From a virus (lineage: Duplodnaviria > Heunggongvirae > Uroviricota > Caudoviricetes): a stretch of 64,000 nucleotides of DNA. The notes under the pieces are model-generated. The model did not search any database. It saw only the letters and a list, made by a program, of their open reading frames with translations, and was not told where the DNA came from. This document shows positions 1 through 64,000 of this stretch, piece after piece (positions within the stretch are counted from its first letter, which is position 1; the number at the start of each line of letters is the position of its first letter). Both the position numbers and the translations under genes were made by a program. The stretch is from the IMG/VR virus record IMGVR_UViG_3300028888_000086, one strand, 5' to 3'.

Positions 1-31
1 ACTACTGCACATGTTAGTTTCTTCATAATCT

Positions 32-730
32 TCAATTATTAATATCAGTATTATAAACTACATCCATTAAATCAATAATTTTAAACTTACCAACTTCCGG
101 AAAATCATATTCTTTTTGTTCTGAATCAATTAATACATTCCAATTATTTTTATCATCACTAAAATTTAAATAATATTTTTTACCAGATTTATGAGAAATT
201 CTAAGTTTATGTATTCTAATCCACAATAAGTCACCATCATCAGTCATAACAATAGCTCCAATATTATGAGAGTATTTAAGAACTTCTGCCTGATTTTTAT
301 CGTCATTTATATACTTGAGAAGATCTATACTTAAATTTTCTCTAGACTTATATAATTTTTTAAGTCTTTCAAAAAATGCTTCATCCTCTACCAATTGACA
401 GTGAAGTGAATAAGGCATAAATCTTTTCATTTCACCGGTTTTTTCAGGATCACCAAATGAAAAACCTTCTGGAATAATTCTTACTTCATGTCTTTTTTTA
501 TCTTCAGTTTTATAAATACAATTATAAGTCATAGTTACAGCATCAAATTCTCTAATACTGTCTATAAGAACTTTTTCCATAGTATTTGTCCACTTGCTAT
601 CTTTATCTTTCTTAAAATCAACTAAAATAACAATCTGTCCAACATACTTTAAAATTTCAGCACCAGGAGTAATATACTTATAACTCCCTTTATCAAATCC
701 ATAAGTCTTTTTTAATTTATTTTTATCCAT
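32..730 (-). CDS. hypothetical protein
   Basis: 232-aa ORF, no recognisable motif; Lys-rich. Confidence 0.5.
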   Translation of the reverse strand: MDKNKLKKTYGFDKGSYKYITPGAEILKYVGQIVILVDFKKDKDSKWTNTMEKVLIDSIREFDAVTMTYNCIYKTEDKKRHEVRIIPEGFSFGDPEKTGEMKRFMPYSLHCQLVEDEAFFERLKKLYKSRENLSIDLLKYINDDKNQAEVLKYSHNIGAIVMTDDGDLLWIRIHKLRISHKSGKKYYLNFSDDKNNWNVLIDSEQKEYDFPEVGKFKIIDLMDVVYNTDINN

Positions 731-818
731 AGTATTTTAAATTTTTTAGATTTATTTTCATAATTAAGGTTTTGATATAACTTAATCCCCTTATATTTGA
801 ATTTCAAACTAAATCAGT

Positions 819-2346
819 ATGGAAGTTAGATTTATAGAGTTAATGTTTTTTAAATTGAAAATAATTATTATTGTTGTTGGTAATAAGGCTTTAGTTTTTG
901 ATAATAAAAGAAGTAATAAATGTAGATATAAATTATCTACAGCTCACTCAGTATTACATCAGTTTCCGGAATTTGAATATAAATTTATACCTGAATCTAG
1001 AGATATAGATATGATAATAATAGAGGTAATGGATAAAATAAAAAAATTATATAGATCTGATAAAATATTGAAACATAATCCAACTATTATTACCAATATT
1101 AATATGCGTATTAAAGAATCAGATAAAAATCTCTTAAATATATATTTATCATAATGATGTGGTTTTATATAGTTTCTAATAAACGGAATAAAAATTATTC
1201 TTTATATATATTATTTAAAGACGGAGATTATTATAAAGCTGTTGGTATTAAAATTAAAGAATATAATAGAAAAATAATAACTACTTATAAAACAATTGAA
1301 GAAAGTAGTGCTAAATCAGTTTTTCATTTCTCTCAAATACCACCAGATTTATTAATTATTAGTGATAATATGAAAGAATTTATGCATATTAATAAAATTC
1401 TTATGGAAAATGAAAATATCTATTATTATAGAGAAGCAAATTTTTCTTCTGAATTAGAAAATAAATTAATAAATATACTTCTTAATTATATTGAAGACTT
1501 TATTGATGATTATAGATACATATGAAAATGTATAGATGGGCAATAATAGAAGAATTTAAAACAGTTCCTTTTAGTAATAAAAAATATTCTTTTTGCTATT
1601 TAATATTTATTAGTAATATTGATTCTGTTAGGACTGGTATATTAGGATTTCGTTTAGATTCACCTAAATTAGTTGGAATAACCTATATAAAAGAAAAAAT
1701 AATTAATAATTTTAATTATTATTTAATATATTTTACTAAAAGTTTAGGGGGTTTTAATTATATCTTAAATCAATTAAATAATAATCCAGAAAATTTTATA
1801 GAAGAATATACTACTATTTCAAATATTAGTAGTAGAATTATATGTAAATTATGTATACCACCATATTTAAATGATTTAATTGATGAAAAAGTACGTTGTT
1901 TGTACACTTAAACTTATAGGATGAAAAAAATATATGTTATAGATGGTAATGTAATAGAGAAAAGTTATTCATTTAGTAAGAATAAAACCTTTAAAAAATC
2001 TTATAGATACATTTTATTTATAATTACTAATAATAAAGTTATAGATAATGAATATTTTTTACTTGGTTTTGGAATAGGAATGAATACAAATAGAAAATAT
2101 ATAACAAAAAAATCTATTATAATATTATTATATTTTCTTACAAAACTTTTAATAGTAGAGGATAAAATATATCAGAACATTAACTATTCTGTTGATATTG
2201 GTAATTTAGATAATTTTGATATTATAGAAAAAATAAAAAATAAACATAAAGTAATAAATGTCAAAAAAGAGTTTATTATAGAATTAGAAGATAATATAAT
2301 AAATGATTTTTTATATTATTATTTTAATTATGGAAAAAAGAAGTAG
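819..2346 (+). CDS. four consecutive small hypothetical ORFs (819-1154, 1154-1525, 1522-1911, 1921-2346), translationally coupled (ATGA overlaps), very AT-rich and low complexity
   Basis: Same-strand chain with overlapping stop/start. The sequences are I/N/K/Y-rich with no motifs, so they could partly be non-coding. Confidence 0.35.
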
Positions 2347-2379
2347 CTAGGTTTTTAATTTCCCAGCTACTTTTATTTT

Positions 2380-3018
2380 TTACATTAATTCTTCATTATA
2401 AACTCTTAATTTTTGTAATCTAAAGTATCTATCTAAACATTTAAATCTTGTTAAAAAATACTGTTTTCTATCTACTTCACCTGATCCACCATAAGAGATA
2501 AATATATCTTCAAAATCTATGTAAGTTTCATTTAATATTAATCTTAAATTTCCATTTTCTAGATATTTTTTAGCAGTACCAGGTTGTAATTCTGCTAATG
2601 ATATATGTGGAGTATAACTATCAAAATCACTACTTACATCATATTTATTTCTTAATCCCTTATTAATATTAAATAATCTTAAATAAAAATCAGTATTCTT
2701 TTTTAGTTTTAATATAATATAATCAGAATCATTTTCAAAACTACTTAATTCAAAAAAATTCAATACTTTAAATGCACATTCTTTTTTACATAAACTTAGT
2801 AATTTATAATAATCTTCATCTCCTAATATTGTTTTTATATCAGGTAATACTTCTTGTTTATTTACTATTTTTCCTTGTGCAAATAGTAAAGTTATATGAG
2901 AGTCCAATTCAACACCCGTATCCTTTAGATCAGTTGTATCGAAAACACAACCAAGATCTACGGGAGTCATTAAATTTACACCTAGCATTAAACAGCTATT
3001 AATTTCTTTATTTTCCAT
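2380..3018 (-). CDS. 2H phosphoesterase superfamily protein (LigT / 2'-5' RNA ligase / cyclic phosphodiesterase-like)
   Basis: Two H-x-T/S-x motifs at the spacing expected for 2H enzymes: DSHITLLFA and YTPHISLAEL; ~210 aa, typical size. Confidence 0.5.
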   Translation of the reverse strand: MENKEINSCLMLGVNLMTPVDLGCVFDTTDLKDTGVELDSHITLLFAQGKIVNKQEVLPDIKTILGDEDYYKLLSLCKKECAFKVLNFFELSSFENDSDYIILKLKKNTDFYLRLFNINKGLRNKYDVSSDFDSYTPHISLAELQPGTAKKYLENGNLRLILNETYIDFEDIFISYGGSGEVDRKQYFLTRFKCLDRYFRLQKLRVYNEELM

Positions 3019-3025
3019 AATCTAG

Positions 3026-4885
3026 TTATTTTTTCGATTTTCCTGCTCTAAATTTATTCTTCATTTTTTCTGTATCTTCTCTCAAACTACTACCACCAAC
3101 TCCATAACCTTCTTCATTAACAACCATAAGACCTAATCCTAATAAGTTGTTTAAGAATTTTTGGTTATCCTCTGTCGTAACTGCTTCTCTTGCTTTTTCT
3201 ATAAACGGTCTTGCATTTCTAGATAACAGAGCAGATAAATCCATCTCACTGATCTTTTGTCCTGTTACTCTATATCTACCTTGACCCATTATAGGTTCAT
3301 CTTTCTTTGGATTAATGTCATGGAAAGCATCGTTACCAAATAAGGATGAAGTTACTTTACTTGAATAAGACGGTATATGATGTAGTTCAATAAGAGTCAT
3401 CCATCCACACTGTAATTTCTTATCAACTGGGACAAATTTACCTGTCATATTTTTAACTACCTTTTCATATTCTTCAGCAGTTAAATTGGCTTTTAATTCA
3501 TCCAGGTCAGTTACAGAAGACTCAGGCATTAAAATTTGACTCTGAGATTCTACATTTAATTCAGTCATCCACTCTTCTACTTTACTAGGTGTGAATTCTG
3601 AATAACAACCTACATTAAAATAGTATACTTCTTCAATAGGTTTAGTATCATGAAGCTTTAAGAATTCATCAACACTTAATTTATCATAACGCCCTTGATA
3701 ATATTTGTTTATAAGTGGCATTATTTTATTTCTTCCTGTTTTTGTTTTCTTATATTCTTCAACCATTTCATATAATCTGTACGCTATCAAACCTAATGAT
3801 TCCTCTAATAATACACCAGCAATTTTTCTATTAATGGTACTATAAGGATTCATAACAACCTCTACCCTATATTGTTTTCCAGTATTTTTATCAACCATTA
3901 TAGGCATCAATTCATCTGGCAAAACAGTAGAAATAACACCTTTACCACCATATCTATTAGTTACTTTAGAACCTACCATAAGAGTTGTTACTTTAATTAA
4001 TCTTATTCTTACAGTATAGACAACTTTATAATCATCTCTATCCATAACAATAGGATCTAAGTTATCAGCAGCCACATACTCGGGGAACTTATCAAAAATT
4101 ATAGATCTATCCTTATTTTTGTTATATTCCTCAATTACAGGCTCAGAAGTAGTAGCAAATTTATAATCTACCTTTACTGACTTCGGAATTTTAGGTTTTT
4201 CATTTTTCTGAATTAATACGTCAGATACATAAGCCTCGTCTATATTATTTGGAACCTTATATCTCTCTTCTGTAGTATATTGTGAGAGATCCTTTTTACC
4301 TTCTTCTCCAAATAATCCACCTAATTTTTCATTAAGGGCTTTATTAATTTCATCTAATCGTCTTGCTGCAAAATATGTAACTAATGAATCTCCAGAATGT
4401 ACCTTAGTTCCAACAGGTATAATCCACTTTAAAGCAGAAGAAGTTTTTATATTTAATCTTATATCAATTAAACTATAGTGAGACATCCTTCTAGCATAAG
4501 ATTCAGATACAACTAAAGCATCTTCATTAACAAGACCAAACATAGCGTGGAATAAAACCAATGTATTTAAACCAGACTTATATGTATCTTCATTTAATCC
4601 AACAGCTCCAGTAATGATATCTCCCTTTTTAACAGTTTGACCTACTTTTACTTTAGGCTCTGTGTAAATACTAATATCATTTAAAGATTGAATTGCTGTT
4701 CTTCTATTAATATCAACAGTTTCACCATTATTGAGTTTAACTGTTACTTTATCAGAATCTATACTTACAACTTTTCCTTCATCATACTCAAATTTTTCAT
4801 TAAGTATGTTATTTTTAAGCTCTTCATCGTGTCCTGTGTCAACTAAAGGACGCTGAGCATTAACTAAAGGGATACTTTGTTTCAT
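3026..4885 (-). CDS. rpoB: RNA polymerase beta subunit, C-terminal exon (exon 2)
   Basis: MKQSIPLVNAQRPLVDTG aligns to bacterial NMQRQAVPL..EAPLVGTG. It also has NRYGGKGVIS (RHGNKGV motif), MNPYSTINRKIAG, and GQGRYRVTGQKISEMDLSAL (GGQRFGEMEVWAL). Confidence 0.9.
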   Translation of the reverse strand: MKQSIPLVNAQRPLVDTGHDEELKNNILNEKFEYDEGKVVSIDSDKVTVKLNNGETVDINRRTAIQSLNDISIYTEPKVKVGQTVKKGDIITGAVGLNEDTYKSGLNTLVLFHAMFGLVNEDALVVSESYARRMSHYSLIDIRLNIKTSSALKWIIPVGTKVHSGDSLVTYFAARRLDEINKALNEKLGGLFGEEGKKDLSQYTTEERYKVPNNIDEAYVSDVLIQKNEKPKIPKSVKVDYKFATTSEPVIEEYNKNKDRSIIFDKFPEYVAADNLDPIVMDRDDYKVVYTVRIRLIKVTTLMVGSKVTNRYGGKGVISTVLPDELMPIMVDKNTGKQYRVEVVMNPYSTINRKIAGVLLEESLGLIAYRLYEMVEEYKKTKTGRNKIMPLINKYYQGRYDKLSVDEFLKLHDTKPIEEVYYFNVGCYSEFTPSKVEEWMTELNVESQSQILMPESSVTDLDELKANLTAEEYEKVVKNMTGKFVPVDKKLQCGWMTLIELHHIPSYSSKVTSSLFGNDAFHDINPKKDEPIMGQGRYRVTGQKISEMDLSALLSRNARPFIEKAREAVTTEDNQKFLNNLLGLGLMVVNEEGYGVGGSSLREDTEKMKNKFRAGKSKK

Positions 4886-4892
4886 TAATATT

Positions 4893-5260
4893 CCACTAGG
4901 TTCGTTATTCCTAGTGCGTTCTCAGATAATAATATCTTGAACTGCTTATACTTTCATATAAGATTAGACTATATCTTCATCCTTAATTACTTAAGGAGCT
5001 TAGCACTTCCACTAGACTTCTAGTGTACTCTCTTTCGAGATAGTCGTTGGGGTTAAATCTATTATACTGAGTTGGTCAATTCTCAGTTTAATTATATTTA
5101 AATTTAACCTGCTGATTGCCCATTGTTTCATATTAACCTTGTTCATCATAAGTGACCAAACCTACTATAGTTAATCTTTAGGGGATTCCAGCATTTCACT
5201 AAGTGTACATAACATATTACTATGTTACTGCTCAATTTTACACAAAGCATAGAGCATCCC
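4893..5260 (-). mobile_element. group I intron (family 1, no ORF) in rpoB-like gene; boundaries +/-10 nt
   Basis: It separates ...RRIPFINSTDSVRISMG (aligns to SLIPFLEHDDANRALMG) from MKQSIPLV. Minus-strand R element CCCCAACGACUAUCUC at ~5036-5053 and S element GGAUGAAGAUAUAGUCUAAUC at ~4957-4978 are in the right order and spacing. The terminal G precedes exon 2. Confidence 0.7.
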
Positions 5261-6567
5261 ATTGAAATACGAACAGAGTCAGTAGAGTTAATAAATGGAA
5301 TACGTCTGGTTGTTGAAGAAAGTCGATAATCAGGGTGTAAGTCTATTAAATCTATTTCTTCTACATTAACCATTTTTCTTTTCATTCTATATTTTACCTC
5401 TACTTGTCCACTTTCATTAGGCTTTAATATTTTCTTATCATAATCAACAAATTCAGATGCACATACTTTAGAATTCAAATAATCAATATAAGGAATAGTT
5501 ATCTTATTAAATTCTTTATCATATACATCAAACATTACACCATCATCAGTAATATGTGTAGATACTGTTAATGAGTTTTGTTTATTTGTATTATTATTAA
5601 TAGGAGTATCAGCTAAGTCAATAAGATCCGTAAAAGTTGTATTAAAAGCCGTAGTTTCAGGTATTTGAATTTTACTACCTAAACTATCCAAATTTATAGC
5701 ATTGATTCCAGGAGGTACTTGTAAATTACTATCTCCTTTTGATTCACTAGTTCCTTTAAAAAATCTAAAAGCTAAAGTTGTAATAGCTGTAACTTCTTCT
5801 TGAATCTTATTATACTTAGTAAAATAACTAGTAATTCTTCTTCTTGCTGATATATAATTACTTCCATTACTAGATCTAAATAAGAAATTCATAAAACTAG
5901 TATATACACTATCTATCTTCTTATCAACTATCAAGTCCTTTAGTCTATCATCCCCGAAAGCTAAACACTCATCAATAAGCTTTGTAGTAATATATTCTGG
6001 CTTATAATCTAAATCTAACTTAATCTGAAATTTCTTTATTTGTATATCAGTAAGTTTTAGTTGTTCTTTTTTATCACCAGTTAGTTTATCAATGTCTTCA
6101 TACTTAATTTCTATAGCTCTTTCTGAAACACTAGGATTTAATTCATTCTGCCTTTTGATTTTTAATACACCTTTTTTGATATCATATTTTCTATTATAGT
6201 CAAAGTTTATATATTGATCTCCTACATCAGACATACGAATCCTACAGTCAAAATCTCCGTCTAATTTATTTGTTGCAATTCTATAAGCTCCTTCGATAAT
6301 AAAAGCTCCATCAATCTCTTTAGGTATTTCAAAAGTTGCATATTTTATCTCAGGGTTATCATTTAATCTATACGAAATTTCTATTAGGTGAGATGCTGTT
6401 AAACTATTTTCTATATAATAAGCAGCTGGTCTTGGTGGTTGTTCTTTAATAGTATAATCTAAATCTACTATACTATATTTCGTATTAAATGAATCCACCT
6501 TATTAAAAAACCTAGTTACTATAGTTTTAATACCATCTCTTTTTAATAATTCATTGAAATTACTCAT
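5146..6567 (-). CDS. rpoB: RNA polymerase beta subunit, N-terminal exon (true exon end ~5257-5261; ORF tail reads into the intron)
   Basis: IDGAFIIEGAYRIA (GxFIINGxERV), LQVPPGINAINLDSLG (ETPEGPNIGLI), RRIPFINSTDSVRISMG. Confidence 0.85.
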   Translation of the reverse strand: MSNFNELLKRDGIKTIVTRFFNKVDSFNTKYSIVDLDYTIKEQPPRPAAYYIENSLTASHLIEISYRLNDNPEIKYATFEIPKEIDGAFIIEGAYRIATNKLDGDFDCRIRMSDVGDQYINFDYNRKYDIKKGVLKIKRQNELNPSVSERAIEIKYEDIDKLTGDKKEQLKLTDIQIKKFQIKLDLDYKPEYITTKLIDECLAFGDDRLKDLIVDKKIDSVYTSFMNFLFRSSNGSNYISARRRITSYFTKYNKIQEEVTAITTLAFRFFKGTSESKGDSNLQVPPGINAINLDSLGSKIQIPETTAFNTTFTDLIDLADTPINNNTNKQNSLTVSTHITDDGVMFDVYDKEFNKITIPYIDYLNSKVCASEFVDYDKKILKPNESGQVEVKYRMKRKMVNVEEIDLIDLHPDYRLSSTTRRIPFINSTDSVRISMGCSMLCVKLSSNIVICYVHLVKCWNPLKINYSRFGHL

Positions 6568-6571
6568 CTTT

Positions 6572-6919
6572 TTATACTAATGATTTTATATTGATTTGTT
6601 TATACTCACAATCAACTGAATTAAAGAACTCCTCTAATTCATTCTTTATTTTATCTTTTATATCCCTAGCAGCAACATACTCACTCATAGGTAATTCTCC
6701 ACTACATCTTATAAATGCACTATAAGATACTAAATAATTATACGTATCTTTTAATTGATATATAACTAACTTTACAGAAAATCTATCATATTTTTCTGGT
6801 ATACTATTCTTTAAAGTTTCGTATAATATATCTCTGGCTTTTGTAATACTTGGATCTAAATTGTCTTCTAATATGTTGTAAGGAATTTCATAAGATAATA
6901 AAATTTCAAAATAATTCAT
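6572..6919 (-). CDS. hypothetical protein between rpoC and rpoB
   Basis: 115-aa ORF in RNAP operon context. Confidence 0.5.
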   Translation of the reverse strand: MNYFEILLSYEIPYNILEDNLDPSITKARDILYETLKNSIPEKYDRFSVKLVIYQLKDTYNYLVSYSAFIRCSGELPMSEYVAARDIKDKIKNELEEFFNSVDCEYKQINIKSLV

Positions 6920-6933
6920 AAACTTTAAAATTC

Positions 6934-7146
6934 TTAAAACTCTGCTGAATCCATAAAGTTATTAGAATTAGCAGATTTTGATTTAACTGTTGCCTTCTTT
7001 TTTATAGCAACTTCTTCTTTCTTGTCAACTGATGGGGTAGTAGAATTAACAACTACTACCTCACCATTCTTTATTGACAATTTAATATTCAAATTTAATT
7101 CATCCTCAAAATTTGGAATCTCTAAACTTAAATTTAAAACTTTCAT
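6934..7146 (-). CDS. hypothetical small protein
   Basis: 70-aa ORF in RNAP operon. Confidence 0.4.
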   Translation of the reverse strand: MKVLNLSLEIPNFEDELNLNIKLSIKNGEVVVVNSTTPSVDKKEEVAIKKKATVKSKSANSNNFMDSAEF

Positions 7147-7147
7147 T

Positions 7148-9244
7148 TTAACCTAATTTGTCGTTTACTAACAAACCTAAAATAACTTCTGACATTACGT
7201 CTCCTTGTAATGAAACCTCTCCTTTTAATGCTTTACTAATTGACTTAGAAGCAAAACCATAAGAAAGAGTTGTATAGAATGAGGGCTTATTTAATACTGC
7301 TGATTGAGTTCCTTGATACTCTATTTCCTCTATTTTTGAAGTTTTAGGATTATAAACAACTCTAGTTAATCCAGCAAATAATAACTCAATAAGCTCTTCT
7401 TGCATTGAGTGTAAATCAGTAATGCCAGTTTTTTGGAATCCATCGTCAGTAACTTCATAAAATTGTTTTCTAAAAATGGTATAAACACTATTAATATCCT
7501 TAACTTTATTAAATCTAGCAGCTATATTATCCATTCTAACAACACCATTACATATTCTATCAAATTTCTTTACTTTAGCACCATCTGGGAAATAATATAT
7601 ACATTTAGGATTATATAAATACTCTTCATTATCTATATAAACATGAATATTACCATTTTTATCCTCATCATATTTTATTATTCCATCATTAATAGCATAA
7701 CAGTCTGATACTAAAACATTTTCTTTCTCAAAATATCTTTGTCCATTACTTCCTCTAGCTCTAAGAAGATTAATTAGGCAGTTTAATTTATAGATAGGAG
7801 ATGTTGTATTATAGGCATAACAAACCTCTTCTCCAGCCTTAAACGTACTTTTACCAACAGTCACTAAATTATCTGGACGTGGATATTTTAATTCTGCTCC
7901 ACGAACTTTAAGGTAAATCCACTTACCCTCTTCTCTAAATGTACAATCTTTAGGGGCTATTAAACAACTAGTTAAATCCAGCTTCCTTTCGTGGCCGCCA
8001 TGTTTTAAGCCAAGAGCTGTTTGAGTTGTACTTTCCATAAGAGAAGTACCAAATGAGAGACCTATAGCAGCACCATCAGTAAAATCAAATTTATTTTTAC
8101 CTAATAAGTCTGGAGTTACTACATTTAAATCTCCTTTATTTTTAGTAACTATAGATCTAACTAGCACTAAATCATCTTCAGAAGGTCTAGCGATCGAGGT
8201 AGTTGGAAATACTTTACCATCTACTGTTGTTCTTCCTAATGCTTTATATCTTGGGATTAATAAACCCTGATTATCTAAATCTTCACCATCTCTATATATA
8301 TAGGAATTTAAACAATAGGAAATTTGACGGTTTAACCATCCGCTCGATGGCACACCGCTAACTTTAATAGATTGTAGTGATCTGTTTTCAATACTATGGT
8401 AGATCATATCTTTTTCATTTAATCCAGTTAATAAAGATCCCCTTGTAATAACAGGTTTTTCATCTATACCAGATATAATGAATTGAGGCATGTTTAGAGC
8501 TGAAATACTAGAAATCTTAACTCTTCCTGCTCTATTTAATTCATCTTTTAAATCGTCTGAAAATTTACCCTCAACTTCTTTTTCATAATCAGCATATTTT
8601 TTAGTTAACATAGCTAATTTTTGTTTGTCAGTAAGTTCTTCAGAGTCAGCTATTCTACAAATTTCTTTATAAGTTTCTGTATCCGTGTCTGCGAATAATG
8701 TTTTGAATGAAAATGTTACAACGCCAGCTTGAGTTACGGCTCTTAATGCCAACTTTTGTAATTCACTTCTTTTTTCTACTCCCTGTTCATCTCTATTTAA
8801 GTAAGAAGATAATTTTACAGCAGCTTTAGCATCCATTCTAGTATATGGATCTTTTAATATATTTAATTTATCTATATCAGCATCCAATATCTTAGAAATC
8901 CTTATTTTACCATAGCATGTTGTTTTACTTTTATAATCTTCACTTCCTATCTTTCCAGTAAAAACAATGGGGGTCCCGTATTTTATCTTTTTTTCAACTT
9001 CAACATCCTTTAGTAAATCCTCGTAGCTTGTATAAAAATATTTTGGATTATCTAAGTCATCGGGATTTTCTAAAACAAACTCGGTTAAAACAGCCAAACC
9101 ATTTAAAGTTTCGTGATTAAATGGAAATATTGGCATGTTATTTTTCTTATAAACATTTACATATCTTGGGGACATTTTATTGTAGGTATCTTCTGCTACA
9201 CTTTCATCAACAAGTTGAATCGAAATTTGATCCCCGTCAAAATC
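7148..9244 (-). CDS. rpoC: RNA polymerase beta' subunit exon 3 (starts at DFDGDQ; the track's TTG start at 9256 is intron sequence)
   Basis: DFDGDQISIQLV is the catalytic NADFDGDQMAVH motif; long C-terminal beta' body. Confidence 0.9.
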   Translation of the reverse strand, partial: DFDGDQISIQLVDESVAEDTYNKMSPRYVNVYKKNNMPIFPFNHETLNGLAVLTEFVLENPDDLDNPKYFYTSYEDLLKDVEVEKKIKYGTPIVFTGKIGSEDYKSKTTCYGKIRISKILDADIDKLNILKDPYTRMDAKAAVKLSSYLNRDEQGVEKRSELQKLALRAVTQAGVVTFSFKTLFADTDTETYKEICRIADSEELTDKQKLAMLTKKYADYEKEVEGKFSDDLKDELNRAGRVKISSISALNMPQFIISGIDEKPVITRGSLLTGLNEKDMIYHSIENRSLQSIKVSGVPSSGWLNRQISYCLNSYIYRDGEDLDNQGLLIPRYKALGRTTVDGKVFPTTSIARPSEDDLVLVRSIVTKNKGDLNVVTPDLLGKNKFDFTDGAAIGLSFGTSLMESTTQTALGLKHGGHERKLDLTSCLIAPKDCTFREEGKWIYLKVRGAELKYPRPDNLVTVGKSTFKAGEEVCYAYNTTSPIYKLNCLINLLRARGSNGQRYFEKENVLVSDCYAINDGIIKYDEDKNGNIHVYIDNEEYLYNPKCIYYFPDGAKVKKFDRICNGVVRMDNIAARFNKVKDINSVYTIFRKQFYEVTDDGFQKTGITDLHSMQEELIELLFAGLTRVVYNPKTSKIEEIEYQGTQSAVLNKPSFYTTLSYGFASKSISKALKGEVSLQGDVMSEVILGLLVNDKLG

Positions 9245-10736
9245 CTTGATATTCAAGCAGTTACGTTACTTCTGCCTCGTTCTCTTATGAACTGCTATAT
9301 GTCTCCATATAGAATAGACTATATCTTCATTATTAAATTTCTTAATAATGTTCCGCTTTTCCACTTACGATTTTAGTGTACTCCTGTAAAAGGATAGTCG
9401 TTGAGGAACAATAAACTTATTAGTCAGATAAGTTTTTTATTTCTTTAAATAATTCATCTAGATCTTCATATACTTTATAAGGATACTTGAAATCACTGTC
9501 TGACTTAGTTTTTATAATATTTGAGTAATAGAATACTCGTAAACCATGTTCTAAACAAAGATTTCGTTTATTATCATCCATTTTAACTCTTTCTTCAAAA
9601 GTATATTTTTTATCAAAAAATTCAGTTGGTTTAAAATGTTGTAATCCTTGACACTCTATAACTGCATTAAAGTCGGGTAAGTAAAAATCTACGTGCTGTT
9701 TTCTTTTATACTTTAACCAATCCCAGGTATATTGTTTTATTATATTAATATTATTATCTTTACAATATAATTCAATATCAACTTCTAAAATAAATCTATC
9801 TCCACAACTAGGACATCCACAATTACTTAAATGTATAGATGGTTGCTGCCAAAACGGTCCATGAGAATTACATATTATCTTAACTGGTGTAGTACAATTT
9901 ACGTACTCAACTTCATCATATCCATAAGTATCTTTATGTATTAATTTTGCGCGACGTATAAATTCTTCAGTATTAATATTAACTCCACCATTACACTCTG
10001 AACACCCATGTCCATATAAATGATCATGTGGTCTTTGAGTAAATTCTTTTTTACACCTATTACAAATCAATTTAACTGGTGTATTGATATTTACATAATT
10101 TACTTCACTGTAATCATATTTATCTTCGCCATGTACTTTTTTAGCTGCTTCTATAAAACTTTCTGTTGTGTATTTTTTATATGGACTTGGATTACATTCT
10201 TTACATCCACATCCCTGTAAAATATCAACCGGCTTAATTTCAAAATACCCATGTATATCACAATTTAGTATAACAGGCGTACTACTATTAATATAATTAA
10301 CTTTATTATATCCGTATCTATCTCCATGAATCTCTCTAGCCTTTTCTATAAACTGTTCCTGTGTATATTTTACTCCACCTTTACAGTTAGGACATCCTTG
10401 TCCACAGAGATGATTGTGTGCAGTCTGAATAAATTCATTTCTGCACTTATTACAAATTATAATAACTTTATCTTTACTTGATGTATAATTTACTTTGCTA
10501 TAATCATATTTATTTTCACCATGTACTTTTTTAGATCTTTCTATAAATTCTTCTGTTGTATATTTTTTCATTATAATTTTAGTTTATATAATTTATTTAT
10601 ATTGTTCCTGCTGATTTTCTCTATTTTATGAATTTTTAGGGTAGGTGACTAAATCCTACATTAACCTCCTATCATAAACCTAGCGAGAGTTTCCAGCATT
10701 TAACGGAATTTTAAAACACCAATTTTAAAATATTTT
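9245..10736 (-). mobile_element. group I intron B of rpoC (family 1), ~1.49 kb, carrying a homing-endonuclease ORF in a peripheral loop just upstream of P7
   Basis: R UUCCUCAACGACUAUCC (~9393-9409) and S GAAGAUAUAGUCUAUUC (~9311-9330) lie downstream of the ORF stop. The intron ends ...AUCAAG before GAU UUU GAC. The 5' exon ends in U (GCU). Confidence 0.65.
9420..10571 (-). CDS. intron-encoded homing endonuclease-like protein: 4 tandem Zn-ribbon repeats plus C-terminal Vsr/PD-(D/E)xK-like nuclease domain
   Basis: The repeat YT.E.FIE...K.HG..YDYS.VNY....P..I.C..HG.F.Q.P..HL.G.GCP.C occurs 4 times. The C-terminus has HVDFYLPDFNAVIECQGLQHF (DFYLP..N.AIE..G.QH). Confidence 0.75.
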   Translation of the reverse strand: MKKYTTEEFIERSKKVHGENKYDYSKVNYTSSKDKVIIICNKCRNEFIQTAHNHLCGQGCPNCKGGVKYTQEQFIEKAREIHGDRYGYNKVNYINSSTPVILNCDIHGYFEIKPVDILQGCGCKECNPSPYKKYTTESFIEAAKKVHGEDKYDYSEVNYVNINTPVKLICNRCKKEFTQRPHDHLYGHGCSECNGGVNINTEEFIRRAKLIHKDTYGYDEVEYVNCTTPVKIICNSHGPFWQQPSIHLSNCGCPSCGDRFILEVDIELYCKDNNINIIKQYTWDWLKYKRKQHVDFYLPDFNAVIECQGLQHFKPTEFFDKKYTFEERVKMDDNKRNLCLEHGLRVFYYSNIIKTKSDSDFKYPYKVYEDLDELFKEIKNLSD

Positions 10737-10814
10737 AGCGTTTAATGGACTACATATGGAGATTGGGAATCTAAGTACATAATCACCATCTCCAGGTTCA
10801 TTTAACCTAACTTT
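10737..10814 (-). CDS. rpoC: rpoC mini-exon 2 (78 nt), encoding KVRLNEPGDGDYVLRFPISICSPLNA
   Basis: It encodes exactly the ~26 aa missing between ...RPPTLH (exon 1) and DFDGD (exon 3). It aligns to bacterial [29 protein letters not shown]. It is preceded by G (10815) and ends in U. Confidence 0.7.
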
Positions 10815-11120
10815 CATACAAAACATTGAATATTCCGAAAAATACTTATATTTTCATATAAGACTAGACTATATCATCATCTATATTTCAAGATGGACTG
10901 CGCTTCAAAAATAGGAATTTCACCTATTTCTTACTCCATATAGGATAGTCGTTACACCTTTTTTGATTTATAATTTCAAAACTTGGCTCGGGATTGCCAT
11001 ATTATATTTCTATAACTTAGGTTTCCCCGATAGCAGAGATTTTATTTTCTCCACACCTAGCATTTACTAGTTCACAGTCTTTGCATTATAAGATCGCTCT
11101 TATAAGTCACAAATTTCTTT
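10815..11120 (-). mobile_element. group I intron A of rpoC (family 1, no ORF, ~306 nt)
   Basis: R GGUGUAACGACUAUCC (~10943-10958) and S GAUGAUGAUAUAGUCUAG (~10867-10884) are present. The 5' exon ends CAU (U). The intron ends UGUAUG. Confidence 0.7.
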
Positions 11121-12281
11121 ATGAAGTGTAGGAGGCCTATTAATAATTACTAGTTGTTTTTCTGCAAATTCCTTAAATAATTTTTGAGTTTCAGGATTAA
11201 ATGCTTCTTCTCTAGTAGCTTTCATAGCCTCTTTGTATGTAAAGTTAAGCTCTTTCTGTAGATGTTCAATAAATTTTTCTCTAAGTAATTCATAAGCAAT
11301 AGATACAGGAATACCAATTTCATCAATCTTCAAATCTGTTGCTGGAACAATTGGACATCTTGCAGAGTTTTTTGTTCTTACTCCAAATAATTCACGGGCT
11401 AAATTTTCTTTGGAGGTATTTAATAATTCAGTAGCTTCTTTTTTACCTGTATTCAAAAAAGCTCTAAGTAATGCAGTATATCTAACTTTTTCGCCAGGAG
11501 TTTTAAAGCGGCCAATTACTTCTTCATAATTCAGGTCATTACTTTTTTTATCCTGTACACAACAAAGTCTAATAATAATACTGTACCAAACTGACAATTT
11601 ACTAGACCCTTGAGTTTTCTTACCATTTTTATATTCAAAGGTAACGGGTCTCATCATTGCAGGTAATACTAAATAATATCGATTTATAAGTTTTCTGAAT
11701 TCGTTTGCTCTTTCTGGGAAGTGTTTTTCTATAATAGCTAACAGACCTTCATAAGAACATTTAGATTCATCTGTTATAAATTCAGATATTTTTAGTTCTT
11801 TCTTTGTGGGACTATAAGTAAATTGGCAAGTATCAAAAACCTTTATAGTTAATTTCTTTCCACCACGACCAGCATATCCTAAGTTTTTGAAATCATTACC
11901 TTGGAAATCTAGTTTGATAGTACTTTCAGAAAATATATCATCAAATAATTCTTTAAATATATCAAATCTCAAGTCATTTAAGTAATAAAAAGGTAATTCT
12001 ATTCTTGCAAATCTTCTCATACCTTCCTCTCTTGTAAAAACTCTAGCTCCACAAAAAGGGCAAGGTTCATGAGAGGCTCTTTTAATTTTACCACAAATAC
12101 AACGATCTTCATAGATTGACCCGAAAGCATCAACATCATAAACTCCTCCAGGTATGGGTTCAGGATAGTTGAATTTCAGGTTAAAGTCTCTATGATCAAA
12201 TAAAACTCTATCTCGACCATCACTTCTTGTATAGTCTAATATAGCTTCATCTGTTAATAATTCTAGTGATACTTTTGACAT
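11121..12281 (-). CDS. rpoC: RNA polymerase beta' subunit exon 1 (through ...INRPPTLH)
   Basis: N-terminal Zn finger CICGKIKRASHEPCPFCG, RFARIELPFYY (RMGHIEL), INRPPTLHK (LNRAPTLHR). The annotated tail EICDL* is intron read-through. Confidence 0.9.
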
Positions 12282-12297
12282 AATTTACTTTTTTTAA

Positions 12298-13383
12298 TCA
12301 TTCTGTATCTTTCCAAATAATTTTACTAGCTAATTCTGAGTCTATAGGATTTGCTTTAGACCACTCTTTCAGCATTTGTTTAACATCGGCTATAGCATCA
12401 GACCTAGTTTTATCTTTTAATTTTTCATATATACCAGGTTCAACAGCTACTTCAATTAAATCAGAAATAACATCTTGAGTTATAGCTTTAGAAGTATTCG
12501 TAAACTTGGCACGATACTCACGATAAATAACTACATCATCATAAGTTAAATTAAGGTCAGCAAATTCAGAAGAGGTTCTAATTTCAGCTGGTTCTTTATT
12601 AAACCAAGATAACTGTAATTTTCTAACACGGGCAGCAACTTGAGGTCTTCCAGCATCTTCATATCTCTGAGCTAATTCTTCTACTATATCATATTTAACA
12701 GACATAATTTTATTTAAAGCTCTATTAATTTGATTAGCATAAACCTCAGGCATTGTTGGACAGTCTATAATTAAATCATATAAACCGGATGAGAATAAAT
12801 AAATAATCAGAGCGGGTAATTGTCTCTGTTTTCTCTTTCTAGATATTGTAGAATCCTTTGATAAATCTCGGGAAGCCAAATAATCAACAAACCTAGCCAT
12901 ATATTCTCTAGCATCATCAGTAAATTTCTTATTAAATGATCCAGATTCATCTCCGAGTAAATTCTCATCCACATCCTCTCCTCTTAAAGGTGTATCAGGA
13001 GCATAAACAGAATTAACCATACGAGCATGACCTTGTCTTTGTAATAGATCTTTAACAATAAAATTAGCTGTATTAGTACTAGAATGTTTAGGATTAGCTA
13101 AAACAATAGAAGTTAAAACATCCTCTAAAGCTGTATCTGGTGATTTCTTTCCTGCTGTAAGAATATCATCATAAGCCGTACATAACCAAATTTCATCTTG
13201 AGTCATTTTACCAGCATATTGACTAGCATCTACATGTTCATTTTTAGATTCACTTTCTTCCTCTGATTCATTAGAGTCTCCTTCAGTCTCATCACCAACA
13301 TCATCGTCTGGCATTGGGAAAAAATAACTATCCTCATTTACATCAGACTCATCATCATTAAAATAATATTGATTATCTTCCAT
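12298..13383 (-). CDS. acidic hypothetical protein, first gene of the rpoC-rpoB operon (possible RNAP-associated factor)
   Basis: 361 aa with a D/E-rich N-terminus. GC is clearly higher than in flanking DNA. It is preceded by a minus-oriented promoter motif at ~13471-13495. Confidence 0.6.
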   Translation of the reverse strand: MEDNQYYFNDDESDVNEDSYFFPMPDDDVGDETEGDSNESEEESESKNEHVDASQYAGKMTQDEIWLCTAYDDILTAGKKSPDTALEDVLTSIVLANPKHSSTNTANFIVKDLLQRQGHARMVNSVYAPDTPLRGEDVDENLLGDESGSFNKKFTDDAREYMARFVDYLASRDLSKDSTISRKRKQRQLPALIIYLFSSGLYDLIIDCPTMPEVYANQINRALNKIMSVKYDIVEELAQRYEDAGRPQVAARVRKLQLSWFNKEPAEIRTSSEFADLNLTYDDVVIYREYRAKFTNTSKAITQDVISDLIEVAVEPGIYEKLKDKTRSDAIADVKQMLKEWSKANPIDSELASKIIWKDTE

Positions 13384-13544
13384 AATTTTAAATATATTTT
13401 ATATTTTCAAAATTTTTTAAAAAATATTAATTTTTATACTGACATGTTTTAATTTTTTTATGTCAGTCTTCATATATAGGATTTTTAAGGGATTTAAAGC
13501 GTGTTTTTATAATTTCAGAATAAAAAGGAAATTTTAAAACCCCG

Positions 13545-13560
13545 AAATCCTTATATATGA
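13545..13560 (+). promoter_or_regulatory. conserved promoter-like motif (AAATCCTTATATATGA) driving the tRNA cluster
   Basis: It is a family member of the AAAGCCTTATATATGTA motif, and the first tRNA starts 7 nt downstream. Confidence 0.55.
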
Positions 13561-13566
13561 TTTAAT

Positions 13567-13654
13567 GGAGAGGTGCCGAAGTTGGTCATAACGGCCTAGA
13601 CTTGAAATCTTGTGTGTCTTTATAGACCCGTGGGTTCGAATCCCACCCTCTCCG
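13567..13654 (+). tRNA. tRNA-Ser(UGA), class II with long variable arm
   Basis: Acceptor GGAGAGG/CCTCTCC, D-arm GCCG...CGGC, anticodon loop CTTGAAA, T-arm GTGGGTTCGAATCCCAC. Confidence 0.8.
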
Positions 13655-13678
13655 CTTTCAAAATAAAATAACAAAAAT

Positions 13679-14088
13679 GGCGGCATGTTGGAATTGGTAG
13701 ACAAGGCGGTCTTTTTGCCAATTAGACAAACAAAAGAGAGTGCATAGGTAAGAAATTCCTATGTAGAACCTCTCAAATTCGGTGGAAGTCTCTATGAGAA
13801 AATACCGAGCTAAATCAGATTTAATTCTGTAAATGTGTAGAGAGCAGAAGGGAGGTACCTAAGTTGAGAAAAGCATTGAGTATGACGGTAGTGCGGAGGT
13901 GTCAGCCTCAGGATTGGTTCGACTCCAAAATGCTGAGTTGCAACTTTTTCAATATGGTAATGGTGTGCTCCAGACCACAACAACACAATTAGTCGCCAAG
14001 CGTCTGAGAAAGTTGGCTATGGTAACATAGTGTGGTAGGAAAAACCGCTCCCAATTATGGGGTCCCAGTTCGACTCTGGGTGTCGCTA
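13679..14088 (+). tRNA. tRNA-Leu(UAA) interrupted by a 326-nt group I intron between U34 and A35 (exons 13679-13713 and 14040-14088)
   Basis: 5' exon GGCGGCA TG TTG GAATTGGTAGA CAA G GCGGT CUU. 3' exon AAAA ACCGC, long variable arm TCCCAATTATGGGG, T-arm CCCAGTTCGACTCTGGG, acceptor TGTCGCT (two G.U pairs with GGCGGCA). The intron ends ...GUAGG. Confidence 0.75.
13714..14039 (+). mobile_element. group I intron (family 2) in the tRNA-Leu(UAA) anticodon loop
   Basis: Canonical cyanobacterial/plastid trnL insertion site. The 5' exon ends in U and the intron ends in G. It has internal P7-like pairing UUCGACUCC / UUAGUCGCC, and shares AAUACCGAGCUAA with the AAA+ ATPase intron. Confidence 0.65.
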
Positions 14089-14136
14089 CAAAAGAGGTGA
14101 AAAATCCTCTTTTATTTTTCCGTCTATAAATCCTTA

Positions 14137-14154
14137 AAAGCCTTATATATGTAA
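14137..14154 (+). promoter_or_regulatory. promoter-like motif AAAAGCCTTATATATGTA preceding a ~140-nt structured non-coding region
   Basis: Motif family member. It sits immediately after the hairpin AGAGGTGAAAAATCCTCT plus T-run. Confidence 0.5.
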
Positions 14155-14335
14155 TGGAGATCGAGCTAATAGTTAATTCCGATTTTCCGGGGTAAAGACG
14201 CACCCGGCAACAGAAGTGGTCAAATTTATGAAAAGGGAAAGCCTGAGAATGCACCATTACGTTAGACTGTGCAAAAAACTTGGGCTTTCCTAATTTTTTT
14301 TCAAGACTTTTATGTCTTTTTATTTTTTTTCTTGA
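14155..14335 (+). ncRNA. candidate small RNA (promoter to double terminator)
   Basis: No ORF. Stems CCGGGG...CCCGG, GGAAAGCC...GGGCUUUCC plus U8, then AAGACUUUUAUGUCUU plus U-run. Promoter upstream and next gene's promoter downstream. Confidence 0.4.
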
Positions 14336-14369
14336 GAACCTTATATGTGAATTTTAAATATATATTAAA

Positions 14370-15989
14370 ATGGAAATATTAATAAATAATTCAGAATTTA
14401 AATTAACAGAAATTAATTATTTAGATCTTAATGATGTTAAAAATAATGGATCTAAATTAGAAAATTATAGATATTTAAGTAAAGGTATTATTAGTGGACC
14501 AGCTGATAATACAGATATTTGGACTTATAAAACATTTGGTGAAATTTTAATACCTATCAATATTTATAAAACTCCAGCTATATCTAAAAATAAATATTTT
14601 ATAATTGAAAGAGGGAAAACTAATATAGTTGATAAAGATTATACAAATGAAGAAATTAGTATAATGTCAGGTATAGCAAGAGCTCTAATACTAGAAAATA
14701 AATCTAAATTAACTATATATAGAAAATTAGAATTATTAGAAGGATTATTAAGATCTATAGGAAGAGTTACACCATTAAAAGAATTTTATACGTTTGGTGA
14801 TAGGCTTGATAATACTTATCAAAGTATCATTAAGTCTTTAGAGATAAATAATTTACTAAAAGATAAAAAAATAGATAAGAGATCACTAAGTTATCCATTA
14901 TATAGAGGGGGTAAGCGTTATAGTATCTATGAATTAATAAATGATTTAATAGAAGATAAGTCATTCATTTTAGATACTAAAGATTTCAAACTAGTATCTT
15001 CTAAAACTATCAATGAAAAAGTAAATACGAAAAGAGTTTCTGATGAATGGTGTAGAATAATAGGAAAAACAGGAAATAAAACAAGAGCTAATATGTCTAT
15101 AGATTTTTTAGCTAATATTCTTGTTGAAATTCCTGAAAATAATGTAGGAATTGAACCTGGAAAAATTATACATGTTACAGCTCCTAGAAAAATTTGTATT
15201 ATAAGAGATGGATTACTTATTAATTCAAAATTAATTATAAAAGTTAATTCAAAAAAATTACAACAAAAATTAGTTGGTGCTAGAATAATAAAAGAGAGAT
15301 TGTTGTATAAAAATGAATTAGTACTTGATCTTACAAAACTTCCTATAATTAATAGGAATAAGCTTAAAGTTGATATATTTGATGTAGCCCAAACTGAAGT
15401 AAGGTATACAATGTCAAGTATCGCATGTGAATATTTAAAAAGAAGAATTTACATGAGAGATAAAAAAGTATCAACTTGTCCCGAAAGATTACCAAAACCA
15501 AAAAAGAGTGACATAGAGAAATATCTAGAAAACTTAGGAATATACGGAAGTAGCTTATGTCCAACTAAAGTAAAGACAGAATCAAACTCTACTTACCTAG
15601 TTAATGAAGTGAGTGGAAAGATTTATGATATGACAAGTAGGTATTACTCTGATGAAGTATATTATTACTTTAATAATATTAGTAAGTGTAATCAAGTAGT
15701 GAAGGATTTCTTAATAGAACTAGATAATTGTTTAAAAACCAACTCATTAGATGAATTAAATGAGGTATGGAGTAAAAAACATAAAGAATATGAAAAGAGG
15801 TTAAGAGATTTAAAATTTAGATTATTATTCGGTAGAACATTCAATTTTAAATGCACTACTAATCAAAAAAAGGTGGACTACTCTTTATACTTTAATAAAG
15901 TAAGTGTTCCTATTCCATTAAGTAATAAGAGTGTATCAGTTGGTTGGAAATTTGAAACTAAAAACGCATATAGTTATGATTTTAGATAA
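14370..15989 (+). CDS. hypothetical protein (539 aa)
   Basis: Long ORF preceded by CCTTATATGTG motif at ~14338. Confidence 0.6.
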   Translation: MEILINNSEFKLTEINYLDLNDVKNNGSKLENYRYLSKGIISGPADNTDIWTYKTFGEILIPINIYKTPAISKNKYFIIERGKTNIVDKDYTNEEISIMSGIARALILENKSKLTIYRKLELLEGLLRSIGRVTPLKEFYTFGDRLDNTYQSIIKSLEINNLLKDKKIDKRSLSYPLYRGGKRYSIYELINDLIEDKSFILDTKDFKLVSSKTINEKVNTKRVSDEWCRIIGKTGNKTRANMSIDFLANILVEIPENNVGIEPGKIIHVTAPRKICIIRDGLLINSKLIIKVNSKKLQQKLVGARIIKERLLYKNELVLDLTKLPIINRNKLKVDIFDVAQTEVRYTMSSIACEYLKRRIYMRDKKVSTCPERLPKPKKSDIEKYLENLGIYGSSLCPTKVKTESNSTYLVNEVSGKIYDMTSRYYSDEVYYYFNNISKCNQVVKDFLIELDNCLKTNSLDELNEVWSKKHKEYEKRLRDLKFRLLFGRTFNFKCTTNQKKVDYSLYFNKVSVPIPLSNKSVSVGWKFETKNAYSYDFR

Positions 15990-16593
15990 TGTAAATAAAA
16001 TAGTAAATTTATTAGATTTTAATAGAACAATTAAATTTTATTATCTCGAAATTATACAGAGAAAAAAAGATAACTCGAATATAATAAAAGATAGAAAAAT
16101 ATATCAAAGATTTATAGTTAGTGCTGAAGAATTATATAAAAATTTAGAAGATATTAAACTATTGTGTAAAGTTTATAATGCTAGGGCTTACATTAGTTTA
16201 ATTGCAAAATCTAATGAAAAATTTACTAAAGAGTGTTTAAAAGCATATACAGAAAAAGTGTGTTCTAATAATTATAGTAATACATTTTTAATTCCAGAAA
16301 AAATAGTATTATTACCTCAATGTAAATGTGGTAATGGGGAGGAATTTTGGATTCTTGATGTAGACATAAAAGATATAGACTATATAAATAAACTTAAAGA
16401 AACTATCGATAAAAATTTAGTAACTGTATATGAAACTCTAAACACTCCAAACGGTTATCATTTAGTAGTTGATACTTTTAATTTAAAACACAAAGGTTTA
16501 ATATATCTTCAGGATGATAACTATGTGTTTGAAAACTTTAAATTTACATTAAGACGGGAGGCATTAACTATACTATATGCAAATATTAATTAG
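15931..16593 (+). CDS. hypothetical protein (true start probably at the internal Met MILDNVNK, ~15976)
   Basis: ORF overlaps the upstream gene end. Confidence 0.5.
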   Translation: MYQLVGNLKLKTHIVMILDNVNKIVNLLDFNRTIKFYYLEIIQRKKDNSNIIKDRKIYQRFIVSAEELYKNLEDIKLLCKVYNARAYISLIAKSNEKFTKECLKAYTEKVCSNNYSNTFLIPEKIVLLPQCKCGNGEEFWILDVDIKDIDYINKLKETIDKNLVTVYETLNTPNGYHLVVDTFNLKHKGLIYLQDDNYVFENFKFTLRREALTILYANIN

Positions 16594-16637
16594 ACTTGAA
16601 ATTCTTATATATGATACATACTTAAATTTAATATACT

Positions 16638-17141
16638 ATGAGTGTAAATGTAAAAATGAAAAGAGTTTACGTAAAATTGAAGAATGGAGAAGAAAGACCT
16701 CTTGAATTTTATCAACCTAATATAGCTGAATTTGATGAAAATGGAAATTTAAAGTTTATATGTGATGGGGGTTGTTCATATTTCAATATCTGTCCTAAAT
16801 TAAGAGACCCAAGAAATCCAGATGATCCGGATTTATGTTTCATAGATTTTTGTCAGGATTTAGGTTCCGATGACGATGGAAATAGAACAGACTTTTCTAA
16901 TATGTGTCCTGTTGATGGAACTATAGAAGCAAATTTAGGAGATCAACTAGATATATTTCAAAATATTATAAAAACTAATCCTTTCATCAGAGTCACGGAT
17001 GTAATTGAAAAAGTATGTAAGGGAGAAGATGAATTTCCTAATTTTTCATGTTATAATGAAAAACATACTAATTGTCGTTATACTAATGATATGTGTATAT
17101 TAAAATCATTGTTTCCTAAGAGCAAAGTTAAAAATGAGTGA
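16638..17141 (+). CDS. Cys-rich hypothetical protein
   Basis: 167 aa with multiple C pairs (CDGGCSYFNICP, CFIDFCQD). Confidence 0.5.
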   Translation: MSVNVKMKRVYVKLKNGEERPLEFYQPNIAEFDENGNLKFICDGGCSYFNICPKLRDPRNPDDPDLCFIDFCQDLGSDDDGNRTDFSNMCPVDGTIEANLGDQLDIFQNIIKTNPFIRVTDVIEKVCKGEDEFPNFSCYNEKHTNCRYTNDMCILKSLFPKSKVKNE

Positions 17142-18021
17142 CTATTTTTCTAATATTAATGAAGAAAAACAGTTTATACCGCCAGATTATAGTGTAGATT
17201 CAGAATCAGAAGAAAAAGAGAGTGAGGATAATATAGATGATTTAGATGAAGAATCCATAACCCCATTTGATGAAAGTGAAGAAGAAGAATTATTAGATTA
17301 TTTACATGGATCTGAAGATAAAAAAACTAAAAAAGAGGAAAAGGAGGAAACTATAATGACAACATCTCCATTTTCAGCTACACCATCAACAACTCCTTCA
17401 TGGGGTGGTTGGGGAAATACTCAACAAAATAATGGAGGAAGTTTTTGGAGTAATACTCAACAAAGTAAATCAAGTTGGGGTGGATTTGGATCATTTGGTC
17501 AGTCAACAACAACCCAAAAAGAACAAATAAATAGAAATAAAAAGGTAATATTTTGTGATTTTTTAGATTGTATTGTAGAGACTTGGCAATCAAATGGTCA
17601 ATCTGGATTACTTCCTAGAGATATATATGATTTAAAACCTAGATTTGAAGTTTGGGCGAAATTAGCAGCTTTTAATCCAGAAAAAATATATATAATTGTT
17701 CCTAGGAATTTATTACCCTCAACAAATGGACCTGATGCTTGGACTATGACATTAAATTATTTTTGCTGTAGTTTAAGTTCATTTATAAGAGTTCCTTTCA
17801 ATTGTTGTCAAATACTAGTTCAACAAATGCTAGGACAACCAAAAGAGTCTATAATTCAATCTATAATAAATTTTCCTAATTTTCCTGTTAAAAAAGAAGA
17901 AATAATTTGTATAGGAATTTATTCGGGAGAAAATGGACAAAGTAATAGAGATATACTTGCAGCTAATTTATGTGGATTGGATTATGTAGATCTAAATAAG
18001 TTAATAAATAATATGTATTAA
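17134..18021 (+). CDS. hypothetical protein with acidic N-terminus and S/T/G/W-rich low-complexity linker
   Basis: TTPSWGGWGNTQQNNGGSFWSNTQQSKSSWGGFGSFG region; start overlaps the upstream stop. Confidence 0.5.
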   Translation: MSDYFSNINEEKQFIPPDYSVDSESEEKESEDNIDDLDEESITPFDESEEEELLDYLHGSEDKKTKKEEKEETIMTTSPFSATPSTTPSWGGWGNTQQNNGGSFWSNTQQSKSSWGGFGSFGQSTTTQKEQINRNKKVIFCDFLDCIVETWQSNGQSGLLPRDIYDLKPRFEVWAKLAAFNPEKIYIIVPRNLLPSTNGPDAWTMTLNYFCCSLSSFIRVPFNCCQILVQQMLGQPKESIIQSIINFPNFPVKKEEIICIGIYSGENGQSNRDILAANLCGLDYVDLNKLINNMY

Positions 18022-18045
18022 TACTAATTAAAATCAATTTAAATC

Positions 18046-18354
18046 ATGATTAAATCTGATAATTACAAATTAAAATGGATTGATGAAGGAGGTATATTTT
18101 TCCCAGTTAATGGAAATACTATATTACATTCATCATTAGGTCCTGGTGTCTGGAAAGTTGTACCTAGTCCTCGTATGAATGATGGAAGATTAGGACTAAC
18201 TAAAGTATGTGATAAATTTGAATTCGAATACAAAATTTATGACATAGGAAATAAAAGCTTCAGAGATAAAGTTATTAATGTCTGGAATTCTGATCTGTTT
18301 ATAGAAGATGGAAGAAATTTAGGCATAATAATGAATGGAACAAAAGGAACGGGT
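18046..18354 (+). CDS. AAA+ ATPase exon 1 (ends ...NGTKGTG, first half of Walker A)
   Basis: The ORF ends exactly at GTKGTG-stop and the exon ends in U (GGU). Confidence 0.7.
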
Positions 18355-18616
18355 TAAATAAATAGCCCTTCTTCTAAGGAATTAGAAGAATTTTTAAGGA
18401 ACGAATTCGGTGAAGGCTGTGATGCTAATACCGAGCTAACAGAAATAATTACGTAAGGTATTTCTGTAGTGTAGAGCATAGTAGTTGAATAAATATAATA
18501 CTACCAAGAGCGCTCCTTACCCCAACTGAAATAAGTGGGTAAAAATATATGCCGAGCTTATAAGAAGAAGAATTATAAGAGTCTAGGGATAAAAAGCTCT
18601 AGAGATAACAAAACTG
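18355..18616 (+). mobile_element. group I intron (family 2) splitting the P-loop codons of the AAA+ ATPase gene
   Basis: Joining the exons gives GTKGTG|KTVSAKLLCNELNMPVLIVDSDF, i.e. GxxGxGKT. The intron contains AAUACCGAGCUAA and CCGAGCUUAUAAG, shared with the trnL intron, and ends ...AACUG. Confidence 0.65.
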
Positions 18617-19549
18617 AAAACCGTATCAGCTAAACTTCTCTGTAATGAACTTAATATGCCTGTATTAATTGTTGATAGTGATTTTGAAGGTAGAATCTTA
18701 GAATTTATACAAAATTTAGATTATGAATGTGTAGTTCTTATTGATGAAGCCGAAAAAACATTTAAAGACGAAAGAGATAACAGTGAAGTTTTATTGAAGC
18801 TTATTGACGGAATATATAATAGATCCAGAAAATTATATATTCTCACTACTAATAAATTAACTGTAAATGAAAATTTATTAGGAAGACCAGGTAGAATCAG
18901 ATATATACAAGAATTCAATAATCTTGATCCTAAATTGATATCACTGTATTTAGATGACAATTTAAAGGATAAAGAAAAGAAACAATACGTAACTGAAATT
19001 GTAGATCTTTTAGAAATCTCAACTATCGACATTCTCAAAAATGTTGTAGATGAGGTTAATATGTTTGGTGAAATTCCTGAAGATTCGCCAATGAATATTC
19101 CAAGAGGTAAGTACGTATTTGATATTCTTAAATTGTGGGGTTGTACCGAAGATGATATTCCAGATGTTAAAAAGTTTCTGGATAAACATAAGACTTCTGG
19201 AAAATCGTTATATGAATGGTTATATAATAAAGCAAATGATGAAGATCTTCCAGAAGAATATAAAGATACAGAAGATAACTACTACAATTATGAACTTCTA
19301 AGAAATGAATTTGGATATACCAATAGTTGTACATATTCTACAATAGATAAACTTTCTACAAAGTATAGTACAATGTGGAAAGACTGTGATACCTCTATAG
19401 GTAGAGTATTAACAGAACCAGATGCATTCCATAAAGAAGGTGGAGATTATAATTTTATGCTAATTGAAGGGAGATATGATAAGGAAGTTTATCTTTGCGT
19501 ATTACTAAAACAAAGAAAATCTCCAACATTATATCATGGAGTATATTAA
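18617..19549 (+). CDS. AAA+ ATPase exon 2 (Walker B VVLIDEAE, sensor-1 TTN, Arg finger RPGRIR)
   Basis: Classic AAA second region of homology LLGRPGRIRY. The frame is open upstream of the annotated Met back to 18617. Confidence 0.75.
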   Translation, partial: KTVSAKLLCNELNMPVLIVDSDFEGRILEFIQNLDYECVVLIDEAEKTFKDERDNSEVLLKLIDGIYNRSRKLYILTTNKLTVNENLLGRPGRIRYIQEFNNLDPKLISLYLDDNLKDKEKKQYVTEIVDLLEISTIDILKNVVDEVNMFGEIPEDSPMNIPRGKYVFDILKLWGCTEDDIPDVKKFLDKHKTSGKSLYEWLYNKANDEDLPEEYKDTEDNYYNYELLRNEFGYTNSCTYSTIDKLSTKYSTMWKDCDTSIGRVLTEPDAFHKEGGDYNFMLIEGRYDKEVYLCVLLKQRKSPTLYHGVY

Positions 19550-19561
19550 AAAAAAGAAAGA

Positions 19562-19592
19562 AGAGTAGAATTATTCTACTCTTTTTATTTTA
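19562..19592 (+). terminator. hairpin AGAGTAGAATTATTCTACTCT plus T-run
   Basis: Inverted repeat followed by TTTTTATTTT after the gene end. Confidence 0.6.
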
Positions 19593-19609
19593 TGTGTCGA
19601 AAAAAAAAG

Positions 19610-19737
19610 AGAAGGTGTCAAAACCTGGGTATATACCCAACCTTCTCAATAGACCTTAAAACCGTCACGGTAAAATATTCTTACCCATTTTAAAGATTAT
19701 GAAACACTCCACATTTATTTCATATATAAGGCTTTGA
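19610..19737 (-). ncRNA. candidate ~110-nt small RNA on the minus strand (promoter at 19721-19737, terminator hairpin GAGAAGGU...ACCUUCUC plus U9)
   Basis: Orphan minus-oriented promoter motif with no ORF downstream (only a 7-codon MGKNILP). Palindromic loop GGGUAUAUACCC. Confidence 0.4.
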
Positions 19738-19763
19738 AGGATTAAAAAAGAATGGGAGATGTT

Positions 19764-22739
19764 TCACTCCACATTCTTTCTAAGATCCATAAGTATGTTA
19801 TCAGTAAACTGCTCAATACTAGAGCTAATATTTTCTGTTTCTTCATTATAGAATCCACATAAAATTTGTTCTGATAATATTCTTTTAGTTCTTATAAAAT
19901 CAAATCTTCTTTTATCCCAAGACCAATTTTCATCAGACTTTAACTGAATTACGACTTGTGGAATATAGACGTTTATCTCTGAAAATTTAGATCCACGTCT
20001 AGCTATTCTCCCAACTAACTGCACATAATCAGCATTAGTCCACGGTAAACTTAAGATTACTATTTTATTACAGCATTTTTGAAGTCCATCAATACCGGTT
20101 CCAATAGGGCTAGATGCAATAATAATATCACAATCTCCACTAATGAATTTATCCTCTAGTATTGAATTTCTATCTTTTACATCAACTTCTCCAGTATATA
20201 TTTCATAGGTAAATCCTTTTTCTTTTACCCACGACTCAATAATTGGAATAGATAACGTACTAATACTATAAATAATAGTTTTAGATTTAATTTCATCTTT
20301 AACTGAATCAAGTTTAATTCTAGTTAAGGCTTTATCAACTGTACTCCATGACATCTTATCTTGACTTATAAGACTGCTTTTAATATCAGTTCCATTAACT
20401 TCATTAAAATATGTATTAGTCTTTATGTCAAAATCAGAATTTCCAAAGATTCTAATACCGTTTTCAAATAACTCATACCTAGCAAGAACTTTATTTTTTA
20501 TAGTCCTGTTTCTAGTTTTGAATTTAGGATTTACACCACTAAGTAATCCCAAGACTGAATGAAGCTCAGTTAGGTCATTCTTAAAAGGTGTTGCTGATAA
20601 TCCTAAGACCTTGAGTTTTGGATTGTGTTTTTGTGCTTCCATTCTCATAATCTTTAGATATCTGTAAGTATTAGACTCTTTTGAATCTTCCATCTTTTTT
20701 GCTCTCTGTATTTCATCAAGTACTATAAAATCAACCATACCAGATTTAACTAGATTCATTATAGGTTCCTCTAAAATATCAGAAGTCCTAAATTTATCAT
20801 AGTTAATCAAGATATAATTAAATTTGTTCTCATCTATAGCATCAAGACAATTTTTATTTCCATTATAATCAATTACTATGCTATCTTTTTTATAGCATTT
20901 CTTTATTTCTCTTTTAACTGTATCTTTAACAGACAAAGGAGAAACATATATAGTAATTCTCATTCTGGAATATCTTGAAGCATACAGAGCACTTAATGTT
21001 TTACCACTACCAACTTCGGACCAGTTTCCAAAATACGGAGTCCTATTTAATTTATAAGCTACGTATTTTTGAAGTAAATCAGGTCTTAATGTATCTGGTA
21101 AACAATATATACAGGTAGTATCAAGATTAAAAACTTCATTGTACTCTCCTAATACAATTTCTCTTATCTCCCACAACCAATCTGAATGTTCAGATTTCTT
21201 TAATGATTTTAATTCTTCGATTGTAATATATAAATTGCTATAAGAGTCATTAATTATCTCTTGCCAAAAATCTTTGACCTTCTTTACTTTAAGTAGATCA
21301 TATAATTCCCCACTTAAAGTAATATTAGCAAGTATTTTTTCAAGAGTAAGCACGGTTTTCATACATCTAGAAATGCCAAATATTTTTTCTCTTTCTGGCA
21401 TCTCATAACCCAGATCCTCAGCTAATCTTCCTATAGTATCTCTTCTGTTCTGAGTATCTATTTCCGTTGATGCTATCTTATCTATAGCACTTCCAGAACA
21501 CTCAAGACCCAAAAGAACTAAATCATCAAAATCAAGATATTCAAAATCAAAAATTGTAATATCCTGAAGTCTTGGATCCAGGTTATATATAGGACCTTCT
21601 TTATATTTTTCTATCAGCTCTTTGAATTTAGGTTCATTTTTATGTACATAGAGAAAATTGTATAATCCAATTTCCTTTTTATTAGAGGGTTTAGGAAGTC
21701 TATTGTGTTTTATACAAAATTCTTCCAATTCTTCATATGTATAGTGGTTAAATCTATCATATTTTTCCCACAGTTCCTTAAATCTAGGTTCATTTTTATG
21801 CTTTCTAAAAAATTGATATAAACCAGTTTCAGTTTCCCCTCTATACTGACTAGGAAGTCTATTATTCTTTTTACAAAATTCTTCCAATTCTTCATACGTA
21901 TAATAATGAATTTTATTATATTTTTTATATAATTCTTTAAATCTTGGTTCATTTTTATGCTTTCTAAAAAATCGATATAAACCACCTTCTTCTTTATATT
22001 CACTACTTGGAAGTCTATTATGTTTTATACAAAATTCTTCCAATTCTTCATACGTATACTTCTTATCAGATTTACCATATTTTTCTATTAATTTCTTAAA
22101 CCTAGGCTCATCTTTATCTCTATGATAAACTAGAAATTGATATAATCTAATTTCTTCTTTATCAGAAGATTTAGGAAGTCTATTGTGTTTTATACAAAAT
22201 TCTTCCAATTCTTCATACGTATACTTCTTATCAGATTTACCATATTTTTCTATTAATTTCTTAAATCTAGGCTCATCTTTATGTATTCTAAGATATTGAT
22301 ATAGACCTTTTTCACTATATTTAGGAAGTCTATTGTGTTTTATACAAAATTCTTCCAATTCTTCGAATGTATTAAAATGATAGAGCCTGTGGAGTTTACC
22401 ATATTTTTCTATCAATTTCTTAAACCTAGGCTCATTTTTATGTATTCTAAGAAATTGATATAAACCAGTTTCCCCTTTATTTTTATTTTGTGGAAGTCTA
22501 TTATTCTTTTTACAAAATTCTTCCAGATCTTCATATATATATTTTTTATGGATTTTACTATAATTTTCCCACAATTCTTTAAATCTTGGTTCATTTTTAT
22601 ATTTCCAAAAAAATCGATATAAACTGCTTTCTTCTCTATACTTTTTTTGTGGAAGTCTATTATTCTTTTTACAAAATTCTTCCAATTCTTCATACGTATA
22701 AATTTTACTTTTGTTTCTTTTTTCTTCTTTGTTTTTCAT
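19764..22739 (-). CDS. SF2 helicase with 9 N-terminal ~45-aa tandem repeats (helicase-associated 'HA'-domain-like)
   Basis: Repeat YTYEELEEFCKKNNRLP...GLYQFL..HKNEPRFKELxEKY occurs 9 times. Helicase motifs GSGKT (I), VLDEIQ (II), GLSATP (III), GTGIDGLQ. Confidence 0.8.
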   Translation of the reverse strand: MKNKEEKRNKSKIYTYEELEEFCKKNNRLPQKKYREESSLYRFFWKYKNEPRFKELWENYSKIHKKYIYEDLEEFCKKNNRLPQNKNKGETGLYQFLRIHKNEPRFKKLIEKYGKLHRLYHFNTFEELEEFCIKHNRLPKYSEKGLYQYLRIHKDEPRFKKLIEKYGKSDKKYTYEELEEFCIKHNRLPKSSDKEEIRLYQFLVYHRDKDEPRFKKLIEKYGKSDKKYTYEELEEFCIKHNRLPSSEYKEEGGLYRFFRKHKNEPRFKELYKKYNKIHYYTYEELEEFCKKNNRLPSQYRGETETGLYQFFRKHKNEPRFKELWEKYDRFNHYTYEELEEFCIKHNRLPKPSNKKEIGLYNFLYVHKNEPKFKELIEKYKEGPIYNLDPRLQDITIFDFEYLDFDDLVLLGLECSGSAIDKIASTEIDTQNRRDTIGRLAEDLGYEMPEREKIFGISRCMKTVLTLEKILANITLSGELYDLLKVKKVKDFWQEIINDSYSNLYITIEELKSLKKSEHSDWLWEIREIVLGEYNEVFNLDTTCIYCLPDTLRPDLLQKYVAYKLNRTPYFGNWSEVGSGKTLSALYASRYSRMRITIYVSPLSVKDTVKREIKKCYKKDSIVIDYNGNKNCLDAIDENKFNYILINYDKFRTSDILEEPIMNLVKSGMVDFIVLDEIQRAKKMEDSKESNTYRYLKIMRMEAQKHNPKLKVLGLSATPFKNDLTELHSVLGLLSGVNPKFKTRNRTIKNKVLARYELFENGIRIFGNSDFDIKTNTYFNEVNGTDIKSSLISQDKMSWSTVDKALTRIKLDSVKDEIKSKTIIYSISTLSIPIIESWVKEKGFTYEIYTGEVDVKDRNSILEDKFISGDCDIIIASSPIGTGIDGLQKCCNKIVILSLPWTNADYVQLVGRIARRGSKFSEINVYIPQVVIQLKSDENWSWDKRRFDFIRTKRILSEQILCGFYNEETENISSSIEQFTDNILMDLRKNVE

Positions 22740-22816
22740 AATTTTTTTAATTTTAATTGTTAATACTTGAAAATAAAAACAAGTAAATAGGATTTTATTA
22801 CCTATTTACTTCTCTA

Positions 22817-22833
22817 CATATATAAGGCTTTTA
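22817..22833 (-). promoter_or_regulatory. promoter motif (minus orientation) for the 991-aa helicase gene, followed by 5'-UTR hairpin GTAAATAGG...CCTATTTAC
   Basis: ACATATATAAGGCTTTT; divergent with the plus-strand motif at 22887-22904. Confidence 0.55.
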
Positions 22834-22923
22834 AGAATTATTAAATGGAATTTCTGAAATGCTTAAAACACGCTTAAAACGGTTAAAAATTCTTATATAT
22901 GTAAATATTAAATTTTATTAATT

Positions 22924-23313
22924 ATGTCAAATGAATTTTTATTAAATCTAGAAAACAAATTACAAGGTTGTGGTACTAGATTAAAAGAACTACATTGGAA
23001 CGCACCTAGTTTAAGTGTTCATAAATTAGTTGATGAATTTACAACAGAATTTAGAGAATTTGAAGATAATTTAATGGAAAATGCTCAGGCTCTTTTTGGT
23101 TTTATCGAAGTTGGTGATTTAAATCCAGTATTACCTGAAGCTAAAAATTTTATTGAATTATTAGAAGATGTAAGAGGTATGCTTGTAAATATTAAAAAAG
23201 AAGCTAAAGATAGTTTAATGTGGAGTGGAATTATAAATATCGTAGATGACTTCTTTGCAACTATTAATAAATATATCTACTTATCTAATATAGTAAAACG
23301 TTCTAATGATTAA
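22924..23313 (+). CDS. hypothetical protein
   Basis: 129-aa ORF with promoter motif 20 nt upstream and a terminator hairpin at ~23324-23348. Confidence 0.6.
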   Translation: MSNEFLLNLENKLQGCGTRLKELHWNAPSLSVHKLVDEFTTEFREFEDNLMENAQALFGFIEVGDLNPVLPEAKNFIELLEDVRGMLVNIKKEAKDSLMWSGIINIVDDFFATINKYIYLSNIVKRSND

Positions 23314-23417
23314 AAACTAAGGGATAGAAGTTAAGTTTCTATCTCTTTTTATTTTCTTAAAAACCTTATTTATGATAAATTAGAATAAAAAAATAAATAT
23401 AAATATAAATAAATAAT

Positions 23418-24856
23418 ATGAAAGAAGAAAGGGCTAGAGAAATATATAAAAAGGTTAAGGATTTTGCTTGGAATAATACAGATAAACAAGAAGAATTTTG
23501 GAGAACTTTATTAAATGAAACAACTCCAGAAGATAGAAAAGATATCTATATTTTCCTAGATAATGATTTTACGGAATTTTCATTTATTAGTGAAACACCT
23601 AATGCACCTGATGATACCTGTAGATGTTTAATTGATGAAAAAGATGGAGTTAAAAATTACTGCTTCTATCTAAGTCCTGGAATCTACTGGCAGAACGTCC
23701 ATCACTTATTAAATGCATTGGGATTTACAGCAGAACCAGCATGAAATTCGATGATTTAAAGATTGGAGATAATCTAGTATGTCTAAGAATAAAAGATGAT
23801 ATAGCTATTCATTTTAATCTAAAAATTACTGCAAAAGCTCTCTATAGTTTTTCTGTTATTTCTGATACGTTAGATACATATACTTTTATTGTACCAACGG
23901 ATAAAAAAGTAAACGGAAAAATTGTATTGTTAGATAATGGCAGTGATAATTTTGATGAGAGTATTCGAGAGTATTTATTTGAAACCCTCGAAGATTGTAA
24001 GAAATTCGCTATTAACTATTATAAACAGAGAATAAAAAACTATGAAGAAACTATTCAAAGAGTTAAAACCTGGTGATACTATATTTTTAGTAGGAAGCCC
24101 AGATTTTATAGCACATGAAGATTTAGTAGAGAATTTTAGTCTTTTTAAAATCAAAGATATTATTCCTACGTTAGATGGAAAAAGAAATCAAATCATATGT
24201 CTAAGTGGAGAATTTTATAGTATACTTACAGATATAAAAGAAAAAAAGATTTCTTATTTTACTACTTTAAAAGATGTGGATATTACAGGTCATCAAGCTT
24301 CAATACGAATTGATGAGTGGTCTGAAAAATTTACAAAAACTATATCAGAGTATAGAACTTTCTTATGTTTTCCTGATGTTAATTCTGGACTTGATTTCCT
24401 AGAAAAAAGATTCAAGAAATATTTAGAAGATATAAAAGAAAGTAAAGAAATAAACAAAAAAATTATAGAAAAGTGAAAATACTATTACTTATGATATTAT
24501 GTCATATTATTGATGATTTTGTACTTCAGCCAATATGTCTAAGTAAATTAAAACAAAAAGAATGGTGGGAACGTAATATTGGAACTAAAGAATATGGAAT
24601 GCCACTTATGTATAAATGCGATTATAAAGCTGCTCTAATTATACACTCACTAAGTTGGTCAATAATGATAAACTTACCTTTGTTTTTATTTACTTCAGAT
24701 TTAGCTATTGGATTATCTGTATTTATTAATTGTATTATTCATTATATTATAGACGATTTAAAAGCTAATAAAAAGAAAATAAACCTTCAAATTGACCAAA
24801 GTATACATATTGTACAAATTTTCTTGACATATATTATATTATCACTTCTAAAATAA
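23418..24856 (+). CDS. operon of four translationally coupled hypothetical proteins (23418-23744, 23741-24076, 24042-24476, 24473-24856; the last is a multi-TM membrane protein)
   Basis: ATGA overlaps join the ORFs. 24473-24856 has four hydrophobic segments. Confidence 0.55.
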
Positions 24857-24904
24857 ATAAAAAAGAAAGATAGATTAATTTCTATCTTCTTTTATTTTTA
24901 TATC

Positions 24905-25756
24905 TTAGTTAGAGAACAGTTTATTATATTTTTCTAATGTCTCATCTTCTGCTTCTTTACCCCATCTTGAATAAATAACTACACCCCTTGAAGTTAATGA
25001 GCAAATAAATGGGTCTTCTGGTCGTCTGTAGAATCTTATACTTCTAGGAGCATCTTTCATTTCATTTCTAGGAGCAGCTATAAACATTTTACTATCCACT
25101 TTATGAACAGTTACGTCACAGATTTTTCTCACTTCTTTTTCTGGTAAATAAGATCTTAAATAATTTTTTATATAAGATTGAGAGCTCTCTCTTATTAATA
25201 TAAATGGTAGAGTTTTTAAAAACTTTTTAGTAGACAGTCTTAAATCTCCTGAAGAACGAAACGTATGTATCTCTGTTATTCTATATGTATTAAGATTATA
25301 ATATTCTCTCAACATTAATGGTGATGGACTTATAAAGTTATGACTGAGATTTTCTATCTTATCTTTGGCATTTTTTATCTCTTGTAGATTTTTATCTGGT
25401 ACAACTCCAAGATAATCAGAAAATTCTCTACAAATAAGATTATACTTTTTAATTAAATAAATAAAGTCTTCTATTTTAATTAATATTGTATTTTCTCCAA
25501 AATAATTCTTTAATTCTTTTATAAGCAATAATGACTCTAAAGCGGTTTTAATGGTATTATTAAAATTCTCACCTTTTTTAATTATTTCTGTTCTATCTCT
25601 TAGTATCTTAGAATTAAAAAATCCCAATTCACCCATTAACTCTAAACTATTATTTTTTGATGAATTAAGTTTAGAATTTAATTTACTAAGAGCTGTTAAA
25701 TCATTTACAAAATTAACTGTTTTTTCTTCTAGTTCTTTTTCTAATGTACTAAACAT
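24905..25756 (-). CDS. hypothetical protein
   Basis: 283-aa ORF; a convergent terminator hairpin lies at 24863-24888. Confidence 0.55.
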   Translation of the reverse strand: MFSTLEKELEEKTVNFVNDLTALSKLNSKLNSSKNNSLELMGELGFFNSKILRDRTEIIKKGENFNNTIKTALESLLLIKELKNYFGENTILIKIEDFIYLIKKYNLICREFSDYLGVVPDKNLQEIKNAKDKIENLSHNFISPSPLMLREYYNLNTYRITEIHTFRSSGDLRLSTKKFLKTLPFILIRESSQSYIKNYLRSYLPEKEVRKICDVTVHKVDSKMFIAAPRNEMKDAPRSIRFYRRPEDPFICSLTSRGVVIYSRWGKEAEDETLEKYNKLFSN

Positions 25757-25843
25757 AATATTTTATTTTTAATAATTTACATATATTAGGTTTTGAAATA
25801 CTTATAATTGAATATAAAATAAACAACTTAATCGTCAATAGTT

Positions 25844-26416
25844 ATGTTTAATAGTAAATTAAAAAATGCTACACTAGATGAAATGATGGTAGCTATTAAA
25901 AGAAATGTTAAACCTTCAAAATGTATAGAAAATTTTGAAGGATTGTTGAGAGAAATTAAAGATGAACGAATTATTAACATTTTTATTAAAGAAATGTATG
26001 GATTCTTATCTGATTTATTTAATTTATTTCATGAGATAGATAAAATAAGCAGTAAAGAAATAAAAGCAAAGATGTTAACAAAAGAGTTCATTAAGCCAGA
26101 AAATTACTTTAAAAACTCTAAAAAGTTAGCAGATAAAATAATGAGATACAGAGCAGCTTATGAGTTTTTAAATAAAAGGTTTACAACATTTACTAGAACA
26201 ACAAATAAAACTCCAGTAAATATTAAGTATAAAGAAGCAGTGGAGTTAGTAAATGATAAAACTTGGGATAAAACAGAAGATGAAATAAAAGAATTAGCAA
26301 GAAAAGTAATGCTTCTGTATAATCATATTCCGGCTATATATAAAGCTCTCATACAAACAAAAAGAAGAAAATTAGGACTTGATTGTAATTCTAAAAAGTT
26401 TAAAGAACAGGTATAG
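25844..26416 (+). CDS. hypothetical protein
   Basis: 190-aa ORF; terminator at 26439-26468. Confidence 0.55.
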   Translation: MFNSKLKNATLDEMMVAIKRNVKPSKCIENFEGLLREIKDERIINIFIKEMYGFLSDLFNLFHEIDKISSKEIKAKMLTKEFIKPENYFKNSKKLADKIMRYRAAYEFLNKRFTTFTRTTNKTPVNIKYKEAVELVNDKTWDKTEDEIKELARKVMLLYNHIPAIYKALIQTKRRKLGLDCNSKKFKEQV

Positions 26417-26475
26417 TCCATAATTATCTTCAAAAAAAAGAAGAATAGAAGTTAAATCTACTCTTCTATTATTTT

Positions 26476-27018
26476 TTATATACTAGCTATTATAGTATAA
26501 TCATCAGAAAATTCTATAATTAAATTTTGTAAACACTCATTTAAAGACTTAGTAAAATTTAATAAGGTTTCATATGTTCCCCAACCATTAGGAGAGTTAA
26601 ATTTTTCTAGATCCGTTTTATTATCTTTTAAATATTTATAACCAATTTCTATACCATCAATATATTTTTGATCTACATATTTAAAATTTAATACATCAGG
26701 ATGCCATAAATAATCATACAATGTCTTATCATTTATTGGAACATTTCTAGCCATTTGACCTAGATTATGTGTTATATTACCACTCCAAATAGTATTAGTC
26801 TCATATTCTACTTCATTAATATTACTTAAGTCTATATTAGGAAAATAAGCTTTAACCTCATCTATTGTTTTTAATTCTACAACTTCTCCATCCTTCCTTA
26901 CATATACGCCGGTTCCTTTATGTTTTACTGGTTTAGTTGAAATAATATCTAAATCTAAACTCATATATTTAATTGATTTATAAACTTTTCTTTTCCATGC
27001 TCTGTATTTAATTCCCAT
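26476..27018 (-). CDS. hypothetical protein (likely starts at the internal Met MSLDLDI, ~26961)
   Basis: ORF downstream of the Thg1-like gene. Confidence 0.5.
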   Translation of the reverse strand: MGIKYRAWKRKVYKSIKYMSLDLDIISTKPVKHKGTGVYVRKDGEVVELKTIDEVKAYFPNIDLSNINEVEYETNTIWSGNITHNLGQMARNVPINDKTLYDYLWHPDVLNFKYVDQKYIDGIEIGYKYLKDNKTDLEKFNSPNGWGTYETLLNFTKSLNECLQNLIIEFSDDYTIIASI

Positions 27019-27758
27019 CCATCATGAGATTTCCATACACTTCTTAAATAATCACCATATTCTTCTGAGTGATGCATTTCTTCTTCTTTCCATATAAATC
27101 TACCAAACTTTTTACCAGCATCATAATCATTCCAATCTATATTATATTTAGACTTTAATAATTCTATCTGCTCATCTGAATTTAAATTTAGTAGATCATT
27201 GTGAGATATGTAAGTTTGAGCTGCCTGTTGTTTGCTATTCTTTATACAGTCTAATTGTCTATATAAAAACCAAGCATAAACATCATTATCATTATCTACA
27301 TTAAAAGCTTTACAGTCAAACTGAAAAGGCTTATATTTACTAAATAAATCATTAACTCCTTCAATAATATCTCTAAAACTGGCACATTCACAGATAGATA
27401 AATTATGCTTTATCATCTCTAAGTTAAAAAATCCAGTTGCAATAGAAGAAATTAAACTATTTAACTTACATAACCTATATTCAAAAAATGGCTGATTTAT
27501 TTCATTTCTAGAGTCAATAAAGAAAGAAATCTCATCACTTTGAACATAAGCAAATTTACAACATTGAATTTCTTTACTTGTATATTCCGCTGTTTTATTC
27601 ATTAAGTCTATAAAGAAATCATCGAATGGCCTCTTAAATTTCTTCTTTATTCTCTTACTAAAACTCCTACCATCTATCATACAAATTAATGGTAAATCCT
27701 TGTTTAATTTATAATTAACTCTCTCTCTATACTCATTAAACTTTTCTTCTAATGTCAT
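26961..27758 (-). CDS. Thg1-like protein (tRNA-His guanylyltransferase / 3'-5' nucleotidyltransferase family)
   Basis: ICMIDGRSFSK matches Thg1 VVRIDGKKFHEF, and AYVQSDEISFF matches AFGESDEYSFIL. The size fits. Confidence 0.6.
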   Translation of the reverse strand: MTLEEKFNEYRERVNYKLNKDLPLICMIDGRSFSKRIKKKFKRPFDDFFIDLMNKTAEYTSKEIQCCKFAYVQSDEISFFIDSRNEINQPFFEYRLCKLNSLISSIATGFFNLEMIKHNLSICECASFRDIIEGVNDLFSKYKPFQFDCKAFNVDNDNDVYAWFLYRQLDCIKNSKQQAAQTYISHNDLLNLNSDEQIELLKSKYNIDWNDYDAGKKFGRFIWKEEEMHHSEEYGDYLRSVWKSHDGWELNTEHGKEKFINQLNI

Positions 27759-27760
27759 AA

Positions 27761-27973
27761 TTACTGTTTTATTCTATTAAAAAATGAAGGTAATAATAAT
27801 TTAGATAAAATGAATAAACAACATGCTCCTAAATAAGTTATTTTACTTAAATTAAAAATAGGCATAACTAAATTCCAACAGGGCCATATTATCAATCCAT
27901 AAAAGAAACCTTTAATTAAAATAACTAATAAACTTAATAAATTCGTTGCTACTATTTCAATTAGATCTTTCAT
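27761..27973 (-). CDS. small membrane protein
   Basis: 70 aa with 2 hydrophobic helices. Confidence 0.45.
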   Translation of the reverse strand: MKDLIEIVATNLLSLLVILIKGFFYGLIIWPCWNLVMPIFNLSKITYLGACCLFILSKLLLPSFFNRIKQ

Positions 27974-28032
27974 AATAATTTATATATTCAATTATAAGAT
28001 TTTTAAAACCTTATATATGTAAAATTTTAATT

Positions 28033-28761
28033 ATGACTAAAATACAAGAAACTATAGAAAAAGAATCAAAAGAACTAAATATAAAAGAACAAGAACTAAA
28101 TAAAAAAATAGAGGAATTATTAGAATCTTTTGACTATTATAATAACATAGTAGAAAAATTAAGAAAAATGTTTATCGAGTATGAAATATATGATAATATA
28201 ATATGTTTTTCTACTTTAGAAAATAATAGTGATATCTTAAACATTAATCTTGATATAAACTATGTTATTAAAATACTTTATAACGATAATATATTTCAAT
28301 TTAATGCGGTTGATTTTAAAAATAATGATACAAAATTCAATGTATACATATATAATATAAAAAATAATATAATTAAATATACATCAGATAATTTTGAAAA
28401 TTTAAAAAATGATATAATTAAATGGTTATTAACTATCTAAAAATAAAATATGTTTAAAGATTTTATAGAATTGTTTAAAAAGAAAGAATTTAATGCAGAA
28501 AATTGTAGAAATATACAAAATAAATCAATATTAGGAAAATCAAATATTAAAATAAACGAAATAACTTCTTTAATAAAATATAAAGTTTCTAATTCAAATT
28601 ATGAAACTACTGTTATATTTACAATTGATAAAGATGAAGAAATTATTTACCAAGAAGTTACTAAGCATTTTAAAGATTTAGGGTTTATAGTATTGGTTAA
28701 AAAGTTTGAAGAATTGGGAGATCAAGAGTTTATAATAATATCTTGGGTAAAACCTGAATAA
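28033..28761 (+). CDS. two hypothetical proteins (28033-28440, 28450-28761)
   Basis: Promoter motif at 28005-28022, 11 nt before the ATG. Confidence 0.55.
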
Positions 28762-28784
28762 AATAAAAAGAGTAGAAATTTAAT

Positions 28785-29237
28785 CTACTCTTTACTTTTT
28801 ATTTTAGCTATACCAGAAAAAGTTTTATTAATAAATTCCTTTTCAAGTTCTGTTAATTTTTTTCCTTTTGTATAATCCAACATATAATTACCTAATAATT
28901 CTTGCTCCTCTATTTCATTCTTTATTATTATATTTACAGTATTCCAGAAATTTCTAATCTCTTGTGGAATACTACCATTATTAATTATTAACTTATTTAC
29001 AACAACCACACCTTTATTATAAATTTCATATAATAATAATGCTTGGTCTATTTTTTCTATAGAGTACTTCAAAAATTTTTCACTTACTCTATTAGAATCA
29101 TTTGTCAATTCATCTGTAATATATTCAGTTGTTTCTAATTCAAGCCTTTCTATTTTATTTAGAGAATCTTTTGCTTTTTCTAATAATTCATTTAGATTAC
29201 TTACTAACTTTTCAATACTTACTTCATTCATACTCAT
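28785..29237 (-). CDS. hypothetical coiled-coil protein
   Basis: 150-aa ORF downstream of the helicase. Confidence 0.5.
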   Translation of the reverse strand: MSMNEVSIEKLVSNLNELLEKAKDSLNKIERLELETTEYITDELTNDSNRVSEKFLKYSIEKIDQALLLYEIYNKGVVVVNKLIINNGSIPQEIRNFWNTVNIIIKNEIEEQELLGNYMLDYTKGKKLTELEKEFINKTFSGIAKIKSKE

Positions 29238-29241
29238 ATTA

Positions 29242-31293
29242 TTAATCTTTTTTCTTTATTAATTCATATCCTCTATCATATTTTCCAGTCTCTTTATTTA
29301 ATACAGTACAATCCTTAACTTCAAAATACTCCTCGAGATCACTAGCCTTTGCTTTCTTAGTATAATTTAGGGAATCATATAAGTTTTGTAAATCTTCTTT
29401 TATTGAGTTTCTAGAATATTTACTACCCTCTTGATAATTAGAATATATTTTATCTTTTAAATCTTCTTTATTAAACAAAGTAGCTTGATATTCTTTTTCA
29501 ATCTTAGTAATGTTATATCCTAATGCATATAATCTACTGGGCCCTAAAATCTCATAATATTTTTTATAAGTTAGTGGGATTTGATCTAATACTATTCCTC
29601 TTTCATTATCAGTTAAAGGATAAGTACATAACATTCCCATCTTTTCTCTAAATAATTTCTTATCCAAGAAGTCTACTAAAAAATCATGTATTTTATTAGA
29701 AAATTTATCGGATACTAAGTTATTTTCTTCAAGTGAATTAAAAACAGTAAATCTATCTTTGTAATCTACCTGTTGTATTTCAAATGCTCTTTTTTCAGAT
29801 ATCATTACTAACTTATTAAAAACTGGGTAAATATTTTCTCCAGAATGTTTATCTACTGCTACATAATTATTTTTATAATTAAAAGATTTTGCAACATCTT
29901 GATAAGTTTCTGCTAAATCATGTTTTGCATCTAGTGTAGAAGTCTCACTATAAGATTGTAATAAATTTTGAGTTTTCTTTGTCTTTGCTTGTATATATTC
30001 TTCAAACTCTTCTTGGGATTTCTTATCCTTAGATGATTTGTAATAAAACTCAGCACGATTCTTCCAGGGATTCTCTATTAATCTTTGTCTACCAAGTATC
30101 TGAGGAAGATCTAATGAAATATCAACAGAAAGAGTCTCAAAGTTAGCATCTGATAGTATAAAAGTTCTTGCATTTGTAGAATAAAAGTCTGCACCAAGAT
30201 AAACAGTACGAGTACAAAAAGTAAACATTTTATGTTTCTCTCCCCTTACAGGAATTTTACCAATATCAAATCCTTTACCTAATTTTTTCTTTATCTTAGT
30301 GTTATTGTTTAGGTCAGATTGAGAACATAATATATTACATTCTTCTGGTAATAGTTTACATCCCTTAATTATATCACATATATTTTTTACAGAATTAACA
30401 AAAAATACAGCTTCTCTAGACTCTATTATATTAATATTTCCTTGTTCATCCTTATAAGTAAACTTCTCAAAATTACCAGATTTATATTCATTAATAATCT
30501 CTTTTGCTTTACTTACTATTGATTTTGTAAATCTAACTTTCAAGTCCGGTTTTACTACTCTACCAGGTTGCTCACTTTCCCAATCTAACTCATAATAGGG
30601 GAGATCTTTAAATTCATCTAGTTCTTTTAAGTATTTATCTATCATAGGTGTAGCAGAAACAAAACATACTTTATTAATATTTTGTAATTGATTAACAAAA
30701 GTAAGTTCAGTATCTGACTTAAAACGTGAGTCTGTAAAAATGCTTTGGAACTCATCAATAATTATATGAAATTCTTGTATAATATTTCTATAAGATAAAT
30801 ACTCTTTAAGAATCCTAAAAGAGTCATAGGTAACAATTATTTTTGGAGTTCTTTTATTAAATATACAATCATGTAAGTAATTATCCAAGTCCATATTAAG
30901 TTTAGCAATAGATTCTTTTATCTTTTTATTTAATTCTTCTTTTTCTTCTTTGGTTAACTCTCTAGGTATCGATCCTCTAGTAATTTTAGTCAAATCTTTA
31001 TCTACAAAAAGATCTCTAATATACTCATTTCTGTAATAAAATAATTCCCCTTTATGCTGATCATATTTATTCTGGAGTAACATTAATCTAGGGGAACATA
31101 ATATTATAGGAATATTACAAGTTAAGCAATATTCAGTATAACCGCATCCTGGTATTTTTTTATCTAATATATGAGGAAACTGAAAGCTATTTAAATTATA
31201 TTCTTTCCAATTTCCTATATATCTTATTCCTCCTGGTACAATAATAGAATATTTATTTTCTTCTAATTGTATAATATTTAAACTACTATTCAT
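29242..31293 (-). CDS. SF2 (DEFQ-box) helicase
   Basis: HIIIDEFQ (motif II) and VCFVSATP (motif III); 683 aa. Confidence 0.65.
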   Translation of the reverse strand: MNSSLNIIQLEENKYSIIVPGGIRYIGNWKEYNLNSFQFPHILDKKIPGCGYTEYCLTCNIPIILCSPRLMLLQNKYDQHKGELFYYRNEYIRDLFVDKDLTKITRGSIPRELTKEEKEELNKKIKESIAKLNMDLDNYLHDCIFNKRTPKIIVTYDSFRILKEYLSYRNIIQEFHIIIDEFQSIFTDSRFKSDTELTFVNQLQNINKVCFVSATPMIDKYLKELDEFKDLPYYELDWESEQPGRVVKPDLKVRFTKSIVSKAKEIINEYKSGNFEKFTYKDEQGNINIIESREAVFFVNSVKNICDIIKGCKLLPEECNILCSQSDLNNNTKIKKKLGKGFDIGKIPVRGEKHKMFTFCTRTVYLGADFYSTNARTFILSDANFETLSVDISLDLPQILGRQRLIENPWKNRAEFYYKSSKDKKSQEEFEEYIQAKTKKTQNLLQSYSETSTLDAKHDLAETYQDVAKSFNYKNNYVAVDKHSGENIYPVFNKLVMISEKRAFEIQQVDYKDRFTVFNSLEENNLVSDKFSNKIHDFLVDFLDKKLFREKMGMLCTYPLTDNERGIVLDQIPLTYKKYYEILGPSRLYALGYNITKIEKEYQATLFNKEDLKDKIYSNYQEGSKYSRNSIKEDLQNLYDSLNYTKKAKASDLEEYFEVKDCTVLNKETGKYDRGYELIKKKD

Positions 31294-31643
31294 ATTATAT
31301 TATATTAAATTTATTTACATTATTTTCACAGACGGGCTGGCCTTGTGCAAGCCCAACCTAATAAATTACTGATTTTTATATTTATTTTATTTCTTTTTTT
31401 CATATATAGGATTTTTAAGGGATAATAAGTGTGTTTTTTACATTTCATGAGAAAATTTTAGGGATGTTACAAAGAATACTATTAAATATGTAAAAATGAG
31501 AAAAAATGTAAAATATCTCATAAATAACACAGGGGTCTATTCAAGAGTAAAAAAGTCTGGAAATTTTTTCTGTAACGAAGTGGAAAGAAAAAATTTGGGC
31601 AACTCCTAGGCTGCCCCTCTGTCTTTAAAAATGGGAAATTTTC

Positions 31644-31934
31644 TTATTTTCTTTCTATTTTCCAATTAAGTTTTATGATAAGTTTCAGTGTTTCCATCGC
31701 TGTATTTCTATCATACTCTTTTTCTGATTCTGGTAATTCATTGTAAGGGACTAAGCATGGGTGTTGTTTTAATTCATCATTTCTAACTTCTCCATAGCTC
31801 CATCCTTGATCAATTCTTTGTTTAGCCCAGATATCGTGTACATTTTCTGCAATTTGTTCACGTAATTCAATAAGTTCTTCTGGTAATTTAATTCCTTCTG
31901 TGTTAATTGGTTTAGGATTATAAGTTTCTTTCAT
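31644..31934 (-). CDS. RyR-domain protein
   Basis: AENVHDIWAKQRIDQGWSYG...HPCLVPYNELPESEKEYDR matches the RyR repeat consensus. GC is higher than in flanks. A GC-rich terminator hairpin lies at ~31598-31620. Confidence 0.6.
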   Translation of the reverse strand: MKETYNPKPINTEGIKLPEELIELREQIAENVHDIWAKQRIDQGWSYGEVRNDELKQHPCLVPYNELPESEKEYDRNTAMETLKLIIKLNWKIERK

Positions 31935-32154
31935 TTTACTTAGATTTAATTTAATTTAATTTCAATAATAAGGATTTGAAGAATTATTAAAAAAGAAGGA
32001 AGTTTCACCATCCCGGCTACTTCTTCCTAAAAATGTCATACAAAAACAACTGAATTATTGAGAATCATGCTTCCTCACATATATAAGGATTTCAGCTCTC
32101 TTTATTTTTAATTTATTTTTTACCATCTTTAAGTATTTTAATTTTTTCATAGTA

Positions 32155-33000
32155 TTAATTTATAATTTTATATTTATTTAATTCTCTTATTAATTCTTCC
32201 TTGGTAATCTCATTAAGGTTTATATATTCTTTTTCTATATACATTCCGGACTGTACCTGTGTTTGTATAACCCCATATAAATTACCATATAAAAAATCTA
32301 TATAAACAGAAAATAATGATACTTCTTCATAAAATTCTTCTTCTTTTTTAAGAAAATCTAATCTTATTTCATTATTTTCAATAGTATTAGTGATTAAATT
32401 AATATAACTCTTACAAACAGCTCCTATAGATTCCATTACAGGTTTTATTACAGGATCTATTATTTTATTGCAATAATATATATAATTTTGGAGTAAGAAA
32501 TTTATGTGTGGTGTTTTATCTTGACAATCTTGAATATATAAAACCTCTTCTAAGTTTTTTAAGTTTAGTCTATAAAATGGATTTATATTTTGATAAGATG
32601 TATCTTCTTCTATTAATCCAATTCCTCCTTTATAACCATCATCACCACACAATGTTTCATTTAAGGATAAGAAGGAATCTATTATATTAATTTCACCATA
32701 GACAATAATAGATTCACAGTAAAACCAATCATAGTTAATCTTTTTATCTATTTCTTTATATTTTATTCCACTACATAAATCATCTTCACTATATGGTATA
32801 TTTTCATTAAAAGAATATATATCTATACAATAAAGAATCATTTCTACAGATACTTTATTATTATTGTTGCTAGTATAGATTCTGTGGGTATATAAATCTT
32901 GTACTTTATTATTTTCAATATAAGGGTCAAATATAATACCACTTAGTTTAAAATTTTTCTTTTCTAAAAATTCTATATAGTCTTTTCCTGTTGTAGACAT
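32155..33000 (-). CDS. hypothetical protein
   Basis: 281-aa ORF. Confidence 0.5.
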   Translation of the reverse strand: MSTTGKDYIEFLEKKNFKLSGIIFDPYIENNKVQDLYTHRIYTSNNNNKVSVEMILYCIDIYSFNENIPYSEDDLCSGIKYKEIDKKINYDWFYCESIIVYGEINIIDSFLSLNETLCGDDGYKGGIGLIEEDTSYQNINPFYRLNLKNLEEVLYIQDCQDKTPHINFLLQNYIYYCNKIIDPVIKPVMESIGAVCKSYINLITNTIENNEIRLDFLKKEEEFYEEVSLFSVYIDFLYGNLYGVIQTQVQSGMYIEKEYINLNEITKEELIRELNKYKIIN

Positions 33001-33069
33001 TATTTATTTTATATTATCATTTATAAGAGTTTTAAATTCCTTATATATGAAAATTAAAAAAATATTAAT

Positions 33070-33453
33070 ATGTTAGCAGAAATTATTTTATGTGTATTGT
33101 TTGTATTATTTATCTTTCTTTTTATATTTTGTTTTATAGAAGAGAGAAAAAATTTAGGAGTTTTAAGTCTCATTTTAGCTTTATTTGCTGGTGTATTTTT
33201 TATATCTATACCATCTAAGGAGTATATAAATAATACTATAGATTATTATAACAGTTTAAAAAATCAGGTAGAGGTATTACAAGAATTAGATCCAGAATGT
33301 AAAGAGGTTGTTATAAATACTTTTTCACCTAGATTGTATTCTGAAGTTAATCGTATTAATGAATTAATAGAGTTTAATAAATCTAGAATTGGAACTTGGA
33401 ATGAGTTTATGATTTCTAAAGATATAGCAAGTTTAGAAAAAATAGAATATTAA
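33070..33453 (+). CDS. 2-TM membrane protein, paralog family A
   Basis: N-terminal hydrophobic helices; the C-terminal RIGTWNEFMISKDIASLEKI resembles the 34417 and 59342 paralogs. Confidence 0.55.
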   Translation: MLAEIILCVLFVLFIFLFIFCFIEERKNLGVLSLILALFAGVFFISIPSKEYINNTIDYYNSLKNQVEVLQELDPECKEVVINTFSPRLYSEVNRINELIEFNKSRIGTWNEFMISKDIASLEKIEY

Positions 33454-33458
33454 ATATT

Positions 33459-34214
33459 ATGAAAATATATCGTGCAGTTTTTGAATATAATAATGCAGAT
33501 TCTTGTGAATGGGAAAGATGGGATAGAGAGGTATCATCTTGGTATTTGAATAGAGAATTAGCAGAAAGTCATATACCTTTTCTTAAAAATTTTAAAGATT
33601 ATTTGCAGGATTATTATTCAGATAGTTATTGTTTTAGATGTAACGATCCATTTATAGAAGAACGAGAAGTATCTGAAAAAATCATCCCTCTTAATTTAGT
33701 AGATGCAGATAATATTCCTTTTACTGAGTTTAAGTATTTGAAATATAATGGACCTTTAGAAATAACTGAAAGACTATTAAAAGTTGATTTTCCAGTAGGT
33801 TTAAGTAGTTTTGATCTTATTTTATATATAGGTGATGAAGAATTTATTGTTAATGTAAATAGTGGAAATGTTTATAGAGTTAGTAAAAAATCAAACTATT
33901 ATAAATATTCTCAAGATGTAAGAGATAGACTTATTAATATTTGTAAAGAATATTATATTTCTATGAAAGCTTTATATAAAAAATTTGAAAAATCTTATAA
34001 AGCACTAGATAATGAAGAAAAAAGTAATTGGTGGGAACTTCAGAGAGTTTGTGGAGTTGAGTATGTTATAAAATTTTTATCTCAAGACTATAGATTAAAG
34101 TTAACAGAAGATTCAAAACATGGATTAAAAGAAGAATTAATTAGTTGGAGAAGTAAAAGTTTTCCTAAATATAGAGAATCATTAAAAAAATTATTAGAAT
34201 TTATACAAAAATGA
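33459..34214 (+). CDS. hypothetical protein
   Basis: 251-aa ORF. Confidence 0.5.
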   Translation: MKIYRAVFEYNNADSCEWERWDREVSSWYLNRELAESHIPFLKNFKDYLQDYYSDSYCFRCNDPFIEEREVSEKIIPLNLVDADNIPFTEFKYLKYNGPLEITERLLKVDFPVGLSSFDLILYIGDEEFIVNVNSGNVYRVSKKSNYYKYSQDVRDRLINICKEYYISMKALYKKFEKSYKALDNEEKSNWWELQRVCGVEYVIKFLSQDYRLKLTEDSKHGLKEELISWRSKSFPKYRESLKKLLEFIQK

Positions 34215-34416
34215 CAGAAGAAGAATTTTATCAGAATGCAGCTATATCAGCAATGCAAGGACTTATGGAAATAGGTGGAAAACTTGGGCTTGTTGTTGAT
34301 GCATTTCCTGAATTTTTAGCTGAACATTCATTTAAAATAGCTGATGAATTATTAAAAGAGTATAAAAAAAGAAGACCTAAGAGTGATTAAAGCTCTTAGA
34401 TTTTCTTTATATATTT

Positions 34417-34821
34417 TTATTCTTTTTCTACGTAATTAAGTAATTGTAAATTTGCGATTTTTTCTGAATATAACCAACCAACCCACCATGAATCTTTATA
34501 GACTTTATGTTTTTCTATATATTTATTCATTTCGTAGATATCATCAAATAGTTCTGATTGAGCTATTATTTTATTGTTATTTTCAGATGATATATTATTA
34601 TTTACTTGTTCTATTGCTATTTTTAATTCTTCATATTTAGCAATATCATATTTTATTTTATTTTTCCAGGGAAGATCAATAATTAAAGCTATAAGAACTA
34701 TTGATAACATAAGTCCTAAAATTGTAATAGGATATACAAAATCACTATCATTATTAATTCCCTTAATAAATCCAATAATACATATTACTAATAAAATTGT
34801 AATAATTGTAAATACTAACAT
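34417..34821 (-). CDS. 2-TM membrane protein, paralog family A
   Basis: C-terminal DSWWVGWLYSEKIANLQLL matches DSWWDGYQYSEKIGNLKKI of 59342-59749. Confidence 0.55.
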   Translation of the reverse strand: MLVFTIITILLVICIIGFIKGINNDSDFVYPITILGLMLSIVLIALIIDLPWKNKIKYDIAKYEELKIAIEQVNNNISSENNNKIIAQSELFDDIYEMNKYIEKHKVYKDSWWVGWLYSEKIANLQLLNYVEKE

Positions 34822-34863
34822 ATTTTAATTTGTTATTGTTATTATATATAAGGGTTTGAGAAC

Positions 34864-35865
34864 TTATTTATCATTTATTAGACTGCTTGAATATTGAGAA
34901 ATTACTTGACATTCAGCTGTATTTCTAAAAGTATCTAAATCTCGAGAATTACAATATGACATAGCAGAACATAAGTAATCATGCATATTTTCTACCCATC
35001 CTTCTAAAGTATATTGTTTCTTTAATATAATTTCTCTCCCTTCTGATGTTTTTAATTCTGTAGATTTTTTACCCATTTGTTTTTGTGCTTTTTTAGTAGA
35101 CATTCCATAATAAGATACTGGATCACCTACATTTTCTCCTTTTTTAGCAGCTACAGTAAATAATTTTCCACACATTACATAATCAGCACCTAAAGCAATA
35201 CACTTTATAACCTCTGAATAACTAGAGATACCTCCATCAGCTATAATTTTACATTTACCTAATATTTTTGTTTTTATTTTTCTTATATCATCAAGTAAGG
35301 AAGCTAATGGATAGTGTACTCCAGTTTGCGTAGAAGATAAACAAGATGATCCCCCACCAATCCCCACTCTAATAAAATCCGCACCAGCATTTTCGTATTT
35401 TTCATAAGTTTCTGGATTTGCTATATTTCCTACCATTACAACAACATTAGTACCAAATTTATTTTTTAATTTTTTACATAAGTCTATTTGTTTTTTCATA
35501 TGTCCATTAGCTACATCAATTAAAATATGATATCTAATACTTTTTGCAGGTACAGGAAACTCTAATATATCTTCTACTTCTTTAATTGAAAAAGCACAAA
35601 AATATTTAGTCATTAATTCAACTCTTTTTTTAGATGATACTGTTCTAGGAATTATAACAGATATACCCAATTTATCATATTCCTTATAATTATTTTCATC
35701 TAATACACAGGACATAGGAGCAGTAATAAGAGGTAAATATTCTTCTCTTTTTCCAGTAATATCAAAACAAGTAGGATTACATTCAGATCTACTTTCAATT
35801 TCACTTATAACACTAGGAATAATACTAATATCCCTTAATGAATACAATGTTTCTTTATAAATCAT
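34864..35865 (-). CDS. guaC: GMP reductase / IMP dehydrogenase-family TIM-barrel enzyme (GuaC-like, no CBS domains)
   Basis: IDVANGH (IDVANGY), IRVGIGGGSSCLSSTQTGVHYPLASL ([27 protein letters not shown], catalytic Cys), ADGGI; ~333 aa. Confidence 0.65.
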   Translation of the reverse strand: MIYKETLYSLRDISIIPSVISEIESRSECNPTCFDITGKREEYLPLITAPMSCVLDENNYKEYDKLGISVIIPRTVSSKKRVELMTKYFCAFSIKEVEDILEFPVPAKSIRYHILIDVANGHMKKQIDLCKKLKNKFGTNVVVMVGNIANPETYEKYENAGADFIRVGIGGGSSCLSSTQTGVHYPLASLLDDIRKIKTKILGKCKIIADGGISSYSEVIKCIALGADYVMCGKLFTVAAKKGENVGDPVSYYGMSTKKAQKQMGKKSTELKTSEGREIILKKQYTLEGWVENMHDYLCSAMSYCNSRDLDTFRNTAECQVISQYSSSLINDK

Positions 35866-36012
35866 ATATTTTAATTATTTTAGTATTTTCATATATAAGA
35901 TTAGAGAGCATTTTAAAGAGCATTTTTTATATTTTAAAAATTAAGCCTGAAATCCTTAATTATGAAATGAATAAATTAATTATAATTAACAAACTTAAAA
36001 AAAATAAATGTT

Positions 36013-36576
36013 ATGAATTTTTATAGTTTTTATGGATTTATTGCGTTACTTACATCATTATTATTTTTAGGACAATTAGTTTTAGGTCTTATTGGCGGAC
36101 TTGATTTCGGAATTGATGTTGATGTTGATTCCGATACAGATCTAGATGTAAGTGCAGATAATGACGTTGGATTTGAGATTAGTTCTCTAGTATCACCAAA
36201 AGGAATATTACATTTCTTGCTTGGTGGGTCTTGGTATTTAGTTTTAGCTGAATATACAAGAGGAGGATCTTTAACCTGGTATGATTATTTAATAGCTATT
36301 GGAGTTGGTTTTATACTAGCTCTTATGATGGCATTGCTCTACTGGGGAATGAGTAAATTAGAGTCAGAAAAGAAAAAGGAATCCGGAGAAGATTTAGTTG
36401 GAAGAGGTGGAACTATTTATTTAGCATCGAATGAAAGTGGTATTCACATTATAACTACTGTAATAAATGGTGCCTCTACTGAATTAACCGTAAAATCTAA
36501 ATCTGGAAAAGAATATAAAACTGGTGATTTAGTTACAATCCAGAGTTATGAACAAGGAATTTATTATATTGAATAA
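36013..36576 (+). CDS. NfeD-like membrane protein (partner of SPFH/flotillin proteins)
   Basis: N-terminal TM helices, acidic linker, and C-terminal OB-like segment GRGGTIYLASNESGIHIITTVINGASTELTVKSKSGKEYKTGDLVTI. It sits immediately upstream of the flotillin gene, as in yuaF-floT. Confidence 0.65.
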   Translation: MNFYSFYGFIALLTSLLFLGQLVLGLIGGLDFGIDVDVDSDTDLDVSADNDVGFEISSLVSPKGILHFLLGGSWYLVLAEYTRGGSLTWYDYLIAIGVGFILALMMALLYWGMSKLESEKKKESGEDLVGRGGTIYLASNESGIHIITTVINGASTELTVKSKSGKEYKTGDLVTIQSYEQGIYYIE

Positions 36577-36618
36577 CCTTATAACTAACTTAATTATTAA
36601 CAACAAAATTCAAAAGTC

Positions 36619-38781
36619 ATGAGTACACAATTAATTTTTGTGATCGTGAGTATAGTAGCATTAGTGTTACTATCGACTGTTGTACTGATCTTAACTCGGT
36701 ACAAAAAATGTAAATCAGACGAACTTCTAATCGTCTATGGTAGAACTTCAAAAAAGAAACTAAGATCTGCCAAGGATGGTGAGAAGGTTGAAATCGATTC
36801 TAGCAACTGTAAGTGCATTCAAGGTGGTGCAAAGTTTATTATCCCAGTAATTCAGGGATATTCGATCCTTAAGATGACACCGAAACAAATTGTATGTAAC
36901 TTAACGAATGCTCTTGACCTTCAAAAGATTGAGACATCGGTTAAGACTGTTATTACTGTTGCTATTTCTAAGACTCCAAGCGTTCAAATTAATGCCGCGA
37001 CTAGATTATTAGGATTAGATGACAAAGAAACTAGTTCGCTCATAAGTGAGATCTGTTTCGGTTCTTTGAGACTAGTGGTTTCTGAGATGTTACTTGAAGA
37101 TCTTGTTAATTCGAGAGATAAGTTTTTGGAACTCTGTAAGACAAGAATTGGATCTGAACTTGAAAAGATTGGTTTTGACTTAATCAATATCAATATTTCA
37201 GAAATTTCCGATAATGCTCACTACCTAGAAAATCTTGGTAAGAGTGCTGAGGCACGTGCTACATTTACTGCAAAGAGTGAGATTGAAAAGCGTACTAAGG
37301 AAGGTGAAATCGCGATAGCCACTCAGAAACAAGAGAAGGAAGTAAAACTCTCTGAAATTTCTCGTGATAAGGAAATTCAAGTTTCTGAAAACAAGAAACA
37401 GCAGGATATTAGAACTGCTGAAATTGAACGTGATAGGGTTACCACAACGGAAACAACTAAGAAGGAACAGGAAGTTTCTCTTAGGGATATCGAACGTGAG
37501 AAAAAAGTTCAAATAGCTGAGAAAGCCAAAGAGGAAACAGTTAAGATTCGTGAAGTTGAAAAGAATCAAACTTTGGAAACAGCCTCACTTGAAAGAGAAG
37601 AGGCTGAAAAGAAGTCTGAAATTGAACGTGATAAGCAAATTACTATTGCAACGAATCAGAGTGAACAAGCCCAGAAAGTGGCTGAACAAGAAAAACTTAA
37701 ACAATCTGAAGTTGCAAAACAATCTGCTGAGGCTCAAACTGCTGTTGCTACCGCTAATGCAGAACGTGATGCTAAGATTGCTGAACAAGAATCAAAATCT
37801 GAGGCGGCCCAAGCTAAATCTCGTCAAGATGCAGCAGCTAGTGTAGTAGAGGCTGAACAAAATGCTGAAGCTAGAAAAGAAACTGCTAAACAAGAGGCTA
37901 TAGCTAAGAAGAAAGAGGCTGAACAAAAATCAGAATCTGCTCAGGCTAAGGCTACTCAAGAGAAAGAAGCTCAAATAGCAGAATATGACTCTAGTCGTCG
38001 TAAGAGAACAGCTGAAGCAGATAAAACTGCTACAATTACGGAAAATACTGCTGGTATTGAAATTGCAAAATCAGATGCTCAGTTAGGTAAGGAACAAGCT
38101 GAGTCTCAGAAAATCATTGGTGAGAGTAAAGCTCAGTCTGAACAGGCTATTGGTATCGCCCAAGCCAGGAAGGATGAGGAAATTGCAGTAGCTCAGGCTA
38201 AGGCAGAAAAAGCCAAGCAGGAAGCAACTATCATGGTTGGTACTGAAATTGAGGCCGACAGAAAGAGAACTGAAGCTAAAGGTAAGAAGGATTCTACTAT
38301 TACTGAAGCTGAAGGTGAAGCCGAAGCAATTAAATTGAAAGCTTTTGCAGAAGCTGAAGCAATTAAGGCTAAAAAACTTGCAGAAGCTCAAGGAGAACTT
38401 GCTCTTGCAGAAGTACAAAAAGTACTTGAAGCAGCTAAATCCGAATCTTTGGCGAATCTTGCAAAAGCTAATGTTGCTGCAGAAGCTCAAATTAGTTGGA
38501 TTCTTAGAGATCAGTATGCTGAGATGATTGAAGCTGATTCAAAGAAATTTGAACATCTTACAACAGGTGATATCAAGATTATTGGTGGTACTGATACTGC
38601 TGGTAAGTTTTTGAAAGACACCGTTCAAGCTGTTCAACAATCTTCAATGCTCAGTGAATTTTTACCAGGTCTTGGAGGAGTTTTAGGAAAATTGGATAAA
38701 TTCGATAAAAAGAATCAAGTCCAATCGAGTGAAAATTCAGAGCAATTAGAAGCTCCAGAAGAACCTGAGTCAAAAGAATAA
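36619..38781 (+). CDS. floT: flotillin-like SPFH-domain protein with long E/A/K/Q-rich coiled coil (FloT/YuaG-like)
   Basis: N-terminal TM helix, SPFH-like region, AEAEAIKAK...AEAQ flotillin-type EA repeats, and conserved C-terminal IIGG.D. GC is ~40% against ~25% in the surroundings. Confidence 0.75.
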   Translation: MSTQLIFVIVSIVALVLLSTVVLILTRYKKCKSDELLIVYGRTSKKKLRSAKDGEKVEIDSSNCKCIQGGAKFIIPVIQGYSILKMTPKQIVCNLTNALDLQKIETSVKTVITVAISKTPSVQINAATRLLGLDDKETSSLISEICFGSLRLVVSEMLLEDLVNSRDKFLELCKTRIGSELEKIGFDLININISEISDNAHYLENLGKSAEARATFTAKSEIEKRTKEGEIAIATQKQEKEVKLSEISRDKEIQVSENKKQQDIRTAEIERDRVTTTETTKKEQEVSLRDIEREKKVQIAEKAKEETVKIREVEKNQTLETASLEREEAEKKSEIERDKQITIATNQSEQAQKVAEQEKLKQSEVAKQSAEAQTAVATANAERDAKIAEQESKSEAAQAKSRQDAAASVVEAEQNAEARKETAKQEAIAKKKEAEQKSESAQAKATQEKEAQIAEYDSSRRKRTAEADKTATITENTAGIEIAKSDAQLGKEQAESQKIIGESKAQSEQAIGIAQARKDEEIAVAQAKAEKAKQEATIMVGTEIEADRKRTEAKGKKDSTITEAEGEAEAIKLKAFAEAEAIKAKKLAEAQGELALAEVQKVLEAAKSESLANLAKANVAAEAQISWILRDQYAEMIEADSKKFEHLTTGDIKIIGGTDTAGKFLKDTVQAVQQSSMLSEFLPGLGGVLGKLDKFDKKNQVQSSENSEQLEAPEEPESKE

Positions 38782-38825
38782 TAAAATTAGAATAGATAAG
38801 AAATAAAATCTTATCTATTCTTTTA

Positions 38826-38846
38826 TTAAGAAAAAAAAGAAAGGCT
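38826..38846 (+). terminator. GC hairpin AAAGGCTCAAAGGCCTTTTTT after floT-like gene
   Basis: Palindromic AGGCCT core plus T-run. Confidence 0.6.
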
Positions 38847-38954
38847 CAAAGGCCTTTTTTAAAATTTGATAACGGTTTCCAGGTTTAACCTGGTTATTTA
38901 TATAATTTGTAGTGTCTTATATCGCTTTTTCTACTATTATGCGGGTAATTATTT

Positions 38955-39143
38955 TTACCAATCTTCGCCGCTAAATAGCGACACAATTACCATCACTGCA
39001 ATAATGGGCCAACAAAGTCCTGTTATACAGCAACGAATGACTCCCTTAAGAGTACTACTTTCGGGATGTACTAATACCCCGACAATCATGGCTATGATAG
39101 CCGATATGATTAAATATAAATAAACAGTCATAAAACAATACAC
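38955..39143 (-). CDS. small hydrophobic membrane protein (62 aa), relatively GC-rich
   Basis: Driven by the minus-oriented promoter at 39233-39252 plus a 5' hairpin. Sequence MTVYLYLIISAIIAMIVGVLV. Preferred over the overlapping plus-strand ORF 38866-39123. Confidence 0.5.
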   Translation of the reverse strand: MYCFMTVYLYLIISAIIAMIVGVLVHPESSTLKGVIRCCITGLCWPIIAVMVIVSLFSGEDW

Positions 39144-39199
39144 TATTTTTTACAGAGGTTGTGGTTCCTCTTTTAGTTAATATTTGATTACGATACAAA

Positions 39200-39900
39200 A
39201 AAAAATAAACAGATATATTAATTTACCTGTTTACATATATAAGGCTTTCAAGGATTATTAAACGGTCGAAAATTTAAAGCCAAAAAAAATCAATTAAAAT
39301 ACTTAAATTTATAATTGAATATCAGGCTTTTATTACTACGACCGAAATTAATAAAACACACTTTATAAACATTAAAAATCTTATAAATAGAAAAAAAGAA
39401 CCCAGCTTTAATGCCGAGAAAGAAATTTAGGTTTTCTTATTATATTAGAAGTTATTGTTTTCTTAATTTAATTTTGACTTCACTTATTATTGATTTATAG
39501 TTATATCGTTTTGTGAATTTAATATAATCTAAATCTTTTATTCTTAGTCTAGGTAATATCATAACAACACCTCCTTTCAAATTTTTACCTAGGGTTCTTT
39601 TACCAGCAATGTTATATTTTGCTGGTTTTTTTTGTTAATAATTTCGAAAATAAAAATAAACAAGTATTTAATTTACCTGTTTACATATATAAGGTTTTGA
39701 AGGATTATTAAACGGTCGACACTTTAAAGCCAAAAATCAATTAAATACTTAGATCTATAATTGAATATTCTCGGCTTTTATTATTACGACCGAAATTAAT
39801 AAAACACACTTTATAAACATTAAAAATCTTATAAATAGAAAAAAAAGAAAGAACCCAAGATTAAACTTAGGAAAGAAAGAATAATTTGCTTTCTTATCTA
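39200..39900. repeat. two tandem ~250-bp repeat copies (~39200-39445 and ~39648-39900; period ~450 bp). Each holds a minus-oriented promoter plus TSS hairpin and a conserved structured element (nested stems CGGTCG...CGACCG / AAAGCC...GGCTTT) with an identical 60-nt block
   Basis: Direct sequence comparison: cgaccgaaattaataaaacacactttataaacattaaaaatcttataaatagaaaaaaa is identical in both copies. Confidence 0.7.
39500..39610 (-). CDS. small ORF (~35 aa, MILPRLRIKDLDYIKFTKRYNYK...) with the only canonical Shine-Dalgarno (GAAAGGAGGTG) seen in the window
   Basis: Downstream of the repeat-copy-2 promoter on the minus strand. The SD sits 7 nt before the ATG. Confidence 0.35.
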
Positions 39901-40202
39901 TCGTAGAATTAAGTCTTTTTACGGAACTTAATTATATTTTCTTTTGTAATGGATTTTTGATTATATTTGGTTCTTAATTTTACATAATCTATATTATCCA
40001 TATTAGTTTTAAGTTTAAATTCTATCAATTTTCTTACACATCCTTTCTAATTTTTGATAGACTTTCTTTTCCTAGGATTTTAATAGTCCTAGGTTTTTCT
40101 TTTTTGTTAATTTGTTTCGAATAGGGAGATATTTCACTCCCTGGGTTTTAAGTTGTTGCGTTTGATATTAATCGATTAATGTCTTCTTCTGTTGATAATA
40201 CT

Positions 40203-40451
40203 TCATTTTGTGAAGTTTTTAACCAATCTAGTAATGTTACTAGTAGTGCAAAGCATAGGAACTAAAATACCTGCAATTAAACAGTTATTTTCAGTATTTT
40301 TATAGTACATTTTAGTATTCCTGTATTTACTTGGACTTGGAACATTACCTATAAATATCTCTCTTATCTCACTCTTTTTATTATTCTTTTTCACTTTTTG
40401 TTTTTTCTCAATTTTAATGAGTTTTAGAATTTTTTTAATAGATTTTTTCAT
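40203..40451 (-). CDS. small basic hypothetical protein
   Basis: 82-aa K-rich ORF. Confidence 0.35.
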   Translation of the reverse strand: MKKSIKKILKLIKIEKKQKVKKNNKKSEIREIFIGNVPSPSKYRNTKMYYKNTENNCLIAGILVPMLCTTSNITRLVKNFTK

Positions 40452-40489
40452 ATTGTTAAATTTTAAATTGTTATTGTTTCGATGGAAGG

Positions 40490-41107
40490 TTAAATAACCT
40501 CCCCAGATTTTTGCTTGTTTATGAAATTTATTACAAAGCTAAATGTAAATAGTTTTCCATCCTTGAAGAAACCTAGTCTTATGTTCATTAGTTCTTCTAC
40601 GGATTTCTTGCCCATACCATCAGCATTCTTGTCAATATTGAAGTAAAATAAGTCTCCTATAGCATTCCATGCAGTTCTTTTATAACTCTTCTCTTTTTTC
40701 TCTTCCCAATCTTTCCACTTGAGTCCACGTTCTCCCATATAAGTTCTTTCATATTCCTCTTCATGGCGATCGATACAGTTTATCAATCTAACTGAAATAT
40801 TATTTTTATTATGGTACTTCATTAAATCTACCAAATTCATAGATTTAAGCATCACTAATGAGTTGTTATCCAGCTCATCAGATAATACTTCATATAGATT
40901 TAAAAGTTTCTTCTCATTCTCAAGTTGTTTTAATTTTGAGAGAGTTACTAATCCTCCATCTCTTATTTCTCCTTCTTTTCTTATTTGTTCAACTGTCTTT
41001 AGCCCTCGCATTTCCATAACAAGGCTTTTCAAGTCTTTTACCTTTATTGTGATTGTGTCTTCTGGATCACAATTATCACAAATAATTTTAATCGTTTCAT
41101 AATTCAT
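40490..41107 (-). CDS. hypothetical protein
   Basis: 205 aa; promoter (minus) at 41232-41252 with a 5'-UTR module. Confidence 0.55.
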   Translation of the reverse strand: MNYETIKIICDNCDPEDTITIKVKDLKSLVMEMRGLKTVEQIRKEGEIRDGGLVTLSKLKQLENEKKLLNLYEVLSDELDNNSLVMLKSMNLVDLMKYHNKNNISVRLINCIDRHEEEYERTYMGERGLKWKDWEEKKEKSYKRTAWNAIGDLFYFNIDKNADGMGKKSVEELMNIRLGFFKDGKLFTFSFVINFINKQKSGEVI

Positions 41108-41306
41108 AATTTATCCTTTCTTTTTTTGTTAATTTAATTCTTGAAAATAAAATAAATGTTATCATAATTTTACCTATAATAACATTTACTACTATGTGTT
41201 CCGACTTCGTTCCGTAAACTTCACTAGTCTTCACATATATAAGGCTTTCAAGAATTATTAAATGGAAAAATAAAAAGAGAGAATTTTATTTTCCCTCTTT
41301 ATTTTT

Positions 41307-43033
41307 TTAATTTAATGAGTTTAATAATGTATTGAATTCATCTTCTTCTTTCTTTTCATTTGTATAAAAATCTGGAAGTTTATTTAATACATTTTCAACT
41401 TTCTCTAATTCCTTTAATGATTTGATTTTTACAATTAATTTCTCAAAATCATTTCTCCATGAGGAAAATTTAAACCCACCAATAATAACATCATCTCTAT
41501 CAATATCTTTTCCTAACAATTCTTTAGTAGCTTGAATCATAAAGGTAGTTCTCCCTACTAAACTTGCATAGATATTAATTAACTTTTCTTCATTATCAAT
41601 AATTCTCAGAGGAGTAGATTTATTATTTTCATCCCATAGAATAAGATTAGTCTCATACTCCTTTGAATTTTTCTCTACTAATTTCTCTAATTCTTCTTTT
41701 CTTTTTGTTAATTCTTTTACTTTTTTCTGAATTAACTCATCTCTGTTTTCTTTTTTACTCATATTTCTTTTATATCTTTAACTGGTAATTTGAAATGTGG
41801 TATATTTTTACAATCTGATATATAACTTAAATTATTATCTTTTAGTAAATCATATAAAGAATCACTGTAATATCCATCTTTTGTTTTGTATATTAAGTTG
41901 GTTCCATTAGATATACAGTCATCTTCATATTTAGTTCTATTTCTTTTTATATCATTTATCACACTTATATCAACTTCTGGATAAACTATTTCTCCGTACC
42001 AAGCTCCATCTTTACGTTCACTTTTTCCAATATCAGAGAATTTATTTATTACATTTCCAGACTTTCCAACTTCAATAAATGGATATAGAGAGTAATAATG
42101 CTGTCCTCTATAATATGCATCTCTAGTATCAACTTCTATACCTTTACATAGTTTTACAGATTTACCATCATCTAAAATAATAGCTCTGGTATTCCAATAT
42201 GCTTCCCAAGTTAAATCTCCAGTTCCTACATATCTATATTCTTTACATTTTTTAGTAGGTATAGGTATAAATGTTTCTATAAATTCATCACTACTATTCC
42301 AAAACTCTAGAGAATAAGCAGTTAAAGAAAATCTATATTTAATATCATTTATTTCCTCTTTATCAATAACATTATCTAAGACCTTTACTAATATTGAATT
42401 TAAATTTTTAGAATACAATATCTTTTTCTTGTTTGGATCTATAAATAATGACTTAGTAAAATATTTTGTTCCTAGTCTATTTTGTATTTTGAAATCCCCA
42501 ACATAAACTAGAATTTCATCACCTTTGAATTTATATGAACTACCAATAACTAAATCAGACTTTTTTGTTTCGGGCTTACTAAATAAACTATCAGAAAGTG
42601 TTTTAGACTCCTTATAATCATCTGTACACTCTGGAATAAGAACTAAATCTATACCATTCCACCCATAACAAAATTTTCCATCTAAGCCTTTTCCTTTATA
42701 ACAGTCAACCCAATCTAAAATCCAAAGTAAATTATCTATTGTTATTTCTATTTCAAAACCACGAGGATCATAAACCCTACAATATGACTGTCTATGATTC
42801 CATCCTGAACTATATCCACCAGCATGTTTATTTAATATGAAACCACTTATAGGATCATTAGAAAAAATATTATCACCTAAACTTGAATCTCTCCATGATT
42901 GCCAGGATGTTTCTTTTCTTAATTCTCCTTTTTGATCATAATAAATAACATAAGCTAATTTTCCAGTATATGTACCACCTCTTTTTTGATATCCTACTTT
43001 AATCTGTTTTGGTATAAAAAATGTACTACTCAT
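41307..43033 (-). CDS. two-gene operon of unknown function (41759-43033, 424 aa; 41307-41762, 151 aa coiled-coil), translationally coupled
   Basis: ATGA overlap; no recognisable catalytic motifs. Confidence 0.55.
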
Positions 43034-43162
43034 TTATATTTATTGTTTAATCTCATTTATAAGGTTTTTCAGTGTTATATTTTTGCTTTTCATTTAACTT
43101 ATTTTCCTTATATTTGGACTAGATAATAAAGTCTAGTCTTTGTATATTAATATTAAAGTAAA

Positions 43163-45650
43163 ATGAATAGAAGAATAGTAATTATTGATCCAGAAGAAAC
43201 CCAAGATAGTGTAAAATATTGGGGATTAGGATTAGGAACTGAGATTTATTTAACAGACTCTCTCAGTAAATTAAGCGATCAAGAGTTAAAAAATGGATTA
43301 AGTTTGGGACCTACTGATGCTGCTATGTTAGTCGGTGGAGGTGGATTTAACTTCTTCTTTGAAAAAACTGGTCTTCATGCTGGGATTAGAAGTGAGAACT
43401 GGTTTGATTGTACTAAGTTAGATCGTCTTAGTGTTGAAGGTGGATCTTATGTTAAAGTTCAAGCAGATTTACCAACACTAGAAGAGATTAAGTATTTTAT
43501 GAGTCCTGAATTTACTCAAGATGTAGATTTCTCATGGTTTAAGTCTAAGGTTATTCATGATTTCCAAGGCGCTATGAGATTCTTAGATTGGTTAGATAGT
43601 TTGCCAATGGATGAAGATTTTGCGGCGGATATCGAGGCAAGTGGTTTCCCGATGGATAAATGGTATGAGTGGTCTGGTGTATCAATCTGTAATAAAAACT
43701 TTGGAGGATTTATTAGCTTTACAGATATTAGATTTACTGCAACTAAAGAACAATATGAAGAGTTATTAAAGAAGTTAGGATTCTTTCTTACTAAACGAAT
43801 GAGTCATATTTGGACTTTTAATATGGGTTATGAGTTCCTGGCGTTTCATAGGATGTTAGGAGTAGATCTTTATAATTTATGTGATGCTGGAGTTTATAAT
43901 ATACTTGACGGATACCATAAAGATAAAAAATATAGTTTAAAGTGGACTGCACAGAGAGTAGTAAAAGCAAAAGTCTGGGATACTGAATTTGATTGGATTT
44001 CTGATATAGTTGATTCAATGCTTTATACAGTTGAAGGAAAGTTGAAAAAGGAAAAACATAAAGTGCTAAAAGTAACTCCAGAAAATTATAAATTAACAAA
44101 TGAATGGAAAGCTTTATGTAATAGATATCCTGAATATGTAAATGAATTTGAATCACTTATGTCTATCTATTTTGGAAATCCTTACATGATAATTCCTAGT
44201 GAGATTTTAGGTAAGTATTGTAATTTAGATGCTTTCTATACTTTGATGATACATTTGACTGAAAAACATTTATATACAGATAAAGCTAGAGAAGTATTTT
44301 TAGATAATATGAGATTAGCAACTAGACTTCACTCGTGTGGAATGCCTAAAGATGAAGAATATAGAGCAGCTTATGAACAATACTGTAAAGAGCAATCTGC
44401 ATTTGGAATTACTTATACAGCTATGGCCCGTTGTTTCTATAAGATGGAAAAACATAAAAAACTCATGGCAAATATAGATAAGTATTCAGACGTTGCTAAA
44501 AAAATGCTATATTCAAATAGATTCTTTAATGGTGATCCTATTGCTATTACTAAAGATATCCTAATTAATAATGTAGATGAACTTGATGCTTATGAATTAG
44601 GTTTAAATGAGGGAAAGTTATTAATGGATTATGGACCTGAATTTGCCGAAAAATTTATAGAGTATACAAGAGAAGCTATGGAAGAGTGTGAGATGATTAA
44701 GCTATATAAGAAAACAGGCCAAAAAGTATTAAAAAAGAAAATAGATAATACTGTTGGTGGGAAGAAAAAACTTATACAGGTACTTAGTCAAAAAATCATA
44801 CCTTTAATTGGACTTGATAAAATAAAAATTAATAATAAACATATAGAGCTTGAAAAATATTTATATTATAAAAGAGCTTATGATGAATTAACAAACGTAG
44901 TTAATACTCAATTAGGGGATATCTATCATATTCCTAAAGAAGTATATGCATTTGGTAGAAGAATGGAATTACTTGAATATAATAATTTAATAGTTTCTGA
45001 ATATTTTAAATGTTCTTCACCTATAGAAAACGACGAAATAGCAAAAGAATTAACAGAACTATTTAAACCACAGACTATATTTCTTGCTACCATATTTACG
45101 ATGACTCAGCAACTTCCAAATGCTGAAAAATACTATAGTGAATTAGGTATTAACACAATTGAAGAAGCTTATGAACATTTTATGAGTAATTGGAAAGCTT
45201 ATGCAAATGATGGTATACCTGTAGGACAAACACAATATCCAGAACAAATTTATACAGAGGCAGGTACATTCTATAAAAACATATCTTTAGATCCAGTTAA
45301 AGATGTTTGGACTTCCTTCGATGGATATCATGCAGAGTCCCAATTTTTCAAGTATGTAGATGATCAGTATTTAGAATATGAAAAACCATTTAGTCCAAGT
45401 GATTTAGATAATATTTGGTTCTTTCATAGAAAAATGACAATTAATTATTTAAGATATAAGAAATATGAAAAGATAAGAAGTACGTATTTATGTGGAATGT
45501 TTGAAGCAACTGATAAATGGGTTCTCGAAGATCCTAATAGTCATGTTGTTATTAGAGAATGTGATGAAAATGAACCAGGAGCAATAAAAAAGATGTTTGC
45601 TCATTTCGCTTGTATGGAGAAACAAACAAAGCGCTGGTCATCGGGTGAAA
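43163..45650 (+). CDS. polA: family A DNA polymerase exon 1 (3'-5' exonuclease plus N-terminal polymerase region; exon end approximate, the ORF tail to 45679 reads into the intron)
   Basis: DIEASG (Exo I DxE) and QTKRWSSGE (TGRLSSSDP region). Confidence 0.75.
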
Positions 45651-45894
45651 TGTTAGCCCCTCTATATAGTGATATATAGAGAAAATCCTGAATATGCTGG
45701 AAACTCCTAAAGCTTTATCTACCAAAGTGTGAAAATGATAAAGATATTACAATGGACAATCAGCAGGGATAACTCTGTAAAAAGAGAAGCCCTCAACGAC
45801 TACCAAGGGACATCTAAAATAAAATTAGATGAAGGTATAGTCTAAACCCAAAATAAAATATCTCGAAAGGGAGGGTATCAATTGTATCACACAA
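45651..45894 (+). mobile_element. group I intron 1 of polA (family 1, no ORF; boundaries +/-30 nt)
   Basis: R CCUCAACGACUACC (~45790-45803) and S GAUGAAGGUAUAGUCUAAACCC (~45829-45850) on the plus strand. These are reverse complements of the rpoB/rpoC intron elements. Confidence 0.6.
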
Positions 45895-46529
45895 TAATCT
45901 CAAAATCAGATATAAAAAGTACCATTTGTTCTTATCCAGGACATTTATTAAGTTATTTTGATATAAGTTCAGCGGAGGTAAAGAGTGCTGGATTTATGTC
46001 GAAAGACGAAAACTTAATAAATATGTTTAAAAATAATATTGATGTATATATAGCAACAGCAAAATCGTATCTTCAAGATAGATGGGATACATTAACTAAA
46101 AAAGAGCAAAAAGCATTTAGAAAAACATTTAAAACTGTTACACTTGCACTTATTTACGGGCAGGGCGTTAATGCCCTAGCTAGTAGATTAAACATTACTA
46201 AGCAGGATGCTCAAGCTATTGTAGATCAAGTTTATACTTCTTATCCAAAACTTAGAGAATATATTAAAGAACAACAAGAATATCCATTACATCACAACGG
46301 AAGAGTGCGAACTTTCTTTGGAGATGTTTTGGTTGCAGAAGAATGGAAATATTATTTAAAAGCTACAGATCCATATGAAAAAAAAGCATTAGCCGCTCGA
46401 ATTGGCAGGGCTGGGAGCAACTATCCCATACAAGGTGGCACGAGCCTGGCGATGAGCAGTGGTTTCTTTAACGACCTACGAGTAGCAAAACAAGAAGGTT
46501 GGGATTTAACAAGTTTTATAACGGTCCAT
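45895..46529 (+). CDS. polA: family A DNA polymerase exon 2 (motif A through motif C His)
   Basis: SYFDISSAEVK (DYSQIELR), TLALIYGQGVNALASRL...YTSYPKLREYI (motif B/O-helix region), NYPIQGGTSLAMS, ending ...TVH| at the H of the catalytic VHDE. Confidence 0.8.
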
Positions 46530-46815
46530 AAGTAAAATTGTGGCATACTGAAGTAATTTAGTATGAAAAAGATTGTGAACTCATATATGTGAGGTGTCTA
46601 AGAAAATAAAAAATCTTAGGCTAACGGTAAAAGCTAAGTTAGAAATAATATGCTAATACCGTGCCAAGTCAGAAATGAAAGGTGTAGAGACTATCCTTTA
46701 TGGAGTAGGTTTATAGTGAAATTCTATATTCCGAAGTGCAATCCATCTTGCAATATAGATGATGATATAGTCCAGCTCTAATGGAAACATTAGGAGAAAG
46801 CGGATTCTAATACTT
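46530..46815 (+). mobile_element. group I intron 2 of polA (family 1), inserted inside motif C between His and Asp
   Basis: The 5' exon ends CAU. R GGUGUAGAGACUAUCC (~46678-46693) and S GAUGAUGAUAUAGUCCAGC (~46759-46777) are nearly identical to rpoC intron A. The 3' end is approximate. Confidence 0.6.
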
Positions 46816-47186
46816 GTGATTTTCCAGCAGATAAATTATGGGATATCAGAAAATTTTACGATCATAACTTTACAGATTTTTGCTATGAAATGACAGGAAT
46901 TCAGTTATTGTTTGATATCTTAATTGGAGCGTCATATCAAGATGCATGTGAAGCTAAATCAATAGATGATAATACTGTAGAATTAACGGGTAACGCACGA
47001 TCCCATTTAATGATTATACAAAAACTAAATGAATGTCCTGGTCTAAAATATACTATAGACATGAATATAGATGATATAGTACCAGATTTTGAAACTAATT
47101 GTACAAAAAGATTTATAAAAGAAGCAGGATGTTCGTTTGTTATGGATAATTCAAAATATTCAATCAAGTATACAAGATTGAGTTAA
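46816..47186 (+). CDS. polA: family A DNA polymerase exon 3 (C-terminal tail; contains annotated ORF 46890-47186)
   Basis: The open frame extends upstream of the Met to ~46795 and would begin DDFPAD... after VH, giving VHDD. IIQKLNECPGLKYTIDMNI resembles the Pol I C-terminal IHQLMENCTRLDVPLLVEV. Confidence 0.5.
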
Positions 47187-47227
47187 AAATAAATAGAGGA
47201 AGGAAATTAATCCAACCTCTATCTTTT

Positions 47228-48850
47228 TTATTTGGTTTTATATGTATTAATCTCTTTTATCAGACCCTCTTTATTAGTTATTATTGGCGAAAAATAATTT
47301 GATATGCTATTATTTATAAGTACTTTCTCTTCTTTTCCAGCACCAGATAAATTGGGATCATAATAATAAAGAATTTTTATATTGTGTTGATTACATAAAT
47401 TATACTTTGTTAAATCTCTTTTATACCCTTCATTAAATGCTAGTAAACCTCCAAAATAATCTACTGGAATAAAATGTTGATCTCCATGAGCTTCTATAGC
47501 TATGTTAAAGTCTTCTAAATAAAAATCTAGTTTTAAATTTTTATTATATTTTAGCCACGTAAATGTTTTCTGAAAGTGATATTTTATTTTTAGTTCGTCT
47601 AATATCTCTCTAACTGAGTTTTCTAGCATTGAAATTATTTCATCTACATATACTAATTGTTCAGGAAGTGTTAATGATTTTCGATAAAGAGAATAGTATC
47701 TCTTTTGAAATTCCGATGGATTTTTTATATTATTTGTATTTATAAACTCTTGAAATTCTTGTACAGTATTTATATTATCAATTAATCCATTTGGTAAAAA
47801 TTTTTGTATTCTATTTGGATAGATAACTTTTGAAGTTAGTTTAAGATGTGTTAGCCTACTATAGATATCATTAAATCTTTTTCTAAAATCAGAAGGAGAT
47901 TGTATATTTTCTTTATTTATCAATTCTTGGAAGTCTGTTTCAGAATTGTACTTTTTTAATTCTGAATTAGATTTTGGTCTTAAAGGAAACTCTAATTTTG
48001 AATCCCACTTATTTCTTAGTATTTTAGCATACATAGACATATTAGACCTTCTTATTTCATCTAAATATACTATTTTATTTACTATTATATAATTTTGTAT
48101 ATAATCAAAAGTATATAAATCTAATTCCGAGTTTTGTAATTTTAATTCTGTATATCCAACATCTTCAGATTTTATGCCAAGCTTCCTCATACGTTTATCA
48201 ACTTTAGGGAACCTATTTAACATATCAGCTACATTCTTAATATTATTCTCTTCTATGAATTTCTTGAAGTCTTCAATTGTATTTAATTTCGAAGTATCTA
48301 ACCATCCAGGAAATGTTAATAGTCTATTTCCCTTCTTAAGATATCCAAAGTCCAGTGCCCATTTATACTCAGTTTTATAATTTTCTCGAAAGTCCTTTGG
48401 GCTAGATATATTATTATCGTTAATAAACTTCTGAAATTCTTCTATAGATCTTAATTTATTTTCCCTTTCGTATTTTAATGGATTTTTATATTTTATCTCT
48501 TTAGCTAGATGTTTTCCAACTAATTTTTTATATGTTGAGGGAAATCTGGAATTAAAGTCTGAATAATTCTCTATATTGTTCTCGTCAACAAATTTTTGAA
48601 AGTCTTCTAAATTATTCAGATTTTTATTCGTTTTAAAATCTCTAGTCTTTTCAGTATACACTACATCATCATTGAACTTCAGATATTTAAGTCTACTATG
48701 AACCTTAAGATATCTTTTCTTTAAATCAGAGTTACTTTTTATATTGTTATTCGCAATAAATCTCTGAAAATGATCTAATTCTGTGAAATCTTTTGCATTT
48801 ATTTCATCATTAGATACTCCAATTTTGTCAAAACTTTTTATATTATTCAT
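47228..48850 (-). CDS. homing-endonuclease-like protein: 6 N-terminal ~40-aa repeats plus C-terminal Vsr/PD-(D/E)xK-like nuclease (paralog of the rpoC intron ORF nuclease domain)
   Basis: Repeat (L/I)E(D/E)FQKFI.ENNI....DF..R(F/Y) occurs 6 times. The C-terminus has LKLDFYLEDFNIAIEAHGDQHF. Confidence 0.7.
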   Translation of the reverse strand: MNNIKSFDKIGVSNDEINAKDFTELDHFQRFIANNNIKSNSDLKKRYLKVHSRLKYLKFNDDVVYTEKTRDFKTNKNLNNLEDFQKFVDENNIENYSDFNSRFPSTYKKLVGKHLAKEIKYKNPLKYERENKLRSIEEFQKFINDNNISSPKDFRENYKTEYKWALDFGYLKKGNRLLTFPGWLDTSKLNTIEDFKKFIEENNIKNVADMLNRFPKVDKRMRKLGIKSEDVGYTELKLQNSELDLYTFDYIQNYIIVNKIVYLDEIRRSNMSMYAKILRNKWDSKLEFPLRPKSNSELKKYNSETDFQELINKENIQSPSDFRKRFNDIYSRLTHLKLTSKVIYPNRIQKFLPNGLIDNINTVQEFQEFINTNNIKNPSEFQKRYYSLYRKSLTLPEQLVYVDEIISMLENSVREILDELKIKYHFQKTFTWLKYNKNLKLDFYLEDFNIAIEAHGDQHFIPVDYFGGLLAFNEGYKRDLTKYNLCNQHNIKILYYYDPNLSGAGKEEKVLINNSISNYFSPIITNKEGLIKEINTYKTK

Positions 48851-49178
48851 GAGTTTTAATGTTTTTAATTTTAATCCCAGAACAATAACTGGATCAAGTA
48901 AGTTAATTTATTGTAATTGTGATTCCATAATGTTTATAGTGAAGGGCTTTCTCAGTTAGCTAATCTAATACTCACCCTTCAAACATCATGAATAATTTGA
49001 AACTTGAGAGAACGAACAAAAGGAGTACGCAAAAATACACACTCTTCTCATTGTCTCCTCTCACTTATAAGATTCAAACCCCGTCATAAGCGCATTTTTA
49101 TCATTTCAGGCATTATAAAACTTAGAATACGCTTATAGACTTTTTATTTCAAGCGATATTTAGTTTTTAATATTTGAA

Positions 49179-50885
49179 ATGAAGTTTTTGCGCTTTATAA
49201 GTTTGTTTAGCTTTATATATGAGAGAAAAAACTTAATATATATGATAGATAAAGAAACTTTTACTAATGAGATAGAAAAATTAGAAACAACGAAAGAAAA
49301 GGGAGATTATTTTTTAGAAGTATTATCTAAAGAGTTTTTTCCAGAAGAGGAGATTACTTTCTTAGATGGCTCAGGTGATGGAGGAATTGATGCTTATTTT
49401 ACTTGTATCGATGAAAATATAAGTAAATGGTCTATAATACAATCTAAACATGGAAGTTCTTATAAAGGTACTGATTCCATTTGTTGTGATTTTTCTAAAA
49501 TATTTATACACCTAGAAGATAAAGAGTATTATGGAAAAGATAATGTATTTTTATATTTAAGAGATTTTATAAAAGAATCTAGTGAAAAAATAATTATACT
49601 CTATCTTTTAACAGATAATAAAATAAGTGACTCTGAATTAAATTCATTCAAAACAATAAAAAATATATTTTCTGAACGATATAATATTAAATTTGAAGTT
49701 GAAAATTTATATCCTGATCTATTATATGAAAAAACATCTACAGAAAAGATATATAATATTGAATTACCTGGAAATTTTATAAAAGATGATGGATCTGGGG
49801 AACTAGTAGGAAAAGTAAAAATTAGTGATTTATTTAATTTCATGAAGAATTTTAAATCACTAGCTGGCGATATTAAATTATTATATAAATCAAATATTCG
49901 TCTTTACTTATCAAATAAACTAGCAAAAGCCATAGCTAGTACACTTAGTAATGATCCTGATAAATTTTTTGAATATAATAATGGAATAACAATTCTTACT
50001 AATGGAATAAATTATAATGAAAAAGGAGTATTAATTTTATGTAATCCTGATTGTAACAATGGATGTCAAACATCATTGACTATCTATAAATATATTGAAA
50101 ATTCTAAAATAGTTCCTAATTCTAATTTATGTGTTACTATAATTGATATTTCTAAAAAATCAAAAGAAGAAATAGTAAAAATAACAGAATGTAGAAATAA
50201 ACAAACAGCTGTAAAATCTGTTGGAAGTATATTTGTTCTGGATAAAAGAGTTGAGGAAATAAAAAACATACTTAAAAATGATTATGGAAAAATATTACAG
50301 ACTAAAAAAGGAGAATATAGTCCTAAAAAGATCGATTTTGTAGATTTAATGAGTATGTGTTTTTGTATAATTGATGGTACTCCTGGTATAGCTAAATTAA
50401 AAAATGCCGAACACTATAATTCTAAAACAGGTGATGATTTTATAACAAAATTAAAAGATGATAGAGAATTATTATTATTGAGTTATAGATTAGCGGAGAT
50501 TTGTGAATTACTTAATAAAAGATCATATAAATATCGAGTAGAGAGTTTAAGATATGCTCAAATATCAATTCTTTACACAATACTAGAAAAAGCTGTTGGA
50601 TCTGATAAAGGAAAAATGTTAAAAATACTCAATGACAATGATTTATATGATTATTTTATGAAATCAGCTACTGGATTAATCAGAATATATACAGATATTA
50701 AATCAAGGACAAAGGCAAAGTTTTTGTTTGATTATGAGAATGTAGATAATTTAGAAAGATTGAGTAAGTTATTAGATTTAAATACATCTCCAAAATTAAA
50801 TGAATTAATATCTAGTTGGTTTGAATTTACTTATAAAGAAAAAACTGATATTATAGATAAAGTTGAAAAAATATTAAAAAGTTAA
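49179..50885 (+). CDS. AIPR-like abortive-infection / PD-(D/E)xK nuclease-family protein (true start probably the Met of MIDKETF at ~49242, downstream of the promoter motif at 49208-49224)
   Basis: The N-terminus has GSGDGGIDAYFTCIDEN...IIQSKH (D..E.K nuclease-like signature) followed by a long alpha-helical body, matching AIPR architecture. Confidence 0.5.
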   Translation: MKFLRFISLFSFIYERKNLIYMIDKETFTNEIEKLETTKEKGDYFLEVLSKEFFPEEEITFLDGSGDGGIDAYFTCIDENISKWSIIQSKHGSSYKGTDSICCDFSKIFIHLEDKEYYGKDNVFLYLRDFIKESSEKIIILYLLTDNKISDSELNSFKTIKNIFSERYNIKFEVENLYPDLLYEKTSTEKIYNIELPGNFIKDDGSGELVGKVKISDLFNFMKNFKSLAGDIKLLYKSNIRLYLSNKLAKAIASTLSNDPDKFFEYNNGITILTNGINYNEKGVLILCNPDCNNGCQTSLTIYKYIENSKIVPNSNLCVTIIDISKKSKEEIVKITECRNKQTAVKSVGSIFVLDKRVEEIKNILKNDYGKILQTKKGEYSPKKIDFVDLMSMCFCIIDGTPGIAKLKNAEHYNSKTGDDFITKLKDDRELLLLSYRLAEICELLNKRSYKYRVESLRYAQISILYTILEKAVGSDKGKMLKILNDNDLYDYFMKSATGLIRIYTDIKSRTKAKFLFDYENVDNLERLSKLLDLNTSPKLNELISSWFEFTYKEKTDIIDKVEKILKS

Positions 50886-50944
50886 GAGAGCTGAAATATG
50901 TTCTCTTTTTCTTTTTCTTTTTATTTTTCCTTCTAATATTCCTT

Positions 50945-50962
50945 GAAAGCCTTATATATGTA
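50945..50962 (+). promoter_or_regulatory. promoter motif AAAGCCTTATATATGTA plus TSS hairpin AAACAGG...CTTGTTT plus downstream module TTTATTTTCAAAATATTAACAAT
   Basis: The same composite occurs at 52002-52078, 22745-22833(-), 41130-41252(-), 39180-39252(-). Confidence 0.55.
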
Positions 50963-51042
50963 AACAGGTAAATTAAATACTTGTTTATTCTTTTTTATTT
51001 TCAAAATATTAACAATTAAAAACCTCGCAATGTATAGGTTAA

Positions 51043-51381
51043 TTGTATATTACTATGAGATTTATGTATTTCGTAGAAGGTGGATTTGATTGTCCTAGTA
51101 TTTACAAATCACTCAAAGATTTATCAACCTGGATTGAACGTGTTTGTGATCATGAGAAAACAAACTTTACTGCAATGCTTGATATAGATGATTATGAATG
51201 TGGGATTTATCTTGTGACACATATTGACTTCAGTGTCAAGAGAAACATAAGGTGTTTGAAAAATCACTTTTACAAGCCGGGACTATATCAACAAGTCGAA
51301 AGTGTTCTTTTAAGGTTTGGTGATGGTGGTGATACGTATAAGATAACCAGGGCAGTCTTATCTGAAATAAACAAGGGATGA
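51043..51381 (+). CDS. hypothetical protein
   Basis: 112 aa; terminator hairpin GGGATGAAACACTCCC at ~51376-51392. Confidence 0.55.
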   Translation: MYITMRFMYFVEGGFDCPSIYKSLKDLSTWIERVCDHEKTNFTAMLDIDDYECGIYLVTHIDFSVKRNIRCLKNHFYKPGLYQQVESVLLRFGDGGDTYKITRAVLSEINKG

Positions 51382-51416
51382 AACACTCCCTTTTATTTTT
51401 CCGTCTATAAAACGTT

Positions 51417-51600
51417 GAAAGCCTTATATATGTACAATAAGTACAAAAAATTCAGTTGGTGACGCCTGGAACTCACTGCAAATAAAAACGAGAGAAGGAA
51501 AATAGGGCATTTTATAAGAGTTGAGATAGATATTCTCAACTCTTTTTTTCGGTCGTATATTTAGAATTTAATTTTCGCTTATATATTATTTCTTTTAAGC
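51417..51600 (+). ncRNA. candidate small RNA unit: promoter (51417-51434), ~110 nt without a credible ORF, terminator GAGTTGAGATAGATATTCTCAACTC plus T7, then a second long hairpin TTCGGTCG...CGACCG plus T6
   Basis: Only a 10-codon ORF starts inside the promoter motif. Two consecutive terminator structures follow. Confidence 0.35.
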
Positions 51601-51679
51601 GTTATTTTAATTCTTATATTTCGACCGTTTTTTATTCTTCAAAGCCTTATATATGTATTAACAATTTAAATTATTAACT

Positions 51680-51949
51680 ATGAATAAAGACAAACTAATT
51701 TCAATTGGTATTTCCTCAATAGTAGGAGGATTATTTGGAGGGCTTGTATGTTGTATTAAAGATGCCCTGTTTGAGAAAGATGTAAAAAAGTCAACCAGTT
51801 TAAAAGAAGCTGGGAAATCATTTGGTAGAGGATTTTTAATTGGATCTGCTCTAAGTGGACTTCAAGAGACTTTCTTCTATGACGGAAGAGAAAAGTTCAA
51901 AGAAAAAGTGATTGAAGAAGAAGTGAGAAGGAGAACTACTAACAAATGA
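51680..51949 (+). CDS. small membrane/glycine-zipper protein
   Basis: GISSIVGGLFGGLVCC and GFLIGSALSG; promoter at 51641-51657. Confidence 0.5.
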   Translation: MNKDKLISIGISSIVGGLFGGLVCCIKDALFEKDVKKSTSLKEAGKSFGRGFLIGSALSGLQETFFYDGREKFKEKVIEEEVRRRTTNK

Positions 51950-52080
51950 GAATAAGGAGGGTTGAAATATACCCTTTTGTTTTTTCCGTCCATTAATCCT
52001 TAAAAGCTTTATATATGTAAGCAGGTAAAAAAATACTTGTTTATTTTTATTTTCAAAGTTTAACAATAAAACAAGAAACT

Positions 52081-52257
52081 ATGGAAGATTATCAAATTAT
52101 TTTACATTCGGATGGAGAGGTTGAAATTATAGATCATGTAGCTAGTTATGATCGTGAAGTTGAAGATAATAATTTTGACCTTATACAGTTTGAAAAGAAT
52201 GTTGAAGAAGATTTGAGAATTTTAGAAGAGTTAAGAATAATGTTGGAGAGTAATTAA
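52081..52257 (+). CDS. small acidic ORF (58 aa, MEDYQIILHSDGEVEII...) not in the track
   Basis: Preceded by the composite promoter/5'-UTR module at 52002-52078; ends TAA. Confidence 0.4.
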   Translation: MEDYQIILHSDGEVEIIDHVASYDREVEDNNFDLIQFEKNVEEDLRILEELRIMLESN

Positions 52258-52418
52258 TCCAACATTTTTTTATCCCTTCAAACCCTTATATATGTGAAGG
52301 CTAATAAAGTCGGAACAATAAGTAAATGTTATTGTAAGTAAAACTATAATAATATTTATTTTTATTTTTCGAGAATTAAATTAACAAGAATTATTAACAA
52401 ATTAAAATAGAATAAATT

Positions 52419-55400
52419 ATGAGAAAAAATAATGGAAAAGAAATTATGCCAGAAGAAATGTTAAGAAACTATATGATTTCTAAAGGCGTGGATAAAGCAA
52501 TAGATATAACTATAGAGTGGAATAAAGTAAAAAAGAATTATAACGGAGAGTATTTTATTCCTGATAGTAATTATGTAAAAAAGATTTTTGGTAAAACAAT
52601 ATTTGAATTCCTAAACATGAGTAAAAAAGGTAAAATGAAAAATGCAATGCCTGAGGATATGTTAAGGAATTTAATGATTGAAAACGGTGTTGATAAAGCA
52701 ATAAATATAAAAAATGCATGGAATAAAGTAAAAAAGAATTATAACGGAGAGTATTTTATTCCTGAATCGACATACGTAATAAAAACTTATGGTAAAACAA
52801 TACATCAAATTTTATGTATACCTACATTATCATCTCTTATGCCAGAGGATATGTTAAGGGATTTGATGATTGAAAACGGTGTTGATAAAATAAGAAACAA
52901 TCGAAAAATTTGGGATAAAATAGTGGATAAATATGATGGAGAATATTTTATTCCAAAATCAACAAATGTAAAAAGGGCTTATGGTAAAACAATACATCAA
53001 ATTTTAAATATGTCTTTGATCATGCCTGAGGATATGTTAAGGAATTTAATGATTGAAAACGGTGTTGATAAAGCACAAGATAAATGGAGAGAGTGGAATA
53101 AAGTAAAAAAGAATTACAACGGAGAGTATTTTATCTGTAGCTCTGGAGGTGTAAAAAGAATTTATGGAAAGACTGTATATGAGTTTTTTAATGAATTAGG
53201 ATATTATTTAAAAGAACGAGTTATTAATTTTCTTTCACTCCACATTGAAGACCTAGCTATGATGGATAAACCAGAGCTTCTTCAGTTAGGAATGTTAGGA
53301 GATTTGCCGAAAGAAGAACATAAAAAACTCATTGACTATCCTAAAGGGGAAGAGAAAGTAGGATTTATTAAAGAAATGGTTGAACGTCTAAAAAATCCTA
53401 AAGAAAATCAAGAGGAGGTAGAGACGTTTAATGAATTTCTAAATGAAGATGTTGATAAACCTGAAGAAACAGAGTCTTCTAATAAAGAAGAAACTGAATT
53501 TGAAAAAGGGCTTCATAAAGGATTAGAAATTGTTGAGAATTCTAAATCATATAACTTAGAAAAGCAAATCTCAGATCTTTTTGGTGGATTGAATGCTTTA
53601 GGTAATTTCAAACATAGTGATTTTACTAGTGAGGAAGCAATAGATTATATTGTAAGTTTCGAAATTCAGAAACTTTGGAATATAGTCATCTGCAATCCCA
53701 CCGAAGCTATGAGATTAATTGAAGAACAAATGCTTCAAAGAGGGAGTAGTGAGTTTTTCAGGAAAGTTATTAATGAGTTTATAAGACAGCATAATGAAGT
53801 AATTAATTTTATAATTCCGGATGGTTATTCATTTCCGTTCCAACCAACTTTAATGCAAAAATTGACTGCATTTATGGTTCTAGAAAAAGAACAGACAGCT
53901 AATTGGAGTGAAACTGGTTCGGGAAAAACTTTATCTGGAGTTCTATCATCAAGAGCTATAGATTCAAGAATAACTTTTGTAATAGCCGTAAACTCAACTA
54001 TAAATAACTGGACAGATGATGCTATTAAAAAAGCTTATCCAGACAGTAAAGTTTATAGAAAGAGTAATATAACAGATACTACAATTTTAGATAGAAATTT
54101 TCATAATTACGTAGTAGTTAATTATGAGGAGTTCCAAAATTCTAATAAATTCTTGAATAAATGGAAACCGTTCTTGATAAATAATAAAGTAGATTTTGTT
54201 ATCTTAGATGAAATTCAAAAAGTAAAAGCGAATAGTCGAGATAGCATGACTAACCGAAGAATAGTCATAGAAAATCTACTACAAGAGATAGACAAGAAAT
54301 GTGGTCGTGATTTAGAAAAAGAAGGTCGTAAAGTACCTATTCTTGCTCTATCTGCTACTCCTGTGATCAATAGTGTTAATGAGGGATTATCTATTATATC
54401 TCTCTTAAGGGGGATAGATTATACTAGTAAAAGAAATACTAGAAAGTCTGCATTAGCTTGTCATTTTGATATAGTTAAAATGGGCTTAAGACTAGTTGAA
54501 GAATCTCCTGCTATTGAGAAGTTAATTACATTCCCAATAAAAAGGGATATAAAAGATATTTCTGGAATTAATATAAAAGGAAATAAAAACTTCTTAGTCG
54601 CTATTGATGTTTGTGGTTGCTTGATTAAAATTGGAGAGTGCATCAGAAGAGGATATTTACAGCCAGGAATTCCTACTGTAATTTATACTGAATTAGTTAC
54701 TGATGTTATTGATCCTATTATTGGATTTCTTCAAGCAAACAATTTCAGAGTTGGTGAATTTACTGGTAGAAATGAAAGTACAAGAGAGATAATAAAAGAA
54801 GGTTTTATTGCAGGTAAATATGATGTATTAATTGCATCTAAACCAATTACAACTGGTGTAAATGGATTACAGAAAGTATGCAATAGGATTATTCCGATAG
54901 TTCTCCCGTGGACTTATGCAGAATATCATCAACTTATTGGAAGATTAAATCGTAAAGGAACTATATTTGATGAAGTACAGGTTATAATACCTACCATCGA
55001 GTATACTAATTCCGACAATGAAGTTTGGTCGCTTGATAATAATAGATTAGCTAGAATACATTATAAACAAATATTAGCTGATGTTATTATGACTGGAAAT
55101 ATTCCTGATGATATAATAACTACAGAACAAGCTTATAAATTAGCTAAAGATAAATTTCTTACCTTTATAAATAATGAAGGAGGTAGTGAAAAATCTAGGG
55201 AAATTCCAGTACAAGCAGCTGAACTTAAACCTGCACCACCTAAAGCAAGACCTGAGGGACAAGGAAATCAGAGAGATTACTTTTCTGAATTTCAAGGTAT
55301 TAATCAAAGAATATCAACCTCAACTTGTGATGGTGTATTTAGTAAGATCTTCAAAAATAAAGAAGATTGGGAAAATTACCACAACTTAAGAGAAAAGGCA

Positions 55401-55847
55401 ATTGGACAAAACCAGCCGCTAAAAATTATATCTCAAGATTTCTTAAAGTCTAAAAAACATAAGATTATTGGAGATATGGGATGTGGTATGAATCAGTTTA
55501 AAACATTATTACCAGAAAACTATGAAGTTATTTCTGTGGATATGTATGCGGCTGATGATACAGTGAAAGTATGTAATCTTATGGATACCTCAAAAATTAT
55601 TCCAAATGAAAGTTTAGATATCGCAGTATATTGTTTATCATTATGGAGTAGAGATTGGAGAGAAATTTTAAAAGATGCATACAGAATTTTAGATTATGAT
55701 GGAAAGATTATAATAGTTGAACCTGTTAGCTCATCATCGAAAAGTATTGATAAAATGAGACAAACCTTAATTGAAAATGGATTTACAAACATTTCAACAA
55801 CTAAGGATGGAGAAGATAAATTCTATTATATGACAGCCAATAAATAA
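52419..55847 (+). CDS. giant multidomain protein: 4 N-terminal ~55-aa repeats, then SF2 helicase, then C-terminal class I SAM-dependent methyltransferase
   Basis: Repeat MPEDMLRNLMIENGVDKA...WNKVKKNYNGEYFIP...YGKTI occurs 4 times. Helicase motifs GSGKT, ILDEIQ, LSATP, TTGVNGLQ. MTase motifs IIGDMGCGMN (motif I) and IIIVEP (motif IV region). Confidence 0.75.
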   Translation: MRKNNGKEIMPEEMLRNYMISKGVDKAIDITIEWNKVKKNYNGEYFIPDSNYVKKIFGKTIFEFLNMSKKGKMKNAMPEDMLRNLMIENGVDKAINIKNAWNKVKKNYNGEYFIPESTYVIKTYGKTIHQILCIPTLSSLMPEDMLRDLMIENGVDKIRNNRKIWDKIVDKYDGEYFIPKSTNVKRAYGKTIHQILNMSLIMPEDMLRNLMIENGVDKAQDKWREWNKVKKNYNGEYFICSSGGVKRIYGKTVYEFFNELGYYLKERVINFLSLHIEDLAMMDKPELLQLGMLGDLPKEEHKKLIDYPKGEEKVGFIKEMVERLKNPKENQEEVETFNEFLNEDVDKPEETESSNKEETEFEKGLHKGLEIVENSKSYNLEKQISDLFGGLNALGNFKHSDFTSEEAIDYIVSFEIQKLWNIVICNPTEAMRLIEEQMLQRGSSEFFRKVINEFIRQHNEVINFIIPDGYSFPFQPTLMQKLTAFMVLEKEQTANWSETGSGKTLSGVLSSRAIDSRITFVIAVNSTINNWTDDAIKKAYPDSKVYRKSNITDTTILDRNFHNYVVVNYEEFQNSNKFLNKWKPFLINNKVDFVILDEIQKVKANSRDSMTNRRIVIENLLQEIDKKCGRDLEKEGRKVPILALSATPVINSVNEGLSIISLLRGIDYTSKRNTRKSALACHFDIVKMGLRLVEESPAIEKLITFPIKRDIKDISGINIKGNKNFLVAIDVCGCLIKIGECIRRGYLQPGIPTVIYTELVTDVIDPIIGFLQANNFRVGEFTGRNESTREIIKEGFIAGKYDVLIASKPITTGVNGLQKVCNRIIPIVLPWTYAEYHQLIGRLNRKGTIFDEVQVIIPTIEYTNSDNEVWSLDNNRLARIHYKQILADVIMTGNIPDDIITTEQAYKLAKDKFLTFINNEGGSEKSREIPVQAAELKPAPPKARPEGQGNQRDYFSEFQGINQRISTSTCDGVFSKIFKNKEDWENYHNLREKAIGQNQPLKIISQDFLKSKKHKIIGDMGCGMNQFKTLLPENYEVISVDMYAADDTVKVCNLMDTSKIIPNESLDIAVYCLSLWSRDWREILKDAYRILDYDGKIIIVEPVSSSSKSIDKMRQTLIENGFTNISTTKDGEDKFYYMTANK

Positions 55848-55863
55848 TCAAAATATAAGGGAA

Positions 55864-55895
55864 GGGAGTGAAATATCTCCCTTTTTATTTTTTTT
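55864..55895 (+). terminator. hairpin GGGAGTGAAATATCTCCC plus T-run
   Basis: Perfect inverted repeat after the giant gene, immediately followed by promoter motif 55901-55916. Confidence 0.65.
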
Positions 55896-55932
55896 TCTTT
55901 AAACTCTTATATGTAATATAAATCTAAAAAGT

Positions 55933-57220
55933 ATGAAATTAAATATATTATCTGAGAAAACTACAGTAAAAAGAAAACCTGAGTATTGGGTTAGTCTATA
56001 TTATGAAAATGAAACAGTTGGAAAATATATATTTTCTAAACTTACAAATGACCTAGAAAGATTTATAGAAATTCTTCAGGATATTAGTAAAAGGTATGAA
56101 ATAGAAAATGGAAAATTCTGTTGTTATTTTTCAGATGAGTTAAATAGAATGTTTGAAGAAGATCATGAAGCATACGATTTCTTAATGTGTCTAAACAGTC
56201 ATAATTACTGTTATGATTTAGTAAATGAAGATAATGAATTTGAGTATGCATTTATGGGATTTAAAGTAGAATATATAGACGAAAACGGAGATTGGCATAA
56301 CATAAAAATAGAAAATGATGAAAAATAAAAACAGCAAGAATAATACAACTCCAGAAGAAAGGAGAATTTTAGCAGAGTCTTATCTTAGGTGGTTAAAAGA
56401 ATATGGAGATGATTTTGATAAAAGTCAAATAGTTGAAACAGATGAGAGAATATTTTTATTATGTGCTGAAAAAGAGTATGACTATGGAGGCCTTAGTTTA
56501 AAAAATATTGGATATACGCCAGAAGAGATAGAACAAGGATTAATAAAAAGTGGATATTACAAGGAAAATAAATCAGTTAAGCACTTTATAGATTGGTTTA
56601 ATGAAAAATATTAAAAAAATAGAAAATGGCTAAACATAAGAAAATTAGTAAGAAAGATAAAAAAATTAAGAATATTTATAAAGTAGATAATAGATCTAGT
56701 CGAGATACTTTCTTAAAATGGTTAGATGAATGTGGAAATGATTTACTGTATTTTAGTGGAGTCTTAAGTTGTTGTGGTTCTGACGGTCCTAATATAACAT
56801 TAGATAAAGTAGGTAAAGCTCATTTTAACATGCCTGAAGAAGTAGAAGATTACTTACAGGACCAAGGATTATATGAAGAAATGGATGTAATATGTGATAC
56901 GGTTCATTATAATCCTCCGTCTAAACACTATATAGACTGGTTTAAAGAAAAAATTATCCATAAAAATGAGTAAAACATATAAAAAGAAAGTTAAGTCTAA
57001 TTTATTTAAAAACGGAGAACATGGCCACCACAATACTTTATCTAGAGAATTTAAAGGGGTAGATGCTGGTGGTTGGTTAGTTAAATCATTCAGAGGACTT
57101 ATTGATAGACGTGATTATGAGTCTGATAGAAATAAAGGTATTAGACGAATTATGAATAAGAAAAGACGTATATCAATGAAAAGAAATGTACAAAAAGAAT
57201 TAAAGAATGAATTAGAATAA
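55933..57220 (+). CDS. four small hypothetical proteins (55933-56328, 56315-56614, 56626-56973, 56966-57220); the 2nd and 3rd are paralogs
   Basis: YLRWLKEYGDDF...HFIDWFNEKY matches FLKWLDECGNDL...HYIDWFKEKI. Confidence 0.5.
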
Positions 57221-57253
57221 AAAGAAGTAGAGGGATTTGTTTCCCTCTATTTT

Positions 57254-59087
57254 TTACCACTTATTTGTACGTGTTTTTATATAATCTCTATAAATTATAT
57301 TAAGAACATTAAGCGGAATATTTTGTTTGTTTAATGTTTTTAATTTTATTGTATGTCCTGATTTACTAATTATTCTTCCACCGCTTACTTCAAATAATAG
57401 TGCTGGTTTAGTATAATTAGATCCATATTGCTGAAATGATTTAATTTTTCCACTATACTCTAAACCATACCTTTTTATTGTAAATTCTATTTCTGGTATA
57501 CAAACATAACTATAGGTTGGTCCAAAATAGAAATGATTGAATATAGTTTTTATTAAATCTTCCTTTTTCATATTATTTTTTAACTTTTAATTGTCTATAT
57601 AGTGTGTGTATCCAATATCCATAGAGCTCATTATATAATTCTGGAAACTCTTTTAGTAATTCATTAATATCAAATAAATTATACACTCTACATATATAAT
57701 TTCTGTTTTTAATATCTACTAACTCAAAAGATTCCGAATTTATAGTTGCTTCGACTTTTAATATATCTAAGCATCTAATTTCTCCTCTAGAATTCAAACA
57801 ATCTTTTATCTTTTTTAAATCTTCTTTTTTCATACTATTTCTTCTTTATCATTCTTATACTGTTTCATAAGCCATCTCATAAATCTCCGCCTACCTGAAA
57901 ATAAACCATAAGATTTCATAGGCCACCAATAACCACTAAAATTACGACTTGCCCCAAACCTTTTTGCGTTTTCAAATGTAAGATATGAGAAGAAAAGGTC
58001 TAAAGGTTCTTCTATATATACACCCTTTATTGGAATTGATCTGAATATTCTTAATATTGCAATACATATTCCACACTCCTGTTTATTTCTAAGTAATTTA
58101 TGAGCTTCTTTTAGTATATCAATTCTTTTCATATATTTTAATTTCTTCTTTATCATTTCTATATTTCCACATAAGCCATCTCATAAATTTACGGCGTCCT
58201 GAAAATAAACCGTATTCTCCTGGTTCCCACCAATATGGTCTTTCAGGATCTGCCCCAAAAGGTTCAGCATATTTTCTCTTCAGCAAGGGAAAAATATCGT
58301 TAGGGCTACAAGATAATCCATAAGCGTTTATCAGGAATGAAATTGCAGTACATATACCGTTATTCCCATGTCTTTTTAGCAAATAATGAGCTTCCTTAAG
58401 TATATCAATTCTTTTCATTTTTTATCTAATATTTTATGAACTACTACCAGAACTAACTTACTATTAGCCCCATCAATAATTCTTTTATCTACATAATAGA
58501 ATTCTAAATTTTCATTATTATCTCCAAAATGTAGAATAATTGAATCATGTCGTTGTGGTATTTCTCCATTCCAATTTGGCCACTGTTTAATATAGTTGCC
58601 TTCTTTGTCTATAAATTCAAGTGTCATATTATATTAAATTTTCAAGTACATATAAAATTCCAGCTTCTGTTGCTTGTTCAGGACTATCACAATTTCCTTC
58701 TTGCCAAAATGCTCTATCATCATATCTAGAATCAATAAGGCCAGTTTCTCCAAGATGTTGAATAAAAGTCCATATTGTATAACTGTATGAGATTTTTAAT
58801 TTACCATCTTTAGTTGTTAAATAATCATCCATAACAGTTTCTACAATGATATTATATTTCTTTCTAATCCATTTACAAGCTACATTAAGAGTTGGAGCAG
58901 GTATCCAAGTATCTTCTGGTAGTGAAAATTCATCTATTTTATCAAATAATTCTGCAAAACCATCTTCATGAATAAGATAATATTTTATAACTTCTCCTTC
59001 AAATCCCTTTTCGTTTAGGAGTTTTGCTATTTCACTTGATACATAATCTTCTTTAATATTATTTTCTTGTATATTCTTATTAATCAT
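57254..59087 (-). CDS. six small hypothetical proteins on the minus strand (57254-57571, 57573-57833, 57830-58156, 58119-58418, 58415-58627, 58629-59087), including a tandem paralog pair 57830/58119
   Basis: MKRIDILKEAH...YGLFSGRR(R/K)FMRWLM..Y(K/R)NDKEEI is shared. The convergent terminator AGAGGGATTTGTTTCCCTCT lies at 57226-57246. Confidence 0.5.
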
Positions 59088-59341
59088 ATTTTATTTATTT
59101 TTCTATAAATAAGGCTTTGAAATTAGATTTTTACGTTTTATAAGTTCGATTAGCTTTATATATGTGAAAACCTAGTTTATTTTTTAATTAATCTATATAG
59201 TGGTTATAATATTATTCAAATAAATGCATTAAGAAGTAGTGATGATAAAAATGCAAAATGTAGACAAATAAAAGAAAATCTAATTATGAATTATTAAAAC
59301 CTTAAAACTCTTATATATGTAAAAATTAAAATTATAAAATT

Positions 59342-59749
59342 ATGGGAGTAATATATTTAAATATTGGATTAGCAATTTTTAATTTTATTTTAGCATGTAT
59401 TATTATTGCACTTGGGTTTTTTAATAATAAATCTTCTTTTGTATATGCAGGTATATTTAATTTAGTTGTTGCTTTATTTATCTCTTATATTACTTATTCT
59501 ACATATAATAGAAATGTAATGACTAAAATAAAAGAAGAAGATATCGAATCTTATTATAAATACTTGGTAGAAAAAATAAAACAGGATACCACCACATTGA
59601 ATAAAACGGATTTATTATTTTCAATAGAACCTGAAGTAGATGAAATAAATAAAATTATTGAAATTAATAGAAATAATTATGATTCTTGGTGGGATGGATA
59701 TCAGTATTCAGAAAAAATTGGAAATTTAAAAAAGATTAGATTATATTAA
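59342..59749 (+). CDS. 2-TM membrane protein, paralog family A
   Basis: Same architecture and C-terminal motif as 34417-34821; promoter at 59305-59322. Confidence 0.55.
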   Translation: MGVIYLNIGLAIFNFILACIIIALGFFNNKSSFVYAGIFNLVVALFISYITYSTYNRNVMTKIKEEDIESYYKYLVEKIKQDTTTLNKTDLLFSIEPEVDEINKIIEINRNNYDSWWDGYQYSEKIGNLKKIRLY

Positions 59750-59850
59750 AAGCCTATATAGAAAAAGAAGTAAATACGGAAAATTAAATCCGTATTTATT
59801 TTTTATACATACATTCATGTGATTCAATAGCTAATCCTTTTTCTTTATAC

Positions 59851-60759
59851 TCATATTTGAATATTATTAAATAAAGATAATGCTTCAGATAGCAAGTAAA
59901 CAAAATTCTGTTTATTGCCAACATAACCTTCGTAAATTCTTCTGCTATTAAGGAAATGCCAACCATCATCTTCACCTAAAGTAAGAATATTAAAATACCT
60001 CTTATTATTAGATACAATAGCGATTCCCCCATTACTATCAAGAGCATATACTCTAACAATATTACTATCCCTATATACTCTTGTAATTGGAAAATTAGTA
60101 TACATTCCATCTTGACCACCAACTTCTCTCCATATTTTTGACATATCGCTGTTAATAGTACAATCAAGCTCTAAATCTTCAGATATATCTTGTTTTGTGG
60201 CCATTTCTTTTCTATAATTAAAGACTTCTTCTCGATTTTTATCATAATCTTTAATATAAAATAATGGAATTTCAATAATGTTAGTCTTTTCAATTTTTGC
60301 CATAAACTTTTATTTATTATTCAATTTATACATATCCTCAGGTGCTTCTAATGCCAATCCTTTTTCAATTAATCCTCTATAATCAAAGTAATGTGCGTTA
60401 AGCCAATTAAATAAAGTTATATATTCTTCTGTTGGACACTCTGTTTCATCATCCCACAGCCCTTGACGATGATATCTGATCTGTACTTGTCCACTCCAGA
60501 TATTCCAAACATATTTTTTTGATAATTCTTTTTTCTCCTCATCTGTCATTGATGATAAAGATCGGAGATAAGGCTTGACATCTTCTATTGTATAAGTTAG
60601 TCCAAAATCATCCATAATATCACAATGTCCATCTTCTTCATCAATAAACAGGCATTGAATTATATGATACTGTCTGACTGTACCACAATATATTTTTATT
60701 TTATAAGGAAACCTCGCACATAGGTCTTTTAGTAATAGTTCCTTTTCTTCTTGTGTCAT
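59851..60759 (-). CDS. two hypothetical proteins (59851-60303, 60310-60759)
   Basis: 150- and 149-aa ORFs. Confidence 0.5.
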
Positions 60760-60766
60760 AATTAAA

Positions 60767-61207
60767 TTAACTTAAAATTAATCTTATTGATAATAGTTCA
60801 ACTTGTTTATAAATTCCACAAAGTTTTAGAACATGTTGAAGTTCATGGACATACCTAATATGAATACCATCTACATGACAATACTGACAACTTATCTCAA
60901 CAAAGAAATTAGAAGGGTCGTCCATATATACACTAACAAACATTCTTTCGTCTGGTGTTTCTTGATGACTCCACACATAGGTATTATCACAACAGTCTAT
61001 CTCTTTAATAGACGTAATGCTTTTAGGTATTCTGTTTTTCTTAAACCCATTCTTTTCAAGGATTTCTGGAATGAGTGGTACTGGTTGGAAATTAAATATA
61101 TCATCATCAGATAAAGAGAAAGTTTCTTCTGTAACTTGAAAATAATATTTCTTTCCCTATGCTTCCCAACTATACCAACCCCCAATCATTAACTCTTCTT
61201 TTTTCAT
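60767..61207 (-). pseudogene. 147-codon gene with a single in-frame TAG (~61157-61159) between MKKEELMIGGWYSWEA and GKKYYFQVTEETF...; could be a pseudogene, a sequencing error or programmed readthrough
   Basis: One frame stays open from ATG 61207 to stop 60767 except for one amber. The track splits it into 60767-60976 (GTG start) and an out-of-frame 60997-61185. Confidence 0.4.
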
Positions 61208-61213
61208 CTTATT

Positions 61214-61696
61214 TTATATTAATAATATATTTTTAATTTTTAATGCTTTTTCAATTGGAATTAATACACTTTTTGGTATACGTGGTTCACTTAAATACCA
61301 ACATGCGCATTTTATAGGTTCATCATAATCCCAATCTTTTCCAACATAAGCACAATCTTTTCTAGGAGATCCAGCACAACATTTTTCATCACCTTCTTTG
61401 TTTTCATATCCACAAGAAAACTCACGAAGTTCATACAATTCTCCTACAGGTGTGAGTTTTTTATCATGTTTTTCAATTAACTCTTTTGTATAATTATATG
61501 GTTCACCAATTAATGTTTTTGGATGTGGCTTATTATACCAAGAGAGACATCTATTATCGTGAGGAGCTCCAGGTATAAACGCATACTCTACATATCTGCC
61601 CTTTTCATCTTCACGTAAATAAACATATTTATCTAATTCGTGATATAGAGTAGCCTCTAATTCTAATTTTTCTAGATCTTCTTTAGTTGGTATCAT
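61214..61696 (-). CDS. Cys-rich hypothetical protein
   Basis: 160 aa; CxxC-like pairs (CCAGSPRKDC, CACW). Confidence 0.5.
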   Translation of the reverse strand: MIPTKEDLEKLELEATLYHELDKYVYLREDEKGRYVEYAFIPGAPHDNRCLSWYNKPHPKTLIGEPYNYTKELIEKHDKKLTPVGELYELREFSCGYENKEGDEKCCAGSPRKDCAYVGKDWDYDEPIKCACWYLSEPRIPKSVLIPIEKALKIKNILLI

Positions 61697-61741
61697 ATTA
61701 TATTATATTTTCATAGTTAAGGGTTTGACTAAAAAAAAATA

Positions 61742-61770
61742 AGAGGAGTTTATTTCCTCTTTATTATTGT
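61742..61770 (-). terminator. hairpin AGAGGAGTTTATTTCCTCT plus U-run (on the minus strand) ending the minus-strand tRNA operon
   Basis: Inverted repeat with adjacent A9 on the plus strand, which is a T-run on the minus strand. Confidence 0.55.
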
Positions 61771-61774
61771 TGTG

Positions 61775-61848
61775 TCGGAACGAAAGGATTTGAACCTTCG
61801 ACATCTTGGTCCCAAACCAAGCATTCTACCGAGCTGAATTACGTTCCG
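61775..61848 (-). tRNA. tRNA-Pro(UGG)
   Basis: Acceptor CGGAACG/CGTTCCG, anticodon arm CTTGG TTTGGGA CCAAG, T-arm GAAGGTTCAAATCCTTT. Confidence 0.8.
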
Positions 61849-61876
61849 AAGTTTTTTGTTATTTGTTTTGAAAATG

Positions 61877-61962
61877 CGGAGGCTACTGGGCTCGAACCAG
61901 TGCGTCCTTTCAGACCTACCAGTTTAGCAAACTGGCCCCTTCACCAACTTGGGTAAGCCTCC
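61877..61962 (-). tRNA. tRNA-Ser(GCU), class II
   Basis: Acceptor GGAGGCT/AGCCTCC, anticodon arm CCAGT TTGCTAA ACTGG, long variable arm, T-arm CTGGTTCGAGCCCAG. Confidence 0.8.
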
Positions 61963-61979
61963 ATTTGTTATTTATCTTG

Positions 61980-62052
61980 AGTAGTAGACGGGTCTCGAAC
62001 CCGCGACCTCGAACTTGGAAGGATCGCGCTCTACCAACTGAGCTACTACTAC
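61980..62052 (-). tRNA. tRNA-Gly(UCC)
   Basis: Acceptor GTAGTAG/CTACTAC, D-arm GCTCAGTTGGTAGAGC, anticodon loop CTTCCAA, T-arm GCGGGTTCGAGACCCGT. Confidence 0.75.
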
Positions 62053-62078
62053 TTGTTATATTTATGATGTGAAACTTT

Positions 62079-62162
62079 TTACAAATAGTAGAAGTGGGTG
62101 GATTCGAACCACCGAACCTATAAAGGAGCGGATTTACAGTCCGCCGCAATTGACCAACTATG
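62079..62162 (-). tRNA. tRNA-Tyr(GUA), bacterial-type with long variable arm
   Basis: Acceptor AGAGGTG/CACTTCT (one G.U), anticodon arm GCGGA CTGTAAA TCCGC, T-arm GGTGGTTCGAATCCACC. Confidence 0.75.
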
Positions 62163-62259
62163 CGACACCTCTACAATCACCAACTATAAGGATTTCAAGG
62201 CTTTCAAACTGCAATAAATAAAATATAAAATAAAGGGATAGAATAAATCCCTTTATCAA

Positions 62260-62733
62260 TTAATTGCATATGTTCCACTTTCCACCTGATGTTCCCCAAA
62301 TAATATTTCTATCATCAAAAGTGGGATAAGGCGATATCGATGGTGGAAATAAATATTGTAATTGATTTGATATATAATAGAATTTATCTTCTAAAGACTT
62401 AATATCTTTTTTACAAGATTCTAATTCTTGTTTATACTTATTTATTTCTTCATCTTTTTCTTTTAAGAATTCTTTTATGAGATTTTCTGGATTATCTATA
62501 TTCTCTTCTATAAATCTAAATAAATACATTTTCATAATTTCTATAGTTTCATCTTTATCTAAAATCTCATTTATTCTCTTAGTAAGTTCTTCTTTTATTA
62601 TTTTATCATCTACGTTGTTGCTGTTAGAACATAGATTTTCTATTAGTCCATCCCAAGTAGTAGCACTGGCTCCGGTGTATAGTTTATTATCAGTAATAAC
62701 ACTATTAGGTACTTTCATTTTAATTCCTTCCAT
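62260..62733 (-). CDS. hypothetical coiled-coil protein
   Basis: 157-aa ORF. Confidence 0.5.
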   Translation of the reverse strand: MEGIKMKVPNSVITDNKLYTGASATTWDGLIENLCSNSNNVDDKIIKEELTKRINEILDKDETIEIMKMYLFRFIEENIDNPENLIKEFLKEKDEEINKYKQELESCKKDIKSLEDKFYYISNQLQYLFPPSISPYPTFDDRNIIWGTSGGKWNICN

Positions 62734-62737
62734 TATT

Positions 62738-63469
62738 TTAGTTTATTTTTCCTTGAGGGTTATGATTTATTTTATAAGGTGCTTCAAACAATTCCATAAT
62801 TCCTAAACACCTATAAACTATATTATTATAGGATCCAGAGTAATGTGTATGATAATGACCATAAAACCAATAATCAGTATTTATAGACTCTAATACATAA
62901 TTTAAATATTTTCTGGAATCTATAATATTTTTATATTGATATTCTGGTAAGTTACCTCTTTTTATTATTGGTTCAAAACATAGAGGAGCTTCATGAGAGA
63001 TTATAATATCTACTCTTCCTGGTAAATCATTATATTTTTTCTCAATAACTTCATTTTCCCACCAACAAGGTAATTTATGTTTTCTTTTTCTTATTTCATT
63101 ATCTTTTATTCTATCTTCTATATCAGTACTATTGGCTCCACCTATTGTATATATTTTTCTTCCTGATATATTATAAATTTTATGATCTTCAAGAAATTCT
63201 AATCTTTTATAATTTTTTGGATTTATAAAAAAGCTAGGGTCATCATGATTTCCTCTAATTGTATGAAGGTTAATATCATTTTTCTCTAATCTTTTTTCTA
63301 CATTTTTATAAACACTATTCAATGTTTTATCAAAGCCAACTCCAAAATCACCTAATATTATAACATCAGCTTTATTTATATTAAATCTCTCTGTTAAATT
63401 ATAAACCAAATTTTTTAATTCTCCATGTATATCTCCACAAAAGATTAATAATCTATCGTCGTCATTCAT
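62738..63469 (-). CDS. calcineurin-like metallophosphoesterase
   Basis: The three classic motifs of the phosphoesterase fold are present: GDIHGE, GDFGVGFD and GNHD, later followed by SHEAP and GHYHTHYS. Confidence 0.65.
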   Translation of the reverse strand: MNDDDRLLIFCGDIHGELKNLVYNLTERFNINKADVIILGDFGVGFDKTLNSVYKNVEKRLEKNDINLHTIRGNHDDPSFFINPKNYKRLEFLEDHKIYNISGRKIYTIGGANSTDIEDRIKDNEIRKRKHKLPCWWENEVIEKKYNDLPGRVDIIISHEAPLCFEPIIKRGNLPEYQYKNIIDSRKYLNYVLESINTDYWFYGHYHTHYSGSYNNIVYRCLGIMELFEAPYKINHNPQGKIN

Positions 63470-63678
63470 ATTAAATTTGGGTCATTTAAAATTAATTCCA
63501 TAAGTTCTCTTTTTTCTTCAAAATTTAATTTTTTATAGAGCTCCGGTAAAGCTTTATGCATTTTTATTTCTCCTATAGCTATAGATATCATACTATCATC
63601 TGAAATTATATTTATATCTTTAGAATAATAATTACCATAATCATCTGGGTAAAATATTTTACTATAGTGTTCTTCCAT
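63466..63678 (-). CDS. small hypothetical protein
   Basis: 70-aa ORF coupled to the phosphoesterase gene. Confidence 0.4.
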   Translation of the reverse strand: MEEHYSKIFYPDDYGNYYSKDINIISDDSMISIAIGEIKMHKALPELYKKLNFEEKRELMELILNDPNLI

Positions 63679-64000
63679 ATTTAAATATCTATTTTTAAAA
63701 TCATATCTAAAAACTTCATTTTACCATCTGATGATAATTTCTTGTAATCATTAGCTAATTTATTAATCAAATCCGATTCGTAGATAATACTACTTTGTTG
63801 AATATCAGCAGTGGTAGTAGCTGTAGCTGTATTATAATAATATGCTTTCATTTAATTCATTTTTTATTTCAGTTGTTAATATATAATCCATTATTTTATA
63901 TTTAGTATCTATATCTGCTTTATTAAATAAATCAACAAAATCAATAAAAACTTTATTTTGACCTTTTGTATACGCTCTTATATGCTTATTAAAAGATTCT

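Follow-up and report, generated by a model that had tools for sequence, protein, structure and literature searches.

An array of HA-like repeats with rapid turnover on a Snf2-like ATPase of a jumbo phage

Helicase-associated (HA) domains (PF03457) are short three-helix units found in tandem on SF2 helicases. Tandem HA domains occur in the TtrA helicases of Streptomyces and in the TniQ proteins of telomeric Tn7 elements, and we know of no sequence specificity for any HA domain. In TtrA-type proteins, a ResIII helicase of ~400 aa is followed by C-terminal HA domains. Swi2/Snf2 enzymes such as Mot1, ISWI, RapA and vaccinia NPH-I are double-stranded DNA translocases that can have a partner such as RNA polymerase or TBP. 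Lastly, phage and plasmid methyltransferase-helicase proteins, P1 DarB for example, place a helicase and a methyltransferase together on a mobile element, and may be comparable to the proteins described here. DNA binding by HA domains has been reported (Mills et al. 2013, cited through PMC12191111 and 10.1101/2024.11.13.623437); in PMC12191111 the claim concerns 2KTA, the solved HA structure from Bacteroides vulgatus BVU_0683. Both a profile sample described below and 10.1101/2024.11.13.623437 place HA domains almost only with helicases, nucleases and TniQ.

We analyzed a stretch of 64,000 nucleotides from a Caudoviricetes virus (IMG/VR record IMGVR_UViG_3300028888_000086), referred to as the window. 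It contains split RNA polymerase beta and beta' genes and five tRNAs. The RNA polymerase beta is closest to those of Staphylococcus, Listeria and Bacillus (AR9/PBS1) jumbo phages. Because this split subunit is most like those of AR9, PBS1 and the Staphylococcus jumbo phages, the gene content identifies the window as jumbo-phage DNA, and an origin in a giant eukaryotic virus was ruled out. An orthologue of the gene under study, P0002, lies on a scaffold of 394.8 kb.

That gene, p1 (19764..22739, minus strand), is an ATG-initiated open reading frame of 991 aa, in agreement with the initial annotation. It codes for an N-terminal repeat array, a helical linker and an SF2 ATPase core. A terminator-like hairpin readable on both strands (19558..19586) separates it from a convergent AAA-ATPase gene. 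An Rfam scan of the window returned tRNAs only; the AAA gene is split, and no intron was detected in its gap. Pfam detected Helicase_C, ResIII and DEAD in p1, and searches of Pfam, NCBIfam and PADLOC gave generic SF2 matches only and no specific family. Matches to E1_4HB, Ish1, SAP_new25 and PMBR were not taken as homology, because their scores sum many weak matches to the helix-1 motif. The linker (aa 386-555; 21075..21584, minus strand) is a non-repeat, acidic helical region with a net charge of -14 and no Pfam match. It is conserved across a wider helicase-methyltransferase family, and from about aa 426 it aligns with a second protein of the window, p2. The C-terminal end extends 26 aa past the core, and Pfam found no Methyltransf_8 domain there. 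Two orthologues were found, P0001 and P0002, the latter 79% identical to p1. When p1 and p2 were compared with 50,697 phage genomes by tblastn, there was either no match or short motif-level matches only.

The array consists of seven tandem repeats of ~53 aa over aa 14-385 (21585..22700, minus strand) and carries a net charge of +22; AlphaFold2 predicts three helices in each unit. The units, from repeat 1 to repeat 7, cover aa 14-66 (22542..22700), 67-119 (22383..22541), 123-172 (22224..22373), 173-227 (22059..22223), 228-279 (21903..22058), 280-332 (21744..21902) and 333-385 (21585..21743), all on the minus strand. At the DNA level, TRF reported a period of 159 bp, 6.4 copies and a score of 811 at 21690-22707. 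Each unit matched the repeat HMM with E values of 1e-29 to 1e-33, so that the repeat is far above chance. Tandem repeats had been described before as nine copies spread over the N-terminal 650 aa; the repetition itself stands, with a count of seven and a span of 372 aa. The pattern then noticed, GLYQFL and its surroundings, recurs in the consensus YTYEELEEFC[IK]K[HN]NRLP...E.GLYQFL..HKNEPRFKELIEKY. A single repeat was modeled by AlphaFold2 with a pLDDT of 88.5 as three helices (residues 3-13, 22-33 and 38-52). Pairwise identity between the repeats ranges from 55 to 84%; the differences are scattered through the loop and helices 2-3, and the repeat alignment showed no pair of hypervariable code positions.

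The resemblance to HA domains that had been proposed for these repeats was borne out in profile comparisons and not in direct Pfam searches. Pfam HA (cut-off, 28.4 bits) did not match full-length p1 at E<=1 or the isolated array at E<=10, and it matched the relative P0004 with an E value of 0.39 only. However, when the seven repeats were aligned by hhalign with 18 repeats, 17 of which are individually positive for Pfam HA, the probability was 94.5% (E 8e-8) over 33 columns, corresponding to helices 1-2 only. An HMM built from verified HA repeats, run against the window translated in six frames, had p1 as its sole match (E 1.5e-22). Conversely, the p1-repeat profile matched 1,411 proteins. Of 40 that were sampled, 20 had Pfam HA (best E 2e-114), 11 had HNH_repeat and 24 had Helicase_C. 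By sequence, the closest solved structure to the p1 repeats is 2KTA, a weak match (E 0.052) that we treat as a lead rather than as a test; the HA profile matches 2KTA with an E value of 2e-10. The 53-aa profile retrieved one fragment from 5.8 billion sequences, a search in which the E-value bar was too high for so short a profile.

Several features are common to p1 and HA proteins: a three-helix unit present in tandem, here in seven copies, an attached SF2 core, a conserved hydrophobic helix 1 and a following [GN]-R-x-P. In contrast, the unit is about 64 aa in HA and 53 aa in p1, and helix 2 reads L-Y-x-[FY]...H-[KR] instead of the L-G-x-W...Q-R signature seen in 2KTA and in the verified-HA consensus. 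Helix 3 also differs, and the array is N-terminal in p1 but C-terminal in HA proteins, which reverses the order found in TtrA-type helicases. The p1 core has only motif-level similarity to the ~400-aa ResIII helicases of classical HA proteins (best E 0.02) and is not specifically related to them. These comparisons partly support the view that the p1 repeats are divergent relatives of HA, homologous at the profile level only. No relationship was found between them and INT_rpt units.

The ATPase core of p1 (aa 556-965; 19845..21074, minus strand) bears the C-terminal SF2 motifs that had been recognized from the start as fused to the repeats. A motif scan placed motif I (GSGKT) at aa 577-581, motif II (DEIQ) at aa 675-678, motif III (SATP, within SATPFKN...EL) at aa 715-718, motif V (SSPIGTGIDG) at aa 876-885 and motif VI (QLVGRIARRG) at aa 907-916. 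Motifs I, Ia, II, III, V and VI are intact in p1 and conserved in seven of seven aligned family members. Foldseek with the p1 model gave Mot1, ISW1, SMARCAD1, Ino80 and CHD as best matches (E 4e-11 to 1e-8), Mot1 coming first, with RecQ helicases following the Snf2 remodelers at about 2e-8; RapA and the vaccinia RNA polymerase complex are also on the list. This Snf2-like ranking is soft because confidence in the model of the full-length protein is low (pLDDT 64). p1 scored 19.3 bits against Pfam SNF2-rel_dom, under the cut-off of 24.9, whereas the family member P0166 scored 30.9 bits, and most homologues of the core carry a precomputed PF00176. A phmmer search of p1 against solved structures pointed to the RecA2 domains of eIF4A and Dbp2. 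Among solved structures, the core in the family profile matched vaccinia NPH-I (6rfl_Y, E 1.7e-5) and otherwise only Vasa, weakly. The motif III signature SATPxxN...EL is common to p1 and the Swi2/Snf2 translocases, to which p1 is 12-17% identical, and the likeness suggested by the low-confidence model may extend to their fold.

A core profile search returned 50 proteins, mostly of about 880 aa with SNF2-rel_dom, Helicase_C and Methyltransf_8. The N-terminal extension and core of p1 are homologous to this helicase-Methyltransf_8 family (E 1e-115 to 1e-85, 27-35% identity), whose members come from Thaumarchaeota MAGs, other metagenomes and jumbo phages; the core also occurs in cyanobacteria. 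In most members, an array is either missing or made of INT_rpt units. The paralogue p2 (52419..55847, plus strand; 1142 aa) is a full member, with four ~64-aa repeats of an unassigned type (52446-53210), a helicase core and a C-terminal Rrp8-like Methyltransf_8 domain (55284-55832), whereas p1 lacks the methyltransferase and has the HA-like array; we read these differences as a probable loss and a probable gain, respectively. The two proteins are 28% identical over 561 aligned columns (E 2e-56). The initial annotation had paired them as repeat-array helicases, and their architecture and paralogy agree with this, except that the array of p2 is not HA-like: hhalign gave a probability of 0.4% between the two sets of repeats, which belong to different families. 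The p2 repeats did not match INT_rpt either (hhalign, 2.7%), and no Pfam family reached its gathering score with them, the best being DUF4279 at 20.0 bits versus 25. The Methyltransf_8 domain of p2 and its relatives matches human RRP8 (2zfu, E 1e-12). The comparison with P1 DarB fits p2 rather than p1, and the p2 methyltransferase is Rrp8-like rather than an N6-adenine DNA methyltransferase. Among the PHROG profiles matched by p1 and p2 are phrog_62 (DNA helicase, 1881 positions) and phrog_11801, annotated as DNA methyltransferase. In an unrelated protein, P0097, a helicase, HA and Methyltransf_8 occur together in a different order.

Comparisons between close relatives revealed turnover of the array. 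Outside a clean indel, p1 and P0001 share 99.9% identity; the indel, 55 aa or one unit across the boundary of repeats 3 and 4 (alignment columns 154-208), is a stretch absent from P0001. Relative to P0002, the array is 68% identical and the remainder of the protein 87.5%, and repeat 7 is the sole repeat with clear one-to-one orthology (84% identity). The p1-type array evolves faster than the core, with dN/dS of 0.23 against 0.15. With intact motifs and dN/dS of 0.10-0.23, p1 was ruled out as a pseudogene or decaying paralogue. Among relatives, the repeat HMM counted 7, 6, 6, 8-9, 5-6 and 3 HA-like copies. Whole arrays are also swapped between orthologues: the N-terminal arrays of p2 and its orthologue P0005 differ, although the two proteins share 63% identity over 899 aa, and other members of the helicase-Methyltransf_8 family have INT_rpt arrays. 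The combination of a helicase with HA was known already; the layout and the array swapping are new.

We lean towards the view that p1 is a Snf2-like DNA translocase held on DNA by a multivalent HA-like array, and the DNA binding, translocase activity and biological role that we infer for it would be as follows. The protein descends from the helicase-methyltransferase fusion family. Its basic array would tether the enzyme through multivalent contacts to nucleic acid, most probably double-stranded DNA, with little regard to sequence, thereby holding or targeting it on its substrate. The C-terminal motor would spend ATP to translocate on DNA and to remodel DNA or its complexes with protein. As an exchangeable, fast-evolving adaptor module, the array would suit an involvement in genome conflict, as defence or as counter-defence, or in the management of the phage's own DNA rather than in core replication. 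Some of the context points to conflict. A gene for an AIPR/AbiU-like protein (49179..50885, plus strand; Pfam AIPR, 2e-23; PADLOC AbiU, 1e-22) lies 1.5 kb upstream of p2, and gene maps show an AIPR gene next to the related gene P0003 as well, on the opposite strand of another contig. The neighbors of cellular homologues are either Mrr, PIN, UvrD-PDDEXK, SNF2 and MZB genes or integrase and transposase genes. p1 itself is not beside the AIPR gene, and because it has neither this neighbor nor a methyltransferase, a conflict role would be borrowed from its paralogue and relatives.

Other functions of the array have to be weighed against that of a tether. It was suggested at the outset that the repeats might mediate sequence-specific DNA targeting, and a programmable array in which each unit recognizes a single base or short DNA word, as TALE and PUF proteins do, would suit its tandem organization, its varying copy number and its exchange between orthologues; variable positions are also concentrated in the loop between helices 1 and 2 and in the C-terminal half of the latter. 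However, TALE and PUF arrays are made of near-identical repeats differing at a few code positions, unlike those of p1 with their 55-84% identity, dispersed differences and lack of a hypervariable pair. Nor did TRF detect in the window any tandem DNA repeat resembling a candidate multi-site target, and HA domains have no specificity known to us, so that the suggestion found no support and we consider such a code improbable. The fast evolution and copy-number changes would also fit an arms race over a protein target, with the array serving as a protein-protein scaffold or spacer, maybe one that brings the motor to a protein of the phage or the host. We give this little credence in view of the net charge of +22 and of the homology to HA, a domain for which DNA binding is reported and whose companions are almost only helicases, nucleases and TniQ (10.1101/2024.11.13.623437).

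The function of the motor can likewise be read in different ways. p1 could be a transcription-associated remodeler serving the multisubunit RNA polymerase of the phage, in the manner of RapA, vaccinia NPH-I or Mot1, with the HA array keeping it on template DNA. The NPH-I match of the core family (6rfl_Y, E 1.7e-5), the Foldseek list with Mot1 first and with RapA and the vaccinia RNA polymerase complex, and the split RNA polymerase genes 7-15 kb from p1 are all consistent with this, as is the Snf2-type helicase of phiKZ-like jumbo phages that Iyer et al. 2021 (PMC7824862) describe as co-varying with RNA polymerase. Nevertheless, p1 is not adjacent to the RNA polymerase genes, tblastn found no related helicase in any cultured jumbo phage, and the core family, mostly fused to a methyltransferase, is present in Thaumarchaeota and cyanobacteria, which do not have the phage RNA polymerase; such a function therefore seems unlikely. 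An RNA-directed enzyme, helicase or chaperone, comes to mind because relatives carry an Rrp8-type (rRNA m1A) methyltransferase, so that the family might remodel and methylate RNA; the RRP8 match (2zfu) and the eIF4A and Dbp2 matches go in this direction. We regard it as very improbable for p1, whose core has the motif III and perhaps the fold of Snf2 enzymes, translocases of double-stranded DNA, whose HA-like repeats are related to partners of DNA enzymes, and which has no methyltransferase.

Beyond the tethered translocase that we favor for p1, the exchange of arrays invites a broader and more speculative idea, which we hold to be rather doubtful. N-terminal repeat cassettes (HA-like, INT_rpt or a third, unassigned type) might be hot-swappable, interchangeable targeting modules on Snf2-like motors, with or without an Rrp8-like methyltransferase, across an uncultured jumbo-phage clade and related cellular elements. 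If so, copy number and repeat type could be retuned fast, redirecting the enzyme to new DNA targets in phage-host or phage-phage conflict.

HA repeats are widespread and poorly understood: the p1-repeat profile alone gathers about 1,400 cluster representatives, and for HA we found one NMR structure, beyond which there were only indications from genetics for Streptomyces TtrA and telomeric TniQ. The present phage clade constitutes a natural experiment, in which one type of motor carries 3 to 9 HA-like units or another type of repeat. As near-identical genomes differ by a single unit, how far array length and type contribute to DNA binding can be tested directly. The recurrent association of a helicase, an HA array and an Rrp8-like methyltransferase beside AbiU/AIPR genes may represent an uncharacterised conflict module of jumbo phages.

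The gene of p1, the 991-aa helicase, is an ORF of 991 codons with an ATG start on the minus strand (19764..22739). At the DNA level, Tandem Repeats Finder detected an array in its N-terminal part (21690-22707; period 159 bp, 6.4 copies, 76% matches, score 811), and this array and that of the gene at 52419, which encodes the 1142-aa paralogue p2, are the largest two tandem repeats of the window. Repeat analysis at the protein level delineated seven units (aa 14-66, 67-119, 123-172, 173-227, 228-279, 280-332 and 333-385), each matching the repeat HMM with an E value of 1e-29 to 1e-33. Their alignment bore out the consensus proposed in the initial annotation, YTYEELEEFCIKHNRLP....K.E.GLYQFLR.HKNEPRFKELIEKY, with 21 invariant columns, and reduced the nine copies over 650 aa counted there to seven copies spanning 372 aa. 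The array is basic, with a net charge of +22. It is followed by a non-repeat, acidic helical region (aa 386-555, net charge -14) for which no Pfam match was found.

The Pfam model of the helicase-associated (HA) domain, PF03457, matched neither full-length p1 nor the isolated array. We built a repeat profile (A2) from 34 repeats of p1 and five relatives and searched 1.84 billion representative proteins, obtaining 1,411 matches at E<=1e-3, including 366 at E<=1e-10. The best 150 of the 1,411 were dominated by two architectures, namely, a ~400-aa N-terminal helicase followed by 4 to 10 C-terminal repeats, and proteins made of repeats only. In a sample of 40 matches, Pfam identified HA in 20 (best E value, 2e-114), HNH_repeat in 11, Helicase_C in 24 and ResIII in 23. 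Eighteen repeats taken from the A2 matches, 17 of them individually Pfam-HA positive, served as an HA comparison set. The seven p1 repeats alone aligned with this set in hhalign (probability 94.5%, E value of 8e-8) over 33 columns corresponding to helices 1 and 2, and an HMM made from the set found p1 as its sole match in the six-frame translation of the window (E value of 1.5e-22). Among solved structures, the top sequence match of A2 was 2KTA (E value of 0.052), which the HA profile matched at 2e-10; according to Mills et al. 2013 (as cited in PMC12191111), this NMR structure of an HA domain points to DNA binding. A profile of the seven p1 repeats alone did not reach 2KTA, and Foldseek returned no match for a single-repeat p1 model. 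The helix-2 signature LGxW..QR of HA is replaced by LYxF..H[KR] in the p1 repeats, and helix 3 also differs. From these sequence comparisons, we conclude that, within the HA superfamily, the p1 repeats are a divergent subfamily that falls outside the curated Pfam threshold.

The C-terminal part of p1 contains SF2 motifs, as previously noticed: I (GSGKT, aa 577-581), Ia (YVSPLSV), II (DEIQ, aa 675-678), III (SATP, aa 715-718), V (SSPIGTGIDG, aa 876-885) and VI (QLVGRIARRG, aa 907-916). Pfam matches of p1 were Helicase_C, ResIII and DEAD. Motif III, which reads SATPFKNDLTELHSVLGLL, fits the Snf2 pattern. p1 and p2 are paralogues, aligning at 28% identity across 561 columns (E value of 2e-56); p2 has four ~64-aa repeats, a helical extension and core as in p1, and a C-terminal Methyltransf_8 domain (E value of 2e-23). 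Fifty proteins matched A7, a profile made from the extension and core common to p1 and p2. Most are of ~880 aa and combine SNF2-rel_dom, Helicase_C and Methyltransf_8, and many are from Thaumarchaeota metagenome-assembled genomes. Relative to the Pfam SNF2 cut-off of 24.9 bits, P0166 of this family scored above, at 30.9, and p1 below, at 19.3. With the full-length p1 model, which is of low confidence (pLDDT 64), Foldseek ranked the Snf2 remodelers Mot1, ISW1, SMARCAD1, Ino80 and CHD first (E values of 4e-11 to 1e-8), followed by RecQ, RapA and the vaccinia RNA polymerase complex. Against solved structures, the top helicase match of the family profile was vaccinia NPH-I (E value of 1.7e-5), and its methyltransferase part matched human RRP8. 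p1 is a member of a Snf2-related helicase-methyltransferase family, devoid of the methyltransferase. Classical HA-array proteins carry their repeats at the C terminus, whereas the p1 array is N-terminal. As the p1 core showed no specific kinship with the helicases of those proteins (best E value, 0.02), the HA-helicase fusion arose independently in p1.

The arrays of this family vary considerably. p1 and its orthologue P0001 are 99.9% identical outside one clean 55-aa indel, which corresponds to one unit. Compared with the more distant orthologue P0002, identity is 68% in the array and 87.5% in the remainder, and the last repeat alone shows clear 1:1 orthology. Purifying selection acts on all three parts, with Nei-Gojobori dN/dS values of 0.23 (array), 0.10 (linker) and 0.15 (core), but dN was ~3.4 times as high in the array as in the core. 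Five relatives have 6, 6, 8-9, 5-6 and 3 p1-like repeats. p2 and its orthologue P0005 share 63% identity over 899 aa, but P0005 has three HA-like units where p2 has four units of an unrelated type (52446-53210, plus strand; MPEDMLRNLMIENGVDKA...W.KVKKNYNGEYFIP.S..VKR.YGKTI). Pfam gave no significant match for the latter, and hhalign did not relate them to either HA-like or INT_rpt repeats; they are an unassigned repeat family. One to three INT_rpt (PF14882) units occupy the array position in other family members. p1-type repeats also occur in short helicase-free proteins (P0010, P0016 and P0045), some of which end in a different C-terminal tail and some of which may be truncated by their contigs. 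The unrelated P0097, an A2 match of 1591 aa, again combines the three domain types of the phage proteins, in a different order, with an N-terminal ResIII helicase, nine Pfam HA repeats (E value of 1e-60) and a C-terminal Methyltransf_8. Overall, the arrays of the p1/p2 family act as modules that can be exchanged and that evolve fast.

The window comes from an uncultured jumbo phage. It is AT-rich (G+C ~27%) and encodes split RNA polymerase beta (3026-4885) and beta' (11100-12281) fragments, separated by a DUF4379 treble-clef zinc-finger protein (9420-10571), all on the minus strand. The sequences most like the beta fragment (23-31% identity) come from jumbo phages of Staphylococcus, Listeria and Bacillus (AR9/PBS1); AR9 and PBS1 DNA contains uracil. 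P0002, 79% identical to p1 overall, lies on a 394,767-bp scaffold. By tblastn, a related helicase was found in no cultured phage. The window also carries five tRNA genes (Ser-TGA, 13567-13655, plus strand; a Pro, Ser, Gly and Tyr cluster, 61774-62172, minus strand), a Thg1-like tRNA-His guanylyltransferase homologue (26961-27758, minus strand), an IMPDH/GMP-reductase-like gene (34864-35865, minus strand) and a gene for a 720-aa SPFH/Band_7 protein (36619-38781, plus strand).

The immediate neighbours of p1, a split AAA ATPase, a Dps-like protein and unknowns, are uninformative. The AAA ATPase (phrog_2376) is divided between two plus-strand ORFs, 18046-18357 (profile positions 5-86) and 18656-19549 (profile positions 103-242). 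The gap of ~300 bp between them could be due to an intron, some other insertion or a frameshift; at gathering thresholds, Rfam detected nothing there. Between this gene and the convergent p1 gene, a hairpin with a 13-bp stem and T tracts on either side (19558-19586) looks like a bidirectional terminator. The Dps-like gene (phrog_858, starvation-inducible regulator; 22924-23313, plus strand) lies in divergent orientation to p1, and a 24-bp x2 tandem repeat (22898-22945) overlaps its start. No Shine-Dalgarno-like sequence was seen 5′ of the p1 start codon (22740-22790, ...TTAAAATTAAAAAAATTATG), the pattern we would expect with a Bacteroidota-type host. Samples with relatives include a rumen metagenome.

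An AIPR/AbiU-like gene (49179-50885, plus strand; Pfam AIPR 2e-23, PADLOC AbiU 1e-22) lies 1.5 kb upstream of p2, and an AIPR gene (7969-9810 of contig L001) adjoins the related helicase-methyltransferase gene P0003 on the opposite strand. The two genes may form a conserved module. Directly downstream of P0003 lies the gene of a stand-alone HA-like repeat protein (L001 14460-14846, plus strand; 128 aa), which matches HA and E1_4HB faintly and lacks an equivalent in the window. Cellular family members neighbour Mrr, PIN, UvrD-PDDEXK, SNF2, AAA_23 and MZB genes, or integrases and transposases. P0006 is a helicase whose C-terminal part carries eight p1-like repeats. On contigs L004 and L005, one of them from a rumen metagenome, it adjoins ParA, Rep3-like, amidase and LPD1/LPD5 polyvalent-protein genes; this context looks like a plasmid or phage-plasmid. 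HA arrays are known in Streptomyces TtrA, telomeric Tn7 TniQ proteins (10.1101/2024.11.13.623437) and PLD-nuclease defence proteins (PMC12191111).

In the mechanism that we consider most likely, the p1 array, which is basic (+22) and composed of three-helix HA-like units, would bind nucleic acid multivalently and tether the motor to its substrate. The Snf2-like motor would translocate on double-stranded DNA and remodel DNA or protein-DNA complexes. We found no evidence that the array is code-like, as the sequence-specific targeting suggested earlier would imply: the repeats are 55-84% identical and their differences dispersed. Iyer et al. (PMC7824862) describe Snf2-type helicases of jumbo phages and propose that they act in transcription or recombination. 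Among the candidate roles of p1, genome conflict, transcription and recombination, we lean towards conflict or DNA handling, given the gene neighbourhoods of the family and the turnover of the arrays. The kind of protein is already known, since HA-helicase fusions define the HA family. What is new is a divergent HA subfamily that Pfam misses, an N-terminal HA-like array on a Snf2-related core whose usual partner is an Rrp8-like methyltransferase, the swapping of cassettes among three types (HA-like, INT_rpt and the unassigned p2 type), the copy-number polymorphism of one unit, and the presence of an HA-like array helicase in a jumbo-phage setting.

Follow-up and report, generated by a model that had tools for sequence, protein, structure and literature searches.

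Our results suggest that the minus-strand gene at positions 34864..35865 of the DNA analysed here (a viral stretch of 64,000 nt, hereafter the window) probably encodes a catalytically competent, NAD(P)H-dependent GMP reductase (GMPR) that serves its phage as an auxiliary metabolic gene. Judging from its sequence, the gene is a member of an old and large phage-restricted clade and not an orthologue of the cellular GuaC. Its open reading frame is single and intact without any internal stop codon, and the ORF list returned it on the minus strand with a length of 333 aa and exactly the span that had been given in a first-pass annotation. The gene and its active-site motifs were located as follows:

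34864..35865, minus strand: complete ORF (333 aa, ATG to TAA) for a CBS-less (beta/alpha)8 barrel of the IMPDH/GMPR superfamily, PHROG 9582 clade
35500..35520, minus strand: I116-D-V-A-N-G-H122, a strand/loop motif found by alignment, as in GMPR (LDVANGY) and IMPDH
35308..35364, minus strand: active-site Cys loop G168-IGGGSSCLSSTQTGVHY-P186, placed by its alignment to the catalytic Cys, which is invariant
35341-35343, minus strand: codon of the catalytic Cys C175, aligned to the known catalytic Cys
35230..35241, minus strand: A209-D-G-G212, the ribose-binding Asp motif of IMPDH/GMPR (ADGG in 338 of 349 sequences)
35095..35112, minus strand: Y252-Y-G-M-S-T257, purine-binding loop (FYGMSS in human GMPR2, YRGMGS in IMPDH)
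35038..35052, minus strand: K272-T-S-E-G276, placed by alignment at the end of a short flap of GMPR length that has no Arg-Tyr dyad

The assignment to the superfamily was obtained with several profiles. The window protein scored 120.7 bits against Pfam PF00478 (IMPDH/GMPR; gathering cutoff of 25.6 bits, E=9e-35) and matched PHROG 9582, annotated as "dehydrogenase", with E=4.7e-58 (residues 5-323 on profile positions 7-336 of 353). A total of 88 distinct PDB sequences matched the protein at E<=0.01. The GMP reductase of Bacillus anthracis ranked first (1ypf; residues 7-316 at E=4.6e-28), ahead of 3r2g, a CBS-less protein of Legionella, and of human GMPR2 in third place. The E-values for PF00478, PHROG 9582 and 1ypf indicate that the family match is far beyond chance, and identity to the cellular enzymes is only ~25-30%. 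The first-pass annotation had described the protein as lacking CBS domains and as carrying three active-site motifs, and both descriptions agree with our analyses. Pfam detected no CBS (Bateman) domain in the window protein, and the CBS insertion of E. coli GuaB faces a gap in the MAFFT alignment. The motifs I116-DVANG-H122, G168-IGGGSSCLSSTQTGVHY-P186 (with the Cys at position 175) and A209-DGGI213 are all present in the translation. The start codon is not preceded by a Shine-Dalgarno sequence, and such starts are common in Bacteroidota and their phages. A scan for promoters and terminators around the gene yielded sites that were no more numerous than in shuffled sequence.

The relation of the protein to GuaC and GuaB was inspected with profile scores and with a phylogeny. 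Its scores remain far below the NCBIfam equivalog cutoffs for GMPR (128.4 vs 344 for NF003966, 119.7 vs 465.65 for TIGR01306, 99.8 vs 397 for NF003470 and 98.4 vs 492.15 for TIGR01305) and for IMPDH (87.6 bits vs 481.5). When these models are ranked, the two equivalogs of GMPR type 2 come first, then type 1 and then IMPDH, and the type-2 equivalogs align the protein end to end (6-319 of the 327-position model). Searched against the PDB, the profile of the clade gave 129 bits for 3r2g, 125 bits for both human GMPR2 and B. anthracis GuaC and 122 bits for human GMPR1, whereas all true IMPDHs were found at 107 bits or less. The clade HMM likewise separates the members of the clade (at least 262 bits) from canonical GMPRs (at most 144 bits) and from GuaB (73 bits). 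A neighbour-joining tree of 60 sequences and 322 columns recovered the GMPR1, GMPR2, GuaB and GuaB3-like groups each in 298-300 of 300 bootstraps. The window protein, gp050 of phage cr108_1 and 40-odd metagenomic representatives formed a separate clade in 298 of 300 bootstraps. This clade joined GMPR2 in only 21-70 and GMPR1 in 1 of the 300 bootstraps, and the protein of Thermus phage YS40 was recovered as its weak sister (187/300). Bacteroides phage DAC19_247 was considered as a cultured carrier and rejected, its protein forming a separate branch without the SEG Glu motif. The phylogenetic comparison with GuaC and GuaB had been proposed as a check at first pass, and its outcome is that the protein falls outside both. 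The earlier reading as "GMP reductase-like" therefore holds for a CBS-less barrel of this family with a GMPR-like active site, but it does not extend to orthology with GuaC. Because the equivalog cutoffs are missed by far and the clade is separate, the name GMP reductase is used here as a functional inference and not as a statement of orthology.

The active site of the window protein is GMPR-like and not IMPDH-like according to the alignments. According to Min et al. (2008, PMC2525682), the GMPR of E. coli requires Cys186, Thr188 and Glu289, and the Thr is kept in all IMPDHs and GMPRs. GMPR differs from IMPDH, in the same study, by a truncated flap without Arg418-Tyr419, the dyad with which IMPDH activates water. 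In the HMMER alignment, C175 occupies the position of the catalytic Cys of 1ypf, 3r2g and human GMPR2 (2a7r). It is invariant in the family alignment of 64 sequences and across ~350 relatives overall. The first-pass annotation had stated that its proposal would be refuted by a Cys loop that is not conserved on careful alignment; the loop is conserved, so this test does not refute the proposal. The clade shows no variation at D117, A119, N120 and G121, nor at D210, G211 and G212 of the ribose-binding motif. E275, the equivalent of GMPR Glu289 and IMPDH Glu431, is invariant in the family, and the motifs [KR]-T-[SA]-E-G and Y-x-G-M-S are near-universal in the clade. Overall, 58 columns are invariant in the alignment of 64 relatives, and these cover every catalytic motif.

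Two positions of the Cys loop depart from the canonical enzymes: S177 stands in place of GMPR Thr188 and S178 in place of the Arg/Lys of canonical CTTR/CITK. The +2 residue was compared in 349 non-identical clade sequences: 84% of them have Thr, and 12% have Ser, as the window protein does with Ser177. Read from the alignment, Ser for Thr is a conservative change that keeps the Cys/Thr(Ser)/Glu triad of GMPR. The same 349 sequences define the signature C-L/T/I-T/S-S/T/A for the loop, with a +3 residue (Ser, Thr or Ala) that is never the canonical Arg/Lys. This clade-wide absence suggests that cofactor or substrate handling may differ. In the flap, the spacing from GMS to EG is 17 residues in both the window protein and E. 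coli GuaC vs 24 in E. coli GuaB, and the Arg-Tyr dyad was found in none of the 349 clade flaps. In many members of the clade, the flap base carries insertions after ~residue 238, which reach ~85 aa in Lak megaphages.

Inteins provide a further indication of function. At least 11 clusters present a self-splicing intein exactly between the residue preceding the catalytic Cys and the Cys itself (...GGGAA / C...HN / CLTSTQT...), and Cys175 therefore corresponds to the +1 extein nucleophile. Inteins characteristically settle in indispensable active-site motifs. This placement suggests a strong functional constraint on the Cys loop and selection for a functional enzyme. Informative domain fusions were also considered and rejected, since the long homologues were intein carriers or proteins with unannotated insertions.

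The AlphaFold2 model generated from 64 relatives reached a mean pLDDT of 91.2 and a pTM of 0.91, and the (beta/alpha)8-barrel fold that it predicts for the window protein is certain. As is usual in this superfamily, the catalytic Cys sits on the loop that follows strand 6 of the barrel. The model is weak only at residues 170-174 (Cys loop) and about 250-280 (flap). These two weakly predicted segments are the mobile elements of IMPDH/GMPR enzymes. Foldseek matched the model with a TM of about 0.8 to the catalytic domains of CBS-deleted IMPDHs and to human GMPR2 with IMP and NADPH, and the CBS-deleted IMPDH structures were the top matches. A fold search fails to tell IMPDH from GMPR, as both match, whereas the two are separated by sequence.

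We found that the clade is large and essentially confined to phages. When 1.84 billion representatives were searched exhaustively with HMMER, 475 clusters (50% identity) were obtained at E<=1e-30, and the best 150 of these 475 clusters all scored above 212 bits. The motif-guided scan of IMG/VR gave at least 570 confirmed loci, many of them on contigs of 90-400 kb. When prokaryotes were scanned in almost the same way, with one genome per species (185,579 species), only about 16 members of the clade were found, all in gut or rumen MAGs, and several of these copies were located on contigs of 290-370 kb that resemble mis-binned phages. The remaining prokaryotic matches were ordinary GuaB/GuaB3-like genes with 22-31% identity. 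The many phage loci, set against ~16 copies in 185,579 species genomes, indicate that the clade is essentially phage-restricted. Among GenBank phages, the clade is present in crAss-like cr108_1, in every Lak megaphage and in the LR75xxxx huge phages; all of these are uncultured. Our search of the literature on phage GMPR/IMPDH-like genes returned passing mentions only, with no functional study and no paper on the clade.

The window itself has a G+C content of 27.5%. Pieces of a split multisubunit RNA polymerase are encoded at 3026-4885 (Rpb2 domain 6) and 11100-12281 (Rpb1 domain 2), together with five tRNAs, a DNA polymerase A, two large helicases, an HNH homing endonuclease and a Thg1-like protein. 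The majority of its ORFs have no family match, and no nucleotide-level match of the region to GenBank phages was found. The closest protein relative on a long contig (P0006, 86% identity) is located on an NCBI contig of 379,862 bp with the same local gene order, and further relatives are found on contigs of 200-400 kb. Since its relatives lie on such large contigs, the most fitting interpretation is that the window belongs to the genome of a huge (jumbo) phage, probably one from a gut or rumen community.

The gene is followed downstream, on its own strand, by a 134-aa ORF for an unrelated membrane protein. The genes upstream are transcribed divergently and encode an NfeD-like product and an SPFH/Band-7 protein of 720 aa. 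Apart from a metallophosphoesterase, no other purine or nucleotide-pool enzyme was recognisable in the 64-kb window. The 134-aa ORF was rejected as a conserved partner because the three proteins found at this place in the window and in two relatives are not homologous, and the NfeD/SPFH pair was rejected because it is common only to the closest relative. A conserved operon was rejected as well: clustering of the neighbours across 59 de-replicated loci revealed that the neighbourhood varies within the clade. In these loci, dUTPase, glycosyltransferases, metallophosphoesterase, PhoH and HD proteins are found beside the gene in sublineages only, and none of the 59 presented purA, purB, guaA or guaB near the gene. 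Linkage, where it exists, is to nucleotide metabolism. In one sublineage, a dUTPase gene with the same orientation precedes the gene at a distance of at most ~50 nt, as seen in roughly 7-10 of the 59 loci. The gene of cr108_1 overlaps a thymidylate synthase gene within an RNR/dUTPase/PolA/thioredoxin module, and the homologues of YS40 and phage G are located near ThyX or ThyA, dUTPase, DHFR and thymidine kinase.

Compared with GMPR type 2 (Bacillus/Staphylococcus GuaC; TIGR01306/NF003966; 1ypf), the window protein is alike in its length of ~330 aa, its lack of CBS and its end-to-end alignment. The two have in common the N-terminal "SRSEC", D-x-A-x-G-H, GN(V/I) and the catalytic Cys, and further ADGG, G-x-x-F and the E-G motif. 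However, identity is only ~27-30%, the clades are separate, and the Cys loop reads CL(T/S)S in the phage clade and CITK in type 2. In addition, the flap of the window protein is 7 residues longer, with YYGMST where type 2 has YFGSAS. With GMPR type 1 (E. coli GuaC, human GMPR1/2; TIGR01305; 2c6q, 2a7r, 2ble), the protein shares the same 17-residue flap, YGMS(S/T), (R/K)-x-S-E-G, the Cys/Thr/Glu triad and the absence of the Arg-Tyr dyad. It differs from type 1 in its identity of ~25%, in an HMMER alignment limited to the C-terminal two thirds, in the Ser that replaces the +3 Arg of CTTR and in a shorter hairpin before YGMS. IMPDH (GuaB; TIGR01302) presents the same barrel (TM about 0.8), the Cys loop, ADGG and GM(G/S)S, whereas the window protein has no CBS pair, no Arg-Tyr dyad and a flap that is 7 residues shorter.

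Closer relatives are found within PHROG 9582, where the window protein presents the same motifs with 45% identity to cr108_1 gp050 and 33% to the Lak protein. It differs from these relatives in its Ser, not Thr, at the +2 position and in the absence of Lak's ~85-aa insertion, and unlike in cr108_1, the gene stands outside any nucleotide-metabolism gene cluster. The CBS-less "IMPDH" of Legionella pneumophila, 3r2g, is the best PDB match of the clade profile (129 bits, full length) and shares the GIGGGS-x-C loop, the purine loop (Y-R-GMAS in 3r2g) and K-T-A-E-G. However, 3r2g keeps the canonical CSTR and grouped with the phage clade in 0 of 300 bootstraps. To our knowledge, its own activity has not been established. 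Several cultured phages possess host-like GMPRs with the same presumed role, namely XacN1 (ORF403; Xanthomonas), RAS14 (Stenotrophomonas), Cr30 (Caulobacter) and Bacillus phage G (gp120). ORF403 of XacN1 has 46% identity to E. coli GuaC, and gp120 of phage G clusters with the GuaC of B. anthracis and S. aureus. These genes are recent captures of canonical GuaC, in contrast to the gene of the window, which belongs to an old phage-specific lineage. The presence of canonical GMPRs in cultured phages also means that a phage-borne GMPR gene is an auxiliary kind that has already been annotated.

The loci that carry the clade are A+T-rich, with 24-47% G+C and a median of 32%. The cultured phages with GMPR-type genes have G+C contents of 38% (Cr30), 42% (RAS14), 49% (XacN1), 33% (YS40) and 30% (G). 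The hosts of these phages have about 38-69% G+C, with about 65-69% for those of Cr30, RAS14, XacN1 and YS40. Thus, the cultured phages that acquired GMPR-type genes independently are far below their hosts in G+C, a correlation drawn without a control set. Given the A+T-rich carriers, a role of the gene in purine rebalancing is plausible, although the window carries no companion purine gene. The most economical explanation is that of the first-pass annotation, a reduction of GMP to IMP, by which guanine nucleotides would be re-routed to adenine nucleotides.

What we infer from the features above, on substrate and cofactor as well as on reaction direction and physiological role, translates into the following scheme. 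Cys175 would attack C2 of GMP, and the departure of ammonia would be aided by a proton relay of Ser177(Thr) and Glu275, leading to the covalent intermediate E-XMP*. A hydride would then be transferred from NAD(P)H to E-XMP*, and IMP would be released. As the flap has no Arg-Tyr dyad, E-XMP* would not be efficiently hydrolysed to XMP, and the enzyme would run as a GMPR and not as an IMPDH. In the infected cell, guanine nucleotides, for instance from degraded host RNA and DNA, would be converted to IMP. From this IMP, AMP could be made by PurA and PurB of the host, and the purine supply would be matched to a phage genome of 27% G+C.

Alternatively, the protein might apply the same Cys chemistry to a different purine nucleotide, such as dGMP, XMP or a modified guanine, in DNA modification or pool sanitation. 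We regard this as possible, though unlikely. The deep separation of the clade from canonical GMPR (HMM scores of at least 262 vs at most 144 bits), the clade-specific Ser/Thr/Ala in place of Arg/Lys at the +3 position and the frequent adjacency of the gene to dUTPase, thymidylate synthase, metallophosphoesterase and HD-domain genes, not purine genes, together leave room for a different substrate. However, the ribose Asp of ADGG, the YGMS purine loop and the ammonia-handling Glu are kept exactly as in GMPR, and no modification enzyme is consistently linked to a gene whose neighbourhood varies. It is very unlikely that the protein is a minimal IMPDH of "ancestral type", which would convert IMP to XMP and hydrolyse E-XMP* by the Thr/Glu relay alone. 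Such a reaction is chemically possible: Min et al. (PMC2525682) proposed that the primordial enzyme activated water solely through the Thr321-Glu431 pathway, and the residues of this pathway are the Cys, Thr/Ser and Glu. Also in its favour, the best Foldseek matches are CBS-deleted IMPDH structures. Yet the flap is of GMPR length and without the Arg-Tyr dyad, and hydrolysis falls about 1000-fold when Arg418 is lost (PMC2525682). The sequence profiles are moreover ~20 bits better for GMPRs, and extra guanine nucleotides would be of little use to a phage with 27% G+C.

Partial Pfam matches to FMN_dh (E=3e-11) and Glu_synthase (E=5e-7) at residues 127-244 could point to an FMN-dependent oxidoreductase or to another TIM barrel that merely resembles IMPDH/GMPR. 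However, these matches are confined to the phosphate-binding strands that are shared, the match to IMPDH/GMPR is far better, with GMPR models that align over the full length, and the Cys loop, YGMS and SEG that are specific to IMPDH/GMPR are invariant, which makes this reading highly improbable. Finally, ~25-30% identity to cellular enzymes and unrelated neighbours in the window are what might be expected if a captured host gene were decaying or had left a remnant without catalytic activity. This is extremely improbable in view of the intact ORF, the 58 columns that are invariant through every catalytic motif, the 475 clusters at E<=1e-30 and the inteins maintained at the active site. Furthermore, no frameshifts or active-site substitutions were seen in close relatives.

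The clade as a whole might instead be a functionally distinct third branch of IMPDH/GMPR, acting on deoxy- or modified guanine nucleotides or as an "atavistic" IMPDH that relies on the Thr/Glu relay alone, which we consider distinctly unlikely. If it acted on such nucleotides, the often adjoining dUTPase and thymidylate-synthase-like genes could be its partners in DNA modification or pool sanitising. In either case, the C-L-T/S-S signature together with the variable insertions at the flap base would mark the new specificity.

Returning to GMP reductase as the probable activity, our results support a change of annotation from "dehydrogenase" or "hypothetical" to "GMP reductase-like, phage clade", and this does not constitute a new kind of system. 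What is noteworthy is the catalytic loop invaded by inteins, the loop signature of the clade and the link of GMPR-type genes to the disparity in G+C between phage and host. Because three kinds of GMPR-type genes (host-like type 1, host-like type 2 and the old phage clade) are found in phages with a G+C content well below that of their hosts, this link is testable. If the clade reduces GMP to IMP, its gene would be among the more widespread purine auxiliary genes of the huge and crAss-like phages of the gut and rumen. It would then give A+T-rich phages a concrete way to reshape the guanine-richer nucleotide pool of their hosts.

Mini-inteins and Hint domains were found to interrupt GMPR-like relatives directly ahead of the catalytic Cys (...GGGAA/C..HN/CLTSTQT). 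The carriers are P0029, P0083, P0091, P0099, P0109, P0117, P0120, P0159, P0206, P0211 and P0265, and one carrier locus is L106:6001-6819. Because the insertion lies exactly before the catalytic Cys, this residue is the +1 splice nucleophile. The window copy of the protein lacks an intein. The base of the finger/flap, after approximately residue 238, is an insertion hot spot in the phage-restricted clade: the insertion is ~85 aa long in Lak megaphages (e.g., L145:3001-4227 in Lak-B5) and reaches up to ~400 aa in P0259, a 737-aa protein. No recognisable domain was found in the insertions that clade members carry at this position.

Another, more degenerate IMPDH/GMPR-like protein is encoded by the DAC/SJC-group phages, which are cultured on B. 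thetaiotaomicron. In Bacteroides phage DAC19, this is gene 247 (L144:3893-4867, annotated as hypothetical), whose product retains the Cys loop (GGGVCATK) and is devoid of the SEG Glu motif. In the crAss-like phage cr108_1 (gp049-gp050, L001:6932-9032), an unusually long 'thymidylate synthase' gene (358 aa) runs 8 nt into the start of the GMPR-like gene, and this overlap suggests that the two genes are translationally coupled.

The following features were identified elsewhere in the window:

3026-4885 (-), split multisubunit RNA polymerase fragment, Rpb2 domain 6
11100-12281 (-), split multisubunit RNA polymerase fragment, Rpb1 domain 2
13567-13655 (+), solitary tRNA Ser-TGA
36013-36576 (+), NfeD-like membrane protein
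36619-38781 (+), SPFH/Band-7 (flotillin-like) protein, 720 aa
43163-46535 (+) and 47228-48850 (-), ORFs of a possibly split polymerase gene and HNH homing endonuclease region
49179-50885 (+), AIPR (abortive-infection phage-resistance) domain protein
52419-55847 (+), helicase of 1142 aa carrying a fused Methyltransf_8-like domain at its C terminus
61774-62172 (-), tRNA cluster Pro-TGG, Ser-GCT, Gly-TCC, Tyr-GTA

The NfeD-like gene and the SPFH/Band-7 gene that follows it are transcribed divergently from the GMPR-like gene, and the same pair (185 and 692 aa) is carried by the 380-kb relative. The 720-aa protein contains a very long charged coiled-coil region rich in Glu, Lys and Ala. The AIPR gene, which precedes the helicase gene, is located in an apparent phage genome. 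The window contains five tRNA genes, and one of its small ORFs encodes a Thg1-like tRNA-His guanylyltransferase.

One small ORF matched DNA_pol_A (E=7e-25). The window carries ORFs of 838 and 217 aa, as opposed to a single 1053-aa PolA on the contig of P0006 (the 380-kb relative), and a 540-aa HNH homing endonuclease adjoins the two ORFs. The polymerase gene of the window may be split or interrupted. Finally, the split RNA polymerase fragments of the window resemble those of jumbo phages with a self-encoded RNA polymerase.

Follow-up and report, generated by a model that had tools for sequence, protein, structure and literature searches.

A conserved NfeD-flotillin gene pair of Bacteroidales type in large phages

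Analysis of a 64,000-nt stretch of viral DNA (IMG/VR record IMGVR_UViG_3300028888_000086), hereafter the window, identified two adjacent genes encoding an NfeD-type membrane protein and a flotillin-type SPFH protein. The pair is an old, strongly conserved module common to hundreds of large phages and not a recent theft from a host. That it represents a long-resident phage copy of the SPFH2-NfeD2 operon of Bacteroidota/Bacteroidales type is very probable. Taken whole, with cage assembly and a role at the membrane included, the reading of the pair as a long-resident and functional copy of this operon is on balance the favored one. The pair is regarded as functional on account of its conservation as a unit and the strong purifying selection acting on it.

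Organization and viral setting

Gene 1 spans 36013..36576 on the plus strand and encodes a 187-residue NfeD2/YuaF-like membrane protein. It is followed, after a 42-nt spacer (36577..36618, no strand assigned), by gene 2 (36619..38781, plus strand), which encodes a flotillin-type SPFH protein of 720 residues. These open reading frames confirmed the two adjacent same-strand genes in a yuaF-floT-like arrangement that had been proposed in a sequence-only reading of the DNA. The pair is the phage counterpart of Bacillus subtilis yuaF-floT(yuaG) and Escherichia coli yqiJ-yqiK (SPFH2/NfeD2), in which the NfeD gene likewise lies directly upstream of the flotillin-type gene, and gene order and strand are also the same in Bacteroides salyersiae DSM 18765 (NZ_KB905466.1, locus L090). 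It differs from the yuaF-floT and yqiJ-yqiK operons in being phage-encoded and not part of a sigma-W-type stress regulon, in a flotillin that scores far under the FloT cutoff and in a gene 1 product that the Pfam NfeD and YqiJ models do not recognize.

The gap between the NfeD and flotillin genes is typically 4–45 nt in relatives. A plus-strand terminator-like hairpin was looked for in the spacer and none was found, and one with a 13-bp stem, a 7-nt loop and a T-rich tail is located on the plus strand at 38789..38821, 8 nt past the stop of gene 2. Given the 42-nt gap, the lack of an internal terminator and the hairpin straight after gene 2, the two genes were read as an operon. Two more short GC-rich hairpins at 38840-38857 and 38879-38893 (38840..38893, no strand assigned) close the transcription unit, and the region 35700-39400 contained 8 terminator-like sites as compared to 1.7 ± 1.3 in shuffled sequences. 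The end coordinate first given for the feature, 38860, falls inside this zone of short hairpins. Upstream of gene 1, an AT-rich intergenic region of 147 nt apparent from the open reading frame map and the sequence (35866..36012, no strand assigned) is bordered by a divergent GMP-reductase-like gene on the minus strand (34864-35865), and this region presumably holds the promoter of the pair. A scan for sigma-70-type promoters returned 12 sites versus 13.9 expected in shuffles, i.e. no enrichment, promoters of the Bacteroidota type or for phage RNA polymerases being outside the scope of the scan.

The carrier is supported as a large AT-rich phage of gut type. Near-identical operon architecture on Bacteroidota chromosomes, together with a 25 kb IMG/VR contig labelled viral (L061) that groups with the Bacteroides chromosomal copies, could be taken to mean that the window is a low-GC bacterial or plasmid segment with a chromosomal flotillin locus. 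This is extremely improbable, as the window carries a split RNA polymerase beta fragment with phage-database matches to jumbo phages only, PHROG matches to a helicase and to HNH homing endonucleases, and 5 tRNAs, a set of features in keeping with the account of huge gut phages in PMC12880540. Furthermore, its relatives sit on IMG/VR contigs of 100–435 kb, and the GC content of the window, 27%, is far under that of the Bacteroidales loci (39–54%).

The flotillin gene

The product of gene 2 is a flotillin-type SPFH protein that is closer to the flotillins than to stomatin, prohibitin or HflK/C. It matched Pfam Band_7 (PF01145) over residues 61–226 at 54.1 bits against a cutoff of 23.6 bits (E=2.6e-14), as did all 23 of the 23 aligned relatives, and its M1 is invariant in 23 homologues. 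Sequence matches in the PDB were to flotillin-1 and -2 only (E=5e-9 to 5e-6), and Foldseek ranks 1–5 were all flotillins, followed by HflK/C, prohibitin and stomatin. The best sequence and fold matches came from the eukaryotic flotillin-1/2 cage (PDB 9bq2, 9l3g); flotillins of eukaryotes differ in lacking a TM helix and an NfeD partner, and their coil is much shorter. The predicted structure of gene 2 is that of a single chain and is of low overall confidence (pLDDT 62.5, pTM 0.31).

In this model the protein begins with a hydrophobic helix, LIFVIVSIVALVLLSTVVLILT, a predicted membrane anchor (aa 2–26; 36622..36696, plus strand). It is followed on the same strand by the SPFH/Band_7 domain (aa 28–200; 36700..37218), assigned by Pfam and modeled with a pLDDT of 81–91 over residues 81–200, a coiled coil of ~415 residues rich in E, A and K and built of hendecad (11-residue) repeats (aa 202–616; 37222..38466), and a C-terminal region (aa 617–720; 38467..38778). 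Comparison of the SPFH model to the Band 7 domain of flotillin-2 (1win) gave a target-normalised TM-score of 0.74 and an rmsd of 2.6 Å; a lineage-specific insert in this domain, residues 42–61, is modeled at low confidence. The coil is made up of helices 202–287, 295–510 and 517–616. The commonest of the 720 residues are E (99), A (93) and K (87), and self-similarity peaked at lags of 11, 22, 33, 44 and 55 residues (z = 9.9, 9.6, 6.2, 7.5 and 4.6, respectively). The TM helix, SPFH region and long EA-type coil initially ascribed to gene 2 were thus all recovered.

Jumbo-phage copies have a coil that is 100–200 residues longer than that of cellular homologues, and indels within it are mostly multiples of 11. 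The chromosomal flotillins of Bacteroidales, which are 38–40% identical to the window flotillin, measure 542–566 residues versus 720, the phage coil being ~150 residues longer. SPFH2 proteins in which the coiled coil is expanded were described earlier as 'giant' (PMC2636767).

The C-terminal region is homologous to a stretch of the flotillin of phage csAssE-Sib (OR575929.1) that matches Pfam Flot (PF15975) at E=2e-9. This model was also matched by 3 of the 23 relatives, and no match to it was found in the window flotillin at E<=0.01. The window flotillin also missed the cutoff of the NCBIfam FloT equivalog NF058507, scoring 100.7 versus 700 bits (E=1e-28), and the Bacteroides flotillin was likewise under the cutoff at 153 bits. 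Judged by these sequence scores, the window flotillin is related to FloT and is not its orthologue. Among the Pfam models that had been suggested as a check, Band_7 was found and NfeD and Flot were left unmatched by the window proteins.

The NfeD-type partner gene

Gene 1 is an NfeD2/YuaF-type protein, as judged from its operon context, from its fold matches and from a broadened profile of its family. The earlier assignment of an NfeD-like protein with a C-terminal OB segment is upheld by these three lines, although the protein itself had no match in the Pfam NfeD (PF01957), NCBIfam or YqiJ models. The assignment is accordingly a transitive one, running through family members and the family profile: 12 of 42 members of the gene 1 family matched PF01957 (best E=2.7e-5), and the broadened profile matched YuaF at E=9e-4, aligning to YuaF residues 15–77, with the YuaF soluble domain as its top PDB sequence match.

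In the AlphaFold2 model of the protein (pLDDT 78), three predicted TM helices are followed by a five-stranded beta domain at the C-terminus; the N-terminus can be aligned with 21 homologues. The first hydrophobic model helix (aa 6–29; 36028..36099, plus strand) leads into a conserved acidic DxDxD(G) loop (aa 30–55; 36100..36177, plus strand) that is predicted to be disordered, residues 30–51 having pLDDT < 50. In the homologue alignments D43 and D45 of this loop are invariant and D41 almost so. Model TM helices 2 and 3 (aa 62–82 and 89–116; 36196..36360, plus strand) carry a conserved PKGxxHF...G motif, with K63, G64, F68, G71 and G99 invariant. A K/E-rich linker (aa 117–131) connects helix 89–116 to the OB-type beta domain (aa 125–187; 36385..36573, plus strand), the strands of which cover residues 132–186 in the model and which corresponds to the partner-binding domain of NfeD proteins. 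The published definition of NfeD proteins (PMC2636767) calls for three hydrophobic segments at the N-terminus and then a short hydrophilic linker, and the layout of the modeled helices, linker and all-beta domain fits it. No ClpP-like protease domain is present in gene 1, which belongs to the short NfeD2 type.

Six of the top eight Foldseek PDB matches were NfeD proteins (8z5g YbbJ, 3wwv, 2k14 YuaF, 2k5h, 3cp0 and 2exd), at modest E-values of 3e-4 to 4e-2. Against 3wwv (1510-C) the target-normalised TM-score was 0.76, with an rmsd of 2.4 Å over 65 columns, and the top match of the full-length model was YbbJ of the E. coli QmcA-YbbJ complex (PDB 8z5g), with 138 aligned columns; QmcA is a stomatin-type SPFH1 protein and not a flotillin. 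The partner protein of B. salyersiae resembles gene 1 in having three TM helices, an acidic loop with the DxDxD motif and an OB domain (34% identity, E=8e-27).

Conservation of the pair among phages

The NfeD-flotillin pair was found on at least 253 IMG/VR contigs in addition to the GenBank phage csAssE-Sib. A gene of the gene 1 family was present directly upstream of the flotillin gene at all of the 80 viral loci examined and at 76 of 80 bacterial loci, and the only conserved neighbours among viral loci were the pair itself. The NfeD and flotillin genes diverge in parallel (Mantel r=0.83, p<=0.001), in line with the co-evolution of SPFH2-NfeD2 partners described by Hinderhofer et al. 2009 (PMC2636767).

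Comparison with a close relative, contig L170, showed residues 1–433 of the flotillin to be 95% identical at a dN/dS of 0.03 and a dS of 1.08. As a dS of ~1.1 is near saturation and the N-terminal identity is 95%, the flotillin must have been resident and constrained in the phage lineage for long. The dN/dS of the NfeD gene in the same comparison was 0.16, and no part of the flotillin evolves faster than its C-terminal region, which is 43–51% identical; this region and the NfeD gene both evolve faster than the SPFH part.

The nearest cellular flotillins are those of Bacteroidales (Bacteroides, Phocaeicola, Parabacteroides and Prevotella) at 36–40% identity, and the chromosomal copies of this order form the closest cellular branch in a neighbour-joining tree without bootstrap, which leaves it uncertain how many transfers took place between hosts and phages and in which direction.

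Base composition and the case for recent capture

The GC content is 36.2% in the operon region and 27.1% in the remainder of the window. The rise in GC that had been noted from the sequence is therefore real, but it is smaller than the ~40% against ~25% first put forward. Codon usage, likewise said to differ, does so in the flotillin gene, whereas gene 1 (GC 31.7%, GC3 16.0%) is as background codon usage predicts (z=0.15). For gene 2, GC was 38.2% versus 34.0% expected from amino-acid composition alone and GC3 was 24.6% versus 15.0% expected (z=7.6), so that amino-acid composition accounts for roughly half of the rise. The codon bias is uneven along the gene, with the GC3 excess peaking in the SPFH part (aa 1–230; 30.4% versus 14.0% expected), a pattern not expected if expression alone were at work.

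These figures bear on the proposal that the pair was captured recently from a host, i.e. that it is a new moron with GC and codon usage still like those of the donor. The raised GC of the region, the GC3 of the flotillin and nearest cellular homologues in Bacteroidales with 39–54% GC are what such an event would leave, and one relative, contig L008, does carry a truly island-like pair, with no in-frame TGA in a TGA-recoded contig and a GC of 39–49% versus ~29%. For this window, however, recent capture is very improbable and largely refuted. The search for a donor among hosts ended at Bacteroidales homologues with only 36–40% amino-acid identity, no nucleotide-level match was found in the phage collection, codon usage in the NfeD gene is native even though this gene co-diverges with the flotillin, and the gene predates the split from L170. 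Moreover, 11 of the 18 viral lineages tested show a GC3 excess confined to the flotillin gene, 8 of them with the adjoining NfeD gene at background, and many of the lineages sharing the excess have flotillins as little as 32–50% identical to the window protein. No excess was observed in L001 (the csAssE-Sib group), L010, L015, L030, L046, L053 and L055 (z −2.0 to 1.8), and the flotillin of L087 gave z = −5.0.

The phage flotillins favor GGT, CGT, CTT and AAG and avoid ATA, TTA and AGA. The Bacteroides flotillin gene differs in its codon set (CTG/TTG, GTG, ACG and GAC), as the Bacteroidales chromosomal operon does in its cellular genome context. As the GC3 excess recurs in distant phage copies and is unlike Bacteroides codon usage, it looks like the outcome of translational selection, and the raised GC as a whole looks like the product of an E/A/K-rich amino-acid composition and codon selection rather than of recent foreign origin. 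The bias is typical of abundantly translated genes, and high expression of the flotillin is suggested by codon bias alone. A local rise in GC in an AT-rich phage may thus reflect amino-acid composition and codon selection and not horizontal transfer, which calls for caution when composition is used as a sign of capture.

Proposed role at the host membrane

During infection the flotillin would be made in large amounts, and by analogy to the solved SPFH assemblies (flotillin-1/2, HflK/C and QmcA-YbbJ) its N-terminal helix would anchor it to the host inner membrane on the cytoplasmic side. Oligomerization may then yield a closed dome with the SPFH domains on the membrane, the hendecad coil as wall and the C-terminal region as cap, the phage-specific expansion of the coil making for a taller dome. 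Inside the membrane patch so enclosed, the three-TM NfeD partner would bind the flotillin via its OB domain. The QmcA-YbbJ and flotillin-1/2 structures serve as the template for this assembly, the window proteins being known from single-chain models, and cage assembly with the NfeD partner is, by that analogy, somewhat probable. The most speculative step is that the cage fences off or stabilizes patches of host membrane so that integrity and energization are kept through a long infection cycle; such a stabilizing role, also drawn by analogy, is possible but doubtful. An equally conjectural use would be to organize phage or host membrane proteins. Membrane rafts for replication or assembly and superinfection exclusion, the uses first suggested for the pair, are likewise speculative.

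A broader and rather unlikely extension is that large Bacteroidales phages deploy an abundant, extra-tall flotillin cage with its NfeD partner as a virus-specific compartment of the inner membrane. It could sequester membrane patches and keep the membrane potential against abortive-infection effectors, or it could organize ion pumps, lysis control or membrane-associated sites of replication and assembly. If true, SPFH cages would be a previously unrecognized class of viral host-takeover organelle. On the same reading the invariant DxDxD(G) loop of the NfeD partner might add sensing of a cation, e.g. Ca2+. The finding of a conserved module in abundant huge Bacteroidales phages, unmentioned in the literature searched, points to membrane remodeling in host takeover by these phages. 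Bacterial flotillin/NfeD operons are widespread and their function is still debated. Long retention in phages at a dN/dS of 0.03 implies a benefit within a single infection cycle, which makes for more incisive experiments than the slow phenotypes of bacteria allow.

HflK/C and the flotillins of B. subtilis act with FtsH, and on this model the cage might instead trap or modulate host FtsH or another membrane enzyme, whereby phage proteins would be stabilized or host quality control turned off. The fold matches of gene 2 include solved SPFH cages with FtsH inside (7wi3 and 9cz2), and the gene 1 fold match 3cp0 is annotated as implicated in regulating membrane protease activity. FtsH is an interaction partner of SPFH1, 3 and 4, and NfeD owes its name to links with membrane proteases (PMC2636767). 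Such protease regulation is nevertheless unlikely, given that gene 1 lacks a ClpP-like protease domain, that the best match of gene 2 is the flotillin subfamily and not HflK/C, and that no protease gene is found among the conserved neighbours of viral loci.

The membrane-stabilizing cage must also be weighed against competition between phages or counter-defence, in which the scaffold would keep superinfecting phages from injecting their DNA or would weaken membrane-depolarizing abortive-infection effectors of the host. In its favor are the membrane location of the product, in a large phage rich in accessory genes, and the SPFH gene that adjoins a superinfection-exclusion gene in Vi01-like phages (PMC3220722); a self-contained two-gene module without conserved neighbours is typical of accessory or competition cargo. 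A role of this kind is decidedly unlikely all the same, since no PADLOC-DB family matched either protein at E<=0.01 and since a dN/dS of 0.03 in the SPFH part and closeness to housekeeping bacterial operons are unlike fast arms-race genes, even if the NfeD gene and the C-terminal region of the flotillin change more rapidly.

Earlier records of phage flotillins

Phage flotillins had been thought uncharacterised, and no functional study of any of them was found in the literature searched; they are, however, neither rare nor unannotated, since GenBank already labels flotillins in csAssE-Sib and Vibrio phage KIT04. Phage-encoded SPFH/Band 7 proteins of unknown function have been noted since 2006 in T4-like phages (44RR, Aeh1 and RB43) and in the Vi01-like phage PhiSH19. 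These are SPFH-only proteins of ~260 residues that fall outside the Bacteroidales-type clade. The KIT04 flotillin, for which no partner of the gene 1 family was detected, has 473 residues and also falls outside this clade.

The complete genome of csAssE-Sib encodes the same pair, annotated as 'transmembrane protein' and 'flotillin family protein', with 31% and 37% identity to the window proteins, respectively. Its flotillin differs from that of the window in having 566 residues, a detectable Pfam Flot domain and no codon deviation (z=1.3), and it branches beside the Bacteroidales chromosomal copies, which suggests a separate and later acquisition. With ~20 relatives in IMG/VR, csAssE-Sib shows gut phages to be established carriers of the module.

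Architecture of the gene pair

Two co-oriented open reading frames were confirmed on the plus strand, ORF1 at 36013-36576 (187 aa) and ORF2 at 36619-38781 (720 aa), and the start codons of both are backed by homologue alignments. The 42-nt gap between them contains no plus-strand hairpin. A hairpin with a 13-bp stem and a T-rich tail begins 8 nt past the ORF2 stop and is followed by two more downstream. A sigma-70 promoter scan gave no enrichment over shuffles and no promoter was therefore assigned. The pair is conserved, constrained and co-transcribed-looking, and encodes a flotillin and an NfeD2 partner.

ORF2 is a flotillin-type SPFH protein with a long coiled coil, as had been read from the sequence alone. 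It matches Pfam Band_7 (E=2.6e-14), and flotillin-1 and -2 make up all of its PDB sequence matches. The SPFH domain of the AlphaFold model is confident (pLDDT 81-91) within a model that is weak as a whole (pLDDT 62.5), and the best five Foldseek matches were all flotillin, ahead of HflK/C, prohibitin, stomatin and erlin. A hydrophobic helix at the N-terminus (aa 2-26) precedes the SPFH domain (aa 28-200), which continues into an E-, A- and K-rich helical stretch of about 415 residues and then a C-terminal region. An 11-residue periodicity is strong in the helical part (lag-11 z=9.9, lag-22 z=9.6). No Pfam Flot domain was found in the ORF2 protein, although the homologous segment from csAssE-Sib, a GenBank phage with the same gene pair (OR575929.1), does match it. 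Assignment of ORF2 as a FloT orthologue was ruled out, as the NCBIfam FloT equivalog score was 100.7 bits against a cutoff of 700 bits.

Flotillins of jumbo phages span 640-720 aa. Those of Bacteroidales and csAssE-Sib measure 542-566 aa, and for other bacteria the median is 518 aa. The surplus lies in the mid-coil, where many indels are multiples of 11 residues. This expanded hendecad coil is, together with codon bias, a lineage-specific trait of the phage pair.

ORF1 is an NfeD2/YuaF-type partner. The proposal of an NfeD-like gene was borne out by fold and by a broadened profile but not by direct domain search, as scans of ORF1 with Pfam, NCBIfam and PHROG returned nothing even at E<=10, and a profile from a narrow family alignment yielded, against PDB sequences, nothing beyond spurious transmembrane matches. 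A model built from 22 homologues (pLDDT 78) predicts helices at aa 6-29, 62-82 and 89-116, a disordered acidic loop at aa 30-51 and a C-terminal five-strand barrel. NfeD proteins made up six of its eight best Foldseek PDB matches; fold matches included full-length YbbJ of the QmcA-YbbJ SPFH-NfeD complex, YuaF, 3cp0 and 2exd, and the TM-score to P. horikoshii 1510-C was 0.76 (normalised to the target) at an rmsd of 2.4 A. When the alignment was broadened with bacterial members, the top PDB sequence was YuaF (E=9e-4, across the OB domain), and 12 of the 42 members of this family individually matched Pfam NfeD. The layout of ORF1 agrees with how SPFH-associated NfeD proteins have been defined in the literature (PMC2636767).

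The loop between the first two transmembrane helices of ORF1 (aa 30-55, window 36100-36177) carries a DxDxD(G) motif that is conserved from phage through Bacteroides, whose partner protein also has it, to other Bacteroidota; D43 and D45 are invariant. The motif resembles cation-binding DxDxDG loops. A Ca2+ P-type ATPase is reported from huge gut phages (PMC12880540).

Distribution and evolution

In IMG/VR, 253 contigs were confirmed by a scan to encode relatives, and 80 viral loci were retrieved from them, mostly on contigs of 58-435 kb with three on fragments of 8-27 kb. About 600 matches were obtained from a scan of one genome per species. In an HMM search of all ORFs, a gene of the ORF1 family was found immediately upstream on the same strand in all 80 viral and in 76 of 80 bacterial loci; of the four loci without this arrangement, two lie at contig ends. 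The gene pair is thus a conserved unit in bacteria and many phages. Contigs of up to 372 kb carry metagenome proteins with 60-76% identity to ORF1 and 56-74% to the flotillin, and remoter relatives on contigs up to 408 kb retain the adjacency. The complete phage csAssE-Sib encodes a 'transmembrane protein' and then a 'flotillin family protein', 31% and 37% identical to ORF1 and ORF2, respectively. The best cellular matches, at 36-40% identity, are from Bacteroides, Phocaeicola, Parabacteroides and Prevotella; other Bacteroidota come next at about 33%. Across the viral loci the only conserved neighbours were the pair itself and, in one locus, a GMP-reductase-like gene, leaving no guilt-by-association clue. 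An annotated flotillin of 473 aa in the T5-like Vibrio phage KIT04 (Demerecviridae, LC487410.1, 4680-6350) is preceded by an 82-aa transmembrane protein, not an ORF1-family NfeD gene, which means that the pairing is not universal among phages.

In a neighbour-joining tree of 53 dereplicated flotillins, computed without bootstrap, all phage sequences cluster with the chromosomal copies of Bacteroidales and separately from other Bacteroidota. Next to those chromosomal copies lies the csAssE-Sib group, and the window flotillin falls in a deep, long-branched clade of large phages. Pairwise identities of ORF1 and ORF2 are correlated (Mantel r=0.83, p<=0.001), indicating that the two genes were inherited together.

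Constraint was estimated against a close relative, L170 (logan:SRR17284449_21912), in which 855-3018 is the counterpart of window 36619-38781. Flotillin aa 1-433 is 95% identical (dN 0.034, dS 1.08, dN/dS 0.03) and the NfeD protein 69% identical (dN 0.24, dS 1.46, dN/dS 0.16). The flotillin C-terminus is about 43-51% identical; dS is saturated there and dN and dN/dS were not used. The degree of conservation thus varies strikingly along the operon. These values of dN/dS and dS indicate that the module is old in this lineage and functionally constrained. DNA similarity to L170 breaks off at window 38393 and the genes further downstream are not the same, a pattern suggestive of a recombination junction within the 3' end of the flotillin gene. 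The L170 flotillin reads as two ORFs of 434 and 182 aa on account of one frameshift in an A-run (KKK). Pseudogenisation was set aside, as this is a single frameshift in a short-read assembly with the downstream frame intact, and it is probably an assembly error.

Composition and codon usage

The contrast in GC content (~40% against ~25% in the sequence-only reading) was smaller than claimed, the region having 36.2% against 27.1%. Expected values were calculated by recoding each protein with the background codon usage of the window. For ORF1 the predicted GC was 31.8% and the observed about 31.9% (GC3 z=0.15), and for ORF2 34.0% was predicted and 38.2% observed, with a GC3 of 24.6% against an expected 15.0% (z=7.6) and the excess greatest in the SPFH part. 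Different codon usage therefore holds for the flotillin gene but not for the NfeD gene. Of 18 viral lineages tested, 11 showed the flotillin-only GC3 excess (z=3.6-20.3), with the adjoining NfeD gene at background in 8 of these 11; in bacterial copies the excess was weaker. The window flotillin prefers GGT, CGT, CTT and AAG and avoids ATA, TTA and AGA, a set common to distant phage flotillins, whereas that of Bacteroides salyersiae prefers CTG/TTG, GTG, ACG and GAC. The phage tRNAs do not explain this bias, as tRNA-Gly(TCC) reads GGA/GGG and not the favoured GGT. We conclude that the GC signal most plausibly reflects amino-acid composition together with gene-specific translational selection, not residual donor composition, and infer from the codons that the flotillin may be highly expressed. 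Recent capture of the operon from a host, for which the raised GC had been taken as evidence, is largely refuted by the 36-40% identity to the best cellular matches, an old constrained lineage and codons that are not donor-like.

Two more ORFs have raised GC3, 40490-41107 (-; 29.8%, z=3.9) and 45882-46535 (+; 23.0%, z=3.0). ATA and GGA are still common in these, unlike in the flotillin, so that compositional outliers of more than one kind are present in the window. In another locus, L008 (jgi:3300037455 Ga0394157_0000045, pair at 6473-10760), the flanking genes T2SSF, peptide deformylase, Memo and PGA_cap contain 6-28 in-frame TGA codons each, indicative of TGA recoding in a genome with about 29% GC. 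No such codon occurs in the pair (39% and 49% GC) or in one adjacent ORF. The stretch is either an island of standard code, which would make the transfer a genuine and recent one, or an early region with standard code in a recoded phage.

Proposed role and earlier reports

By homology to the solved flotillin, HflK/C and QmcA-YbbJ assemblies, the flotillin would multimerise into a dome that is anchored in the membrane and sits on the cytoplasmic face of the host inner membrane; the NfeD partner would occupy the patch of membrane inside the dome. The phage-specific coil expansion would result in a taller dome, and the pair might, speculatively, stabilise or partition the host membrane through a long infection. 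Control of FtsH or another protease by the pair is a rival to membrane stabilisation. Superinfection exclusion or counter-defence, the former raised in the sequence-only reading, is another, against which stands a PADLOC scan without a match; this result led us to abandon a reading as a defence system.

Listings of SPFH ORFs in phage genomes go back to 2006, phage flotillins are already annotated in GenBank, and recent papers call the role of phage SPFH proteins unclear. Literature on phage flotillin, NfeD, jumbo/crAss-like phages and superinfection exclusion yielded passing annotations only and no work devoted to a flotillin-NfeD pair from a phage; such a pair also goes unmentioned in the huge-gut-phage paper PMC12880540. 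A paper on phage Perkons with many 'flotillin' matches was rejected, as it concerns integration into the host floA gene. The operon is already known as a family, to which the window adds a new phage copy with an expanded hendecad coil and codon bias; as a lead for experiments it is solid, but it does not amount to a new kind of system.

Phage setting

The window has a GC content of 27.5%, uses the standard genetic code and carries short genes on both strands, among them two large helicases, HNH homing endonucleases and five tRNAs, namely a solitary tRNA-Ser(TGA) at 13567-13655 (+) and a cluster of Pro(TGG), Ser(GCT), Gly(TCC) and Tyr(GTA) at 61774-62172 (-). A non-viral origin of the window is unlikely. 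A split RNA polymerase beta fragment (619 aa, Rpb2 domain 6 only) matches Pfam Rpb2_6 and phrog_3295, and its relatives in phage databases are confined to jumbo phages of Staphylococcus, Listeria and Bacillus (23-30% identity); this suggests that the phage has a split multisubunit RNA polymerase gene. The fragment and two HNH homing-endonuclease genes near it jointly occupy 3026-4885, 9420-10571 and 47228-48850 (-). Such neighbours would fit intron- or intein-driven gene fragmentation, as reported for huge gut phages (PMC12880540). Taken as a lead, the polymerase, helicases, HNH genes, tRNAs, standard code and low GC resemble the huge Bacteroides/Phocaeicola gut phages of that paper. At the nucleotide level the operon matched no GenBank phage, and the sole match of the first 25 kb was a 270-nt endonuclease fragment of a crAss-like phage, so that the phage is not identifiable by DNA.

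Divergent from the operon lies a GMP-reductase/IMPDH-family gene (34864-35865, -), whose best NCBIfam match is GMP reductase (E=4e-37, under the cutoff) and which matches phrog_9582 'dehydrogenase'; the gene is a candidate auxiliary gene for nucleotide salvage. The related contig L006 has a homologue with 52% identity, about 4 kb away from its flotillin pair. At 52419-55847 (+) a DEAD/ResIII helicase is fused to a C-terminal Methyltransf_8 domain (E=2e-23, 1142 aa), an unusual domain pairing.

Follow-up and report, generated by a model that had tools for sequence, protein, structure and literature searches.

A tandem pair of predicted mini-gene cassettes with hairpin-promoter control regions in an uncultivated jumbo phage

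The window (the whole 64,000-nucleotide stretch of phage DNA that was analysed) contains near 39 kb a tandem repeat that a sequence-only reading had described as non-coding. We found that this repeat consists of two tiny phage gene cassettes, each with a promoter, a structured leader, a gene for a basic protein of 36-39 residues and a terminator. The locus is likely to comprise two small transcription units in tandem, each complete in itself, with a composite hairpin-promoter control region, carried by a jumbo phage that has its own RNA polymerase. Elaborate as it is, this is essentially ordinary jumbo-phage gene-regulation architecture. The earlier suggestion of a regulatory locus agrees with what is conserved between the copies: a terminator and what looks like the remnant of a divergent promoter, then a long hairpin, the phage promoter and a hairpin in the 5' leader.

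Phage and genome setting

The window has a GC content of 27.5% and five tRNA genes, and encodes a split RNA polymerase, with a beta fragment (PF00562) at 3026-4885 and a beta' fragment (PF00623) at 11100-12281. The beta-like protein matched those of AR9, PBS1 and the S6/Staphylococcus jumbo phages by tblastn, with only 23-30% identity to the AR9-group polymerases. The source is an uncultivated jumbo phage encoding its own multisubunit RNA polymerase, and the mini-genes lie in a variable gene region. Contigs from three independent samples carry the locus with 100% identity. GenBank phages showed no DNA similarity to the locus. Exact-pattern searches of IMG/VR with the 47-mer block or the hairpin-promoter junction gave no match, nor did IMG/VR protein-pattern searches with the flanking SPFH and 205-aa proteins or the small-protein family. 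A single metagenome scan returned only contig L125, which we rejected as a related phage with a conserved tandem pair; it is the continuation of the window's own genome.

Geometry of the repeat

The two copies form a direct repeat of ~450 bp, as had been reported, in which 39197-39286 aligns with 39647-39736 at 84% identity and 39325-39397 matches 39773-39845 at 72 of 73 positions. The identical block, previously given as 60 nt, is borne out by a longest exact run of 61 nt (39337-39397 and 39785-39845). The description as non-coding does not hold, as the whole unit of ~450-466 bp aligns at 74% over 471 nt with a small ORF in each copy. Likewise, the two copies are real, but the repeat reaches ~40130 and does not end at 39900 as had been thought. 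On the minus strand the units run from ~40130 to 39690 (unit A) and from 39690 to 39240 (unit B). We found no iteron families besides these two units. A 29-codon ORF on the plus strand was rejected, being present in unit 1 only with no counterpart in unit 2.

Read along the minus strand, each unit would begin with promoter P, continue through a leader with two hairpins (hp1 and hp2) into the gene for the 36-39-residue basic protein, and end at an intrinsic terminator, t1. The inter-unit control region of ~230 bp would then be composed of t1, a block of ~46 bp, a GC-clamped hairpin of ~80 nt, the next promoter P and its hp1.

The small ORFs form a family under purifying selection

ORF A (39909-40028, minus strand) has 39 codons and a TTG start, reads (M)IEFKLKTNMDNIDYVKLRTKYNQKSITKENIIKFRKKT, and has GAAAGGATGTG upstream. 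ORF B (39452-39562, minus strand; MILPRLRIKDLDYIKFTKRYNYKSIISEVKIKLRKQ) has 36 codons and aligns in frame with A, to which it is 41-44% identical (E = 3e-4). The genome contains two further paralogues, C and D, at a distance of 34 kb, on L125 where it continues the window. At 72% identity, A is nearer to C than to its neighbor B (44%). The comparison of A with C gave a pS of 0.79, a pN of 0.14 and a pN/pS of 0.18, and the ratio ranged from 0.18 to 0.62 across all comparisons of the four paralogues, all of which come from one genome. Such ratios at near-saturated synonymous sites indicate that ORFs A-D are protein-coding, and the saturation itself indicates that the duplications are old. Thirteen columns are invariant in the four-protein alignment. 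Sequence comparison thus shows a mini-gene family under purifying selection.

All four proteins are hydrophilic (GRAVY -0.5 to -1.0) and very basic, with a pI of about 10. None matched Pfam at E≤1, and a search of 5.8 billion proteins with a concatenated query, used because each ORF is shorter than 40 aa, found no homologue. A ribbon-helix-helix fold was suspected from the sequence pattern and rejected, being supported neither by Pfam nor by the AlphaFold2 model, a weak prediction of a single low-confidence helix (pLDDT 74) from a 2-sequence alignment.

The Shine-Dalgarno (SD)-led ORF of the earlier reading is ORF B. The SD-like sequence GAAAGGAGGTG (39568-39578, minus strand) places GGAGG 7 nt before its ATG, and this 11-mer is unique in the window. 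Among the 74 ORFs of at least 70 aa, 69 were without an SD-like 4-mer or longer at -22 to -4, versus 14% at random positions; the genome avoids SD sequences. Paralogues C and D are without the SD of ORF B.

Promoter P is a genome-wide motif

A minus-strand promoter shared by the copies had been proposed, and a promoter-like motif followed by a hairpin is indeed seen in both. The shared sequence is cTTnAAAGCCTTATATATG, with CCGTCT or AAAACACRCTT as upstream element and the layout CCGT-N16-AAAGCCTTATATATG. The unit B promoter at 39683-39712 (minus strand) reads (CGA)CCGTTTAATAATCCTTCAAAACCTTATATATGT, and its -31 CCGT overlaps the 3' arm of the long hairpin. The copy 1 promoter, a motif match at 39233-39262 (minus strand), is the predicted driver of a gene for a 58-aa hydrophobic protein downstream (38955-39131, minus strand). 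In the window, ACATATATAAGG occurs 19 times with at most one mismatch, compared with 0.9 expected, and CCTTATATATG has 28 matches at the same threshold. Of these 28, 27 are intergenic and 24 have the start of a same-strand gene or tRNA 8-250 nt downstream. The P motif recurs at more than 100 loci on IMG/VR contigs of 200-400 kb from uncultivated jumbo phages. Sigma-70-like promoter matches were not above those in shuffled sequence. The AT-rich extended consensus of P overlaps the early-promoter consensus of AR9, and its TATG matches the late motif of phiKZ (PMC5312081). We infer that P is read by a phage RNA polymerase. Elsewhere in the window, the promoters at 14141 and 51422 begin predicted transcripts that have terminators and no ORF.

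Leader hairpins and terminators

In unit B, hp1 lies at the predicted 5' end of the transcript (39648-39683, minus strand), where TAAACAGGTA..TACTTGTTTA folds as a hairpin ahead of a U-rich stretch. This hairpin recurs after the promoters at 50950 and 52007. After the copy 1 promoter the sequence contains TAAACAG..CTGTTTA and then a U-run (39197-39233, minus strand). Since hp1 lies at the 5' end and precedes a U-run, it resembles a promoter-proximal attenuator. It might instead stabilize the 5' end. A 42-nt leader is identical before unrelated ORFs.

The second hairpin has its T-run on the other strand. In unit A, CCTAGGA...TCCTAGG is followed by a T-run (40071-40103, plus strand), a terminator-like site in both scan and fold; in unit B, CCAGCAA..TTGCTGG is followed by T8 (39603-39633, plus strand), from sequence and fold. 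On the mRNA strand of unit A an A-run precedes the hairpin, which makes hp2 a predicted terminator of opposite-strand, antisense transcription. The four hp2 sequences differ and have one architecture in all four cassettes.

Terminator t1 was detected by the terminator scan in 4 of 4 cassettes. Scan and fold place it in unit A at 39843-39871 (CCUAAG..CUUGGG and a U-run, minus strand) and in unit B at 39391-39418 (CUCGGC..GCUGGG and U7, minus strand). The unit B copy contains G.U pairs and so would pair only as minus-strand RNA.

The identical block resembles a second promoter

Most of the 61-nt identical run 39337-39397 is occupied by copy 1 of the block, which we call P' (39345-39390, plus strand). 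Copy 2, GAAATTAATAAAACACACTT..TTAAAAATCTTATAAATAG (39793-39838, plus strand), resembles promoters of the AAAACACRCTT subclass and has a deviant core. Promoters of that subclass, GAAAT..AAAACACRCTT..TTAAAAATC(C)TATATATG, precede real genes at 13507 (minus), 31437 (minus) and 22865 (plus). At 22.8 and 13.5 kb pairs of promoters stand back to back, and it is to the second of each pair that the block aligns. The P' core is off the strict consensus at both loci, in different ways (TTATAAATAG and CCTTAAAAAAG). One departure from the consensus can be enough to inactivate an early promoter in AR9 (PMC5312081). The block appears from its sequence to be the mutated relic of a divergent promoter. Identical tracts measure 61 nt and 103 nt within pairs versus 23-34 nt between pairs, and the perfect identity of the block looks like the product of gene conversion, yet ORF A is nearer to C than to its neighbor B.

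A second interpretation of the block, to which we give somewhat less than an even chance, is that it is a working plus-strand promoter of another strength or temporal class. The antisense RNA of ~225-260 nt that would start there and end at hp2 would cover the terminator, the mini-gene and the ribosome-binding region, and would silence the early mRNA or destabilize it through duplex cleavage, in the manner of P22 sar and lambda OOP. Such a sense/antisense switch is compatible with the model of paired transcription units, but the block would then serve mainly to produce the antisense RNA. In its favor, the block belongs to a promoter subclass that precedes real genes, and copy 1 even has the initially transcribed GAAAAAAAGAA in common with the promoter at 31437. 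In 4 of 4 cassettes a plus-strand hairpin and U-run stand just before the point at which the transcript would reach promoter P, and because the four hp2 sequences differ, the structure has been maintained. Other long leaders, among them those at 41233 and 52284, lack such a plus-strand feature on a reading of their sequence, and within each pair no segment is better conserved than the block. However, the TATATATG core has been altered at both loci, and differently. Gene conversion explains the identity within pairs equally well, since the identical tract of the second pair also covers the 3' UTR and terminator. The encoded proteins are also unlike type I toxins, which are small hydrophobic membrane-active peptides; A-D are hydrophilic and basic.

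The long clamped hairpin

Throughout the 64 kb, CGGTCG and CGACCG are confined to three pairs 66-70 nt apart, at 39263-39344, 39713-39792 and 51550-51627; shuffled sequences give none. All three window copies fold as long interrupted hairpins (z = -4.2 to -6.5). Copy 2 (39713-39792, minus strand) is of the type that we call alpha, with stems CGGTCG/CGACCG, AAAGCC/GGCTTT and TCAATTA/TAATTGA. Copy 1 (39263-39344, minus strand), recognized by its clamp pair and its fold, is also alpha. The third hairpin, gamma (51550-51655, plus strand), has a different interior and lies directly after a terminator T-run and directly before a promoter P. The nested-stem element of the earlier reading thus exists as far as its CGGTCG...CGACCG hairpins are concerned, but its interior is not one fixed sequence: there are three types, which have only the outer clamp in common. 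The strain variant L004 has a beta-type apex in copy 1 in place of the alpha one, and with it a compensatory change. All 19 stem pairs are kept, with 98.9% of cells paired and compensatory change in two pairs, a covariation that comes from two lineages and amounts to two events. The apex varies freely while the stems stay, and the gamma copy on L125 accommodates an apical loop that is far larger (136 nt versus 78 nt). In 7 of 7 copies compared the clamp is invariant. Modules of the same kind recur at 51.5 kb and again at about 73.7-74.9 kb.

Several properties bear on what the hairpin might do. After the 6-bp GC clamp comes UUUUUUAUU in gamma but only UUUAAUAAU in alpha and beta, the closing stem of which is parted from the next stem by internal loops of 7-8 nt; alpha and beta are poor as terminators. 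The sense-strand fold was the stabler in only 4 of 7 copies, and a G.U bias on the sense strand, promising as a sign of an RNA hairpin with three copies, failed with seven. An Rfam scan of 38800-40200 yielded only chance-level matches well below gathering thresholds. We also examined the GTGGGTTATTTT...AAAATAACCCAC repeats of relatives, which are long hairpins upstream of promoters, and rejected them as unrelated; they adjoin an IS607-like recombinase with a TnpB-like gene. The hairpin adjoins the -31 CCGT of promoter P on its upstream side, and in alignment with the promoter pairs at 22.8 and 13.5 kb it looks inserted, with ATTTC on one side and CC(G/A)TTTAATAAT on the other.

This last alignment bears on a further possibility, which we consider rather unlikely, that the hairpin acts as DNA or is selfish, either as a MITE-like palindrome targeting or travelling with P or as a cruciform or protein-recognized structure that would modulate P by sequestering or presenting its -31 CCGT. 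Measured against the homologous regions of divergent promoters at 22.8 and 13.5 kb, the insertion is clean and ~78 nt long. The hairpin has 6-bp inverted termini and six genomic copies, and its alignment to paralogous promoter regions is insertion-like; a MITE or REP-like element would also be expected to have target-site duplications, and empty sites in relatives. Upstream of the hairpin lies either the block or, immediately adjacent, the T-run of a terminator, and it always abuts CCGT. Its clamp is invariant, a 34-nt GTGTTTTATTAATTTCGGTCGTARTAATAAAAGC, unpaired positions included, is common to the four cassette modules, and its folding energy has no consistent strand asymmetry. Against this, neither a target-site duplication nor an orthologous empty site was found and no transposase was seen nearby, while the central loops of 13-16 nt and the internal loops disfavor cruciform extrusion. 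The virion RNA polymerase of phage N4 needs a DNA hairpin, but the hairpin described here sits upstream of -31 and not at the N4-like -17 to -9, and most P promoters function without one.

It would be more surprising still, and we think it improbable, if the clamped ~80-nt hairpin fused to the -31 element were a new structure-dependent cis element for jumbo-phage RNA polymerases, whether a switch sensed through supercoiling or protein or a promoter-seeking palindrome, that together with the convergent antisense units made a timing switch for the 36-39-residue protein family. Within such a reading, one protein of the family carries the sole strong SD of an otherwise SD-free genome.

Very little probability attaches to the idea that the functional unit is the gene of a structured, non-coding RNA or an element akin to a riboswitch, with the small ORFs as bystanders. 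The folds of the hairpin are significant and the genome does have promoter-driven, ORF-less predicted transcripts with terminators (14141 and 51422), but the hairpin would be transcribed by read-through only, since both flanking promoters point away from it. No Rfam family was found even at E≤1 beyond chance-level matches, and the ORFs are clearly under purifying selection. An origin of replication and a foreign cassette of recent arrival, both raised by the sequence-only reading, can be dismissed almost entirely: AT-rich repeats with palindromes give a superficial resemblance only, there are no iteron arrays, and GC skew follows the strand of the genes and does not switch at 39 kb. Hairpins of this family lie at three or more further places (among them the modules at 51.5 kb and about 73.7-74.9 kb). 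Composition and promoter usage are native, as are the promoter and hairpin modules repeated across the genome; the paralogues are old, and the locus is identical in three samples.

A model of the cassettes and their history

In the model of two paired transcription units, the hairpin and promoter together would form a composite terminator/insulator-promoter module, which would stop or process read-through from upstream and restart transcription. Being repeated, the modules might double as substrates of the recombination that duplicated the cassette, and gene conversion through the same recombination would keep the control regions identical as the genes diverge. The mutated divergent promoter and hp2 probably still define an antisense transcript of ~240 nt over each mini-gene.

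If this is correct, the locus offers a candidate promoter and a candidate transcription-unit grammar (promoter, 5' hairpin, gene, terminator, next promoter) for uncultivated jumbo phages, in the genomes of which the P motif could aid annotation of early genes and small proteins. The mini-genes are a phage-specific protein family mostly missed by gene callers. Current understanding is not overturned, and the hairpin and the possible antisense units provide testable regulatory hypotheses.

Comparison with known systems

Antisense regulators are known from phages, among them sar of P22 and OOP of lambda, as are RNase III processing and retroregulation sites such as the early R sites of T7 and sib of lambda. 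The locus resembles sar and OOP in having a convergent promoter-like element with a dedicated predicted terminator over a small early gene, and the R sites and sib in having, past the terminator, a long imperfect hairpin that only read-through RNA could form. In contrast to all of these, it has no sequence similarity to them and its antisense promoter core is degenerate.

The virion-RNAP early promoters of AR9 and phiKZ-like phages (Lavysh et al. 2017, PMC5312081) also combine an extended, conserved AT-rich consensus with a position before many small genes of unknown function, and those phages likewise have their beta and beta' homologues split. The TATATAT core of P overlaps the AR9 motif AAATATATATTAT-N6-G, and its TATG resembles the late motif of phiKZ, the G of which is +1 (PMC5312081). 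The sequence found here (cTTnAAAGCCTTATATATG with upstream CCGTCT) is nevertheless distinct. In jumbo phage 201phi2-1, termination sites lie immediately downstream of start sites and sRNAs derive from 5' UTRs (PMC11512511); hp1 and its U-run have a similar place right after the predicted P start, in the window and in L125, as predicted from sequence.

The closest known concept is the PeSL (promoter-early stem-loop) of T4-type phages, a composite terminator/promoter cassette (Arbiol et al. 2010, PMC2839356; Comeau et al. 2014, PMC4122927). As in PeSLs, a conserved intergenic stem-loop stands just upstream of a promoter, an early one in PeSLs and P here, and the module is repeated between small ORFan genes of a variable region; the modules flank the four ORFan mini-genes and unrelated neighbors. 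The canonical modules of this phage consist of a short GC hairpin, TTTTATTTTT, CCGTCT and the promoter, of which the cassette modules are a long-hairpin variant. Unlike that of PeSLs, the promoter is not sigma-70-like and follows a 19-nt phage-specific consensus of a jumbo-phage clade with its own RNA polymerase, the stem-loop is ~80 nt long with an invariant 6-bp clamp that overlaps -31 and is additional to an ordinary terminator, and most genes do not use an SD. Indels between close relatives define PeSLs; the one strain variant compared here (L004) has an apex swap and not a cassette indel. PeSL repeats have been proposed as recombination substrates that duplicate, delete or swap the intervening ORF (PMC2839356, PMC4122927). 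The cassettes would thus represent a PeSL-like modular architecture outside T4-type phages, with concerted evolution of the control regions, in a phage that encodes its own RNA polymerase.

Two repeat units, each with a small gene

Self-comparison of the window bore out a tandem repeat of two copies spaced 448-450 bp apart. A repeat search found direct copies at 39197-39286 and 39647-39736 (84% identity) and at 39325-39397 and 39773-39845 (72 of 73 positions identical), and the longest exact run in this pair was 61 nt. When the units were aligned (40130->39610 against 39610->39160), homology extended over the entire unit, and BLAST between them gave 74% over 471 nt. The sequence-only reading had called the repeat non-coding, which was wrong, since both units contain a small ORF, placed alike and in the same frame. 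ORF B (39452-39562, minus strand) encodes 36 aa from an ATG, and the Shine-Dalgarno (SD) sequence GAAAGGAGGTG described upstream of it is indeed there, as an 11-mer unique in the window; ORF A, on the minus strand of unit A, encodes 39 aa from a TTG that aligns to the ATG of B.

The A and B proteins share 41-44% identity (E = 3e-4), and the same genome has another tandem pair of paralogues, C and D, at a distance of 34 kb. All four proteins are basic (pI ~10) and follow the consensus MIxFxLK..(I/L)DY(I/V)....(K/R)YN(Q/Y)KS(I/V)..E..(I/V)K(F/L)RK(K/Q), with 13 invariant columns. Between A and C, pS is 0.79 and pN 0.14, and all pairwise pN/pS values lie between 0.18 and 0.62; synonymous sites are thus near saturation and replacement sites are not, so A-D are real genes. 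Domain and protein searches found no homologues or domains for them, and a structure model of the small protein was uninformative.

An SD-like match of four or more nucleotides at -22 to -4 was absent from 69 of the 74 ORFs of at least 70 aa; the five matches compare with 14% of random positions, so that such sequences are rarer before genes. The SD of ORF B is a true outlier in the window. None precedes C or D; the SD is therefore particular to B (A has a weaker version) rather than shared by the family. Several related IMG/VR contigs that share the promoter of this phage do have GAAAGGA(G) ahead of the ATG, which suggests that SD usage differs between hosts across this phage clade.

A putative phage promoter class

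The promoter shared by the units (P) reads cTTnAAAGCCTTATATATG on the strand of the downstream gene, with CCGTCT usually ~21 nt upstream of the core. Both cores at the locus (39244->39234 and 39694->39684) point leftwards, in agreement with the minus-strand orientation first proposed. Allowing at most one mismatch, ACATATATAAGG was observed 19 times in the window against 0.9 expected, and CCTTATATATG gave 28 matches, 27 of them intergenic and 24 followed at 8-250 nt by the start of a gene or tRNA on the same strand. The P motif also occurs in more than 100 loci of 200-400-kb IMG/VR contigs. Early promoters of phage AR9 are AAATATATATTAT-N6-G, and late promoters of phiKZ are TATG with the G as +1 (PMC5312081). 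The window (27.5% GC, five tRNA genes) encodes split RNA polymerase beta/beta' fragments (PF00562 at 3026-4885, PF00623 at 11100-12281), whose best database relatives, at 23-30% identity, are from AR9, PBS1 and Staphylococcus jumbo phages. Given the likeness of P to these AR9 and phiKZ promoters and the presence of the polymerase genes, the natural reading of P would be a phage-polymerase promoter; we infer both the polymerase and the start site.

Several further observations concern this promoter class. At 13549-13655, a tRNA-Ser has its start 8 nt beyond the G of a promoter core (CCTTATATATGATTTAAT|GGAGAGG), so its primary transcript could begin at or very near the mature 5' end. Two consensus promoters are followed by ORF-less stretches of ~110-160 nt (14141-14310 and 51422-51549) with strong terminators at their ends, making these candidate phage ncRNAs; the former has a weak alpha_tmRNA-like match (26.6 bits, E = 9.7e-6, below gathering). 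Another consensus promoter (19721-19731, minus strand) faces antisense into the 3' end of an AAA-ATPase gene (18656-19549), and no ORF follows it on the minus strand. TTAACAA (TATTAACAA), the second most enriched 7-mer within 70 nt before gene starts (9 observed, 1.2 expected), clusters 20-26 nt before the ATG, for example at 22763, 36597, 40459, 41132, 51658, 52060 and 52394; it could mark another promoter class, as the late promoters of AR9 read AACA-N6-TA/G, or act as a translation signal in an SD-less genome.

The long clamped hairpin

The nested stems noticed at the outset are real. CGGTCG and CGACCG form only three pairs in the window, 66-70 nt apart (39263-39344, 39713-39792 and 51550-51627), against zero in shuffles, and each folds as a long interrupted hairpin (z = -4.2 to -6.5). 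In alignment A6, against promoter regions at 22.8 and 13.5 kb, the hairpin stands out as ~78 nt inserted between ATTTC and CC(G/A)TTTAATAAT. It lies immediately upstream of the -31 CCGT of P, which forms part of the 3' clamp.

Of the seven known copies, six are genomic and one is a variant of copy 1 in L004, a contig of a slightly differing strain; the window's own sequence is present at 100% identity in one ENA, one Logan and one JGI contig. The hairpin copies fall into three interior types, alpha, beta and gamma, with only TTTCGGTCGT...TTTCGACCGTTT common to all. The alpha and beta types keep 19 of 19 pairs (98.9% of cells paired), with compensatory changes at two of them (C-G to U-A and U-A to A-U). 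In L004 a beta-type apex replaces the apical ~35 nt of copy 1, and the rest of the 670-nt region is almost identical. Compared with the gamma copy of the window, the apical loop is much larger (136 nt against 78 nt) in the one at 10797-10932 (genome ~74.8 kb) of L125, a JGI contig that directly continues the window (position x being genome position 63972+x). The extra sequence of the latter resembles a promoter core plus type II leader start, GCTTATATGTGAAGA..ACGGAACGAA (compare window 41244->41190), and CGCTTATATAT is at the apex of the window's gamma copy too.

If the clamps were two phased protein sites, their distance would matter; it varies (66, 68, 70 and, in the large gamma copy, ~124 nt), which favours base pairing. 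The sense fold is stabler than the antisense in only four of the seven copies, so that folding makes no choice between an RNA and a single-stranded DNA hairpin.

The control region and possible antisense units

The conserved ~230 bp comprise, in minus-strand order, a predicted terminator (t1), the identical block, the long hairpin, P and a 5'-proximal leader hairpin (hp1). A terminator scan found t1 after each small ORF (four of four cassettes, minus strand), with varying stems whose G.U pairs are functional on the minus strand only. Hp1 is followed by a U-run and also occurs after promoters 50950 and 52007, other sequences taking its role elsewhere; it resembles the termination sites just downstream of starts in jumbo phage 201phi2-1 (PMC11512511). 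A 42-nt leader with the hairpin GAGGAACCACAACCTC + TGTAAAAAATAGTGTATTGTTTTATG is 100% identical at window 39129-39170 and L125 9132-9173. The ORFs it heads are unrelated, one encoding a 58-aa membrane protein and the other a 117-aa protein, and the leader is a further modular junction.

On the plus strand the identical block reads GAAATTAATAAAACACACTT..TTAAAAATCTTATAAATAG. The layout GAAAT..AAAACACRCTT..TTAAAAATC(C)TATATATG also stands before real genes at 13507(-), 31437(-) and 22865(+), and alignment A6 revealed homology between the control region and the two regions, at 22.8 and 13.5 kb, where promoters stand back to back. Layout and homology together suggest that the block is a divergent promoter (P') with a mutated core, TTATAAATAG at this locus and CCTTAAAAAAG in the second pair.

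Upstream of every mini-gene (four of four), the mRNA strand carries an A-run and then a second leader hairpin, hp2 (CCAGCAA/TTGCTGG, CCTAGGA/TCCTAGG, CCATAG/CTATGG and CCTACAA/TTGTAGG). Read on the plus strand, all four are a hairpin followed by a U-run, a predicted intrinsic terminator. A plus-strand transcript from P' would be 225-260 nt long, covering the gene and its start region and ending just before the sense promoter. The presence of hp2 in all four cassettes and its absence, as judged by inspecting the sequence, from other long leaders (41233, 52284) make antisense transcription plausible, but the P' core is degenerate, and we would put such transcription somewhat short of an even chance.

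Identical tracts within the tandem pairs

Pair 1 has an exact tract of 61 nt; that of pair 2 is 103 nt long and extends over the 3' UTR and terminator as well. Runs shared between the pairs reach no more than 23-34 nt. ORF A is nearer to C (72%) than to the adjacent B (44%). Sharp-edged identical tracts, differing in position and lying beside old genes, point to gene conversion between the tandem repeats. All four modules retain a 34-nt stretch, GTGTTTTATTAATTTCGGTCGTARTAATAAAAGC, and selection on promoter-like and hairpin sequences probably adds to the block identity.

Other features of the genome

The window also contains an abortive-infection-type AIPR protein gene (PF10592, 49179-50885), a short family-A DNA polymerase fragment (45882-46535) that may belong to a split gene, and a 720-aa SPFH/Band-7 protein (36619-38781) with a long repetitive Ala/Glu/Lys-rich tail. 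At 13679-14095, a tRNA-like gene uncalled by ARAGORN, with a 3'-half tRNA match at 14021-14088, is apparently interrupted by a ~330-nt insert with a sub-threshold Rfam group I intron match (13703-14032, 32.5 bits, E = 2.7e-6). Related jumbo-phage contigs L046 (4436-5190), L020, L038, L047, L049, L098, L104, L109 and L116 encode an IS607-like serine recombinase and a 457-aa TnpB-like ORF, adjoining an inverted repeat, GTGGGTTATTTT...AAAATAACCCAC, that is conserved and lies directly before a consensus promoter.

Comparison with known systems

Tests for a known RNA family and for a type I toxin-antitoxin system gave no support. The sequence-only reading had offered a regulatory locus, an origin or a recently acquired cassette; a replication origin and a foreign cassette likewise failed to find support, and the first holds, the locus being a regulatory cassette, a variant of a known phage type. 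Its main value lies in the annotation of uncultivated jumbo phages, with the hairpin and antisense ideas as hypotheses. The closest concept is the T4-type PeSL, a composite stem-loop/early-promoter cassette that recurs between small ORFans and is implicated in recombinational shuffling (PMC4122927). The locus shares the architecture of PeSLs, departs from them with respect to a sigma-70 promoter and SD, and offers thin evidence of their strain-level indels. On this comparison it would best be named a PeSL-like module, from a jumbo phage that has a promoter class of its own, and the long clamped hairpin is best called a variant stem-loop of that module.
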